Assembly: GCA_010093605.1 (NCBI GenBank)
Contig: MU004184.1
Location: 1,250,801 to 1,314,800, forward strand
Direction of reading: 5' to 3'
Length of the DNA stretch: 64,000 bases
DNA from: Lophium mytilinum
Lineage: Eukaryota
This document shows, in pieces, positions 1-64,000 of the stretch. The position numbers were made by a program, and so were the translations under genes. A model generated the notes under the pieces. It was given only the letters and a program-made list of their open reading frames with translations. It did no database searches and had not been told where the DNA came from. Position 1 is the first letter of the stretch. Every line of letters begins with the position of its first letter.

Positions 1-159
1 CCGGATTCGCTGGCGTCGCTGCGCAAGCTCGCCGAGAGCTACCAGAGCATGCAGAAGGAGAAGGGCGAGGACGGCGAGAAGGGTGAAGATGATGATGATG
101 ACGACATCCCGGAGCTGGTCGAGGGCGACAACTTCGAGTCGAAGGGGGAGGTCGAGTAG
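1..159 (+). CDS. EGD1: Nascent polypeptide-associated complex beta subunit (BTF3), 3' end only
   Basis: Frame 1 reads [52 protein letters not shown], the typical fungal NAC-beta C-terminus. TAG at 157-159. Confidence 0.9.
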
Positions 160-1472
160 AGGACGGGATCTAGGTTAGATGCACACATACTGGAACCCAC
201 AAGTTTGCGCATTGGGGCACTCCAGCAACTTACTGCTGGTAAGGGAAAGCGAAAACTGGGAATATCACCATACTCTTTCTTTCTGGCCTCTCTTAGCTGG
301 TCCAACCACTGCTCTGCTCTCCTCTAGTTGTGCTCGGTGGTGTATCTAACTTTCAGTGCCTTTTTCGTTCATAGGATGGGTGTTTCTATTGAGCTGATGT
401 TTTCTTGGCTCAGGCGTTGAACGAAAAAGTGCATATGTTATATTACGCATTCGGAGTCCACGACCACCCTTTCTCACTGCTGCATGGATTCGTTTTGCTG
501 TTAGCCTCGCTCCGTGAATCCTAACAGCTATTTGACAGAGCAAGTAAAGGGGCATGTTCTTTGAGCGCTCTTAGCATTACTTTTATTTGACTGAGCAATT
601 ACTCCCAGGTATATATATGTATTGAGGTGTCTCTGCAGCAAGCGTCTTGATGCTCGCAATCAAGTCACTAGTGCAGGGCTGCACCAGATAAAGAGCTCCG
701 GAAGTCTACCATGGACAACGCGATACACTCTCTTCCATCCGAATCTTCTACCATCCACCTTAATGCTTCGTTCACGCGGTCTAAATGGCCCTTTGCGTTA
801 ATATGAATGTAGCAGGCTATTATGCTAATTGTATAAGTGTCGAGGTGGCGCTGAAGTGCCGTTCAACTCAGGCGGTAGCTGTGGCGAGGCCGCGTTGTTT
901 GATGCGTACGTGGACAACAGCCACAGCCTGTTGTGTCAAAGCCTGAAGATGAAGCCTTAGTAGGCATCAGCTTGCGAAATCTGCTATCGGCATTGTTGTT
1001 AGGACTGATGTTGCCGAATTGTCAAGATTGAAATAGCAGCGCCCCGAGATGGTGGGTGACGTTGGAGAGTCAATAACACTCCGTCGCAGGCGAAATTAGA
1101 TACAAGGCCTTTGAGAGAATGTCCAGGGTAGGTATGAGTTTGGGTTAATGGAATCCGACAGACGGGGTTCGACGTCTTGGCAGCTGACTTCAAGTGCGCG
1201 GCTCAAAGCCACAGCTCCACATCCCAGTTGCTGCCCACGCCCAACCTCCAGGTACACCAGCGGCCTTCCCCATTCTTCCGTGGAGCAGTGATTTACCCTC
1301 TCCAGCTAATCATTAATCCACCGCCGACTCGGTCCTCGCTGCTGGCGGCCTCGCATCGCCTGCTCGTTCCATGCGCTGTACCTGCCAGGCCTCACCCCTC
1401 CCGTTCTTCCAACACTCGCCGCAACCCTCGAGATTACCACGTCAGAGACTGTAATCGACCACACTCGACACC

Positions 1473-3537
1473 ATGCCTTCGATACTCAATGACGACGATA
1501 AGCAGACGGTCAAGCGGACCGTGCCCAAAGCTTCGAACAAGATCCATGCCGTCGCCGTTGCGAAGCTCTATGTAGCCTATCCGAACCAGCAAAGATGGAC
1601 ATTCACGGGGCTGCAAGGAGCAGCAGTGTTGGCGAACGATCTGGTCGGGAACACTTTCTGGATCAAGATGGTTGATGTTTCGGTAGGTTGATGAGCAATT
1701 GTATGCTGTACACCGCAAGAGATGTGCTGATAGCCCCAGCCTGCCAACCGTGGAGTGATATGGGACCAAGAAATATATGACTCTTTTTCCTACAACCAGG
1801 ACCGGGTTTTCTTCCATACTTTCGAGCTGGAAGATTGTCTCGCCGGACTGTCATTTGCGGACGAGAAGGAGGCTAAAACGTTCAAGAAGAAGATGGATGA
1901 TCGGGAGAAGAATGCGCATAAAAATACTAAGTCGAAGCCGTTTGGGTCTGCTATGAACACTGCGGCCTCGAATGGAGGCGGGAACGGCGGAGGGAAATCA
2001 CACGGCCTTCTAGGTGGTCTGTTTGGCCACAGACATTCGTCCGCCTCGCATCATCCTCCGGCGCAGTCGATTATACCACCCAAGGAATTCGCTGTAACCT
2101 CTCCTACTCAACATAGCCACTCCAACGCTGCAAGTAGCCGAAATTCAGCAAGTGAACTTACGGATCCGACCTTGGTGAAGGAATTGCTGGCAATGGGCAT
2201 CACAGAAGACCAGATTGAAGAGAACGCAGACTTCATCAAAATGTACATTGAGCAGCGGAAGGCGCAAGAGAATGTAGAAGATAGTGCTGCGGAACGACGA
2301 TCAAGGGCTCCACCGCCTCCGCCACCAAGTGCACCACCCAAAGCAAACGCCCTAAGTCCGCAGAACACGGGATCATCGAGAAGAGGACCGCCTCCAGCCC
2401 CTCCGCCAGCACGAAGGACTAAGACTGACGCCCTCCCCTCGGCATCACCAGCTAGCCCGGCACCTTCTCCACCTCGCCAAGCCTCTCCTCCTGCACCACC
2501 AGGCCCCAGATTCCGTGCTCCTCCTCCAATTGCAGACGCTGGCAAATTCGCGCACACGAACGCGCCTCCACCTCCATCGAGAGCGAGAGCTGAATCCAAC
2601 ACAGTGGCGAATCCAGGGCCCCCACCACCTCCCAGACCGCCAAAGACGCCGATGGAAGATGCTCCAGAGCCAGGACACAGGTTTGGCGTACCACCTCCTT
2701 TCGCAGGCTCCAGGGCTCCGGCAAACCCACCTCCTCCGCCAAGTCGTGGACCTGTTCCTCCACCACCACCAGCTCGAGAAACTTCAACAACACATGTCCC
2801 ACCACCGCCAACTCGACAGACTGCACCTGCACACATTCCGCCGCCACCATTGCCTCCGAAGACATCCTCGGCGCCTCCACCATTGCCGCCCTCGAACAAT
2901 GGGCCCCCGCAACCGCCTCCGTTACCTCCCTCATCTACTCGACATGTTCCTCCTCCGCCATCAAGCCACGCACCACCTCCGCCCTCTCGGGATATCCCTC
3001 CGCCTCCCCCCATGCCTGCCAGCTCGATTCCTCCTCCCCCTCCCATGCCCGCGAGTTCAATCCCGCCCCCTCCACCTATGCCGCACTCAGCAGTCCCTCC
3101 GCCACCTCCTATGCCCAATTCTTCCGTTCCTCCTCCGCCGCCAATGCCACCTGGAAGTGGTCCGCCACCACCACCTCCCATGCCCGGCGCGCCTGCAGCC
3201 CAGGGCCTGCCCAAAAGAGCTCCTGTTGTCGACAACCTACTTGCAGATATCCGCGGCGGCGCTAGACTCAAGAGAGTCAGCTCTCAAGAAAAGCGGGATC
3301 GAAGTGCCGCCCTGGTGCCCGGTGGCGACACGGCGGCTGCTGGGGGCGCGGCCGGTGGAGCTGCTCCGAATGCTGCAGAGGGAGGCTTGGCTGGGGCACT
3401 GGCGAGTGCGCTTGCGGCGAGGAAGGCGAAGGTCAGCCATAGTGGTAAGGTTTACCCTTTTCTATTGACTTCATTTTCTTTTAAGGAAAAGGCGCTAATA
3501 CCTTGCAGATGACGAAGATGAGAAGGATGATTGGTGA
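1473..3537 (+). CDS. LAS17: WASP/Las17 actin nucleation-promoting factor (3 exons: 1473-1682, 1740-3444, 3509-3537)
   Basis: N-terminal WH1 domain (AVAKLYVAYP, WDQEIY..FSY.QDR.FFH.FE), long polyproline region, WH2-like LLADIRGGARLKRV, and acidic tail DDEDEKDDW* after splicing GT-AG introns 1683-1739 and 3445-3508. Confidence 0.95.
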
Positions 3538-4179
3538 GAGCTTGAAGATGGGAGAATGGCAATTGGATCGTTTTTGTTGCTTTGCGTGGAAAATGGTTTT
3601 AGGGGGAACCATTGGCAAGTACTGAGATCGAATCTTAACATGGTTCGAGTTTTTGATACCGCTGGGTTAGGCGTGATGAGGCATGCCCGGAGGTAGCGAT
3701 GCGAGTGACGTGCTCGCCAATCCGGCTGAACGGCGCTATTGGGGATGGTATGAGTCTTTTAGCCTCTATTAGGGAGATTAAAGGAAGTGGTGGAGCTCAA
3801 AGTAGTAGTCTTTGACTCCTAGACTTCTATCTAAGTTGACCATGAATCTAGCTTTTCATGTTGCTCTCTTGACTGCTGATACGCTATACGTTAACATCTA
3901 TCGATACGTCTATCATCAAACGGGTATTCCCCGAGATTGCAATCTGCCTTACAAAGCCGACACATGAAAAGTACAGTCGAGGAGCCCCTGTAACTTGTAG
4001 TCACACGTGATGTGATGGAAGGGCTTGATTCACAGTGCATGCGGCGAGGTAAATCCTGAGCCTACTAGCTATCTTGAGTACGTGGTAACTTGATTCACTC
4101 GTTCCAACGCTATCGACTTTGACATCCAAAATTCAAAGCTTTTAATTCACGCACAGAACAGACATCTAGCCAACTCTCA

Positions 4180-4863
4180 AGAAAGTCAACTCTCCTCCAA
4201 ACACTTGCGCTTTGCACCATCTCGACTGCCTTTGCCCACCAAAAGCTCATAGCCCACGTCCAAGTCATGGCTGCAGTAGAGGGCGCGCTCACAGTTCCCG
4301 GACACAATAATGCTATGCACGGCCCAATTCCCAAGGCCTCGCGACTGTTTAAAATTGAGCTGCTCGAGATTGCTCCGTCACCCATCCCCACGTAAGTTAA
4401 TAGCGTCATGCTAGACCATGATTAAGATAAGTAGGTCACAACTAATGGAATAATCAAAGCGACCGAATCTTCTTCACGCTCCTCCGGGGCACTATTTTTC
4501 CCATCCAAGACAAAGGACTCGGCCGATCTTGACAAACTCCTTGCCAACGCGACCCTCACTCTAACTATGTCCGCTGTTCTAGCAAATGGTGAGGTTGAGG
4601 ACCCGCAGAGCTACACTGCACCGCTGCCAACTACGGGATATAGCCTCGGAGGCCAACTCTCGATCCGCAATTCCACGGGCGCCTAAACGGAGCATCTGAG
4701 TAGTAGCGGCCACAATGATATCATAACCGATTGTCAGCTTCCGACTTGGTTGATTAAGACCGGGACGTGGACGTTTGAGATTGTTGCTGAGCTTGGAGAT
4801 GGGACTTGTTTGTTTGCAATAGCCTTGACGCAGTGGTTGGAGGGCGGGGGCGGGAAGTGGTAA
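4180..4863 (+). pseudogene. Disrupted secreted ML-domain (MD-2/NPC2-like lipid-recognition) gene
   Basis: Reconstruction: signal-like KSTLLQTLALCTISTAFA, VPGHNNAMHGPIPK..LFKIELLEIAPSPIP, intron 4392-4459 (GTAAGT, ACTAAT, AAG), DRIFFTLLRG, then LPTWLIKTGTWTFEIVAELGDGTCLFAI. Needs a +1 frameshift near 4496-4500, has an in-frame TAA at 4684-4686, and has no ATG before the signal peptide. Confidence 0.6.
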
Positions 4864-5257
4864 GAGTACGACTACTGTAGTAAGCAGCACCTCGAGTCAA
4901 CTTCGAAACTAGTTCTACCAGTATCCTCGAACGCAACTTTGATGACTGAACGGTGTCTAGTGCAAATCAGCGTGAACATTCTGTAATTCCCCATCTTCTG
5001 TGACAGATACTGCGTAGGACCCGGGCCTGAGCCGAACTCAGCCACAGCAGCGCGAGATCATGTGAGCAGGATGGGTTGCGTAAGGTGATATTGGGGTTAA
5101 GAAATAGGAATACGATGATAGTGTGGAAAAAAAGCCATGATGGGGCGTCTAGAAACAAGCTATTCTAGCCTCAACACTTCGACTGACTGCGAATCGCTAC
5201 ATTGACGATATTGTCTGGTGTAGGTTGGGACACAAGCCTTGCCATTCACTACCTACA

Positions 5258-5893
5258 TCAATCACCATCATCCCCACCTTGGTGCCTACTCCCCTGCCTC
5301 GCAACTCTCCACTGCCCCTTCTGCTGCGCCCTCACACCGCTCGACCGCTTCTTGTCGACATCGCGGTGCACAACCTGAACCCGCCAATCGCCGGGCCACT
5401 CCTGGCGTGCGAGCTCTTCGACGAAAGCAACACTACGGTGGTGGCCGAGAGCGCAGTTGCAGCCCACTCGTAGAACTGGACCATCGGGGTCTTCGTCTAA
5501 CGACTCTACGTTGATCGAATCGCCGTCGTCGTCGTCGTTTGCTTCTTCTTCTTCTTCTTCTTCTTCTTCTTCCGCCTCAATTGGTGCATTTGAAACGGCA
5601 TCGATCTTCCCCTGCATCGCACTTTCAATCTCACCCTTCACCTCCTCCAGCTTCCGCGTGAACCGCGCATCTCCGAGAAGATGCGCGCGTAGCCGTTTTG
5701 AGCGGCCGTCGTGGGCGTCGCGCACGCTTTTGGGAGGGTTGGGGATGGTGCGGAGGTCAAACTTGAAGTCTGGGGGTGGGTTGAGAGGCGGGGTGCGGCC
5801 GTGAGAGTAGATGATGAGAAGAGGAGAGCTAATTGTAGGGTTTATGCCGCTGGCTGGAGTTGAGTTCGGCGGAGTAATCGATGTGGTGGCCAT
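5258..5893 (-). CDS. Stand-alone RapZ C-terminal-domain-like protein
   Basis: Intronless 211-aa ORF. IYSHG, FDLRTIPNP, VGCNCALGHHRSVAFVEELA and VVHRD parallel the bacterial RapZ CTD motifs (FDVRFLPNP, IGCTGGKHRSV, HR). Acidic poly-E/D insert encoded by a GAA microsatellite. Confidence 0.75.
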   Translation of the reverse strand: MATTSITPPNSTPASGINPTISSPLLIIYSHGRTPPLNPPPDFKFDLRTIPNPPKSVRDAHDGRSKRLRAHLLGDARFTRKLEEVKGEIESAMQGKIDAVSNAPIEAEEEEEEEEEEANDDDDGDSINVESLDEDPDGPVLRVGCNCALGHHRSVAFVEELARQEWPGDWRVQVVHRDVDKKRSSGVRAQQKGQWRVARQGSRHQGGDDGD

Positions 5894-6731
5894 TTTGGGA
5901 TAGATGTATTTTTGTTAGTGTTCGAGGGAGGTGAGATTGTGATTGTGTATGCTAAGGGTGGGATGGCATTGGTTGGCTGTTCTGATGAGCTTTGCAGGTG
6001 CGTTATTGTGGTCAGGTTTATGTCAAGACGGTTTGTTGAAGGCCTTTCGTCGTGCACTTAAGGTCGTGCTTGAAAGCATGTAGTTAGTCCATGTCTTTGG
6101 TCGTCACGCGAAGTTCGAAGTTCGGCGAGTTGCTATAGTGAATGATGACAAAGCATATCCAAAGAGGCAGGTCAACGTCCACGCTTCCAGATCCACCACT
6201 CACAACGAGCAAAACATGGAAGCCTGATCGCTTAAGCTCAGTCTGCCATTGCTAGAACTAACTGGCCATGGCGTGACGCACAGCGTGGACATCGGAGCTT
6301 AACCCCCTGACTACGGACTGGACTGAAAGGCGCTACTAATTCCGACTCCGATGTAACCACAGCCCTTTTCACTATAAGATTTCAGGCATCACTTGGAGAC
6401 GCGTAGGCCTTCTGTATCGCTTCATTTCCTATTTCGTCTCTTTCCACAATAACCAAGAAAGAAACAAGGCAGCGATTCGCCCGCTCAGAAGACGTACGAA
6501 GGCAGCCACGAAAGCACCCACGACTTTATCTATCTCCTTCCTATTCTCGTTCTATATTCCCCATCCTTACCTCTCCTTTCAATCATAAAAGAAGCCACCT
6601 AGAACCCTCATAGCACCCTGACAAAACATATCACAAAAGAACCTCATACTCCTTCCCCCATCCATCCCAACTCTTCAAACGCAAACTCGCAAGCACACTC
6701 CGCGTCACCTTCCCCCCTATTCGCCCTCATA

Positions 6732-7509
6732 ATGGCCCCCTTCACCCATCGCCCCACCACCCTCGCCGACGTCCCCGAGCAACTCAGCATGGGCGAGCGC
6801 GCCTTCGCCGACGACCCCATGGCCCTCGTCATCTTCCCCCCCTCGCGCCGCGACCCCGCCCACCCCAACGCCGAGCGCGAGTACCGCGAAGCGCGCTACA
6901 ACAAGCGCCTCTCGAACCCCGCGGGCTACTGGTGGACGTGCGTGGACGAGGGCGCGGGCGGGCGGATCGTGGGGAGCTCGGGGTGGACGCGGGAGGTGAA
7001 AGAGGCTGCCGACGCGGACGCGGATCCGGAGGCCGCAGCGAAGAAGGCGAAAGAGAAGGAGGAGGAGGAGGCGAATCTGCCGGTGAGCGCGGATAAGGAG
7101 GCGCTGAAGCGGATTATGGAGATGATGGAGACGACGAAGAAGAAGTGGACGGGGGAGATGGAGGCGGTGTGGTGTGAGTATTCCCATTTTACCTTTTGCA
7201 TATTTTGGGGATTGGTGGATGAGAAGCTAATTGAGGGCAGATCTTGGGCATTTGGCGACGGATCCGGATTATCAGCGGCAGGGGATCGGGAAGGGGCTTG
7301 TTCAGTGGGGGTGTGATCAGGCGGATAAGGAGGGTGTTTGTGCCTATCTTGAGAGTACGCTTGCGGGCCGCAGACTCTATGAGAGTCTGGGGTTTGAACG
7401 TGTAGACGAGCTTAAGCTGTCGACTGTAGTGGAAGGTGATCAGCATGCTAGTTATTGGGTCATGTTGAGGAAACCTCAGGGGAAGGTAGAGGGGAACGCA
7501 CAGAGCTGA
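6732..7509 (+). CDS. GNAT-family N-acetyltransferase (intron 7174-7240)
   Basis: Splicing joins the two ORFs to give WYLGHLATDPDYQRQGIGKGL (acetyl-CoA motif A) and YLEST.AG..LYESLGF. Confidence 0.9.
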
Positions 7510-7808
7510 AGACACATATAGCAGATTTACTATGGGCAAGCATGCATTCTAGAGGCGGGGATAATGTCACTGTTGATAGAGAGAACAACGAGGGCATACG
7601 ATAATGAATTCTCATTAGACTAAAGTACTCTGCCAGTTGTTACAGTGACTCTATCTTAGTACCTCATGCTATGTCTAGCGGCACCAGGCCTCAACATTCA
7701 AAACGCCATGCTATGCAACAGTGAAAGCATCCAACTCCATAGCACCCAAAAACAACCGCTATGCCAAACAATCACTCATGCAAACAATGCAGTACGACAG
7801 ACAAACAG

Positions 7809-9836
7809 CTAAAGAGATTCCTCCCCATCGAGAATGCCCCTGAGAATACGGCTGCCAGGGCCGACGAGTGCAGCCTCAAGCTCTTTGTTGGCAACAGTAC
7901 TCGCAACCCTCCTCTCTTCAACAACAGTGGCACCGAAACCACCCTTTGCCCTTCCCCTCTTGCTTGGTGTACCAGCAGTAACGACCAACGACCCCGTCTT
8001 GCCCTCAACGGACGAAATCAGCGAAAGCGTCTCCAAGCTACCGACAATGTCTCGGAACTCAGTATTTGTGAGGGGGTGAAGAATATCCTCTCGCTTGCAC
8101 AAGCTAGTGTAGGCCTCGAAGATTGCTTTGATGGTCGGCGCTGTGCTATGGGTCTTCGACGGAGTTGCGAGAACGCTCTCGGAAAACGCGGTTCGCTTCT
8201 TCTTCTCAAGCGCTGCTAGTGCGCACAGGACAGCCTTTTGTTGGAGATTGAGGTTCTGGAGCCTCTGGGTGGCGCCGTTGCTGAACACAGCAGAAGTAAT
8301 ACGCGTCATGTGGTTGATGGTGGCGCGAGGCGCATTTTCAATTGTGATTTGAGACAGTGAGGTAGCAACGCTATCCAAACGAGGCGTCTTAAGGATGAAC
8401 CTAGCGACGGGTGGAGATGAGAGGTTGATGTTCTCGACAAGTGGAGTCTTGGAAGGAGATGGCGTAGGAGAGGGAGTGATTTCGTTAGCCATCTTCGCGT
8501 GTTGGTCGCGAGTATCAGCTTCGACCAGATCGATGGCTCGTTTGCAGATGTCAAAGGCCTTGCGCAAATCGCCTGATTGGGTCGCGACCTTGTTGGAAAG
8601 GTATCGGATCGCCGTAGGATGGATGAAAGGCACAAATTCCGCAGAAGTAGTAGTGGTATCATCGGGTATAGCTGACCTGAGCTTCGATGTGATTACGGAC
8701 GCGATCTGAGCAGCGGTGTACGGCAGAAATGGAAGAAGTTGAGGCTTAAGGCCACGAGCCTTGAGGCGTGGGAGGAAGCGGTCCGTAAAGTCAAGAGCGT
8801 TGGCAATTCCAACCAAAACTAGACTGGAAGAGGGCTGGAGAGACCACTCAAATAGGCGGTAGAGAAGCTCCAGGTCCAGATCCAAAAGGTGGTCAACCTC
8901 GTCAAGTGTGACAACGTATGAGCGATCACGCTTCGTGAAGATCTCATGGAGCGCGTCCACCTCAGCGCCCTCGGTGATAGTACTGATGTCGACCAATTGC
9001 TCAAGCAAGGTTCGGTAGAGGTCACTGGCATTCTTCACGCTCATGCAGTTGATGTATGCGGTTTTCGCAGAGTTCTCGGACTCCAGTCCGCGGCACACAT
9101 CGCCCACGAACGCGCTTTTCCCGGTTCCTGGTGGCCCGGAAACGTAGATGCATCCAGACTTGCGGCCCTGGGTACGCGTGGACACGAATTTCTCCAGCTC
9201 TTTGCGCTCGGTCTCCCGGCCGAACAGTGCTGGCGGTGCGGATCCTCGAGCAAAAAGCTGGCGAGCGACATTGTAGACGGTAGGGACATTATGACGCGGA
9301 GTTATCGGTGTCCGGGGAGTGCGAGGAGTCAAGGGCTTTCCACCAACAAGGACCCGATGCCGAGGAGTGACAGGGACCTTCTTCGAGAGCGCGTCGCGGT
9401 GCCGAGGAGTCTGAGGAGTGGCGGCTTGGACAAGTTTTGAGTCTGATCGAACGACGGGCTTAGAGGCCTTAAAGTGTGCATTGATTTTGGCAGGAGACAG
9501 AGCGACACGGCTTTCCGGGGCTCCATGTTTCGCGGGGGTGGATCCGATCTTTCGGACGCGCTTTCCAGACGGCAAGACATCCTGCGCCAGCTCGTCCAAT
9601 TCCATAGCATCGCCATGACGGACAACCTTCTTGTTCCTCGGGGTGACAAAAGGGTTTTCATTGTCGCCATCATCCAGGATCACGAACTGGGCCTGGCGTT
9701 TGGCCCGCGTTGTGACTCTTAAAGCAGCATCTACAAGCACCGAGTCAGTTTGTTGACAGGAGAGAAGGGGCGGATCGTGCCTACCTGGCGAGTCTGTGGA
9801 GCTGCGAGTTCTCTTTCCGAGCACGGTGGAAGGCAT
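7809..9836 (-). CDS. CDC6: Replication licensing AAA+ ATPase Cdc6/Cdc18
   Basis: Walker A YVSGPPGTGKS, Walker B VTLDEVD, GIANALDFTDRFLP, GDLRKA, and many S/TP CDK sites. ATG at 9836; stopless 54-nt intron 9731-9784. Confidence 0.95.
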   Translation of the reverse strand: MPSTVLGKRTRSSTDSPGRHDPPLLSCQQTDSVLVDAALRVTTRAKRQAQFVILDDGDNENPFVTPRNKKVVRHGDAMELDELAQDVLPSGKRVRKIGSTPAKHGAPESRVALSPAKINAHFKASKPVVRSDSKLVQAATPQTPRHRDALSKKVPVTPRHRVLVGGKPLTPRTPRTPITPRHNVPTVYNVARQLFARGSAPPALFGRETERKELEKFVSTRTQGRKSGCIYVSGPPGTGKSAFVGDVCRGLESENSAKTAYINCMSVKNASDLYRTLLEQLVDISTITEGAEVDALHEIFTKRDRSYVVTLDEVDHLLDLDLELLYRLFEWSLQPSSSLVLVGIANALDFTDRFLPRLKARGLKPQLLPFLPYTAAQIASVITSKLRSAIPDDTTTTSAEFVPFIHPTAIRYLSNKVATQSGDLRKAFDICKRAIDLVEADTRDQHAKMANEITPSPTPSPSKTPLVENINLSSPPVARFILKTPRLDSVATSLSQITIENAPRATINHMTRITSAVFSNGATQRLQNLNLQQKAVLCALAALEKKKRTAFSESVLATPSKTHSTAPTIKAIFEAYTSLCKREDILHPLTNTEFRDIVGSLETLSLISSVEGKTGSLVVTAGTPSKRGRAKGGFGATVVEERRVASTVANKELEAALVGPGSRILRGILDGEESL

Positions 9837-9977
9837 CGTGGACGAGGGCAGCAATTGCAATGAGGAAGTTGTGGGTGGTGGTGGAGTGGGAAGGAGCTAC
9901 GCGGGTCGAGGTTGAAGATGGGAGGGAAGGCGCGTCGCCGGGACGCTAAACCGCGCCTGCCCAATAAAAGCGGGCCC

Positions 9978-9983
9978 ACGCGT
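9978..9983. promoter_or_regulatory. MCB element (ACGCGT) upstream of CDC6
   Basis: Exact ACGCGT about 140 bp upstream of the CDC6 ATG, with further CGCG cores nearby. Consistent with known MBF control of CDC6/cdc18. Confidence 0.55.
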
Positions 9984-10474
9984 AAAGTGGTACGCCTTGG
10001 CATCACGTCCAGCCTCATCTTTCACCTTTCCCTCATTTGGACACCATTCACCTCGACTATGGTTTTCGATACACCTCAAGCAAATCCAGACTCTTGAATA
10101 GCTCAGCCTTCACTGCTGAGGTGACTGTGTACAGAAGCCCGTGTATACCCTTCGGTCACCGTTCGATAATCTGGCAAGCATTTCACGGCATTTGCATTCA
10201 CTCAACATCTTTGGACTTTGGAAGAGGGGTGGTGTTGCCAAAGTGATGATGGCACTCTTTCAACCAGGGTCTCGTTCCAATCATTATCAGATTACCACGA
10301 TACTGCTATATGCCGTGTGCTCATGAGACAACGTACAGCTAACGCAAAACCCTCGCAAGCAATTTCAATTCCTGACTGCACGAGCAGTGCAGCTCGTAAA
10401 GCTCAAACAAACAAAAGGTATCATACCGTGCGTCTCAGCACAACAAAGGAGACGAAGTACAACTCTGCCATCTC

Positions 10475-13104
10475 TCACAAGATTTCCTGAAACTTGCTAT
10501 CCCGGTTCGGGCTTCCTTTACGTGCCGCAGCACCTGCCTCACTCTCGAAAGTCGGCGGTGGCACAAGACCGTCATCGAATGTGTCGCGCGCCTCCTCAAA
10601 CTCTTCCTCTCGACTCACACCACTCACGCCGCTGATCCCACTAGTGGTGCGTGCTGGCCTTTGGCGACCTCTAGTTGCAGCTTCCCCGTCGTCGCTAGAC
10701 AGCGAAGATATGCTCGGGGATCGGGCACGGGTAGGCGTGGAGACTCCCTCGTGTTGTGTGGCCGACGCAGTGGTTGCCTGCTCTTTGGACCTGGCCCCTG
10801 TGAGGGCAGAGCCTCCTGAGAAAGAAAGTTTCCCAGGCTCGTGTTTAGAGCGGCGGCTCTTGAACTTGCTGAAGATGCCTTTGAGGCCCTTAGAGTCTGA
10901 TTTGGTCGGAGACACAGGGGACGTAGGGGATGTAGGAGAAGTTGCCTCCTCCTCCGCAACTGATTTACGCTGAGCGGTTTCAGGTGCCTCTGGAGCGGCG
11001 GTGGGAGCCTCTACCGGCGTCGGGGGTTCATAAAGGTCGGCATCAGCCTCCTCGGCCCCAATGACTGGAGCTGTAGCGGCAGTGGTGGGAGTTTCAGGCT
11101 CAATGGTCTTCGGAGCGTCCCTAGAATTACGTTTCTCCTCCTTCTGGATCCGTTTTTCTTCGGCGCGTTTGGCCTTTTCGGCCTCTTTCTCTGACCGTGC
11201 TGCGGCTTTCTCTTCGCCTGTATTTGTTAGTCAGGGTTTCAACCAATAGTACACAATGACTTACCCTTGGCACGCTTTTCTTCAGCCTTCAGACCTGCAG
11301 ATCTTTCCTTCTCAGTGCGGGTTTGGCGCTTCTTCTCTTCATTGTCGAGCCTGATCTCTTCGTCCCTCGCCCTCTGCTTCTCGGTGGCATCGTTGATCTC
11401 GTCCAAAGTAGGTTGTATCCTCGCGGCAGCGACAGCATCAATCTCTGACTGGTCCATGAACTTTCCACCGCCCACATGCACCCTGCCATGGTTCACCATG
11501 CGGGCCTCGCTATCAGCTGCTGCTTTCGCACGCGCTTTGTTTTCCCAGTCCTCCATCATGGCTGGTGACATCTTCCCCGTCTCGTTGAAGACCTTGTCGT
11601 CCATACCAAGCATCTGAGCCTTGACCTTTCTTTCTGCAGCCGCCATCAAGTTCTGTCGATCTTGGGTACGTTTCTTTGCGTCAACTTGGGCAACAGTATT
11701 GCTGAACTGGGAGGTCTGGGCGCGGATACGACGAGCCCGGAACTCGTCGTCCGAATCGGCCTCCTCTGGATCGCTGGCAGCCCGCCTTCTCCCGCGCATG
11801 GAAAGTTTAGAGCGTTGCTTATTCTCGTAGCCGTAGTAGTTGCGGTACGCAGCCTCGTTGTCAACTGGGATCCTCGCAAGACGTTCCGCGGCAAGTCTTT
11901 GTGCCGCTTCTTGCACGTGGATGAACTGCATCGCTTGTTCTTTCACGTCCCCATCCGTCGTGGTGGGGGTCTGGCCGTGTGCAAAAGCAGCAGCTGATTG
12001 TCCATGCGAAGCAGCTCTTCCGGCTTTAGCGTCGTCGATGTGCTTCTGTTGAATATTGTACATTTGCTTCGCCATTGAAATCGCCGAAGCGCGAAGCGCA
12101 TTTTGGTGATTCGCCTCATCGGTTTCCATCCTGATGGGAGGATGCTCGGTGTACATTGACCTCGGAATTGACTTATTGTGCTGGATTCGAGCCGCTTCCA
12201 TAGCTGGGGACCCCATTCCCTTTGAGCTCCCCAGGGGTGCAGCCTTCGTGGAAGGCCGATGGGCCAGAGTAGCAGCACTAAGCGCATTCCTGGCGGAATT
12301 GGCAGAGTCTGGGTATGATGGGAGTGGGGCAGGTGTAGAGCCAGCTCGCTTTCTACGAGCTGATTCCGATACCGCTCCAGTAGCAGCCATCATTGCCCTC
12401 TTGCTTCCATCCTTTGTATATCCACGATCAAGCTCTGGGCTCAATCCCTTGGTTCGCATCGCGATGTTTGCAGCGGAGTTTCCGTCGGCGCTTGCTTCTG
12501 GCATCCAAAGATCGACCTTTCCTCCTCTATTCGCCGCTAGTAAAGCTGCCTTCGATCCAGCTGCGCTTGCCTCGGGCTGCCATAGAGGTGCCATCTTGTA
12601 GTCCTTCGCGAGAAACGCGGCCTTGCCTGCAGCGTCGGAGCTGTCCGGCTTCCACCACTCGGGCGACTTCGTGTTCGCGTTGGCGAGGGTAGCAGCAGCG
12701 CCTGCGGAGGCTAGAGTATCTATTCCGACGATGGGAAAGCTGGGGAGATCTTGCGGTCGAGCGTGCTTGAGGCTGGTGGCAGCACCTGCGACACCACAAG
12801 TCAGTCGTCTGTTGTGTTACACATGTAGTCTAAGGTAACAATACATACTTGCAGAAGAGAGCTTGCCGTTGGAATCTAAGAGAGAGCCTTTGGATTCTCG
12901 TGGATTGGACCCGCGCTCCGGGTGGGTCGCGTAGAGGGCAGCGTTGGAAGCCTGGTTCTGCAAGGCCGAGCCCTTCGTGGAGTGAGCCGAGGGATCCGGG
13001 CACTTCATGTCTGGCCCTGCGCCATTCGCCTGAGAGTGTGAATGGTGGTCCCCTGGCAGGGGCGCTTTGGACGCATCATTGGATGTTTGTGTTTGTGTCG
13101 CCAT
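10475..13104 (-). CDS. Eisosome protein Eis1-like (multi-exon)
   Basis: Ala-rich repeats (ASNAALYA, WWKPDSSDAAGKAAFLA, LWQPEASAAGSKAALLA), coiled coil with VHVGGGKFMDQSEIDAVAAARIQPTLDEI, C-terminal DSKFQEIL. Introns near 12.79-12.85 kb and 11.22-11.26 kb. Confidence 0.8.
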
Positions 13105-13685
13105 GGTGCGCTCGTTAGTCGGACGACTCGAGACAGATATCAGACTCGAGATGCGGGACACGCAGTTATGGAAGGAAGAGGAGGTGAGGTTCAGAGAATT
13201 GGGGACTGGCTCTGCGTAGTTCACTCCGAGCGATCATGGTGGTGTAGTTATGGGATAGTTTGGGGTGGCCTAGACTATTGGAAATGACGTAGTTCGAGCT
13301 GGAGCGCCTCGATAAACGGCGGCTGTCCGAGCGCGATGCGATCATGGCCAGAGTTAGTCCATCACCGGGTTCCTTCTCGGTGCTCACACCACGCTCTTCG
13401 AGAAAGCCGGCCCATCTATTCCCACTGGTGCGCTGCAATAAAACTGTTCCGGTACAGGCACTGCACCAGGAACTGCAGCACACAGCTTGCCTACTCCACA
13501 CAACGTGAAGCCGAAGTCATAGGATCGACGCAGGGTACCCGTGGCTACGGCCCTCCAAGTTGGCAGGGCACTATCCGCTATACGGACCTCCGTCATCACG
13601 GGCATCCTCTTAACAACATACTAACCTTGGAAAAATAACTCTTTGGTCTGTAACGACACATCCTCATGAAATTATCTACATCATC

Positions 13686-14732
13686 ATGGAGAACACAGCT
13701 ACCCCGTTCGCTACAATTCCCAACTTTCGAGATGTTGCAGAGATGATAAACACCACTATGGGCACTACGTCAGCAAACCTACCAATGATATATTTCCACA
13801 TCTGACTCTGTGACAGCTATATGAAAGCTGGACTGTTGTATCGCGGAGCACGTCTAGGTTGGTAGTGAATCTACTGTCTACTAAAAGAAGTATATTAACC
13901 AGATCTAGACGAAGCTTCCCCTGAGGATCGAAAGCGACTCGTCAACGACTATGGCATCAGAAACGTTATCGACCTCCGTACTAAGTAAAACATCTTAGCA
14001 TATCCACACATGGACAAAGTTCTCATAGCCAACAGGACCGAGCACATCCAACAAGCGCAAAAACGGGACGACAAAATCAAGAGCTCCGCCGCAGTACCTC
14101 AATCCAACAACGAAGTCGCAGAGCCGTTGAAGATCCCCGGAGTGACCTACCACGAGATCAACTTTAACGGCCACGCATTCTCCAAGATGCTCATCAACAA
14201 GCTCACCTGGAGGGAGTTTGGGCGGCTTGTGTGGCTCATGGCAACAGGCTACCGGCTTGACGCCATCAAGATCCTCAGCCCTCACATGCGTGCCGCAGGC
14301 CTTGTCGGACTCGCTAAAGACTCGCTGGATGTATGTACTAAGGAGGTCTACCAGGTCTTTGCTGTGCTCGCGGAGTCTGGCAACTGGCCGGTCATGCTGC
14401 ATTGCACGCAGGGGAAAGACAGGACGGGGCTGACGGTCATGCTGGTGCTGATGTTGCTTGGTGTACCACAAGAAGCGGTCGAGAAGGACTACATGGTGTC
14501 GGAGCCGAATCTGCTGTCTGAAAAGACAGAAAGAATGAAGGAGATTGAGTCGATTGGATTGACGGAGCATTTTGCTTCGTGTCCTCCGGAGTTGGTACCA
14601 GAAGTCCAAAATCATATCACGGAGAAGTATGGATCAGTGGAGAAATACCTGCTGAAAACAGGCGTCACAAAGGAGATGCAGGAGACGATAAAGACGAGGC
14701 TGCTTAATGTTCCTGATGGAAGCACTTTGTAA
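13686..14732 (+). CDS. Tyrosine/serine protein phosphatase (IphP/PtpB-like), several short 5' exons
   Basis: N-terminal NFRDV, LYRGA, VIDLRT motifs across short exons; catalytic HCTQGKDRTG; DYMVS. Confidence 0.9.
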
Positions 14733-15502
14733 CCGTAATACCCGACAATGAGTGTAATATTGAAGCGTTCAAAATGTCACGATGGTTGTAATTGTCTGTT
14801 ATTGGCTACTTTTAAAAATGCATCATCTCTTTCTATCTTTCGAACTCTCCTTTGCCATTACAAGCTCATCCGATTTAGCCAACCAGAAACGAGATTCAAG
14901 TCGGCTTTGGGATCAACCTCGCCTCTCGCAAGAAGTATGACAAGGGAGATAACCGGACCGACCAAGAGGACGTTTATATACTACGCGTGTAGAGCGGTGA
15001 TGTTCTGGACTAAATACTCAACATTGTGAGAGGAATTTAGGATACAAGAAAATGACCAGTATCTCTGGAGAAGCAAGATATTTTTGAAAGCGGCGCAAAA
15101 CAACAGTGAAAAGATAAGGTACCAACACAAAGCGATCAGCAAGAAAGGTCTTTGATCAAGGTCAGAGAAGGTGTCTTCGATAGCGTATATTGACAGTCCG
15201 CTAATTCAGCTCCTTGTCGAGGGGGATCTCTTACCATAGCCCTTGAGATCATTGTCCGTAACGAGTATTCTTGAAACACCACTAAAGCTGTATAGGGCAG
15301 CCCAGAAGTGGTTTGAGAGGACTTGGTCCCACGGATAAAACATCCAGTCTGATTGAGAGCTAGTGGCAAAGTCGTTTGACTAGAGGCCCGAGATCTGGTC
15401 ATCGCCAATCGATATCGGAAACGTCCATGAGGTGCTTCGGTGAGTAGTTTGCGTGGTTTAGTTGCTTAAGTCACAATTCGAACTGCGCGATAGATATTTT
15501 GT

Positions 15503-16410
15503 TAGACGCGGCGTGGACGCTGCGCCCACCTGACGTAGTCGTTTCTTATGCGATGAACGACAGGGTTGGAATCAGGACACCGTTAAGAGGATGAAGACAG
15601 CCTATCGACGTGCTTCTAAGAGGGAAAACAGGCATTTGTTACAAGTTTTGACAGATCGAACTGTCTAGACCTTTATTTGGTAGACGCGGAGGTGCACGCC
15701 ATGTGCACCTGGTGTAGTCACTTTTTGTTACAGAAGCAACAGGGTCGGAATCAAAAGGCCGTCAAGAGGATGAGGACAGCTCACGGAGGTGCACTGGAGA
15801 GGAGAAATGGACGTTTTGTTCCAAGTTTCAATAGATCGAACCGTAAGGACTTTTCTTTGCTAGACGCGGGGGTGCACCTAGTGTAGTTCCTTTTTGCTAC
15901 ACAATCAGCAGAGTTAGAATCGGCCTTCATTCAAGAGGGTGAGGGAAACTAGCTGGAGCACCTCCAACCCGAAAGTATAGCCCTTGGTTACAAGTTTGCA
16001 CATATTGAACGGCGTAAGACGTTTTTTAGTAGACTTGGAGGGTATGCAACAGTATACATTGCGTTCGCCTGGCAGTTCCTTCTTGTTAAACAAGCGACAG
16101 GGTCTAAATTGAGCTTCTCTCAAGAACTTGAGGGAAACCCGCTGGAGCACTTCCATTGAGAAATTAAAGCCGCTGGTAACAAGTCTTCACATTTCGAACC
16201 ACTGGGTACAGTTCTTGACAGAGGTTGAGGATACGCAATAGGACATATTGCGTGCCCCTGGGGTTGTCCCTTTCTGAGGCAATAGTGATAGGGCCTAACG
16301 TGTGTCTCCGTCAGGAGGATGAGGAGAAGTTGCTGGGGTACTTCCGAGCTGGACCCGGAGAGTCTGGTTACAAGTTCCGGCATAATGAACTGCGAGGAAC
16401 TCATTTTCCC
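15503..16410. repeat. Five diverged tandem units of about 170-190 bp
   Basis: (a/c)CAAGT anchors at 15641, 15821, 15990, 16179 and 16370 (spacing 180, 169, 189, 191). AAGAGGATGA-like and TAGAC motifs recur in register. Confidence 0.7.
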
Positions 16411-17394
16411 TCAGAGATAGAAGGTACCCGATTTACAGGCTGTGTTCATCGTTACGGTCCCCTTTTGTAGACACACATAGAGTGAATAGAGATATCTCAT
16501 TGAGCAAATGGCTAATATAATGACATGAAATGAATAGATTAGCGACTAAAATAGAAGAAGATGCGTGGTCTAGGGGAGGAGAGTGGGAGATTAGCAACCA
16601 GTGACTCTGTCGCACAATGCAACAGCTCACGAATGTGGGAGCATTTGACAGGCTTACAGCTGGATGGCGGAGTCCAGACATGTTTTAGTGAATTGCCAAG
16701 ACCTGGGGCCCCACTTCCGATACTCAGCCTTGGGCCGCCGTACTTACCTAGATCTCTACCAGTGAATTTTGGATGTCGCTGCCTGGATTTGTGTGTCGAA
16801 TCATAGTCTGATGCCTGAACCATGAAACTTTCTGACGTGGAGTGACACGTGGGGCCGATGACTCTGAGTGCTTTTCGCAAGAGGCGCACTGGGCGTTTAA
16901 TCGCTCATTTGCTGTGGTGTAGAGGTAGACGTCATCGCCATTAATCGTGAGAGACGTGGAATATCCGGTGTTGAGGAAAAGGCGTTGTGAGATTGGCCTC
17001 ATTTACGTGCCCGGGAGCGGGTGAAGGGCGAGCACGGAAGGCGACAAGATACACAGGACGGAAGAGGGCAGAAGGTTTCCAAGGTTTCACATGCGCAGTG
17101 TGAATTCTCTACCAGCGGACTCCGTTAGTGCGCTTCTGGAATGACGGGCTGATTGGGCAGCAATTCATGGTTCTCGTGAGGGAGGCCCGCAAGCGATGAT
17201 TCCGGGCTGCGCTGCTATTGTTCTACCGCGCTCTTCCTAATTTCGTCCTCCTTCCCACACACACCCCAAACCCGAAACCTTCCTCTTCACTACACGACAA
17301 ACACCTCCCGCGACACAAAGACCCAGCTACCTACACGACACCCGCAGAACCAACAGCAACCAGTGCGAGCAGCCCGCCCCTCCGAACCATCATC

Positions 17395-18494
17395 ATGGCT
17401 CCGTCTAAGTGGGGTACGTCATGCCATCCATTCCCCTGAGCCGCTTTTGTGCGCAGTTGGCAGCCGGCCTCTGTCGCGTTTGACGGACAAATACTGACTG
17501 TTTCAACTCTGTAGACGATGAAGAGGAAGATAGCACGCCTCCATCCTCCCCGCCCACCGTGCCCCTGGCGCGTCGTGGCAAGTTCGAAGACGAGGAGGAA
17601 GATGACAGCGATGTACGTGAGACCTCATCCCAACCGTCGCGTTTTCACTGTCGCATCGTCCTGTCGCACTCTCACTGCCCTTTATCATTCCTGTCGACGC
17701 GATTGCATGTGGTTGACTCGTTGCTGACACGTCGCAGGTCCTAGAATCTTGGGATGCCGCCGAGGACTCCGAGGTCGAGCGCGAGAAGCAGAAGAAGGTC
17801 GACGAGGCCAAGGCAAAGGCTGAGGCCGACGCCAAAGCCAACCACAAGTCGAAGTCACAACGTATTGAGGAGAAGCGTCAGGAGACGATGAGGAGGCGCA
17901 TGATGGACGATGACTCCACCGAGGAGGAGGAAGACGAGGCTGAGAAGCGCGCCCGGCTACGCAAGACGGAGCAGGACGCGGATCTCGCCCACGCCCAGGA
18001 CCTCTTCGGCGAGATCGCCATCTCCAAGAATCGCGCTGTGAAGCCCGTCACGATCCAGGATACTGCTGATCCCATGAAAGCCCTCGATCTCTCTTCCATC
18101 GCTCTCTTCAACCCCAACACCAAGGACCAGTTTTTCAAGCTCCGCGAAACTCTCGTCCCGCTTCTCACGGCCAACGCGAAGAAGGCGCATTACACGCTCT
18201 TCCTTCAGGAGTTCACCAAGCAGATCGCCAAGGAGCTGCCTAGCGACCAGATCAAGAAGATCGCCAGCGGCCTCACCACGCTATCGAACGAGAAGATGAA
18301 GGAGGAGAAGCTAGCCGAGAAGGGCGGCAAGAAGTCCAAGGCCGCAAAGACGAAGACCAGCCTGGTCGCAACACGAGACACATCACATAAGATTGACACG
18401 AACGCCTATGATGACTTTGGAGAGTAAGGAAACCTCCCCTTGATCTCGAGATACACAAACGACTAACACTTCCAGCAGTGACGACTTCATGTGA
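17395..18494 (+). CDS. HCR1: Translation initiation factor eIF3 subunit J (4 exons)
   Basis: MAPSKWDDEEE, VLESWD, EQDADLAHAQDLFG, IKKIASGLTTLSNEKMKEEK and C-terminal DDDFM*; canonical GT-AG introns. Confidence 0.93.
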
Positions 18495-21400
18495 GGGTTT
18501 CATCCGAAACCCCGCGATTCTGAGGACCTGAGGGCCCCTTGCATGCTATATCAGCTTCCTCCCTCCGTGCGGAGCACACGCTCCGGCGCGATTCCACGAC
18601 CGCAGGCGGCACCATCCTATCCCACCTCCGCCACCCGGGCATCCCGTTTCTCTGATAGACATTCCCCGCGTCGCCGCCAATACTCTTCCCTCTCCCAGAG
18701 GCCTTATATTAGTTTACTGGGATTATTGGCGCTGAGGGCTGCGAGCATGGAATACATGTTGCCATTTTTCTGCGTTGCTTGATTTGATTTGCCTGGTACT
18801 TTCAGTGCCGTTTTCCTTGGTCTTTTCAATTGTTTGGCTGGTCTCATGGGAAAGTGCAATGCAATATGCATTTGGGGCAAGCATAGAGGATAGGTCCTTT
18901 TAATAAGCAGATTGGCAGCCGAGTTGTGCGTATAGTCAATAGTGTGCGAATTCCCACTTTTGAGCTTCATGGGTATCCCTTCAATCGCGTGAGGTCTCGA
19001 CCGCCGTGTGACTAGTTTGGCCGACGACAGCCTCACCTTTACACCTCGCGATTCTTACTCAACGAGTCAATGTCTTGGATGTCGAAAGGGGACAAAGCAA
19101 TCTCCGAAGCAAACAATAGGTAGCAAAGCCACAGCCCACGCCATCTTTTACCGCCGCATCCATGCCTCTCTCGCGTTGTCAGACAAACGTCTCCTCTCCA
19201 GCCTCTTCAGCGACGTCAGTTGGTACACGATACGTTTCCAGATCCTAGATCCTTGGCAGTTCAGTAGCAAAGCCCCTGCTGACAACGGTAAAAGCTTGAT
19301 GTTTTGAAACGGTCCCTGCAGGTGGCTAAAATTAGCCTGTTCGCATTCACGCCTCCATGTGGCTAACAGCTGGAGGTTGCGTCGATATGACATGCATCTG
19401 ATAATAAGATTGGCGTGCAGGCAAGCAAGGGCGGGAAGGGAGGAGGGGTTGCGGTTCGCGCGTTGGGGTCACAGGGTTGGAAGAGTGAATGTCTCCTAGG
19501 ACCCACGCTAAGATCCTGCGCCACTCAGCCTCCTGTCAGCACAAAGCTGTCAGGATGTTCGACAGCAGCTGGAGGCATTTGAAACGCCGGAAGGACCGGA
19601 CGGGAACAATAGACGGTGGTTGTGATTGTGCCTGACGATCCAGGTGGCTTTCGCGGTGCAAGGCCCGGGGCAGCTGGCAGGTCGTTCGCTCGCTCGCTCG
19701 GCAAGGCCAGTTGCTACACACATGGGATCGCGAGGACCTTGCTTGGTGGCGTGTGGCTAAGGCTGTCTTACTCACCCCCGGAGTCTGGGGGCGTCGGATT
19801 GATGAGCGCAAGAGGCGACCCTGTCCAACCGATGCGGCGGCGGGTGGCATCGTCATTGCACGGCTGCGATGCGAGGCTGACTTTCTCCTCCACACCGGTA
19901 CTGGATCAAGGGGGACAATAGTCTACTGAAGCAGCGGGGCGCGCATTCGGACAGGAGTCGTGTGTCGTGGCCAGCGCTGAGTGCCAGGCCGGCATCTGCC
20001 AGATTGTAGCCACAGCATCGATACAGTATCGGTACGCGCGTCGCGATTGGCCGGCGGGTTCGACATCAGGCTGAAGGGTTGCAGTCGTCAGGGCGCTGCG
20101 TGGCTCTCTCCCAGACGAGAGTAGCAGTGGAGTAGCCTCGAGTAGCTGGGCCTGGCAATTGAGTAGCCTCGAGTAGCCGGGTCTGCGCATTCGGAAGACA
20201 GGCTTGCTGGCCATTCACTGGTTCGCATCCTCATCCGCGGCCACGTCCTCAGCAGCGGCTCCATTCGGCCAGTGGACGGGGCAGCGATGCCTATTCCGTC
20301 GGCCAGCATCTCGATGAAGCCAGCTCCGCCACACGCCTGACGCCGCCGAGGGCCTTGGCCAGCAGTGGGCGAGAATCTTGGATTGTTGGGCCCATCGCGG
20401 GAGTTGAGGTGGTGATGATGCGTGATGCGCGCTGGCCTGCGACCGACGGCGTGACTTGCTAACGCTTCGGGGACTTGTTCGCGCAGGCGGGTTAGAGGGG
20501 AGCAACGCTGCGTGTGGCGTCCGTATTCTTGTCACCAACAGGGCCCCGAGGTGCGAGGATCACTGGGCGCCCCGGCAGAAGAGGTGGAAGGCTGTGTTCG
20601 TTGCCACCCCTCGGATACTCAGCCCATCCATCTCGAAACCACCTGGGCACTCTCTTTCCACGACGAACCACAACACCGGCGCGCCTCGAGCAATCCATTG
20701 CCCAGCTGTCTGCGGCGCGCGCTCCCACCCTCCAGCTCAGATCCAGCCCGCACTGTGCGCCATCGCCGTGGGCTTTCCCCGAGAGCCGTCTTGTGCGCCA
20801 GCCACCCGACGAATCGCTCTAGCACCCGCCACAGCCTGCCCGTGAAGCGTCATCGTCCAAAGACACGCTCAACGCATTCTACCACCATCCTACCCCAGCT
20901 CCCATCGCGACACGAGCCCAGCGCACACCCAAGTGACAGGACGACACCCGCAGAGCAGACCCGTACCTGCATCCGTCCACTCTGCTGCCGCTGCCCGCCG
21001 CCGCCCGTCGCATCGAGCATCGAAGCATCCCCAGAGCATCGAGGCGACAGCGCCCCAGCCCGCCCGAACCGCACCCACCCCCCCAAGCCGCTTCACCAAG
21101 CTGCCCAGCGACTCCCGCCGCTGCTCCCGTAGCAAGTGCCCAAGATTGACCTGGTCGAGCAGCATCTGCAACAGCTGCTGGCCTGGCCGCCCACTATTCA
21201 CCGTCCGGTCGAGCTTCGCCTCACCACCACGCCCGCTTCCGCTCGCCGACCCGCGTCGTCTGACGTCCCCCGCCCGTTGCACCTCCATGGCCGTCGAGAT
21301 TGCGTGAAATCGGAGGGTCATTCTGCTGCTGCGTCGAGCACACTTGCTGTCAGGCTTGCGTCCCAATCAGGTGCGTAAACGCATGCGCTTCTGCCCCATG

Positions 21401-21552
21401 CAGGGCCAATCATGTTTGCGGAGCCTCTCCATGTCCCCCAGGCACTGCGATTGTTGCGCATTGCGCGGAGCTGAGAGCCATGGCTGACCTGAAGACTAGG
21501 TTCCCGGTAGATCACCGCCCTTTTGCAACTACCTCCCTTGATCCATTTGTCC

Positions 21553-23547
21553 ATGGCTGCTTCAACTCGCGCCATCACCCCCACACACACAGGTCACTTT
21601 GCTGCCGCAAACGCCCCGTCTACACCTACTTCTATATCCTCCGTCGCGCAACCAATTGGTGAGCTCTGACTGACTTCTCCCACTCCTTCACATTCTGACA
21701 TGCGCGAAGCAGCCTCCCAAAACCTGGCCACGCGTCTAACGAAGTCCCCTCTGCCGGGACTGTCGCCGCGACTGTCTCCTCAGCCTCTGACCGGGGCTGC
21801 TGCTATGGCAGACGAACGTCGCCACCGGGAACAACAGGCACGAGAAGCCTCTCGGCAGACGAGTCCGAATCCCGCAATGGCCGCGCTCAAGACTCTAGTC
21901 GGCGTCGATTCCTCGCCGGTGAGCCGACCAACAGACGCGCCGCCTGCGCCAACACAGATCAGCGAGCCTTTGGCCAAGGCGATGAAGAGCATCGTCATAC
22001 CAGAACAGGTTACGCATGACAACATGCAAACAAGTCCGGTAAGCTTGTCAAGCTTTGGCTCTGCAGACAGCACCACTGCCCCTACTGCGACCGCAACGGA
22101 GGCAACATCAGGACCACTGGCGTTGGGGAGCATACCGGTGGATGGTGCGGTGAACTCGAACTCGTCGCACGCGCCTTACAACGGACCGGGCGACACCCCG
22201 ACGGGAAGCAGGGCGTTCACGTACCCCGGCCCTCCTCCAGCAGAACATGATCCCCGCGCGCCACAGCGAGGCATGAGTCTTCCTGGCTATCCCCAGAACA
22301 GTCCGAAATCGCCATCCTCCACGAAGCGTCATAAATGCCCTTATTGCGCCACTGACTTTACGCGCCATCACAACCTCAAAAGCCACTTGCTCACGCACAG
22401 CCAGGAGAAGCCGTACGAGTGTCCCACGTGCCAAGCTAGGTTCCGTCGGTTACATGATCTGAAACGCCACACTAAGCTGCATACCGGCGAACGACCGCAC
22501 ACCTGCCCGAAATGTGGACGCCGGTTTGCGCGCGGAGATGCATTGGCGCGGCACAACAAAGGCCAGGGTGGATGCGCGGGGCGAAGATCCAGCTTTGGAA
22601 TGGACGACGATATGGACGGGAAGGGCGACGAGAGTATGGACGGTGTCTTGTACCACGGGGACCACGGAGATGAGGAAAATTTGGAAGATGACGACGATGC
22701 AGGAGGTCGGAGGGTCAGTGAGCCAGCGCGCAAGAGGCAGAATACCGGAAACTCGATGCAGGGACCATATCACCAGCACTCGAGTACATACCCACCTCCC
22801 CCGAGTAGAGTGCCAAACATGGGCAACAACAACGCCAGGCCGATATACGCAAACCCAGGCGTCTCCGGTTCGTCACGAGATCAGTCGACGAACCTTAGCC
22901 CAAAAAACGCGCCCTCCAGTATATCGTCCCTGCATGCATACACCAACCAATCCGGAACGTTTGCAGGAATGACGGAAAGCCCCAAGCCAATTTCGCCTGG
23001 CCATCCAGACGGCCACCACCGCTTGGGTATATCCGAAGCTGGATCTCACCCCGGCGCCCGCTCTCCGAGCTTGTCCCAGCAGATTCATCAACAGAACTTC
23101 TCTCGCGGCGCTGGACGCGGTTCTTCGCCTATGGGTCTCCCACCGCCACCTCACAACAACTCCAACGCACCTCAACTGCCGTCTTTGCCCGGTCTCTCCT
23201 CAGACATGCGGATCAATCTGCCCAACAAAGGCCCACAAGCAGCCGGCAAGGCAGGCCCCAGTTTGCTCCAGCACCAGCAAGTTCCCGGCCCTGCAGCTCA
23301 GCCCCCGTCGAATCCAGGTAGCATGTCCAGCCACACCACCAACAGTGGTAATAGCATGCGTGATCATATGGGTGGTGCGGATGTATGGGCGCACATCCGC
23401 GAGATCGAAGGCCGCTTTTCCCGTCAGTCAGAGGAGCAACAGGCGCAGATCGCACGTCTAGAAAACGAAGTAACAACCTTACGCGCACAGCTGGCGCAAG
23501 CGGGTGCGCAGCCTCAAGGCCAGACGCAGCCCACAGGGGCACATTAA
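21553..23547 (+). CDS. C2H2 zinc-finger transcription factor (3 fingers, C-terminal coiled coil); intron 21659-21712
   Basis: CPYC..DFTRHHNLKSHLLTH, CPTC..RFRRLHDLKRHTKLH, TGERP linker, CPKCGRRFARGDALARH. ATG 21553 splices in frame across a GTGAGC-CTGAC-CAG intron that contains the ORF-track ATG at 21700. Confidence 0.9.
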
Positions 23548-24947
23548 TCAAGATCGAGCTCGACCCCGAGCAGCATAAGCATGATACTATCTAAGCAACA
23601 AACAAGGAAGAAACAAAAACACCTAATCCAGGCGTGGTGTCCCATCCCCAAGAGTAACGTAAGCCTGTATTATCATGATTGGGTTGGGTTGGGCTGGGTT
23701 GGGATTGGAAAGGAGATTATTTTTGTCGACCCCCTCTTATTATGACAACGAATGGAAAGTGAAGGAGGGCGGATTATCGGATCAGCGTACGGCGTTGGGA
23801 CGCGTTTAGATGGGGCAACGATCACACCACATATTGTTTTGAGCTAAAAAATGGCGGGGTCCAGTACACGATAGAGACTCAATTTTGCCGACCGATACAA
23901 AATTAGCACACTGGGAAGCGATAGGATGGAATGAATGGGAGAAAGGGAGATATTCATTCTGGCGGCCAAGGAAGGGGTTTGGTGTTTGTTGATCTTTTTT
24001 CGTATGGGGCTAATCGGGATCTTTAAAGCTTTTTACTAGTAGGTAGGTCTTTACGCGATATCAATGTGTCTTCTATGGTGTTTTGATGGGTGGGGAAGTT
24101 CGATTTTTTCCTTTTTCCCCGTTTGATATGAGAGCGAGAGCGAGAGGGAGAGGGGAGAAGATTTGAGGGTGGAAAAGTGTGCCCCTATATCCCCCCCTTT
24201 TTTCCTCTTTTCCTGTTATACTTGATATTCCTTAATGGTCCGACGGATGGCGTGGCTGTGGCTGTGGCGTGGCGTAGCGCAGGTGCGGATTGATACATTA
24301 CCCTGTATATTATGCGAAGTGATTTTTCTCTGTTCATCTTTACAAACTGCTTGCCATAATTGTCTGTCTACAAATCCCCTGTGCCTGGAATGCGTCGTGA
24401 ATTCAGTACCACCTCCCCTTTCCTACACTGTCTCTGAAAGAGCTGTGAGCTCGGAAATCTCGCTGCTTCCGCGCCAGCACCTGCTCTTTCACCGCTCTTC
24501 CTGTGTCTAGCGGTGTCTAGCAACCGTTGAGCGCCCCCTTCTCGACGGCGACGAGATCGCGGTGCTCGTGTGGCGCTGTGGTCCGACGTGGGCTAAACGG
24601 AAGAAACGGTCACGGCAGAAGGGGGTACGAGAACGGGCGGAGAACGTCCCACAGACGGCTTTGGAGAGGCGCAGTCACAAGCAGGGCGTACAGGAGGTTG
24701 AGGGGGTAAGCTTGTTTATGTAGGAGTGGCAGGGGTGGTTTGGAGGGTTGGAGGGCGGAGAAGATGTTGAGGTCGGGATGAGAGGAGGATTGGGAGGAGA
24801 GTGATGTTGAACTCGAAACGTTTTGATTGTTCAAAGTGTAGTAAGTGGGAGGTCTAGATGCTCGCAAAGTCCTGCATGCCGTACTTTCTAAACCGCCTGT
24901 CTCTTCACCGATCCAAGCTCCTGTCTACAACGTCGCCTCGCATACTC

Positions 24948-25915
24948 TCACGAGAAGAACTCTGCTTTCACCTGCTTCAGCGTGTCGTCCGGATCCGCGA
25001 CGCTGTGCCCAATCGTGCGCGGGTCCGAGTAGATCTCGTAGTCGTTGCCGCCGGGCGACGTCTTGTCACCGAAGAAGTGGATGGTGGTGTAGTCGACGCC
25101 GTCGGGACGCGCTTTCTCGGCCTCGACGTGCTGCAGGCAGTAGCGCTTGTCCCAGCCGGTAGGGAAGACGTCGAAGGATATTTGGCCGCCGATAGAGTAA
25201 CTAGATTTCCCCCATACAATTAGCATTGGTGTGGTGGGGCAGGGTGTGCACTGTATATTGAAGGGTGAAAGGAGGGATACTCACGTCAACCCCAACTCCA
25301 CGAACTCTTTTTGAAGTACCGCTACCATCTTCTCGCGCACTTTGTGCTCCGTATCAAACACATTAAACGCGTCCCGCTCCGCATTGGTAGCGTTCCTGCC
25401 CACGGGGCTCACATTGACCATGCCGTTCCTAAACTCGACGAATGTTCCGCGCTTGAACGGCAGGTCGATCTCGCTGATGTACCGCAGTAGGAAGTTGACA
25501 AGCTTCTTGTACTTCTCCTCCCCAAGCCAGCCGATGAAGGATTGCGATGCGAGGGGCACACCGAGCCGGAAGGCTGTGAGCCCGTTTTCGGGGAAGCAGA
25601 AGTCGAAGAGGGATGTGACCTTGATTTCGGAGGTGCCGAGCTGTTCTTGTTGCTTGGCTAGGTCGGAGCCGCCCACGTAGCCGATGGCGACTTTTTGGCG
25701 GAGGGCGGACAGGAGGGTGAGCATTTCGGGCTTGACTTCCTGCATGTTGGGGACTTGGGTTAGCCAACGGATCGACTTATGGGAGGGTATTTGGTCTCAG
25801 GAGATAGGTGCCGCACCTGCCGGGATTTTGTGAGCGTTTCGTCCACATCGAAAAGCACAATGGTGTTCTTGATCGGGCGCTCGTTGAGAGGGGGGATCAC
25901 GGCGGCCGTCTGCAT
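24948..25915 (-). CDS. SEC53: Phosphomannomutase (introns 25740-25816, 25201-25284)
   Basis: HAD motif [56 protein letters not shown]. Confidence 0.96.
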
Positions 25916-27047
25916 GGTGGATGTGTGGAAGTAGAGTCGAGGAAATTGGATGGCTTGGTGGGTTAGATGTTCAATTAGTCTTGTCCTAGACTTTGAGACA
26001 GTTGATAGGACCCGAGAGGCAAAAAAGAGCAAAATGGCCAGCGTGGAGTGTATTTTGGGGGACGTGGAGGGGGAGAGCTAAGTGGCAGGGATCTTCACCG
26101 CTGAATCTTTCACGTGGTGCTAATGTGGGGGATGGACTGTGCTGAGAACCAGTGGACCTCCGCTCTTTAACATCATTTCGACTGCATCAACACCTGGCAT
26201 CGGGGACATGGTCAAGGACGTCTCTTTACACATGCGATTCATGATCTAGAAGTGAGAGGAGGAAGGCAATGCTCTGTTATGTTTGCATTCTTTACGGCAT
26301 CTACTATTTTACTCCTCTAGACTCCCTCCTTTTCATCCTTCCTCGCGTCTGTTTCCGTGGATTCGTCTACAGGTAGTATAAGGTACCTTTGTTCAGTCTT
26401 ATCTCTTCTCTAGTCTTGCTAATTTTCTGTGAAGATAGCAAATCTACCGGGCGACATTCAAGGATGAGCGCTGACCAATGCTTATGCGGAATGCTGCATC
26501 ATCCAATATTTTGATGCATCCAGGTTTGTTGCATGTGAGCCAAGCGGAAGCTGTGGGTCTTCGAGTGGCCTTGTTTCTTTATCAACACTAGCTGCGCCGT
26601 GGTTCGCAATACATGGAACGATCAGGATGTATGAAATGACAACAGCACACGAAGCTACTACCGTAAAGTAGCGAATGCTGTTCTCGAGATATACAATCCA
26701 AGAACAATAGCAAACAGAATCCAGGGGTATAGAACTACGGTTAGTCTCTTCCAATCACAATGTGCAAGTACTCAATCGTTTTCTTTGAGACACTTCTTTG
26801 TTTCAATATTAGGCCCAACTTCTTTGAACACCGCTTTGTTCTACATCACTCATATATTCGGTATACCTTTGATGACGTTGTTGTCATATGAAACTGTTTC
26901 AATTAAGGTTCACATCGTTGCCGTTTCTCCTGCTTTGAAACAAGTCAGTCCTCCGTACCTTTGCTCTACTCTCAACACACTTTTCGATACTCGCCTCACC
27001 ATACTAATTCAACGAGCATTACGTTGACAACATCTCATCGTTGAATC

Positions 27048-27473
27048 ATGCCACAAGAACGCTTCTTGGGAGATGGGGAGTTGATTGCTGCATATGTACT
27101 TCCAAGGCCGTTCATACATACACCTATCGGCGCCACTCTTGGCCGACCTGAGTCTAACAGAGAGGCTTTGGGGCTCCCTGTAGATGCTTTTCAAGTACCA
27201 GCTTTCCTCCGCCAGACCCCATCCGGCGCTACGTTGCTCCCATTTGAGTCTCATGACCAAACGGTGCCCCCAGATCCGCCATCTGTTGCCGAGCCTCAAG
27301 GTACAAAACAGCCTTCGAAGTCGCGAACGGGCTTCCGAGCACGCAGTAAGTTGACAATCAGGAGGATTTGGCAAAGCCTCACGTTTCGCAGCCACAACGC
27401 GGATCGTGTTGCATGCTCAAGCAGCTCGTCTAAGAGTAATAGCCATGGTCGCCAGGAGTTCGCATTGCCCTAA
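27048..27473 (+). CDS. Hypothetical 141-aa protein
   Basis: ATG-initiated ORF after a pyrimidine-rich leader, co-oriented with and just upstream of the paralog array. No recognisable domain. Confidence 0.35.
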   Translation: MPQERFLGDGELIAAYVLPRPFIHTPIGATLGRPESNREALGLPVDAFQVPAFLRQTPSGATLLPFESHDQTVPPDPPSVAEPQGTKQPSKSRTGFRARSKLTIRRIWQSLTFRSHNADRVACSSSSSKSNSHGRQEFALP

Positions 27474-27933
27474 AGTATTAGGTCGAGGTCGCTTTGTCGA
27501 CAACTCGTTGCGCCTTTATAGGACATGGGAGTAAGCCTTATGCAAGTCTCTATCTCCGAAATTGGGCAGGCAGTATCTCTCCAACACTAGAAGCCTCCAA
27601 CATCCTAATAACGAACCATAGTCCCGGTTTGCTGCACTATCCACAGATACTAAGATTAACCGCTCAGTTCTAGCTTTCAGATTGCCGACGTCTTCTTCCA
27701 CCAATCAGGCATAGCGTTTCCAAAACACAAAATGACCCCTTTTGCCAATCAAGTTTCATAGTCACTATGTTGTTCATGTACAGTGCTCATCGCTCAGCTC
27801 TTAGTCGCGGAGATAAAAATGCGGCCCTGGTCCCATTCCGGCGTCACTATCTTCGAACTCGGAAAGTACGACTCTTCAAGAGCGTCTTCTAGCCAATCTG
27901 CGAAGAGACTTCGCTTCGAGCTTTTCTGCCGTA

Positions 27934-28566
27934 ATGCTGAACCGTCTTAAATCTGGCACGAGCCAAAAAACCACTCTGAGCTTAACCGCTAGAGTTCCCG
28001 AAGAGATCAGCCAGCTTGAAGAGCCATCACGCATGCCGCCTCCTTCGTACGAGGAAGCAAAGCAGCCGCGCGTTTTCTCGGTCGCCGAAGCCACTCGGAT
28101 GTCATGGGAAGCTTGGCGCGACGGCCATTGGACATGCTGCCGTCTATGTTCAACCGAAAATCCTTTCATCAAGACTTGCTACGAAGCATATTCAACTGCA
28201 ATATGTACAAAATGTAAGCACGTTGCCTGTCCTATGTGTACGTTCAGTTCGGCATTTCAGTCACTGTCAACAGCGATGGCACTATCTATCGTAAGTATCT
28301 CCCGCGATCTATTCGGTAGCCCCTACCTCCTTGTCTGCCCTGGCTGTGGAAAATCATCTGGCGGTGGTGTGATCCCACCTCCCATCTTTCAGTGTGCCGC
28401 TCTTAACTGGGCGGAACGAAAATCCATCGAACTAATAGGCCTTAATATCCCACAAAGGATCCGCCGAAAGATAGCACTCTGCTTCAAAAGACGCCCGAAA
28501 ACACCACTATGTGAATGTAGTCGGCCATTCAGCGCCTACCACTGGAACGCTCTTCGACAAGGCTAA
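27934..28566 (+). CDS. PY-motif / Cys-rich zinc-ribbon family protein, array copy A
   Basis: PPPSY, WTCCRLC, CTKCKHVACPMC, FQS, PYLLVCPGCG, CECSRPF..W; same motif order as copies B-E. Confidence 0.75.
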   Translation: MLNRLKSGTSQKTTLSLTARVPEEISQLEEPSRMPPPSYEEAKQPRVFSVAEATRMSWEAWRDGHWTCCRLCSTENPFIKTCYEAYSTAICTKCKHVACPMCTFSSAFQSLSTAMALSIVSISRDLFGSPYLLVCPGCGKSSGGGVIPPPIFQCAALNWAERKSIELIGLNIPQRIRRKIALCFKRRPKTPLCECSRPFSAYHWNALRQG

Positions 28567-28698
28567 TCCTAAGACGAGGCCACGATCATATTCACTGTTG
28601 ACTCACATTCGCTTCTGTCTCACCTCTGAGACTCTTTTCACACAATAAAAGCGCAGCGGCTTATATTCAGAAAATTGAGGTCTTGTCTCTGGTTCCGA

Positions 28699-29316
28699 AT
28701 GTCAAGCTCACCACCACCACCACCCCCGACCTTGCCCTCAGAGAGTCTGCCCACTCCCTCAGTGTCTGCATGCAACCTCTCGTTCTCTGTTGGACCCAAC
28801 AGCCATGCTGCCTTCGCAAGACCAAGACGTTGCTGAAGGCCCGCCGCCAGGCTACTATCATTTCGAGCCGCAGTCTATGGAATACGACTTGGTTTCATGG
28901 CAGTGCTGCACTTGCTCGAATCAGAATAAGCTCCGCGTGAGCCATGCTACTCCCGCCAAGATGTACCACCCGGCCAACTGCAAGCAATGTCGACACTCCG
29001 TTTGCCACCAATGTCAATTCGAAAAATCCTTCCAGGCTGTCCCCAAAGAAATCTACGATCAGATCAAGCGAGTCGGACCTCAACGGTTATGTGCACGAGA
29101 GTTGCCTTCATTGCCTTTTGTTCGCGGTGTGCAACTTGCCACTGGGCTGATACAGTCGAGATTGGGAACCGGAAGCCAAACATCCTAGTTCGTGCCGCGG
29201 CTCACTTGTGGTCGCTTTTGGGGAAAAAGGAGGACCGGGGAAAAGAGGAGTCGAAGTGCAAATGTTGTGACGAACCTTTTAGCGAACAGTGGGCTTGCTT
29301 TCGAAAGAAGCACTAA
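28699..29316 (+). pseudogene. PY-motif / Cys-rich zinc-ribbon family, array copy B (frameshifted)
   Basis: PPPGY, WQCCTC, CKQCRHSVCHQC, FQAVP are in one frame; AFIAFCSRCA and CKCCDEPFSEQWACFR are in another (break at about 29060-29100). A Pro-rich MSSSPPPPPP start at 28699 is also out of frame with the middle part; alternative ATG at 28805. Confidence 0.7.
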
Positions 29317-29940
29317 GCGGAGCCTATAGGTCGGCATCTTAGAGTCTGAGGCTCATTGAGATGCGATGCACTGATTGATGCCGAGAACTCGGAGAACCTC
29401 ACTGCGCGGCTAATCTTTACAGTCCAACTCTCATTGAATAGCACACATTCAATGTTCGCTGTACGCATCCAATTCATCTGCAATATTCATCCAGCACGCT
29501 GCGAAACCACCCTCTTCCATTGACGCATAGACTCAGCACGTGTTGTCCTCACACAGTTTATTTCCCCCGGGCACATTGTTCACATTCAATTTCACTCCAT
29601 GCTCCGTTCTCACATCACAGTGAATCTAGAACCGGCAGGAATATCTCACTCGTTTCAACTGTTCCTCTTGTTTCAATCATTGTGTATGTACCTATACCCC
29701 TCTTCATTCTTCGTTGTATGCGAACTATCCCTACAACATAGTGAAATCATATGTCTCACTCTTCACTTCTCGGTATATATAGTTCCCTCTTCAGTCGGAA
29801 GAAACTCCCCTCTCATCTTTCTCCAAAATCAACTCTTGCAATCCACCACACTGTCAAGAGACCACAAACTGAACTCAGTTGCAACTATTTCGGATTGCAT
29901 AAACACCAGGATTTTCCCCCTAACATTGGATAACACCAAC

Positions 29941-30681
29941 ATGCAGGAACATCCCTGGAGCCGTCCAACCCTTCCAAGCGCTTACGAGTACGAACAGCTT
30001 GAAGCGCTTTCGCAAGCACCCCCGCCATCACCACCGGCAGCACACATTCTCGAGCCACCAGCTCCGCCGCAAACCCCACTACCGGCTTACGTTCGATTCG
30101 AGCAACTACCGCCAACATATGCTCGTCAAGCCCCTCATCAATACCACGAACGGGCATGGTTTTGTTGCCAGTGCAAGTTCACCACCGGCAATGTCCTCCT
30201 GGAGAGCACCAACGGCTTCGTGGGTGTCGCCCGCTGCGAGACGTGCCGCCATAACGCCTGCCCTCGTTGCCTGTGGGACAAAATTCTTCAATCCACTTCA
30301 CTATCAACGATGCGGGCGATCACATCTCTCACAGAATCTTGTGCGCCCATAAGCACGTTCTGTGAACACTGTGGCAAGCACCATGGCGCGGAAATCGGCG
30401 AGACCGATGCACGGCGACCATTGCTCAAACGTGCCAAGACGGCCACTAAAGTCATTGGCACAGCTCTGGTGAATTGGGCGACGACTAAGTCGCTGGAACT
30501 ACCTATGGAGGGATTGCCGACGCCGCGAACGAAGCCAATGGCTTGCTTCCAGTGCGGCCATAGCTTCACGTCCAATTGGGCTACTTTCCACCGATTAGAT
30601 GGAGAGTTTGACCCTGGTGGGACAGCAATGCGGGTGATCCGATTGCGTGAGGAGTTGGCGGAGGTCGTGCAACTACGTTGA
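29941..30681 (+). CDS. PY-motif / Cys-rich zinc-ribbon family protein, array copy C
   Basis: TPLPAYVRFEQLPPTY, WFCCQC, CETCRHNACPRC, CEHCG, CFQCG.SF...WATF, DGEFDPGGTAMRV. ATG 29941 preferred over the longer ORF-track start. Confidence 0.8.
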   Translation: MQEHPWSRPTLPSAYEYEQLEALSQAPPPSPPAAHILEPPAPPQTPLPAYVRFEQLPPTYARQAPHQYHERAWFCCQCKFTTGNVLLESTNGFVGVARCETCRHNACPRCLWDKILQSTSLSTMRAITSLTESCAPISTFCEHCGKHHGAEIGETDARRPLLKRAKTATKVIGTALVNWATTKSLELPMEGLPTPRTKPMACFQCGHSFTSNWATFHRLDGEFDPGGTAMRVIRLREELAEVVQLR

Positions 30682-31988
30682 TACAGATCATCCGGTCGGA
30701 CGAGCAAAGGCGGTTCGATGATCAAATAGAAATGTTTCGTAGTTCAAATCAGTAAGCTATCATATTCGAACCCACTCACGTTCCTCTGCCCTTCTAAACA
30801 TCCACCGATTCTCTATCCAACATAGTTATCATAGCAAAGTTTGTGTCATTTGACACAAAATCTCCTCACTATAGTTTTTCATCCAACATAACCGTGGAGA
30901 TGTTTTACAGGCCGCCATTGCGCCTCCCGAATGGAGAAATGCCACGTTTCAAAAGGTGTTCTGTGAGTTTGCCATATCCCGACCTTCTTCATTAAGAAAA
31001 CGTTGTTCACTTACAATCTCTGTCAATCGACGTACACACATTAGCCATGACTGGAGAAATGAAGATTCCCTACTAGGCTCATTGCTACTTGAAACCAGGA
31101 CAAGGCGAGTATGATGGGATGGAACGACAACGCGGTTGAATGAGAGGCTGAAGGTAACCTAGAGCCATAGGAATATCTACTATAGGGCGAGGTAGCCAAT
31201 AGGTCCTGTCACCTTGGGTCCATAAACCACGGAACAGCATTGGAGAAAAGCGATTCGACGAGGAAATCTGCTGGGAAGTTTCCCAACCAGATTAGGGCGG
31301 CGTCTGACAGCTTAATCGGATTATAATTTAGAGACCCAGCCAAGCGTTTGCAAATTGGGGATCTTCAAGACCTCTGGGAGGTAATTTGTAACCAAAATAA
31401 GCGAAAGACTGTATGTTCTTGCGTGGCTTTGTCTCGAAGATTTCGTTAGTCTAGTTGTAAGGTTGGCCTTTCATCACCGTGTTAGTTTCTTTCGACTTTG
31501 GATAGGTATGTCTATTTCGTATCCCACTCAAAACATAAATGCCCTTTCCAATTCCGCGCTTTAGAATGTACTGACCTACTAAATGTGCCTACCGATGTAT
31601 TAATCGCATCTCCACCTGTCTACAACCCACGCTAGTGATTTCTTTCCCCCATCTATCTCTCTCTGTGGCACATTACTTAGTCAAAAGCGTTGTTATAGGG
31701 CCACCGGCAGCCGACTTGAACGTTGTCCGTGTACGATCGTTGTATTTTTCTCCTGTTCTCCTTTTCATCATTCACTCTCAACGCACTACATGCGCAGTGA
31801 AAGTCAAGGAGGCTCTTTCACTTTCCCTTCCATAGATATATATCTCCTCCAGTAGGCGAATATCCCTTTTCTCATCATTCCCAGAATCTCAACCCGCACA
31901 CCACCACTTCTTTCGACCAGGGTCGGTTCGGATCTAACAGCTTGAACCTAAACTCAATTCTACCTTCCTCAACCTGGAACGAATAAAA

Positions 31989-32870
31989 ATGGACAATGTC
32001 CCAGGAAGCCCTCCACCCCCCTGCGAGCTTCAATCAGGTCAAATTACACCTCCGCTACCTCCTCCTTCGATTGAGATGGACAACCCCCTAGATCTCAACC
32101 CGTTCCCTCACGGTTACCAGGTCTTTGACTACCAAGCTCCGCCCCCGACACCGACACCGGAACCGGAGCAAGACGAAGACCCCTTCCCATCTCTAGAAGA
32201 ATTCTGGCAAATGTTGGAGATACCTCGCGGCCCAACTCCTTTGCCGGCCTATTACCCGTTCGAGTTCAAGCCGCCAGAGTATGATACGCCGCCAGATGAG
32301 CAAGTTCACCAAGGGTTTTGGTACTGCCACGAGTGCCACTTCACTGTGCCTAACAGCGTGCGCTCTGTATCCTCCCTAGGCATGTACTCTCAGGCGAGGT
32401 GTGCACGCTGCAACCACGTCGCCTGCCGCAAATGCATGTTCGACAACGCTCTGCAGCCCATCCCCTGGTCCGAAGCTCGAAAGTTCAAGTATCTCGAATT
32501 TAGCAAGGGCTCGCCATTCTTGGTGGTGTGCAGCCAGTGTGGCTTCATATGGGGGGCATCCGACGAGCAGGGAGGGCGTCGCCAGTGGGCGAAGAACCTT
32601 TTGAAGAAAGGAGTCGTGAAGGTGATAGAAGGGATGTTCAGGACGCCTCCCGGAGGCTATAAGGTTGGTCCGGGCCTGATGGGGTGCGGCTGCAAAGGGA
32701 TATTCGCAAACGATTGGGCTTGCTTCCGGGTTGTTGGAGATGGTCGCTTCGATCCGAATGCGACATCGATGCGGGTGTTGGAGATGGTCGCTTCGATCCG
32801 AATGCGACATCGATGCGGGTGTTGGAAGTGTTGGAGAATAGAATGCCAGAAGGGGAGCGGGTCGCCTTAA
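31989..32870 (+). CDS. PY-motif / Cys-rich zinc-ribbon family protein, array copy D (C-terminus altered by a 44-bp duplication)
   Basis: TPLPAYYPFEFKPPEYDTP, WYCHEC, CARCNHVACRKC, PFLVVCSQCG, CGCKGIF..DWACFR, DGRFDPNATSMRVLE. Confidence 0.8.
   Translation: MDNVPGSPPPPCELQSGQITPPLPPPSIEMDNPLDLNPFPHGYQVFDYQAPPPTPTPEPEQDEDPFPSLEEFWQMLEIPRGPTPLPAYYPFEFKPPEYDTPPDEQVHQGFWYCHECHFTVPNSVRSVSSLGMYSQARCARCNHVACRKCMFDNALQPIPWSEARKFKYLEFSKGSPFLVVCSQCGFIWGASDEQGGRRQWAKNLLKKGVVKVIEGMFRTPPGGYKVGPGLMGCGCKGIFANDWACFRVVGDGRFDPNATSMRVLEMVASIRMRHRCGCWKCWRIECQKGSGSP
32732..32826 (+). repeat. Perfect 44-bp tandem duplication bounded by TGTTGGA microhomology
   Basis: TGTTGGAGATGGTCGCTTCGATCCGAATGCGACATCGATGCGGG at 32732-32775 and 32776-32819, followed by TGTTGGA at 32820-32826. 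Confidence 0.95.
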
Positions 32871-33617
32871 TCTAGAGACTGATCAGGCGTTCAAGACAAT
32901 GGGGCTACTAAAAATTTGGACAATATAGGCTCCACAATCGCCAATATCAGGATGGAAAATGAGCAAGTCGCTTAGAGATGGATCTGGCGTTTATGAGGCA
33001 TTCTGGAACGCGCTCATTGGAGGAGCTATATGGTTCCAGCCACGCCGTTGTACTGGGTGTTGATAAGTCTACCGGCTCTGTGATCTCGGTGTATGGGAAA
33101 CATCCTGTAAGCTAGGAATTAATGACAAAGATGTTTTTTCGACAGTTGCGAGTCGGCAAGCAGCATTGCGGTGTTTTATTTATCTTGTTGCATATGAGAC
33201 AAGCTAACCAGATGATCCTCCCTTGTTTGGGGCTCAGATATAGACTTGTTTCTTTCTACATTTAGCTCTAATACATACTTTTCGTTTTGAAACTCCATGC
33301 CCGCCATTTCATATCTGTCTCTGCGCACTTGGCAACGATGAGCGCCACGCTCTCGCCGGCACCCCTAACATTGTTTTCAGTGTTCCCTCACACCATTCAA
33401 TGTATATGCACTACCTTCGCTATATATACATACCACTTCCATTGTCTGCATACTACATTCGCTGTGCGCCCACATCCGCGACTTTCATTGAATCAGAACG
33501 TCTCAAATTTCGCATTTTCCTATGCATAAATCTCCTAGAACCCGCAAATTTTCTTCTCCTCTCATCTTTCTCCAAACCAGCATCTGTATTCCACTACTGT
33601 GAAAAACTCGCTTTTGG

Positions 33618-34511
33618 ATGAATACGACTTGGGACCCATCTCGCTTTATTCTCTCGAACCACATCACAGAGAACGTGGAAGAACACCACTCCTCCTTCTT
33701 TCCCATATTTGAAGGCGACGAAATGGAGACTCCGTCATCAACGCTAGAGGTAGGGTATGGCCTTGACCACAATCCGTCTGATCATGAACGATATGTTAAC
33801 ACTGACATAGTTCCACGATCAACACCTCCCCCGTACGCAGAGCAAGACGACTACCCTTTCCTAGAAGAACTTGCTCTACATCGACAGCAAGAACAACCCC
33901 CATCCCGGCCAACTACGCCACTTCCAGCGTACGAACCATTTGAATTTAAGCCGCCCGAATACGATACCCCTTCAGGACATTACGTCCACCAGGGTGTGTG
34001 GTATTGCTGTAGGTGCCAGCTCTCCGTAGGCAACAGCCTCCGCGAAACTGAACTTGGTCTTTACGACTACGCAACTTGCGGCTGCGGTCACCGATCGTGC
34101 TCATCATGCATCTGGGATAAAACCGCATTCCAACCCGTTCCCTGGCATATTGCTAAGAAGATCAAGGGTCTCGGCTTCAGCCGTGGGATGCCATACGTGG
34201 TCATTTGTCCACGTTGTACATTTTTCTGCGGTGCACATTTTTTGCAGCCGCCAATGAGCCGACGCTCACGTCTCAAGAAGGCTGTGCTAGAGGGGCTTCT
34301 GCCGGTATACAATTGGGCATATTACCGGCCGGCCTGGGGGAGGAATCTTCCTTCACGGTATAGGGCGTGTAAGTGCGGCGTAAGATTCACGCACGAGTGG
34401 TTGTGCTTCCGCAATCCGGAAGGCCGGTTCGATCCGGTGGGTACTTCACTGCGCGTCCTAGAGATCTTGGAAGATGGTATGCCTGAGGGGGAGCGGGTTG
34501 CCTTGCTTTGA
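33618..34511 (+). CDS. PY-motif / Cys-rich zinc-ribbon family protein, array copy E
   Basis: PPPY, TPLPAYEPFEFKPPEYDTP, WYCCRC, CGCGHRSCSSC, PYVVICPRC, CKCGVRF..EWLCFR, EGRFDPVGTSLRVLEILEDGMPEGERVALL. Confidence 0.8.
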   Translation: MNTTWDPSRFILSNHITENVEEHHSSFFPIFEGDEMETPSSTLEVGYGLDHNPSDHERYVNTDIVPRSTPPPYAEQDDYPFLEELALHRQQEQPPSRPTTPLPAYEPFEFKPPEYDTPSGHYVHQGVWYCCRCQLSVGNSLRETELGLYDYATCGCGHRSCSSCIWDKTAFQPVPWHIAKKIKGLGFSRGMPYVVICPRCTFFCGAHFLQPPMSRRSRLKKAVLEGLLPVYNWAYYRPAWGRNLPSRYRACKCGVRFTHEWLCFRNPEGRFDPVGTSLRVLEILEDGMPEGERVALL

Positions 34512-35143
34512 ATGTCGAGCCGGCATTAAAAGTCAACGAGCGAGAAGACAACCAGCTTTTGAATTACCAAAAAGAGTGAGACAAACGGCGGCTTCGGACC
34601 GCAGAAGAAGAGATCTGTGTAGCAGCATGTTAATTATAGCGTTTAAATCAGGACTTTGTAATCTTTACTGAGATTGTGAGAAAATGAATGTGAACACTGT
34701 TAGGCGAAATGAGTAGTTTTTCAGTTCATGAATCGACACGATTCGAGATGGTGCAAGTGTACTGCTTTGCCCAATAAGGCTTTGGTTTCCAAAATATATT
34801 TATTATGTGCTTTTGAATATGAGGGACCGTGAGTTGTTCATGAGCGACTAGCCCTGAAACCAGATATTCATCCATCAATACTTTGCCGAAGGATATCATA
34901 CCACTGCTTTAATTTTAGGAGTGAACCAAAGAGGGTGGTGTTGGTACCTTGCGGACTTTACGACATGTGCGTGACCAAATCTCGAGATCGAAAGGAGCGC
35001 TTCGCCTATAAGATTCCCTAGCTTGGGCCGATAATGTTCTCGCAGGGAGAAGTCCGACGAATGATTGGACAAGAGCAGGAACATAGCGAAGGGCAGTCGA
35101 GCCTAACCACATAGCTGAGGCACTCCACCCCATTTCCGTCCAT

Positions 35144-36024
35144 CTAGACAAACACACACCCGGGCTGGAACCGCCGAACCATAGCTTCATCGGTATTGGA
35201 TCTAGGTTGCACATGCGGCTGCTGAAAGCGTCGAATAACACGCTCGACATCCTTAGGCTGAAGGCCATATGAATCCTCCTCTTTGGCCTGCGAACACAGC
35301 CGTGTGACCATCTCCCCCTGCAACGTATCAACGATGACCTTCAGGTCTTTCCCCACATTGTCACCAAACAATCGAGCAAGTAACCACAGTAAGGAGTCAT
35401 TCCAGTTCTGTACGTTTTTGTCCGGTTGCGGTGATTCATAGGGATATAGCCGAGTGTGAATGTCAGAGTTCAAGGTCGTAGGCCACATGGAGAAAGGTAG
35501 GATGCTGGTAACCATTTTGCCGTCCAGAGCCGTCCATATGCTTTGGATATACTGGCGACGGCGGGCTTTTCTTGACTGGGAAAGCTGGTCCCAAGGAAGG
35601 TTCACGGGGTCCTCTGGTCCGGGTTCCGTCAGAGAACTCCGTCGACTCTGAACAGAGAGGCTGGGGGTGGAAGTCACGTGCCATTGCTCTAGTGGAGGTT
35701 CACGCGTACGTCCGTGCTCGAGTGGGCGTGGCAGACAGTTCAATAGAGGTGACCGTATAACCTCAGTTGGCATGGGACTCGAAAGGAGCGGGCTTGGATA
35801 TGGGACTGCGTTGCTCTGGTATGATAGGACATCCTTGATTGATGGTAGCTCGTTTGCCTTAGGAGTTGGGCAAGTGGGACCTTGGCCTAGGGGAAGTGTT
35901 AATTCAGAAGCTCGAAGAGGTACAAACAAAGATGCTTACTAATAGCATCGAGTAGTTTTGGCTCCTGAGGGCCGAACCAATGAGGATCCGGGTCGGGAGA
36001 GGTCATGTAACCCGTGTGATACAT
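35144..36024 (-). CDS. Hypothetical protein (intron 35887-35939)
   Basis: A GTAAGC-TTAAC-TAG intron joins an upstream exon (MYHTGYMTSPDP...LDAIS) in frame to the 261-aa ORF. LPSI-type motif and Pro/Ser-rich N-terminal half. The 3' end may continue through another intron toward 34915. Confidence 0.55.
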
Positions 36025-36844
36025 ATCGTTATAATAGTTGGCTAAAGACGTATATATATCACCTGTAACCGTCTCAAATCGACCTCGAGTCTGAGAGACG
36101 ACAGAAAAGTTGAGACAGAAAGGACTTGACAAGCCACGGAGGGGAATCGGCTTGTTTTTACATAGTGCCCCCGAAACGCAAGTTCCCGTGAGCGGCAAGT
36201 TGAGGTTACACGTAACATGTATCTAGCCAGTTAATCTACAGGCTCAAGTTTCGGAGTCATGCATGGACATGGATAGACCTAAATTCTTGCCGAAAAACAA
36301 AATAATGTGGCGTACATATCGGACGCGCGAAGTTTGTTTGCCTGATTGCTCGACTTAAGTCGAGCGGAGCCTCTCCCGAATCACGCATAGACTACGCCCC
36401 CCCACAGGCGTCGTACGACGCACAATCTTCAGTGGGAGCAGGGGCAGCGGGTGCGGGACTCGGGACGGTTCTGGCCGTTCCGAGCAAGATCTCATTGGTG
36501 AAATAGCTTGTCGTTATGCTGTGTCTCCTTGGTTAAAACCCGCCCGGGTATAACCAAATGGTACGTGCGACGAAGTCTGCATGGTAGGCGCGTTTGGATT
36601 GCATCGCAGTCGCGTTTGGCTTGTGACAAAAGTCGCATTTGGATGGTAGAGCGCCTTGGAGTTGCCGAAGAAGCTCAAGTGCTAGCAATCGCTCTCGAAG
36701 TTCACTCTTGGCGCATGGCGCATGATCGAGCTGTCGACGGGTAGATTGTGATTTAATTTGCGCGATTGATTCCCAGAACGTCTGATGTGTGCTTGTGTAT
36801 GACCGCCACCGTGGGTCTCTTCAAAACTTCTGTCGAATGTCTCT

Positions 36845-38940
36845 TTACTGCCACATGACCTTGATCTTGTTAACGATCCCTCCGGGGAGCTCCCTCTCTG
36901 GCTCTTCCTCTGCAAGAACCTGCTCCATGCCCGTGTGTAGGTCGACCTCCTCTGGAGGATGTGCCCATGGGTCGTTCCGTGCATAGATCCTATGACCGAA
37001 GTAAATGCACAGGAAAATGGGGATACCGATATAAGCAGTCAAAAAGCTGCTCGCGTTCCAGTTCTGAGGCCAGAAAACATTGAAGCCGTTGATAAGAGTG
37101 AGGAAGACGAAGCCCACGATCGCAACCCAGGAGCCCCATGGTTGCAAAAAGGAATGATAGGGCAGGTCTGTTATGTTCTGCACTTTGCATGCCTTGCGGA
37201 AACGGAGATAGACAATGCCGCAGCAGATCCACGAGATGAATCCGGATGTGTTCGTCAGGTTGACGAACCAATTAAAGACCACGGCTCCAGAAGATGCCAC
37301 GTTGAGGTAGGCAAGGGCGCAAAAGAGAGAGGACGCAGCTACGGCACGGTATGGTACCCCCTTTTTGGTGCACGCTTTGAAAAAGGCTGGTGCGTTGCCG
37401 GAAAGGGCAAGAGAGTAAAGGGACCGAGACGAGAGGTAGAGAAACGAGTTCCCTGACGACCAGCCCGAAAGGATAATGCCACCATTGATGATGCTGTCCA
37501 AAATGGGAATCCCGGCATTTCTAATGCCAATGGCGAAGGCGGAAGATCCGGCACCGGCACCACCACTGGTGAGCTGTGTGTCGTTAGATGGACAGATAAC
37601 GGAAATCGACAACACACAACCAATGTAGAAGAAGATAAGACGGTAGAAGTATCGACGAGCTGCGATGGGTAAGTTGCGTCTCGGCGATTTCATCTCACCT
37701 CCAGTTACTACAAGTAGTTCGGGAGCAAAGGTAAAAGGGAACGCAGACAAAACGAGCGTACTAAGCAATGCGAGGAAACGACCCCTGTCCCCGCCTGCTA
37801 AGTATGTGTTTGCTGCTCCGGGATGTTTCCAGTAGCGGAAGCCTAAGCGGTCATGCTTCGGACCACCTCCCCAGAAAAGTATGAACGACATAAGGATTAA
37901 TCCCTAGAATTCACCGAGTTAGTAACCTTGGTTTGAGTATAGGGGGAGTCTAATCAGGGAAGATTGTGTTCGCTGGCATGACGGGTTGAGCACTCACCAT
38001 CATCATCACGACCTTGACAGAGGCAAACCAAAATTCGGTCTCTCCATAAAACCCAACGGGTAAGAAATTTAGTCCTACAATCACGACTATCATAACTTAA
38101 AGTGGTAACATAAATGTTAGCGGGGTTTCGAGAAGAAGGGAGTGTGGATTGGGACGGATACTAAGTCCTCTAGTTTTGGTTGTCCTTGAGTACCACTTGA
38201 AACGTGTTTTAAACACCATTTCAGCTTTGAGTTGGTGCTCAAGCGACTAAAATGTGTGCTCAAAAGCGACGTAAATGGGTGTTCGAACACGACATGAGTC
38301 GTTTTACAACACAGTCCCAGGAAAAGTGTTACCAGAGGACTCTGGTATGTGTAATAAGACCTTACGTACTGGAAATCCAAACTGCGATGTTTACATCGGA
38401 GTGCCAATAGTCAATGACCAGTCCAGAGGCGGTGATTTCGTACGGGACCAAAATGCCGAGGGAGTAAAAGTACAGCCAGCCCATAGCAAAGCCCAAGGAG
38501 CGAGAGACATAGCGGTATCCGAACAGGTTCATTGAGGAGCCCGGAGTGGGTAGGTACGCAGCGACTTCGGTGATGGCAGTCACCACACAGAACACAAGGA
38601 AGCTCATCAAGATATAAGAACCAAGAATGAACGCTGGACCACCCCTGGCGAGCGTTTGACCGGATCCAACGAACAAACCAGTTCCAATTGTGCCGCCAAG
38701 CGCGATCATCTGAGCATGTCTATGAGGCAATGTTAGCATTTGATTCCAATTGGAAGTGGATGGAGTAAGTTCCTGCGCCTACCTAGATTTCAGTCCACGC
38801 TGGGTACTCTCGAATCTCTCATCGAAGATCTCTCCAGCAAGAATCTCGGGGTTGACGACCGAGCTCTTCCTCCGAGTAGGCTCAGAGGTCCCAACGCCAT
38901 AATCAGGACTCTTCTCGTCAATGATTTCAGGCTTCCCCAT
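36845..38940 (-). CDS. APC-superfamily amino-acid permease (yeast amino acid transporter family, proline-permease-like), 4 exons
   Basis: RGLKSR|HAQMIALGGTIGTGLFVGSG, YGETEFWFAS.K, GFRYW..PGA, GGEMKSPRRNLP, SSGNSFLYLSSRSLYSLA; multiple TM segments. Confidence 0.93.
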
Positions 38941-41434
38941 GGTGGGCAGACGGCTGAGAAAGAAAGATTTGAATGAGGTTGCGAGGAAAGATCACCGTCG
39001 ACTTGACAGGGCCGGAAGCTGGGTGAACACGGCAGCTTATGTAGTGTACCGTAGCACGTGCCCAACAACTTACTGTCCAGTGAAGGGTGAGAGATGCTCG
39101 GCTGGCAACCAGGAAGAGGTGTTGCCCGCAGCTCCCCATGCGCAGTCCTTCATGAATCTGACCACCTGGCGGATGCAACCAAGCCCACGCAGAATCATGC
39201 AGTCGAGATAAGGGCAGACGTAGCCGGTGATACTTTTGCTGGGGAGCTGGGTTAGCGGGCGATAAAGCCAGGATCGAATGCCCAGATGGACAATGATGTG
39301 CGAAACGGCGTCGAACCGGCCCTGCACTGGCATGCACATTGATACGGCCCGCTTGGCTGGGGCAAGAGCTAAGTAATTCGCGGCCTGGTCAAAGTCGCCA
39401 CAGAGTGGGATGAGGGGATTGAGGCGTGCTGACGGGGTGTTGGAGGATCGGGGCTGCATATGCGCGTTGCGCGCAGCCTTCTCCGCCTCTGGTAATGACA
39501 GCTTGACGATGGAGATGTCCGCTCTGAAATCTCTGGTGCACCCAGACTGAATTTCGAGCGCGTGGTGGTGTGGTGGCATAGGTGGTGCGTATAGTTTCAA
39601 TGGAGTGTTTGTCCCACGTCAATGGCTGCTGGGCTGACAGCTTCGGTGGTGGTGGTTGGTTTGAAGGCGACACAGGCGATCTCCCCACTCTGGAAATCCT
39701 CCGGTGACGACGACCTTCTTATCAACACCAATTGCAAGGGCTTGTGATATCAGCCACTGTAATTTACGAGCGTATATAGGCATCAAGTCCTACGATCTAA
39801 GCCTTTAGCGCAGATAGACCTATCATGGCCCGAGCTGAAGATAATATCTAATGGCGCCTGAATTAGTGAACGTCGCCAGTGAATCGGTGTTCATGCACCA
39901 CCACAGCCGCATCCCAATCTAGGTCCGCGTCATTTAGCACAGTGCGTACTCAACCCCGAGAGCATGTCTAGGGTCTTGAACTTGTCGCATTGAAACAACA
40001 ATAGAGAGAACAGAACGGATGTTTGCAGCATTAAGTCAAGACCAGGAGAAAATCCGCGAGATCGAATAGCCATTCACGGTGGAAAAACCCGCGGTGCTAA
40101 TCGCGCAACAGGACTAATGCTAATGACGAACATGTTTCTAGAAGCTCGGGAGAAGGCATGGGGTGCATCCGCCGGAGCCACAACACGAGCATGACTGCAG
40201 GGGACGGGCCTGCGATCGGGAAGGATTGGTTTAAGGATTGGTTTCACGACCTGTGGACCCAGTGCTTGTGCTTGTGCTTAGAACCTGCCGGGTGCTTTTT
40301 GAGTTCTTCTCCGACTACTACAGAATGCCGCTCTGGGACATGAGGGGAGAGGTATGTACAATCAGTTGCAGCATGCTTGTTGACCTCGGATGGGTTATCT
40401 CGCGATCCTGATAATTTCGATGGTGGCGTGGTCCATCATCGTGTGAGGCGGTTGGCCACCAAAGTGAGAGCGTGGGGTAGACCCTGTGGCATGTACCTGA
40501 GGCCCTGTCTGTGGAACGATAAATACCTCAATGCTAGGGGCCTGTTGCTACACGGACAACGGTGAGTACTAGCGACAATATGCTCAGATCTTGGGTTTTA
40601 TGCTGTTACAAAGGAGTGCAAAGACTCCGACACGTTGGTTCGAGCCTTTAAACTGCATTGATTTGATTTCATAGATCTAGATTGGTAGGGCTCGACCCTG
40701 ATCCTTGAGTTTCGAATGACTGTCCAGTCGGGAAGCAAGATATCTTCAGGGATTGCGATGACACGCGGAACGATACTATCCTTCTAGTATTGTGCGAGCG
40801 CATTTCGCCTTCGGCAGAATCATGTCGGAAATGTTGTCGGCTAATTTATGAGCGCTGGAAGGGAGAATTGAGAAAGGGTGTGGCGCTAGATAGAAAATGG
40901 ACAGTGCTGCGCCACGTCTTGTCAGATTTGCTGCCTGAGGCACCCATGTGTTCTTGATAAACTCGGAGTGAGCTAAGCCGAGGCAGATTCGCGAGTATGA
41001 AGTGGGGTACTTTAGAATTGAATTGGAAATGCTAGATTTAATTTCCAGAGGCAAAATGCCGGTGAAACTTTGGAGAAAGGGTATTGTAGAATCTGCCTGT
41101 GAATTGAGAGGCAGTGAAATGAGAACAGGTAAAGAAATTGGTTCCGATGATAAACAGAATTCCAAGGGATGATAATTCCTGTATCGACAGCATAAGTTTG
41201 AGAGAGCTAAGACAGAGATAATGCTCATGAATTCGTGATTCATTCATGAAAAAACAGATGCAAAGCAAGCATACCCACCCAATGACCATTGCAAAATTGT
41301 AGCACTGCAAGCCGCCCGCAATCATTTCATACAACAAGAATCGCTCAGAAAACCAACAACTCCTATCCAATGCACCGTAATACATGCAAACCTTCCGAAG
41401 ATTATAACCTTCAGCCTTGAGTCTATCCGCCTAT

Positions 41435-42013
41435 TCAGCCTTTGATTCCCAGCCTCTCTTTGACCATAGGCAAGAATTCCTCATACGTGTCCAGGAGCGG
41501 AAACCCATATGCCTTCGCCATCACCTGCACATTGCCCTTGCGCCAGAACGCCCTCGGGCAGCACACGATCAACTTGCCGCTCGTCGCAAACAGTCCAAGC
41601 TCGAGCAGGCTGATAGGACTGACGGTGTTTTCGTCCAAGTACATCGCGATCACGGTCGCCTTGTTCATCGCCTCCAGCTCCCATTCCACTTGCCCGCGGA
41701 ACGTAGGGTCGCTGATGTCCGAGACGGTGTTCGGGTCCCAGTTGCCGCATCGCGGGTTGAGCACCGTTACAGGAGCAGGCTTTAGGTGGTCGGTCATATT
41801 GCTCTGCCACTCAACGGCCTTGCCCATCTCGATGCTACCGGCGAGGAAGACAGACGGCTGCTCCTTCATCAATAGGGGATTTTGTGCGATGATGGTCTGG
41901 AAGTCGGCATGGGGTTTGCTATTGGAGGGCGCCTGGGGAAGAGTGATCTCGACCTTCTCTCGCAGCCATGGCGGAGGAAGGTTGTGGATGTTCTTGCTGT
42001 CTGTAGCGGACAT
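41435..42013 (-). CDS. Nucleoside 2-deoxyribosyltransferase-like protein
   Basis: SVFLAGSIEMG...WQ, VTVLNPR..NWD, QVEWEL, SPISLLELGL (candidate catalytic Glu), LIVCCP..FWRKGNVQ. Intronless; ATG 42013 in ACCATG context. Confidence 0.85.
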   Translation of the reverse strand: MSATDSKNIHNLPPPWLREKVEITLPQAPSNSKPHADFQTIIAQNPLLMKEQPSVFLAGSIEMGKAVEWQSNMTDHLKPAPVTVLNPRCGNWDPNTVSDISDPTFRGQVEWELEAMNKATVIAMYLDENTVSPISLLELGLFATSGKLIVCCPRAFWRKGNVQVMAKAYGFPLLDTYEEFLPMVKERLGIKG

Positions 42014-43640
42014 GGTGCTGATTGTGGATTCGCTTGTAGAAGCGGAGGCAGTAGATAAATGCTGGATTATCTGGAGAGTGCGGGCGTGGGTGCTTGATGG
42101 ATTGGTTGCTACTGAAGGAGCCACCTTTGCAGATAATGGTGTTTGTAAATTTAGACTGTTATGAGGATCAGAACAAAGACGAAGACGGAGGTTCACGCGG
42201 ATAGTTATGTACCTGAAGCCGTCGATGGTGGGGCAGCTGCAGGTCCCTGCGGCGTTGATCGCGTGGGGTATGAGGCCGTGAAAGAAAGATGACAGCTGAA
42301 TGCAGTATGTGAGTGGAATGTGTATGTACAGTACGTGAGTCAATCGAGCTGAGCAAAGGCGATGCGATGTTGACTGCTCTCGCGAGATGAGCAATCTTTA
42401 TAGCAGGACGCTCACGGCCGTCGCCGATGAAGCTGTGCCTTTCGAGCTGTAGGCGCGGCCGCAGCCTTGTCAGGTGAAGGCGCCAGCGCTTGCAGGTGTG
42501 GCTTCAATTTTTCAAGGCTCCATGGCGGCGCAGCACATCTTTGACCGCCATCTCTCATCACACAGACAGAGAGGAAATCAGTTGCCTGGTCTTTAGTTCC
42601 CGCTACTTAGCGCCGTAGACGATTTTCAGTAAGGCTAGCAGGCCAGGTTGAAAGAAGGCAGCTTTTGATGCCTTCTACCCCTCTTGCGCCCTTTTCAGCA
42701 CCTTGTAATCGAAACGTGCGAGTTGAGCCACATGCCCTAGCGAGTCACTTGTTATGGTGCATGTGCGAGCAAACAGATACTTCAAGGGTCACGGTGTTGA
42801 AGCTTAGCACTTGTCAGGTACCAATTTGGTCATGCTAATCAACTCATTGACTTTCACGGCGCTCTGCAAGGCTGAGTCTTCGGAATTGACTTGACCGATG
42901 AACAAACATCATTCAAATTAGAAGGACATAGCAATGCGCTCCTTTTGAATGATAACAGCATCTTATTTGCTAGGGTCATGGAGTCGATCTCTAAGAAGAG
43001 GTCATGCTTTCTCCTTCTTTTGTGTTCGAACGGCATTTTCCACCTGCTGAGTTAGTGTCCAGACAGTCCTCCAAGCTGAGAGTATAGTTGCTGCGTGCTA
43101 TCACGTTGATTGACGTGGGAGCCCGTGATCTTAGTGACTGATCATAACGCACTGGGCCCCTCCTGACTGCTGCTAAAGACAGAGTCAGGCCGCAAGCACA
43201 GCCGGTCATCAGAGACTTGACTCTTATAATTATGAGACACGATATGACGTGAGAGAACTATGAGTGACAACAATACCCCCGAGAAACTCGATTTCGTAGC
43301 AGTGTCAAGTCAAGGCCGACGTTGCAACCGCACCTACTTCGGAAACTAACACTCCTTCTCAATATTACGAACTTGAAACTGCAATTGATGGCAGATGTTG
43401 AACAGTAAAAGAAGAAGGAGAGGAAGAAGAACTACAGGATCTGTCACTATAATGAATGATTCAACGACAGCATAGGACGATCATCAATACTTACTCTCAG
43501 TAGTCGGAGGAACAGCACACAACGAAATGGTATAAAGCGAAAAACACCCCAACACATTGCGTCCGCGTTCTTAGAAATCAGGAACAAATCTTATAAGCAT
43601 CAGCCCTCCAGCGTTCCCATCTCCACAAAAGACACCAGCC

Positions 43641-44261
43641 CTAGACAAGGCTACTCCTGCTCGCCGCACCGCCCCCACTAGACGACCCAATAGACCTACC
43701 GCTCGGCGTCCAACTCCCTGGCCTATTCTTCTGCTCATCCTCCCTAATCCTCTCATACAGCTCCTTCAAAGCCACCACTTCTGAATACCTCACCTCCCTC
43801 TTCCCCGTCTCCAACTCCCTCTCCACCCATTCAATCCGCTCTCTCACCCGCCGCAGCCCATCCGAGTACTCCAGCAGCCTCGTCGGCAACCCCTGGCCCC
43901 TCACCAGCGCCAGTATGCCCGTGGCGACGCCATTGAACGCGCTCAGCACGGCGAGCGAGATATGGTGGTCTGAGGGGGTTGCGGCGAGGAGGATGAGCAG
44001 CGCCGAGATGATGAGTTGGCCGATGAGGCCGCCGTAGACGAGGATGTCGTAGGCGCGCGCTTTGCGGCTGCTGCGGTGTTCTTCGCAAATTATGTTTTCG
44101 TAGATGCCGATGTTGTTTTTAGGGTCTTGCGTTACGCGTTCGATGCTAAGAAACCAGCGTGGGAGGCGGTGGGCGGGGGCAGGGAGGGGCTCCGAGGGGA
44201 GGCCGATTAGCTTGCGGAAGTCGTCGAGGGACACGCGGGTGTTGAGGTAGTCTTCCGACAT
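43641..44261 (-). CDS. Fungal SLATT-like (SMODS/SLOG-associating 2TM effector) protein
   Basis: Two adjacent hydrophobic helices (ILVYGGLIGQLIISALLILLAA; ISLAVLSAFNGVATGILALV), then GQGLPTRL, LRRVRERIE..ERE and a helical tail ending NRPGSW, the pattern I associate with the fungal SLATT family. Intronless. Confidence 0.75.
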   Translation of the reverse strand: MSEDYLNTRVSLDDFRKLIGLPSEPLPAPAHRLPRWFLSIERVTQDPKNNIGIYENIICEEHRSSRKARAYDILVYGGLIGQLIISALLILLAATPSDHHISLAVLSAFNGVATGILALVRGQGLPTRLLEYSDGLRRVRERIEWVERELETGKREVRYSEVVALKELYERIREDEQKNRPGSWTPSGRSIGSSSGGGAASRSSLV

Positions 44262-44610
44262 CTTTTCTAGTGGGTTGGGGGGTAATTGGAAGGTCTGAGA
44301 GAGTCATTGCTAGAGTCGAGAGCTTTTTAGATGGCGTGATATTGGAGCTCCTAGGTGTTTGTTGTCACTTCAGCCACTCTCTTGCCACGGTAGATAGGCC
44401 TGTGTCGATCATGGTTGCTCCTCTTCCTGTTTTGTCAACAGCCTCTTTTCTTAACTTCCTGATGTTGATGTCCATGCCTTTGTACTGATGAGTGCAGATT
44501 TGAGGTATGGTATTTGAAAGGCTATTTGGCCAGTTGATTAAAGAAATACAGACATGGTTACATTCACAATACAGGGCATACTAATCGTCAGAGGCACAAA
44601 CTCTTCCGCC

Positions 44611-46070
44611 CTACATCACGTCCTCACCATAGTCCTCAATTGTCCCATCCAAATGATACATCTTCACCTGGCCGAACCTGTTCACGGTAAACTTCTCGCC
44701 CATCCTCATAGTCATAGCCTTGTTATGTCCTGCTATCTTGATATTGAAACCCCCCTCCTTCGCCCACAACTCCTCCATTTTAAGCCTATCTTTGCTCTTC
44801 GGCTTTCCTTCTTTGATGCGGAGTTTCTCAAAGTAGATGTAGCAAGCATAAAAAGCGTTAGACGTATTGCCGCTGTCATACCCTTTCTTGCTGCGGAACG
44901 ACGACAGCTGGGTGCCGCTGAGGGGGATGTGGGTTGCATGTGTGACGGCATGGCAAAACGCAGCGTTCGAAAGACCAGTTTGGCGGAGGTAGGCATCGAT
45001 TTTGTGACGGACCATGTCACAGGTTTCGTAGACGGGAAGTTCTCCAAGACCGGCAGGCTCGACCGGTATATTGACAGAAGTGAGGTCGGGAAGATCTTCT
45101 TCTTTCTTTTTCTTTGGGGGGCTGGACGCATTCGAGGTCTTGCGCTTCTTCGAGGCGTGGCTCTCAGTCCTGGCAGTATCTGGACTAGCGGAGGAAGGTT
45201 TACGCAAGATGTCGTTGTTGATCTCGCCTTCGTGATCCGAAAGTGCAACATCACCTCCCGGAGGCTCCTTCAACCCCAACTCATAAGCTTCCTCCGCATG
45301 CTTCATTTGCGAGCGCGTGCTAGCCGGTACAAGCGCCCACAGGGTATCGAAGATCGCAGAACGTACCTCGGGCTGTCGGTTATGTGGGATGTTGGATGTG
45401 ATCCACTCGCGGACAGTCTGACGGACGTGCTTGTTGTCAACGTCTTCGACCGTTTTCACTGCATAGAATGGGGGGGCGTCTGGGGGAGGAGACGCCATTG
45501 ACGGACGGTTCATCTGTGATAAGACAATCTGGTGCTCGAGATCGGCGAGCTGCCCGTCAGAAAGCTCTGCAGCTTTCTGGACAGCGCCAAGAGTTTGGCG
45601 ATTGATTTGTCGCTGGGAGTTGTTAACGGAAAGCATTAGAGTCCGCCAACGGAAATTAGACATACCTCGTCTTCTCTCGCTACCCTGAAGGCTTCATCAC
45701 TCAGTAGGTTCTCGAAAGTTCCCGATCGCGCGGCAAACTGGAGCTCCACGTCTCGTACTAGTGCAGCATGTTTATCAAGGTTGAGGAGCGCACTTCTAGC
45801 TGGAGCCATGATTTCATCCACGCTTGTAGAACGTTTTTCCAGGGCGTCGTCATGTGATCGTTTGGCTCCAGCGGCGATACTCTGGGCGTTGGTAGAGACC
45901 TCCGCGAGCGGTTCTCGACGTCCTTCCTCAGAACCAAACTTCGCGAGACCAGAAGCCACGGTTCCGGAAACCATTGATGGGTCCCTAGGAAGTGAAGGAG
46001 TATTGTAAACATCCTTCTCTTGGGACAATGTAGGAGGTGCAATCCCCTCAGGGTGCGTATTGTTTGACAT
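44611..46070 (-). CDS. Conserved fungal protein of unknown function with C-terminal HTH-like domain (DUF7726-like); intron 45613-45665
   Basis: VYETCDMVRHKI..YL, SNAAFC, LSSFRSKKG...GNTS.AFY..Y.YFEKLRI.EGKPKS..R..ME..W. A GTATGT-CAG intron joins the two ORFs in frame. DUF label is from memory. Confidence 0.7.
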
Positions 46071-46193
46071 AGACTGATAATGATGATCAGAAGTTATGAT
46101 GAATGAGGTTGAATTGACAGAAGCACGCCCATGTGACGAGGATAACGCCCTTTAATACCCCATAGGCCGGGGTGGCGTTATGAGCTGACGTGT

Positions 46194-46320
46194 TGTTTAC
46201 CTACCTGGGTAAAACTATTCAAGGGGGATCGTCGACGAGGTGTGACAGTGACATCATGGCGCTTTCACCAAAATATCACGATGTCACGTGATTTACGCGT
46301 TTGTGATCTCTATGTAAACA
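46194..46320. promoter_or_regulatory. Cluster of forkhead (TGTTTAC 46194, GTAAACA 46314), E-box (CACGTG 46285) and MCB (ACGCGT 46295) motifs
   Basis: Exact motif matches 125-250 bp upstream of the ATG at 46070. Confidence 0.4.
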
Positions 46321-46999
46321 GAAACTGGTGTTTTGCATGTTGCAGTCAGAGCTGTCGTGCTATTAAAGGGGAGTGTCAATTGGACCGTCTAGGGATGTGA
46401 ATAGCATCGCATATTTAATCTAGCCGCAAAACGGGGGGTGCTGCTAATGTTGCGATCTAAGCTCGCTCTTGACGTGTTATTGCTCTGATTTGTGAATCAA
46501 ACTACGGAAAAGGCTATAGTTGACACTATTCAGAAGCATAAACGGGAGCCAGTCCGTGCGATCTGCACTCCACTTTGGCATATCATTGGCATGGGCCCTA
46601 GTCTAAGCCTCGAGAAGGAGGTTAATGTTGATGCTTCGAGGAGCCCTGGCAGCCGTGATTCTCGATTTGAATCCCTTGTTCCGAGTTGACGGATTGGGTT
46701 TGCGAGTTACCATATATTTGACTCCATACTTGATGAAGACTCTACCAATTACTGTACACATCTCTCCAAGTGTCGATCGAGTGTCCCCTTCATTAGCAGC
46801 TCTGCAGGACTGAAACCATGCTGCCAAAGATATCTAGCGATTGATGATGCCTAACGCCGCGCTTATACCTATGTGGGAAACAGACCAGAATCGAAAGCGT
46901 GATTACCAACTCCTGGGTATCGTCGGGAGGGTTGGATTGTATGCAAAATGTGCCACCGCACGATCGCGAAAGCGTGCTTGAAGGGTTTGAGAGTAAGAA

Positions 47000-48455
47000 T
47001 CACTTGATGTGCACCTCAATGGCATCCATGTCCTCGATGTCGGAGCTCTTGATCATATCCTGTGGTTCTAGGAGATCGCCGTCGAAGAAGAGAGTTATTT
47101 GCTTGGTATCGGGAATTTTGCTATTGCGGCGAACTGCATTTGCAATTTCCTTGAATGTTGATTCCTGTGCACAGATTTTTAGTAAGTGTCGTGGGGTTCT
47201 CAATGTTTTAGAGAAACGTACAGGATTCACAACCAGCTTGAAATCCTCCATTCCTTTAGCCTTTAGTATCAATCTACATCTGGGCCGCGCTTTGTCAACT
47301 TCTTCCTCGTCATCTACCAAGCCTTCTACGGGCGCCCTTTCATGTATTCCTAGTTCGGCTCTTCTCTTCATTTCCGCGAGGATCTCCTCCGTGACTGCCA
47401 CCAAGTGCACCCTGTCTTCCATATCATCTTCGAAATCGTCCTGCTCATGCTTCTGCCGTAGATTCCCGTGAGCATCTACCTCCAGTCCAAGGCTACTCTT
47501 ACACGTGGCGATGTCGAATAGTCGACGGTTCCGGTAGGTGAGGAAAACCATGGCAGGCGTAATGCCCGGGGGGAAGGTTTGCTTGGCACACCAGACCGAG
47601 CGAACCTCTCCGAGTGGTTGCAATAGCTTCCGCGTGGCTATCAGGGGTTTCGTGCCCTCTATCGGAGATGTAATGAAGAGTTTTACAATGGGATTTGGTT
47701 TCTTTGGAGAGCTAGCGGTAGGGGTCACACTGGTGGGTGGATTGGGAGAGTGCGCCGCGTGTGGTCCACGGTCTCGCATTTGGAGGGTTATAGGCTCGGC
47801 AACCAACTCCACATCGTCGTCATCGTCTTCAAGTGTTATCGGCGTGGGCTGCCTGGGCAAGACTGGCTGTATCGAGGAATCGTCGGAGTCGTCTATGTCA
47901 CCAAGATCGATTATATGGCTGGTGACAACGTCATCGCGGGGTAATGAGGATCTGAGTGCTTCTTCGTAGCGCGCGGAAAGAGAATTGGAATCCGTATTCG
48001 AGCGAGTGGATTTGCGAGGACTGGTGAGGTGAGGAGTCCTACCTGAGCTACACGAAAGTCGGAGCATCAGCTACACTAGATTCGCAGGCATTCGCAGGCA
48101 TAGAACGAGGCAATACTACATACCCTTTTCTTGGGCTCCTGAAAGCAGGGCTCTCGCTCCCCTCTCCCTCTCTACTGGCCCGCCGCCGTTTTGCATGCCT
48201 CTCGCTCTCGTCACTCCTGCGTTTCTTGCGTCTTTCTTCTTTCTCCTTCTGCCTCGCCTTCTCTTCATCTTTCTTCTTTTGCTCCTCAACTATCTCGGCA
48301 AACACTCTGTTTGAGTGCCTGAAAGATTCCGGCTCTGTCTGTGGCGTCTCCGACTTGGTCTCCTCCGCCGTCGCCCAGGCTGGTCTCTTGAAGAACGATC
48401 GTTTCGCGGGTTTGGGGGTTTGCGCAGAGGGCGGGGGAACTACTGCGTCCGCCAT
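47000..48455 (-). CDS. Rad60/Esc2-like SUMO-like-domain protein
   Basis: KRSFFKRPAWA N-terminus, SIM-like IIDLGD/ITLEDD, and two SUMO-like domains (VKLFITSPIEGTKPL...FLTYRNRRLF; TLFFDGDLLEP...DIEDMDAIEVHIK). Intron near 48.05-48.12 kb and a stopless 57-nt intron 47165-47221. Confidence 0.85.
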
Positions 48456-48736
48456 GGATGCTTCTATTACAGCTGCGCGAGGGCGCTGAGGCTGTAGTGG
48501 TGGAGTGCCCAGTGGTTGACGATGTGCGGGCAGGGTTCGCGAGTTGACAATCGCGAAAGTAAAGTGAACCGCGAACAATTAGTGGTCCGTGCGCCAGCAT
48601 CGATATCTTTCGTCGACCTCATGTAATATCAATCACTCAATTACTTGACTTGCCGCACTACCACTTTCTTGATCCCCCTTCCCACCAAGTTGAGAACTCG
48701 AGTACTGCAGCGGAAACAGCTCCTCGAACAGACAAC

Positions 48737-49238
48737 ATGGAAAACGGCGCGGAAGACACGAAAGACCCGTCCGGTTTCCTAACCAACATCATCGGCAAGA
48801 ATGTCCTCGTAAAGCTCAACTCTGGGGTGATCTACAAAGGTTAGTCATCTGCTGAGCATGATTTTACCCCTGATTTCTCTTTTCTAGTCTCTGTTTCCTG
48901 GTCTTCCTCATATAAGTCTCACTCATTTTCCCGCTCTTCCCCGCATTCCTCTGCGGATATTCACGTCTCTCTTTGTCTCACCTCTAGCTCTGGATATTCA
49001 CTCATATTTTCAATTTTAGGCCGGCTCCAATCCGTTGATGGTTACATGAACATCGCGCTGGACGACTGCAACGAGTGGTCTGAGGGTCAAGAAGTCCGCA
49101 AGTATGGCGAAGCCTTTGTGCGGGGGAACAACGGTAGGACTTGCTCTTTCCCCCATTCTCAACATCCGAGTGCTCTCATTCTTCGCAATAGCACAGCTAC
49201 TGATGTTAATAGTGCAATACATTTCCGCCGACACATGA
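48737..49238 (+). CDS. LSM6: U6 snRNA-associated Sm-like protein Lsm6 (3 exons)
   Basis: DPSGFL..IIG..V.VKLNSGV.YKG|RLQSVDGYMNIAL...YGEAFVRGNN|VQYISA; Sm1 and Sm2 motifs. Confidence 0.93.
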
Positions 49239-49946
49239 GCCAGGATGCAGCAGGGGGGTGAAAACGGAACGGCATAGGCAAAGGCGTATGTCTGGTGGGT
49301 GGGTTTAGGCTATGATTTCAGATGGGAACGCGGGTGAACCCATTTGCATTTGACTGTCTCATGCGAGTTCAAGCCTGCATATCAAAATACCCCGGACAAC
49401 AGTACCCAATTCGCAAGACCTAATCGTAGTTGACTTAATCTTCTGACTCCAAAGAAGGGGTATTCAACGTTTTCGTTCACTGAAAGTATCATCCGAAAAT
49501 TTCATCAAGCACCACAAACTAGGTTGTATACAGCCGACGACCTCATAAACGTGTGAGTGTCGAAATCGGATTACAGTTTCGCTATTTCAAACATGAGTGT
49601 TATACACGCTGTGATCAGCTCATTCCTGCTTCATCCTAGTTTGCCAGTTGCGTGTGTAGTGCATTGGGATAGTGTGACAGGCCCGGTCAGTAGAGAATTT
49701 CGCAGTAGCGCAAGCCGTCCTCCAGGCGAATTTGATCGCGCTTCGATCGATGTCGAAGCCGTCCAGGCGAACGATATCCGTTCTATGACAATCGTGGAAG
49801 CAAAAGATCCCGCTACATCGGAGACTATATATGGTCAACCGGTCGAGCGCATTTGAACGCTCAGTCCATAGCAAAGCTGGACCAGCCTCTCTCCATCATG
49901 TGAGAAAATCCAGGGCTGATCGACGACCAGGTTCAAGCCTGTTCCC

Positions 49947-50529
49947 CTACGCCTTCTCTGCTTGCTTCTTTTCCGTCAACGCCCGCAGCTCGTCCTCGAG
50001 TTTCGATATTTCTGCTAAGGGCGAAGGTCAGCCGGGTGCTCCTTGAAGCCGTCCTAACTCTCCCAATAGAGTCATTCCGTAGCAATATATCACGCACCAC
50101 TCTTTTCATCCTTGATATCCAAGCTCTCCAACTTCATCCACCCCCAGTAGATCAATTGATACGTGAAGAGCGCGCCGAGAAAGGTTTTTAGGATCGGGGA
50201 GCCGAAGGTAGAATAGAAAGCACGCTATTATTCGCAGAACCATTAGCCAACGTATCGATATACACTAATCATCTACAACATGCAAGCTCATGAGACGGAT
50301 ACAAATGACGAAGTGATATGTGAATTTTCAAGAATATCCATCCCAGACAACAACGTACATGCGCATTCCTCTCTGTCTGACTCTTTCCCTCCGGTTTATT
50401 TGGCGGCTGATACTCTACGTATCCCCTCCTTCCACCTAGCCCCGCTGCCCTCCGCAGCCCCATAAGCTGCGGCGCAATCCCTAACCGCATCGCACTCGCG
50501 CCAGTGACGGCGACTCGGGAATGCAACAT
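49947..50529 (-). CDS. Small mitochondrial inner-membrane protein, Ina17-like (3 exons)
   Basis: Arg-rich presequence, AFYSTFGSPILKTFLGALFTYQLIYWGWMKLE (single TM), coiled-coil tail EISKLEDELRAL. Confidence 0.65.
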
Positions 50530-50892
50530 CGCCAGCGCACTCAGGCAACAGGAATTACTCTCCTAACAGCTGGCAATAGAAGTCGATGGCAAGCAGCAGA
50601 GCTCGCTAAAGGGTGAGCGCTGGGAAATCGCAACGTGGTCTTTGGGGGTGGTCTCCAAGGTAGATGGAGCTAGGAGCGGACATAAAGTTTGGGGAGAGGT
50701 GTCGTTTCCGAAGTTAAGCATCACCGAGCCAGAACACGCCCATCCTTCCACAAAACCACCGCAATAGAGTACCACCTTCAGACATTCCACACTCTTAAAA
50801 GGTCGCTTGGATTACTCACTTGCTCCATCAAACTTCAAACCTCTATCCAAGCTACACCCTACGTCGAACAGGCCTCTCGATCCTCCTCCGCA

Positions 50893-51411
50893 ATGGTATG
50901 CCCCCTCCTCCGCTCCCCGTCGCCACCATCCGCATACCCACTCTTCTCTAACACATAGATAGGCCCAAACACCCCAGCAGCGCGCGGCGAACGCCAAGTT
51001 CGCAAAATCCGAGGCGGCGAAGCGCGGCAAGCCCCAGAGTGCCATTAAGCATAAGCAAGACTATAAAAGCCCAATTGGCAAGGGGGCCATAAGTAAGCCA
51101 CATGAACATTCACATACCTACAAGATATCAGGAGAGAAGAGGAACACGCCAGCAGAAGCTTCTTAAGGGGCCCTTTGAACCAGGAGGAGAAGCTGGCTTA
51201 TTAGGCTTGCCTAGAGAGAGGTGGAATACTTGCGCCGACGTTGCGCAAAGTTCAGACCTCGCTACGATTCAGTTCCTTGGAATCAGTACAGCGCAGAATC
51301 GAGAAGCCGCTGAAAGGATGCTTTGCTAATGCGACTGCGTCTTTAGTTGTCCTGCTCTTCGCCCTCGCCGGCGGTGCCATCTTCGAGATCGCCCGTCTAT
51401 TAAACTTCTAA
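50893..51411 (+). CDS. RAMP4/SERP1 (Ysy6-like) ER tail-anchored protein; introns 50896-50962, 51093-51346
   Basis: ATG-only first coding exon, then AQTPQQRAANAKF...KSPIG and C-terminal TM IVLLFALAGGAIFEIARL. Confidence 0.88.
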
Positions 51412-51884
51412 ACTCCGCGCTTCCTCCATATCACCGTCACAACACACACTGGAATCAAATCAAGAGGGGATACAACTAGTTGCGGATCTTTGATTAAGTT
51501 ACACTGTGCAATTGGTTCCAAAACTCGATTGGGTCTTCTCGAGCGGATAGAGTGGTCTAAAAGGTGGATTCTTCAACTTCATTATCAGGGAGTGGACGTG
51601 TATTCTTGTGCTTGGGAACGGCGTTTGGGTCACGGATTCTCTGGGTAGGGATGTGGGTTTGAGTTTCTACATTCGCGAAGCATATACCAATCCTAAGTCT
51701 TGCCCAACTCGGAAGTGCAGAATGAGATTCTATGCAATGTGCTTTAAAAGGTCTTCATGGGGAACGGCGATCTGAACGATATCTGAGATGGGGGGGTTAC
51801 TCATTTCATGCTTGTATGCCGTCCCGATGCACCTAGACCACCCTTAACATGCATACCAACGCCTCACATGCATCCAAAGGACCG

Positions 51885-54800
51885 CTAAACGATGTCTCGA
51901 CTTCCGGTCTCCGCGACAGGCTCATCAGGAAGCGCTTGCCTCTTCTTCTTCCGCTTTTTCGGCTTGACCACACCCTCTGCGCCATCCCCTGGCGCGTCGC
52001 CACCTGCATTTTCCTCGGACTTTGCCTTGTTCTTTTTCTTCTTCTTCACAGCTAGGCCCTCTTCATGATCACCCTCGGGCAAGCTACCCATGTCAACCTC
52101 CCTTGTCTCCTCCGGTGCCTCCATAACCGCCTTCCTAGCTTTCTTCTTCTTCCTTTTAACCAGCGTCCCATCTGGAGGCGCATCTCGCGCCTGGATTCTC
52201 TCCGCTGCCCTCTGCATCTCCAGCCGCAGCCTCTCTACCTCCTTCAACGCCTTCGCCATCTCCGCCTCCTCCTGTTCTCTCCTCTCGATATCCAGCTTAC
52301 TCGTTCCAGCCCCATCATCCTCCAAGCTCAGCGAGCCAAGACCCGAGGAATCAACTTCGAGTAAGCTCTTCTTGCCCTTCGCTTGGGCAGAGCGCACGAG
52401 GTCAGGGCGGGAGCCATCGCGAGAGGAGGTGGCTTCATCGGGTCCAAGGGTCTCATCGACAATGATCTCGACGTTGCGGCGGGGTTTGCGCTTGGGTTGG
52501 CGATGCGCCTCATCCCGTTCCCGCCCACGCTCCTGTTTTTCGAGGTCGAGATCCATGATGGGGATCGCGTCAATGTCGAGCTCTTCGCCATTGCTGTTTT
52601 TGAGGATGTTGTGGAGCGGAGTGGAGACGCCGGAGTCACGATCGCGATCCGGGTCGATGTAAAACGGGTCGTCTTTGTAACGTTCGCGCCGTTCAGCTTT
52701 CCGGCGGGCGAGAATATCGGAGTCCAGGTATTCATCCTCGGTGGCATTTTGATAGGATGAGGGTTGTTCGGCTTTCGGAGTATCGAGGCGGTCGGCAGCG
52801 GAGATAGAGATAGAAGGTTCGGAATGGGTGCCTATGCGCTCATTGTACGCTTGGTATACGTCGTCTTCGTCGGCGTCAGAGATGGTTTCTAACTCCGCTT
52901 GCTGGAGGATGTGTTGAAGATTCGCGTTGATGGGGGTATCGAGATCCAGGTCATCCGGGAACGGAACCTTCCGTTGTGCTCCAGGAGCAACAGGATTGAT
53001 CTCCAGTCCTGTGAAAAGGGCCGGTATCGCTTGAGTGAGGAGTAGCGGTGGATCTACAAAATCTCCATTGTCATTTCCGGTCTCCGTGCCCGAGGCAGCT
53101 TCGGAGGCAAGCCGCATCAGCTCCAAGTACTCCACTGCCCGCTCTTGGACTTCGAGGCTAGGATGCATGGCGAGCGGCTCGAGAAAGTGAACAACTCTTG
53201 CCATTAGTAACGTCAAAAGGGTTCTCCGCTGCGGTGTCCAGGATATCTGATCGTTCCCAGCCATGCTTGCGAAAACCTTTGGAATAGCCTGGAGATAAAC
53301 CGCGAGTGTTCTAGAAGGGAGGTGTGATGCCGAAGTATGAAGTAGCGACGTCATGACACCATCTGGTCTCGTAAGCAAGTCTGCATACTCTCCTACCATC
53401 CAACCTGCACACTCCAGTACTCCTTGGCCGCCATTCCCAGTGATAGGGAACATCTGGTCTCGTTGTTCAACAAGGACAAGTGATTGCGCTGCTTCCAACG
53501 CTTCAGGACGTACACTCCTGACTCTAACTGCCACATTCCGTAGCTCTTGGCCGATCTCATACGATATGTCGCCGTGGTTGCCAGATGTCGAGAAATCGGC
53601 GTCCTCAGTGCCGTCCAAGTTCGCGCTCGTTTTAGTCGCAGGACACACTCTGATAAGTTGGACTAAGACATCGACATACCAGTCGAAGTCGCTGATGTTA
53701 GTGTATGTGTCCCTCGAGCACATCCCTAATATTTTCTGTATGACACTAATCCGATAATCCGCAGGTAATGGCGGGGCTTGATTTGACTTCTTCTCAACTC
53801 GGAGTGACTCTTCTGCATCCGAATCGTCAGAGTCTGCCACTGGGATGACGCCGGTCTCTCTTGCTCTGTCGTTTACTGGAACGTCCGTCGCAGATGCTAT
53901 TGGCGAGTTTCGGAGCTGTCGCATGAGCCGTCCAACGATTGCTGTGAGATTGTCGTTATTTACCATCCCCACGACGAGATTGAGAGCACCCGTCCGAATG
54001 GAAATATCGGCATCGTCTATGCACTCCAGAATCACATCTTGGTGAACCGCGACAATGTGTGGATGAGACTGTACAATCTTGTCGAACGCTAGTAACGCCA
54101 CGTATTTTACTAATCACATATGAGACTTTGCACCAATGTGTTCTCAGGACGAGGTGCTTACGATTTGCGTCACCTTCTATCACCATCATCCCGCGTAGCT
54201 TGCCCACGCATAAATGAGCGATGTCTTCCCCTTCGGCTGTTCCCTCGACAGCTTCAAGTATCCCACCTTGTATTATGCCATTTATACACTCGTACAGGAG
54301 ACTCATGGCCGCTGTCTCTTTTATAATCTTGGTTAGCGGAGGGAGTAGTTTCTTTATGAGCCGTGGCTCCAGGGGTGTCAAAGTTGCGAACTAAGACTGA
54401 GTGAGTAAAAGATTCAACAAGAAAGTGGTGTATATCCCTACAAGTTTGATAATCTTGATTGCCATCCAATTATTCCCTCCTTCTACAAGCAGATCAAAAA
54501 GCCTGGGAGCCAGAGGCAGAAAGTCTTGAGGTCTCCGCCAGCCCAGTTCACAGACCACGTTTACTATGGCCGCGGTGACACTGGGGTCTTCGTTGTCGTC
54601 CAGTAACCGCTCCTTAATCTTTGGCCAGGCAGGTCGTAGGGTTTCTGGGTAGACTAGTGCCAGTCGATAGAGTGTCACGATGGTTTTCTTCCGTATTGAT
54701 GCTTGAGAGTGCGTGAGGCGTGGAATTAGGTCCGACAAGACCGAGTTGGCCATTGAAGGGTTGATGACATGTGGAATAGCGATTAGAGGCAATGATATGA

Positions 54801-55302
54801 CCGTGGGTGTTGACGACGAGATGTCCTAAGCCAGTATCAGCGATTATTCCTCTCCTCTCTCTCAGCCTCGCGTACCTTCTTCAACTGGTTCTCCGCAAGC
54901 ATCAACACCTCGGTGTCCCTTCGAAAGCTCTGGACTGCAGCCAAATACCCAGTGCGCTTGTGTCGGTACTTCTGAGATGACATGACCTCTAGAACGTTGA
55001 ATGAGGCCCAGGACATGTCGTGTCCGAACATCTCGAGGTAGGTGAGCTTCATGAGGGCAGTGGATTTGAGATCTATATTTTATTCAGCTTTACAATCCTG
55101 TTTATGCCTGCCCAGCTCGCGTACCCATATCATTGCTCCGGATCTCTTTCCTGCATTCCTTAATGCTCTCCTGTATATATTCCCGCTCGTTGCCCTTGTG
55201 GTTTCGCAAACCTCGAATGAGGTCGTACAGCGATTTCTCGAACCTATAAGAACTGTCAGCTATATGCTACACGTTTGCGAGAAATAGGACTATATCCTAC
55301 AT
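51885..55302 (-). CDS. APL5: AP-3 complex delta adaptin (multi-exon)
   Basis: MFEKSLYDLIRGLRNHKG (ATG split AT|G by intron 1), KLTYLEMFGHDMSWASF, EPRLIKKL, AMSLLYECI, DADISIR, Lys-rich C-terminus. Confidence 0.95.
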
Positions 55303-55690
55303 GGCGGCGGTATTACTAGAGCTCCTCCAGTATCAAAAAGCTAGAACACAGTTCGTGGAGGGGTACGTCGGTCGTAGCGGGGATAGCCAAGAGGCATGTT
55401 CACCGGCTGTGGGAGGTCATGGAGGGAAATTAAGGTGAACAAGTCATGAGCTTCCGTCTGGGCTCTTGATTGTGAAACCGGTAGAGCTCTAGTGCGTCTA
55501 CCAGCGTTGTCCCAGTGAATGATGTCGTCGTCAGATCACGGGCCCACGGCCGTGTTTCCTCCGAGAGCTCTCTAAAATCAAACACCATGCCAAGCATCTC
55601 GACAAGCAACGTCGCATAGCTTCACCTAATTCCAATTCGCCCATACCGACCCCTCATAATTGCTATACCATCATTTCAACGCCAGAAACC

Positions 55691-56726
55691 ATGTCCGCAA
55701 CTCTCCTGGACCCCCCGCCGCACATCTCCCCGCCGACTGCCCTCCATCTCTCCCAACAAGCTCCCCTCGTTCTCGCATCCTCTCCCGCCAGCTCGCTACC
55801 CTGGCCCATTTCGCTCCTCACATCCTCCGAGACACCAGAAACATGGTCGATCCACGAAAATCTGCTCCTCGCATGCCTACGGACGGGCGACGACAGGTCC
55901 GCGCGACAGGTGCTAGACCGCATGGTCGCGCGATTCGGGGACGAGAACGAGCGCGTAATGGCTCTGCGGGGATTATATGAGGAGGCAGTCGCAAGGGACA
56001 AGGGCTCTTTGGAAAAGGTGTTGAAGGAGTACGAGACTACTATTAAGGACGACCCGACGAATATGCCCATCCGCAAACGCCATATCGCCCTCCTCCGGTC
56101 CCTCGGCCGCCCCACGGATGCCATCGCAGCACTGACGTACCTCGTCGACTCGTCCCCGACCGATGCCGAGGCCTGGGCCGAACTCGCAGATCTCTACGCC
56201 TCCCAGAATCTCCTTCCACAGGCAATATACTCTCTTGAAGAAGTTCTCTTGATCACGCCGAACGCATGGAACATTCACGCGCGCATAGGGGAGCTGCTGT
56301 ACCTCTCTGCTATCTCAAATGGAGAGGGAGGAGCATCCTATAAGGGGCTTGCGGAAGCGATGCGCCGATTCTGCAGGAGCGTGGAGCTAAACGACGGATA
56401 CTTGAGGGGATTCTATGGGTTGAAGCTTGTAAGTTTACCTAGTGTTGAATGGAGGCTTTGATACATGCGGCATACTAATCGCAAAATAGACCACTAGCCG
56501 CCTCCTTACCCTCCAAGTACCCAAGCGCAACGACAGTTCCGCCGAAGACCTTCCCCTGCCCCCGGTCACCACCATTGAGAAGCTGAACGAGCTCGCGACG
56601 ACCAAGCTAGCGGAGATAGTGCGGCGGGGGTCGGCGAAGGAGTCCGGATGGGGTGGATATGAAGAGGCGGAACTCATCGCGGCGCGCGAGCTCTTAAATC
56701 GAGACGGTGCGAATGTGGTGCGGTGA
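55691..56726 (+). CDS. EMC2: ER membrane complex subunit 2 (TPR protein); intron near 56429-56489
   Basis: WSIHENLLLACLRTGDD, RVMALRGLYEEA, DPTNMPIRKR, PTDAEAWAELADLY, RFCRSVEL.DGYLRGFYGLKL. Confidence 0.92.
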
Positions 56727-57408
56727 GTCTGCATTGTAGGAGTCTGGGGTCAGCTTCACGGTATTGTACATGCGCAGTTTTCTTGCATATCAAAGAAACT
56801 ATTTCAGAGGGTCTTGGTCTTTACATCACGATAGATGAATGCTCCTGAGGCCGGGGGCGCCTTAGATGGCTATGCGCTGCCCCAGCCGCGTTGTACATCT
56901 TCAATCTATGGTGGGAGATGAACTTGTTGGACTAACCGCGTGGTGAAATATAGAGTGCTGATTCACAGTATCAGTACCTTTACATCAATGATTCAACCAA
57001 GTTCAATAGATCGGGGGTGTCTTACAAAGCTAAACACTACCCTAGCCGCTGAGTAAAATCTGTTCAGTCTAGAGTTAGAGGTGATTTCATAGGCTCATCG
57101 CATGGCCAAACGATGGATTCCGATTCGCAGCGTTATAGCTTTAATATTGATGAAGGGATACAGCTCGATAGGCCTGGCGTGCTTCGCAACGGTATACAAT
57201 GCCCCAGCAGCTACAACACGGACAGCTGATCTCGAAGTACGTGCAAAACTTAGGGGCCAATAGCTTGTAGACATGACTGCCTGATTCACAGCGTGCTAAC
57301 TATGGCATTGATAAGCCGTTGGCGCTGCCACCCTAGGACTGAGGTGTGCTCGACAAGAATGTGCTTAGGGAAATGAAGAAGTGAATGAAAGTCGACGCCG
57401 ATCATGGA

Positions 57409-57482
57409 GCTGATGCAGTCCGAGCCCGTGTTGATGCTGATGCAGTCCGAGCCCGTGTTGGCGCTGATGCAGTCGGAGCCCG
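57409..57482. repeat. 27-bp tandem repeat, about 2.7 copies
   Basis: GCTGATGCAGTCCGAGCCCGTGTTG(AT/GC) repeated in tandem. Confidence 0.85.
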
Positions 57483-57585
57483 CGATAGGCCAGAATCAGC
57501 CAGAGGTGTGGCGCCCTGGGGTGTGGCATCCTGAGGTGGAGATTCCTTGGCTGCAGTACCTTGACGTGAAGGAAGCGGAGGTGGG

Positions 57586-57680
57586 GACCCTGAGGTGGAG
57601 GACCCTGAGGTGGAGGACCCTGAGGTGGAGGACCCTGAGGTGGAGGACCCTGAGGTGGAGGACCCTGAGGTGGAGGACCC
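57586..57680. repeat. 15-bp minisatellite (GACCCTGAGGTGGAG) x6
   Basis: Six identical contiguous units at 57586-57675 plus a partial unit; degenerate units flank the array. Confidence 0.95.
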
Positions 57681-57911
57681 CCCCTGAGACAGAGCGCCCT
57701 GAGGCGGAGCACCAGACTTGCTTCGCATGGGCTACCACTACCGCAGCCGCGAAGTGTCTCGCTGCTAATTTAGACCGAGAGGAATCTTCTTAGGCTAGAT
57801 GGGATGTGAATGTTAGGGTTCTAATTTACCGTGAGCCGACTTTGACGTCAAACTCGGCGTTCCCGAGGTTTTTTCCGTCAACAGTTTGAAGAAGTTCGGT
57901 TGCGATGCTGT

Positions 57912-58157
57912 TTGCTTTCCTTTTCCGCTTGTATAATCGTGCAGCAAGTACAGAAATAGCTCTTAAGATATTTGTAGAAGCCATTCCCCTTAAGATTATA
58001 TTTATAGCGGAGTTCCATTTCTTGCACGGCTGGCTTGCTTTCCTTTTCCGCTTGTATAATTATGCAGCAAGTACAGAAATAGCTCTTAAGATAGTTGTAG
58101 AAGCCATTCCCCTTAAAACTATATTTACGGCGGAGTTCCGTTTCTTGCACGGCTGGC
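57912..58157 (-). pseudogene. PLAC8-like Cys-rich C-terminal segment present as a 123-bp tandem duplication
   Basis: Each unit encodes ELR.KY...GNGF..YL.SYFC.CC.IIQAEKE, close to the PLAC8 pattern R.KY...G....D.L...CC.CC...Q.E.E. No PLAC8 N-terminal half was found upstream. Confidence 0.65.
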
Positions 58158-59657
58158 TGCGCCGCTAATCGAGGGACATGAGTTTTGGGCGCAGGATCAG
58201 TTAACGCGGATAAGTGGACGCAGTTTGCCCAAACTAGCCTAGAGATGATCCGCTCAACGCATCGTTCTTCACCAACAGCGAGCATGCCATTCCAAAATGA
58301 CGCCGCCAAAGTACCGAAGGAAGCAGTTTGCGATCTGGCCTCCAGGAGACCCCTCAACCTCATCGCCCACACGCTCCCAATGCGCTGGCCTTACAAATCT
58401 ATAAACTTTGCAACCCCTAGACGTGCTTCGCACGTGCGAACAGTACCCCACCCGCAATCTCCTATACTTCTGATTTAAAGCGGAGCGAGATTGTATGTCA
58501 TTTAGGGTGTAGAAAGTCGAGTGTCCAATTCACAATGTTCTGGCTTTGACATCCTTGATGCATTGTTTCCGAAACCCCTGAACGTGCTTCATACTTGTCA
58601 ACACTACCCCAGAGGCAATGCAACTTGCTGCTCAAATCGAAGTAGGGGAAAATCTTATGGTGCGGACGACATATACATGGCATGGTTTTGAATCACGGTG
58701 CTCGAACTTTGACATCGTCGGTTTAATAATCTTGCAACCCCAAGACGTGCTTCACGCGGTGTAGCGAACGTGCAGGAGTGATATTCTTGATTGTTCTAAA
58801 TACACTCGACGGAAAAAACATCCATGTTAACACATTTTTGCATTATCATGGAGGCTGTTGAAGGTATAGAAACATCTAAAAAAATAGCGACCCGAAATAC
58901 GCTTCTCCAAACTTAACATCCCCCTCGAATTTTCTTGGACAACGAGGGCACCCCTGACGGCGTCAGGAGCCCGACAAAGCTTGAGTCCAGCGGAACAGAT
59001 CTAGACATCAATCACAAAGCAGGCAGAGGAGGCTTCAGGCAGATGAGCGGCGGAGAAAACGGTCTTCATTACGGCCCCAATCAGGGCACCGAGCACAACA
59101 CGAACGCAAAACAAACAAAAAAAACAAGTCTAAAAAGTCAACCCCCGGACACCACCCCGCAAATCAAACCAAGAACTTTTCGAAAACAACAGACAGCGCG
59201 AATCGGGCGGCGAGAGCGGCGAAATTTCCAGGTCGAAAAAGGTGGCGGCCGGCTCCGGGACGAACTGCAATAGGGGTATTAGCATGGGAAACGAAGTGTG
59301 ATTTGGAGGGCAGAAGACCTACACAGCAGACAGACGACGCGAACCAGGCGGACACCACAACCAGACGCCGGCAACCACCCCGGAAGCTGTGAGAAGATGG
59401 AATTCAGCAAGAGATCATGTTGTGATTTGGACTGGTTGGAAATGGGAAAAGAACTTACTCTTCACCCCTCACTGGAACCCCCAGAGCGGCACAACAACTC
59501 TCCAGGGCAACACGACCAGCCACGCCGCGCGCCAATCTTCCGAATGTTCAATCCGCCAGACGGCGGCCTCGAAGGGCACACCGAGCTCCCGCGCCGTGCC
59601 TTTTGTTCACATTAGCACCAGAAGCAACAAGGGAGAGGCGTGTAATGGGAGAAGAAG

Positions 59658-59942
59658 TCACATACAGTTCAGGCACCGGTTGACCCCAACCGAGCCCCGG
59701 AAGCCGTAATCCCCAACCGGGGTGCGGCAGTAGTGGTCCATTCGGACCACGAAACGGTGCACTTCGTGGCCACATGGGGCCCAGGCCATGTGCCACTGTT
59801 GGACGTGGTCTTCGAGCGACTCGGCCTCGATGAGGGCGAGGCGGCGTTGCTGGCGGCGGAGGCGGCGGGGCGACGTTGGGCGGGCACGGGGGCGGAAGTT
59901 GGCCACGATCTCGGCGATTCTGGCGGCGGATGGGGCAGACAT
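59658..59942 (-). CDS. Small (94 aa) hypothetical Cys/His protein
   Basis: ACCACCATG start, TATAAA at 60144-60139, CGH...HYC...CLNC ligand pattern. Confidence 0.45.
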   Translation of the reverse strand: MSAPSAARIAEIVANFRPRARPTSPRRLRRQQRRLALIEAESLEDHVQQWHMAWAPCGHEVHRFVVRMDHYCRTPVGDYGFRGSVGVNRCLNCM

Positions 59943-60562
59943 GGTGGTTGTTTGGGAGCTTTTGTGAGAAGAAGTGGCGGAAGCGTGGTTGTTTTGACGG
60001 GTCTTGGGAGAAAGAGGAGCGAAATCGGGCAGAGACTGTGCAGAAAAAACGGAAGATTGCGCGGAAGAGGGTGTCTGTGGTGGTCTGTGGGCTTTGGCTG
60101 CTGAGGAACGAAGAGCGGGGGCGAGGGGGCGAGGGGGCTTTATAGAAGATTTTGCAGCAGTTTCCCCAACGATTGCGTGATCCACTCCTGAAACTGTTGG
60201 TATCAGTGGCAGTAATGGTGGCCCCTGAGTGGCTACGATACATAGGCAGCGTGGGAACATGGGGAGAAACCGGGGGTGCTAGCCTAATAGGGGTAAACTG
60301 CAAGACATATCGCCCCACCAGTTCGCAGTCTGCAGGTACGGGAACTGGCAGTGACGGCCAGCGACGGTCAGTTGGGTCCGGGGTAGCTCGATAGGGTGAC
60401 CATGTCCGCAGGGAGCAAGTGCCTAGTCCTTCAATTGAAGGGCCATCAGCTTGTCTTGTCTTGAGATGAGCGTAACTGGGATCGCCAGGTACGTGGCCCT
60501 GATTCACCGGCCACCCCCTCAGCTGCTGGTGTTGAGCCCATTCACTCATCGAGGAGGCAGAT

Positions 60563-62253
60563 ATGCCAGCCATGGCGCAGGAAGCGCGATGCCCTTCCTC
60601 TCCAGATCTACGTCCGCCTCTTGCGATCGCCCTCCACACTCCAAACACCACCCATCTCACCAACGGCATCATGCACCTTTTCAAAGCGGCGAAGGTCTTC
60701 GACGGCGCTGAGACGCTCGTGGAGGAGGGCAGCGTGCTCCGGGCTTGCGGCTCTGATGCCACGCTTGTTGAGAAGGCTCGCCGGGTTCCGTGCCTGGCGC
60801 CAGGGCATGCGGAGAAGGGCGGCAGCTCGCTGAAGCTCGAAACGTTCGACGTTGAGGCTTCCTCACCGTCAACCCAAGCTGGCATCCATGCCGTCGTTGA
60901 GAGGCTTCAGGGGCAGCTCGATGCATGGAAGAAGGACCCAAATCGAAAGGCTACACAGGTCAGTTTAGAACCTTGAGCAGTATTGATCCAACAGCGAGTA
61001 CTAACCTTCACTAGGCTATATCCAAGGCCCAGAAGAAGCCTCGCGCTGCTCAGGTGCCTGTCCAGGAATTCGGCCACCTCGAACCCATAGTGGACACTGC
61101 GCACCATCAAATCCTCCCATTCACACCCCCTACCCATAAGCATGCCTGGAAGGACATCGACCGCCTCGCTTCAGGGGATAACGCAGAGCGTGAAAGCAAG
61201 GACGTAACCCAGAAGAGGAAGATTGCCCAGGACGAGGACAAATGCTGTGGGGCCGCGGAATACCAGACAGAGCGTGACGCCAAAGACACGACTCAGAAGG
61301 ATAGGGCCGCAGGGAAAAGCGTCAGCCGCCTCGAAGCCGCAAAAGACGAAGCAGAGCATGACGTTGAAGACACGACTCAGAACAAGAAGAGCATCAAGAA
61401 TAACGCCTACCGTCTGGAAGTCGCAGCAGATCAAGCAGAGCATAGCGCCAAAGCCCCTGCGCCTACCTTGAATGCACCACTGGACCCTTCGACTCGTGAT
61501 CCTGATCCTGACCCAAGGCGTGGTGTCTCCTTAGGTCCTTCCATCACTGCTCCAAAGCCTGCCCAAAGGAGCCAGAGTCATAAAGGCGGCCATGGAGAGC
61601 AGAAGCTCAGCCTCCTCAGTGTGGCACTTCAGTCAAGCGGAGGTCGTATGAAAGATGCAGCACAGAGACCACGAGCAGCTCCAGCGGCAGCTCCAGAGCT
61701 CCAGGCAAACGCAGCACCGAATCCTTGCCCTGAGGCGCGAGCGCTCGAACCGACCTGCCACCCTGACACAGCGCGATCCAAGCTCAAGATTCCCCACATC
61801 GAGTACCAGTACGACGAGGAAGGTATGGTGGTAGGCTCGGAGCTTCTGGACAAAGTTGTCGAGGTATACATGCGCTTAAAGCCGGATTGGGGCATTGAAG
61901 ACACGCCGCCGCCGCACTCATGGAAGCAGATGGTCTCCAAGCTCTTCGTGCCTACTCGTAAGTTAGCTTACGCACCCCTGCTAGACATGCTCTGATACTG
62001 ACTCTTGGCAGGAATCTGGGAGGCCGAGGCGGCGGAGCGCCAGAGGATGTGGAAACTCCAGTGGCAAACCCAAATCGTGATGATGGATCAATCGAACCGC
62101 AACGTCCTTGCTTTCGAGGCCTGTAAGGAAATATACAAGGACAATGTGAGGGAGGAAGAAGAGCTTTGTCAATACAAAGCGGAGCACGAAGCCAGACTCC
62201 GACACATCATATTCGTCGAGGCTCCGAAGTTCTGGGAGCAGCTTGGGCTTTGA
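60563..62253 (+). CDS. Hypothetical protein with internal 28-aa repeats (introns about 60959-61014 and 61958-62011)
   Basis: Three ORFs can be joined by canonical GTCAGT-CTAAC-TAG and GTAAGT-CTGAC-CAG introns. 84-bp repeat units start near 61183, 61267, 61351 and 61435. Confidence 0.55.
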
Positions 62254-64000
62254 GCTCTCCGGCTATATCTTACCCCTATACCACGTCAGCGCCATTCGGC
62301 TGTACAAGGTGTCCCTCAGCAACCGTCAACCGAGTGTATGCGACGACGCTTCGGCCATGGTACCAACTGGCATCTGGCGGCTCTATCAAAGACACCATGA
62401 GGGACTCACAAGTGGTTTGAGTTTCATCCTCGAACTTTAGGTCACCACTGTCCGCTTTCACCCTACTCTAACTTCCACTTTCACCACTACCCACTTCATA
62501 CACCTACCACCTCCCATACACGCTCATCACACACACACTACTAACCTTTTACATAACATCCACCTTCTTACACAAGCCCCTAGGCACGGCAGCTATTCCA
62601 GTGCATAGACATCCCCAGGGTAGCGTAATATGGCAACTTGAAGGATAGCACAAATTCGATATAACAATGGGTAGACGCATCCTCGGGGGCCATGTTGGAC
62701 ATACATTCGAGCATCTTGCAAACATGTCGAGTACCAAGGAGAGCTGTCTGATTTTTTTCCAATTAGGGGCGTTCTGGGCCGTTCTTGGGCGTTCATAATT
62801 GGCCATGACCTTCAATGAAGCTCCTTTAGAGGAAGTGCCTGCCTTTGCCTTGCAACATGTCACATTGGCGTTCGAGTTTGGGTGTTTTAATTTGGCGTTT
62901 AGTTGTCAATGGCGGTTACTGGAGCTCCTTGGAGAGAAACCTGCCTTGTACTTAAATAATTGCCCTTTTCCCACTTTTCAAGCAGTTGGACGTAATGGGC
63001 GGCAGTGGTAGATACGCTGAGGTTGTTCACTCGTTAATGAGGTAGTTGCCTGTTGTTGATTTCAGGGCGTTTGGGCACTGCTTGTTCCTGAATGAGCCCC
63101 TTAGGATGGATGGCAAGACCACATCATCTAGGGGCGAACATGGATAATTGGCTAGATACTTTCCGAATACAACCCCGTGTTTTGATTTTATTCTGGTATC
63201 TTGCTCGTCCAAGCCATGAAAGTGACCCCGTGGACGGGAATCTCCCCCTTTTCGTTGGTCTCGACGTCGTCCCCGTTGACGATCTCGGTAAAGGTCCGCT
63301 TCGTGTTCTGCACAACACCGTCGTCAGCACAACTTTGAGCAACGCATTAAACAACAACAACGGCTATCGAAGACGATACGTCGGCGCCATGACCTGGCGT
63401 CAAATAAATTCACTGATACTCCAGGTCCTTTCCGGAATGCGTGCAGCCATTTTCCCTCGGCGAGTACCAGGGCGAGGTTTTATGCAGCCAGGAAACCGCG
63501 TCAACGAACAACGCATCGAGCAGCGACCTCAGCGACGTCCTTATGGCATACACCGCCTCTCCGATGGTTTCCGTGCCACGGTAGAGAATGGCATGCGGTA
63601 GAGACCGACTGCTATGCGTGCTTGGCTACGCTGGCATCGGCCAAAGAGGGCTCTCCACCAGTACAGCGCCCTCGACGACACAACACCAGCAACTCCAGTC
63701 CGTGGGACTTTGTGAACACCAGTACCTCTACGAGCTCAGCAGCATTGTGAGATACTGGGATAGGCCATATGCCTCTATGCCTCAGCGTTGCTGAGGTCGG
63801 CAATCCACGCCCTGCTCCCGAACTTCTCCGCTAGCTCATCCTACATCCCACCCCGACAGCTACAGCAACGTGCATTGCAGTGCATTTAGGGCCGTCTGCT
63901 AGGTTGAATCAAACTAACAAAACTCCATTAACCATGAGCAGATAGGTCCCCTCCTCATAGCATTGGCCAGGCAGCGTCCAGACGAGATGCGGTCGGCGGC

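Follow-up and report, generated by a model that had tools for sequence, protein, structure and literature searches.

The window, that is, the whole stretch of 64,000 nucleotides of Lophium mytilinum DNA analyzed, contains on its + strand five paralogous open reading frames (ORFs), A to E, arranged in tandem between a phosphomannomutase gene and an amino-acid permease gene. The former (SEC53-type, - strand, 24948-25745) consists of two ORF pieces that match the Pfam family PMM with E values of 1e-59 and 6e-37, and the latter (- strand, 36845-37903) is a 3' exon-sized ORF that matches AA_permease over 36845-37891 (E = 4e-76), which bears out the two neighbors, SEC53 and a permease, named in the first-pass annotation of this DNA. 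Copy A (27934-28566, 210 amino acids) has an intact ORF with a PPSY motif at 28039-28050. Copy B (28805-29316) is broken; its first ORF (28805-29188) contains PPGY at 28844-28855, and homology resumes in another frame at 29089-29316. The core of copy C (29941-30681) is intact and encodes 246 amino acids from the ATG at 29941, with LPAY at 30079-30090 and PPTY at 30109-30120. Copy D (31989-32870), with LPAY at 32241-32252 and PPEY at 32271-32282, encodes 293 amino acids in its present form, its C terminus being frameshifted. Copy E (33618-34511, 297 amino acids, intact) carries PPPY at 33825-33836, LPAY at 33921-33932, and PPEY at 33951-33962. Frames are intact in A, C, and E and damaged in B and D. 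All copies had been described as intronless, which does not strictly hold for C: an intron of 99 nucleotides (GTATGT..TAG; + strand, 29684-29782) lies just upstream of the ATG at 29941, in frame with a longer ORF that begins at ATG 29599, and is skipped in one contig of the public run X1. The contigs of this run, which is probably RNA, span A to D.

The damage reported earlier in two copies corresponds in B to a frame change between 29087 and 29100 (+ strand), whose exact base is not placeable, and in D to a 44-bp tandem duplication (+ strand, 32739-32826) in which the segment 32739-32782 is repeated at 32783-32826 with 44 of 44 positions identical, shifting the frame. An X1 contig across 27974-29683 shows zero differences, the shift zone of B included. 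When both frames of B are read together, all 12 Cys/His positions of the family are present, and 3' of the duplication in D another frame (32783-32872) encodes an E-like tail. Since the two 44-mers show no differences and B and D retain intact ligands, the two copies look to have been disabled recently. A start of B at about 28699, as had been proposed, was not upheld: the frame of the ATG at 28699, which reaches a stop after 45 codons, is not that of the B core. The segment 28699-28804 (+ strand) is a possible former 5' end of B; by eye, this frame resembles the N terminus of the B-like protein P0008 up to the stop.

All five copies share the ordered signature described at first sight, namely, a PY motif, W-x-C-C/H-x-C, C-x(1,2)-C-x-H-x2-C-x2-C, Q, C-x2-C, and C-x-C...F...W. 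That they are homologous yet highly divergent, as had also been stated, was confirmed by HMM matches and by BLASTP for four pairs, with E values of 1e-57 for D/E (42% identity), 9e-27 for C/D, 5e-11 for A/E, and 2e-11 for A/C. Searching the whole window with A, C, D, and E by tblastn returned only these five places, everything else having E values of 0.06 or worse, and neither this search nor that of the six-frame ORFs with an HMM of distant members revealed a sixth copy in the window. For A, C, D, and E, each of the six pairwise comparisons shows saturation at synonymous sites (pS 0.75 to 0.87). Furthermore, B, C, D, and E have one-to-one best matches in another genome at 52 to 66% identity (P0008, P0009, P0006, and P0010, respectively); P0008 is 66% and 63% identical to the two parts of B, and the tail of P0006 is 86% identical to the other frame of D. 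Saturation, together with separate best matches for B to E, indicates that the duplications predate at least one speciation. They are ancient; no recent local burst gave rise to the array.

These data modify the initial proposal of an expansion by birth and death: the tandem family is real, and the two fresh lesions indicate that copies do die, but the recent burst is contradicted by the saturated pS values and the one-to-one orthologs. The same annotation called this pattern typical of conflict, meiotic, or ubiquitin-targeting genes. A conflict-type or meiotic family expanding through rapid birth and death would be in keeping with the tandem order, the strong divergence beyond the ligand positions, the loss of two copies, and the low identity between orthologs. 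However, no birth is recent, since the duplicates are all saturated and one-to-one with another genome; neither repeats nor mobile elements were found flanking the units; and the family as a whole occurs widely across Ascomycota. No result came out in favor of a role in conflict or meiosis, which we consider very unlikely.

Copies A to E are assigned to the Pfam family PF26652 (Zn_ribbon_double) on the basis of their profile similarity to proteins annotated with it; a Pfam copy that seems to lack this model returned it neither for the window copies nor for any of 34 family members scanned, P0036 and P0039 (listed with it elsewhere) included. (i) A profile built from window sequences only (A2) aligned over 150 columns with a profile of 40 distant ascomycete members (A4) (hhalign probability 99.5%, E = 2.1e-22); two of these 40 (P0036 and P0039) are listed with PF26652.1, and a source gives one of the two the name "Probable double zinc ribbon...". 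(ii) The A4 HMM, which has no window sequence inside, retrieved exactly the five copies from all six-frame ORFs, with E values of 4e-20 to 6e-8. (iii) The nearest Atlas clusters of E (scores of 0.90, 0.90, and 0.89) and of A (0.95, 0.90, and 0.87, the nearest likewise having PF26652) contain PF26652 in 95 to 99% of their members. (iv) The A2 profile matched 70 proteins at E <= 1e-3, four of which are the window's own, among 1.84 billion representatives; this library has one representative per 50%-identity cluster, and intact orthologs may hide in the clusters of the window proteins themselves. Our literature search found no paper on PF26652, a family that is catalogued but uncharacterized, in agreement with the earlier statement that no functionally characterized family can be assigned; none fits.

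The copies share with PF26652 the ordered Cys/His pattern G-x-W-x-C-C-x-C, C-x2-C-x-H-x2-C-x2-C, C-x2-C-G, and C-x-C-G and, in C to E, an R-x-DP stretch after the last knuckle. They are nevertheless outliers in the family, without its consensus stretches H-P-F and G-L-S-H-R-A, and differ from it in their fivefold tandem arrangement and in the loss of the tail from A and B. The latter, a G-x-FDP tail in the first description, is indeed present in C to E and absent from A and B, but it had been taken as an addition, whereas it is probably ancestral rather than gained, judging from the same R-x-DP stretch in many distant members.

In 65 aligned rows, the 12 family positions are Cys or His in 47 to 65 rows each, and A, C, D, and E keep all 12, the second being His in D. 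Twelve ligands would be enough for three zinc ions, a stoichiometry that we infer from the conserved positions of this compact module of about 140 to 170 residues. Ribbon 1 would be formed by the W-x-C..C knuckle and the first C-x2-C, and ribbon 2 by the C-x2-C-G knuckle and the C-terminal C-x-C-G. The third site, tentatively the second Cys of "CC", the His, and the next C-x2-C, is a guess from a co-loss in only three sequences: in all three rows where no Cys follows the His position, the His itself is missing as well, and a non-ligand residue occupies the second "CC" position. The AF2 model of the family member P0021 is a single confident globule that includes the C-terminal knuckle (pLDDT 87.8, pTM 0.82), and the model of the E core has a pLDDT of 70.7, with residues 41 to 120 at 77 to 88. 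Comparison of both models with solved structures gave no convincing match (best Foldseek E values of 0.65 and 0.24; no VIA-align hit with Z >= 5), and the fold thus offers no functional lead. Residues 40 to 83 of the P0021 model align weakly with zinc ribbons, NZF/RanBP2 fingers, and rubredoxin (Z 2.3 to 3.9).

These weak neighbors bear on an alternative in which the module is a zinc ribbon that binds nucleic acids or is related to transcription, the PY motif being incidental. For P0021 residues 40 to 83 they include ribosomal-protein ribbons, an RNA polymerase II subunit, MCM N-terminal domains, and aRF1 (Z 2.5 to 3.9), but all Z scores are below 4 over 28 to 44 aligned residues, the range of common arrangements, and ubiquitin-binding NZF fingers appear in the same list. 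There were zero matches to Pfam DNA- or RNA-binding families, and this alternative, which we regard as improbable, does not explain why the PY motif is conserved at a divergence that has reached saturation. Even less probable is a RING-like cross-brace finger, which would make the proteins themselves E3 ligases. The C3HC4 RING pattern fits the spacing C-x2-C...C-x-H-x2-C-x2-C...C-x2-C by eye, and subthreshold matches to Pfam zf-C3HC4_2 were obtained for A (E = 0.029), D (E = 0.045), and the distant member P0031 (E = 0.007). However, these matches reach 14 to 17 bits against a cutoff of 27 bits and are restricted to the C-x-H-x2-C-x2-C piece; among the window pieces, A and D score 14 to 15 bits and the other four have no match. 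In addition, sequential ribbons accommodate better two extra features, an invariant Cys preceding the "C3" position and the C-x-C-G knuckle, the conserved His is replaced in 6 of the 65 rows, and a profile search of PDB sequences found no RING.

Two further zinc-binding domains were compared. RanBP2/NZF fingers are characterized by the motif W-x-C-x2-C-x3-5-N, which the first knuckle of the window copies reproduces. Of the full spacing W-x-C-x2-C-x3-N-x6-C-x2-C only the first half is present, since about 20 residues instead of 6 precede the second knuckle, and Pfam PF00641 (Zn_ribbon_RanBP) was matched by only one of six pieces (E = 0.37). Structural neighbors of this type were weak (2j9u_D, Z 3.6; 2lk1, Z 2.7; 7e62, Z 2.6; 1q5w, Z 2.5), their alignments (Z 2.4 to 3.6 on 28 to 41 residues) being level with those of other zinc ribbons and rubredoxin. 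LITAF/SIMPLE, as outlined in PMC3033906 and PMC5095921, has a comparable layout: its proline-rich N terminus contains PPXY motifs that bind WW-domain ligases, and its C-terminal part is a Cys-rich zinc domain with Cys knuckles. In the LITAF domain, according to PMC5095921, a hydrophobic membrane anchor of 22 residues is located between the knuckles, whereas the corresponding stretch of the window proteins is polar and comprises about 30 residues; moreover, there was no match to Pfam LITAF at E <= 1.

An [LP]PxY motif is located 16 to 30 residues upstream of the module in all five copies and is doubled in C, D, and E. It is also found upstream of W-x-C in the B-like P0008 and the D-like P0006, and A, C, D, and E show no variation in the P..P.Y columns. 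Such a motif was present at most 45 residues upstream in only 1 of 60 distant family members, and it sets the array apart from the rest of the PF26652 family. When the upstream 45 residues of each copy (31 for B) were shuffled, the motif arose with a probability of 0.02 to 0.26 per copy. The core function of the module would accordingly be independent of the PY motif. A PY motif within a proline-rich stretch is cheap to evolve and equally usable as a plain degron. The PY region models at a pLDDT of 48 to 60, which fits disorder, and the N terminus is proline-rich and probably disordered.

The ubiquitin-targeting idea has the conserved PY motif as its sole basis. According to PMC9105457, PY motifs are bound by the WW domains of Rsp5/NEDD4 ligases, and the PY adaptors of yeast include several that are not arrestins, among them the soluble Hua1. 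We tentatively propose, at somewhat less than even confidence, that the array is an old tandem set of five PF26652 paralogs whose PY motifs dock onto the WW domains of the fungal Nedd4-family HECT ligase (Rsp5 in yeast, HulA in Aspergillus). The proteins would be soluble adaptors or regulated substrates of this ligase, and the zinc module would be the end that binds partners. The more specific version, in which lineage-specific soluble adaptors couple a three-zinc module to the PY motif and the paralogs steer the essential Rsp5/HulA to different targets, is considerably more doubtful. Hua1 also has a zinc-finger part. It resembles the window proteins in architecture, combining small size with a proline-rich PY region.

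Counted against docking on Rsp5/HulA are the two broken copies out of five and the partial state of the relatives P0006, P0008, P0009, and P0010, which may mean relaxed selection array-wide. The corresponding alternative is a decaying remnant, i.e., a once-working cluster under relaxed selection that drifts toward pseudogenes and has no present function. It is consistent with the frameshift in B, possibly a double one, the fresh 44-bp duplication in D, the ortholog identity of only 52 to 66%, and the fact that all four close relatives are partial, P0006 lacking the first ribbon, P0008 lacking the C-x2-C-G knuckle, and P0009 and P0010 being C-terminal parts only. However, the partial relatives may be a sampling artifact of the 50%-identity library, the lesions look recent, the frames of A, C, and E are open over their full length, and the contigs of the probable RNA run extend across A to D. 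The 12 ligands and the PY motif are kept in all five copies despite saturated synonymous sites, which requires long purifying selection. We consider a remnant unlikely, albeit less so than a nucleic-acid-binding ribbon.

Taken together, the array represents a natural experiment in PF26652, since five old paralogs that keep only the metal ligands and the PY motif pinpoint the residues that matter. Should binding to WW domains fail, the locus would be an unremarkable cluster, in part decaying, of genes for a domain of unknown function. If such binding holds, the PY adaptors known for Nedd4-family ligases of filamentous fungi would gain a soluble zinc-module class, and the adaptor reading, if correct, would provide the first function for PF26652 and a new class of Nedd4-family adaptor.

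The five paralogs lie in tandem on the + strand. Copies A (27934-28566; 210 aa), C (29941-30681; 246 aa, with a longer open reading frame [ORF] from ATG 29599), D (31989-32870; 293 aa), and E (33618-34511; 297 aa) are ORFs, and copy B is broken (28805-29188, continuing in another frame at 29089-29316). The array is flanked by a phosphomannomutase gene (24948-25745) and an amino-acid permease gene (36845-37903), both on the - strand, and no repeats or mobile elements bounding the array units were found. BLASTP aligned D and E with 42% identity across 249 columns (E 1e-57) and gave E values of 9e-27 for C/D, 2e-11 for A/C, and 5e-11 for A/E. The five copies were the sole places in the window matched by tblastn queries A, C, D, and E, and an HMM from 40 distant relatives alone matched these same copies only. 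The tandem array proposed in the first-pass annotation is thus real and well beyond chance, and the ordered signature given there is correct in all five copies.

A profile of the window copies only (A2) matched 70 of 1.84 billion representative proteins at E ≤1e-3, 4 of them the window's own; 9 proteins were retrieved at E ≤1e-10 and 4 at ≤1e-30. The consensus of the distant matches reads D-G-x-W-x-C-C-x-C..E-N..H-P-F..C-x2-C-x-H-x2-C-x2-C and, further on, V-C-x2-C-G-L-S-H-R-A..C-x-C-G..W..F.I-G-S..R.D-P. On the basis of such sequence comparisons, we filed the array under PF26652 ("Zn_ribbon_double"), a catalogued domain-of-unknown-function family, because (i) the ESM Atlas clusters nearest E (score, 0.90) and A (0.95), all Ascomycota, have PF26652 in 95 to 99% of their members, (ii) A2 matched the profile of 40 distant proteins with a profile-profile probability of 99.5% (E 2.1e-22), and (iii) two of these 40, P0036 and P0039, are recorded with PF26652.1, one being named "Probable double zinc ribbon...." A Pfam scan of the five copies and 34 relatives, P0036 and P0039 included, gave no family at threshold, in a release seemingly without PF26652. 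No paper was found in the literature under the names PF26652, "Zn_ribbon_double," or "probable double zinc ribbon." The copies fall in no functionally characterised family, as noted at first reading; PF26652 is catalogued without a described function. A word-indexed protein search, itself incomplete and thus no sign of absence, returned at least one protein for E (E itself) and at least four for A3, an alignment with 41 database proteins. P0045, a protein of 2505 aa with 127 Cys in which 11 stretches matched the array profile (E 1.2e-4), was excluded from all alignments as a Cys-rich repeat protein that is probably unrelated.

The conservation of metal ligands was tabulated in 65 aligned rows, namely, four window copies, the B-like relative P0008, and 60 distant members; P0006, P0009, P0010, and P0050 were omitted because parts of the domain are missing. 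Twelve Cys/His positions are conserved, and all window copies keep all 12, with His at the second position in D; every ligand residue is still present in the broken copies B and D. Judging from the alignment, twelve ligands would allow room for three zinc ions. In P0015, P0019, and P0052, both the conserved His and the Cys that follows it are missing, and the second "CC" position is occupied by Ile, Ser, or Gly, a hint, from three sequences only, that the His, the following Cys, and the second "CC" Cys may together make up one site, in addition to two ordinary ribbons. The "G-x-FDP" tail of C to E aligns with a family-wide R-x-DP stretch, so that this tail is probably ancestral and was lost by A and B. 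By Pfam and ligand spacing, the copies did not classify as LITAF, RING, or RanBP2/NZF proteins.

Structure models of the E core and of P0021, a compact family member, had no convincing counterpart among solved structures in Foldseek and VIA-align searches. The E-core model (mean pLDDT, 70.7; pTM, 0.57) reached pLDDT values of 77 to 88 at residues 41 to 120 and 161 to 180 and 48 to 60 in the PY region; its best Foldseek E value was 0.65, and none of 48,161 chains reached a VIA-align Z of ≥2. The P0021 model (pLDDT, 87.8; pTM, 0.82) is a single globule, C-terminal knuckle included. Its best Foldseek match (E 0.24) was the fingers region of papain-like proteases, at a TM score of <0.2, and VIA-align retrieved 86 chains at Z ≥2 and none at Z ≥5, values in the range of common arrangements. 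Searching PDB sequences by profile gave as its best match the EEA1 FYVE region (E 0.8, not significant). Rival readings take the zinc module for a nucleic-acid-binding ribbon or for a RING-like E3. The weak best matches of P0021 residues 40 to 83 are zinc ribbons, headed by a microsporidian ribosomal protein (Z 3.9 over 40 residues) and including an ESCRT-II NZF finger (Z 3.6), MCM, rubredoxin, and RanBP2/NZF fingers; residues 85 to 170 align with assorted beta-sandwiches (Z 2.4 to 2.9).

The first-pass annotation had taken the array for a local expansion of very divergent copies. The divergence was borne out, and synonymous sites are saturated (pS of 0.75 to 0.87 in each of the six pairings of A, C, D, and E; Nei-Gojobori). 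No meaningful dN/dS can therefore be derived among the paralogs; C/D gave a nominal 0.13 at saturated dS, and the other five pairs were incomputable. A recent expansion is not what was found. Each of B to E has its own best match among the representative proteins, P0008 for B (66% and 63% identity in two parts), P0009 for C (56%), P0006 for D (52%), and P0010 for E (56%), from which we infer that the array is ancient, being older than the divergence from the relative or relatives concerned. All four matches are partial proteins, which speaks for a rival explanation, that of a decaying array without present function. However, the proteins searched were single representatives of 50%-identity clusters, and the clusters of the window's own proteins could conceal intact orthologs; the partial relatives are therefore no proof of decay. 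Nothing in the analysis points to conflict or meiosis, the setting suggested at first reading and a further rival account of the family.

The damage initially reported for two copies corresponds to a frameshift in B and a 44-bp duplication in D. The core of B is read in the frame of ATG 28805 up to about 29086, and from about 29101 the homology, which takes in the C-x2-C knuckle and the C-terminal C-x-C, continues in another frame; the shift thus falls within 29087-29100, where no GT..AG intron fits. The start of B first placed at about 28699 is in a third frame, different from that of the core, and reaches a stop after 45 codons. By eye, this frame resembles the N terminus of P0008, and B may therefore have a second frameshift near 28800. 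A CCA/CCC repeat run upstream of B (28708-28727), which encodes poly-Pro in the ATG 28699 frame and poly-His in the B-core frame, is likely to be prone to length slippage. In D, 32739-32782 is repeated exactly at 32783-32826 (44 of 44 bases identical). Past this duplication, another frame still reads a tail that matches the final 30 residues of E at 73% identity and the tail of P0006, a D-like relative, at 86%, for which reason the duplication looks derived and recent.

Contigs of the public sequencing run X1, whose RNA nature is only guessed (among the runs matched, none is recorded as RNA), span A, B, C, and most of D. They are absent over 33273-34527, most of copy E, which does not show silence, and they allow no ranking of expression. 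Since they end on each side of the duplication in D, X1 neither confirms nor refutes it. X1 and the assembly may share a sample, so that their agreement over the B frameshift does not count as independent. In one contig, position 29683 is followed directly by 29783, omitting 99 bases that begin with GTATGT and end with TAG; this gap (29684-29782) is a typical fungal intron that precedes ATG 29941 and is in frame with the ORF beginning at ATG 29599. The array had been called intronless, which is therefore right for the cores and wrong for gene C. The ORF upstream of C and the N terminus of E gave a local alignment score of 37 over 26 columns, for which homology is not claimed. A CT-rich 22-mer occurs at 29806-29827 and 33555-33576 (21 of 22 bases identical), preceding ATG 29941 of C by about 110 nt and ATG 33618 of E by about 40 nt, and may be a shared core-promoter box of these copies. 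An X1 contig of 1699 nt (26249-27947) ends just beyond the start codon of A, has a depth figure of 29, about 4 times that of the A+B contig (7.2), and contains short ORFs only (e.g., 27048-27473), without Pfam match; this stretch could be an unannotated transcript or else a long 5' leader.

Elsewhere in the window lie what by Pfam appear to be ordinary fungal genes, namely, WH1 (1734-3512), Cdc6/ORC-like AAA (7809-9896), Eisosome1 (11239-12816), Y_phosphatase3 (13989-14732), eIF3 subunit (17717-18427), C2H2 zinc finger (21670-23547), nucleoside 2-deoxyribosyltransferase-like (41435-42397), DUF7726 (44611-45693), Rad60-SLD (47000-48070), Adaptin_N (51885-54113), and TPR/EMC2 (55523-56461). Genes such as those for phosphomannomutase, Eisosome1, eIF3, and Cdc6/ORC, together with the GTATGT intron donor, mark the window as fungal. 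No WW or HECT gene was found among the 16 long ORFs of the window scanned with Pfam. In the interval separating copy E from the permease gene, a 263-aa stop-to-stop ORF on the - strand (35144-35935), without Pfam match, lies under an X1 contig spanning about 34762-37948.

An [LP]PxY motif stands 16 to 30 residues ahead of W-x-C in all five copies and also precedes it in P0008 and P0006. The motif columns do not vary between A, C, D, and E, and C, D, and E carry a second PY motif ten residues beyond the first. Among the distant members, 1 of 60 (P0038) has [LP]PxY within 45 residues upstream, and the shuffled upstream segment of each copy yields a PY motif with a probability of 0.02 to 0.26. 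The retention of the motif through saturated divergence argues for its maintenance by selection. PY motifs bind WW domains of Rsp5/NEDD4-family HECT ligases, and yeast has several non-arrestin PY adaptors, Hua1 among them (PMC9105457); in mammalian LITAF, PPXY motifs at the N terminus are paired with a Cys-rich zinc domain (PMC3033906 and PMC5095921). A, C, and E (formerly also B and D) would accordingly be envisaged to dock on host Rsp5/HulA via the PY motif, with the zinc module binding a partner, or, alternatively, would themselves be turned over through this ligase; we put forward this pair of outcomes tentatively, as having somewhat less than an even chance of being right. The new point is a subfamily-specific PY motif that is conserved beside an otherwise minimal set of conserved residues.
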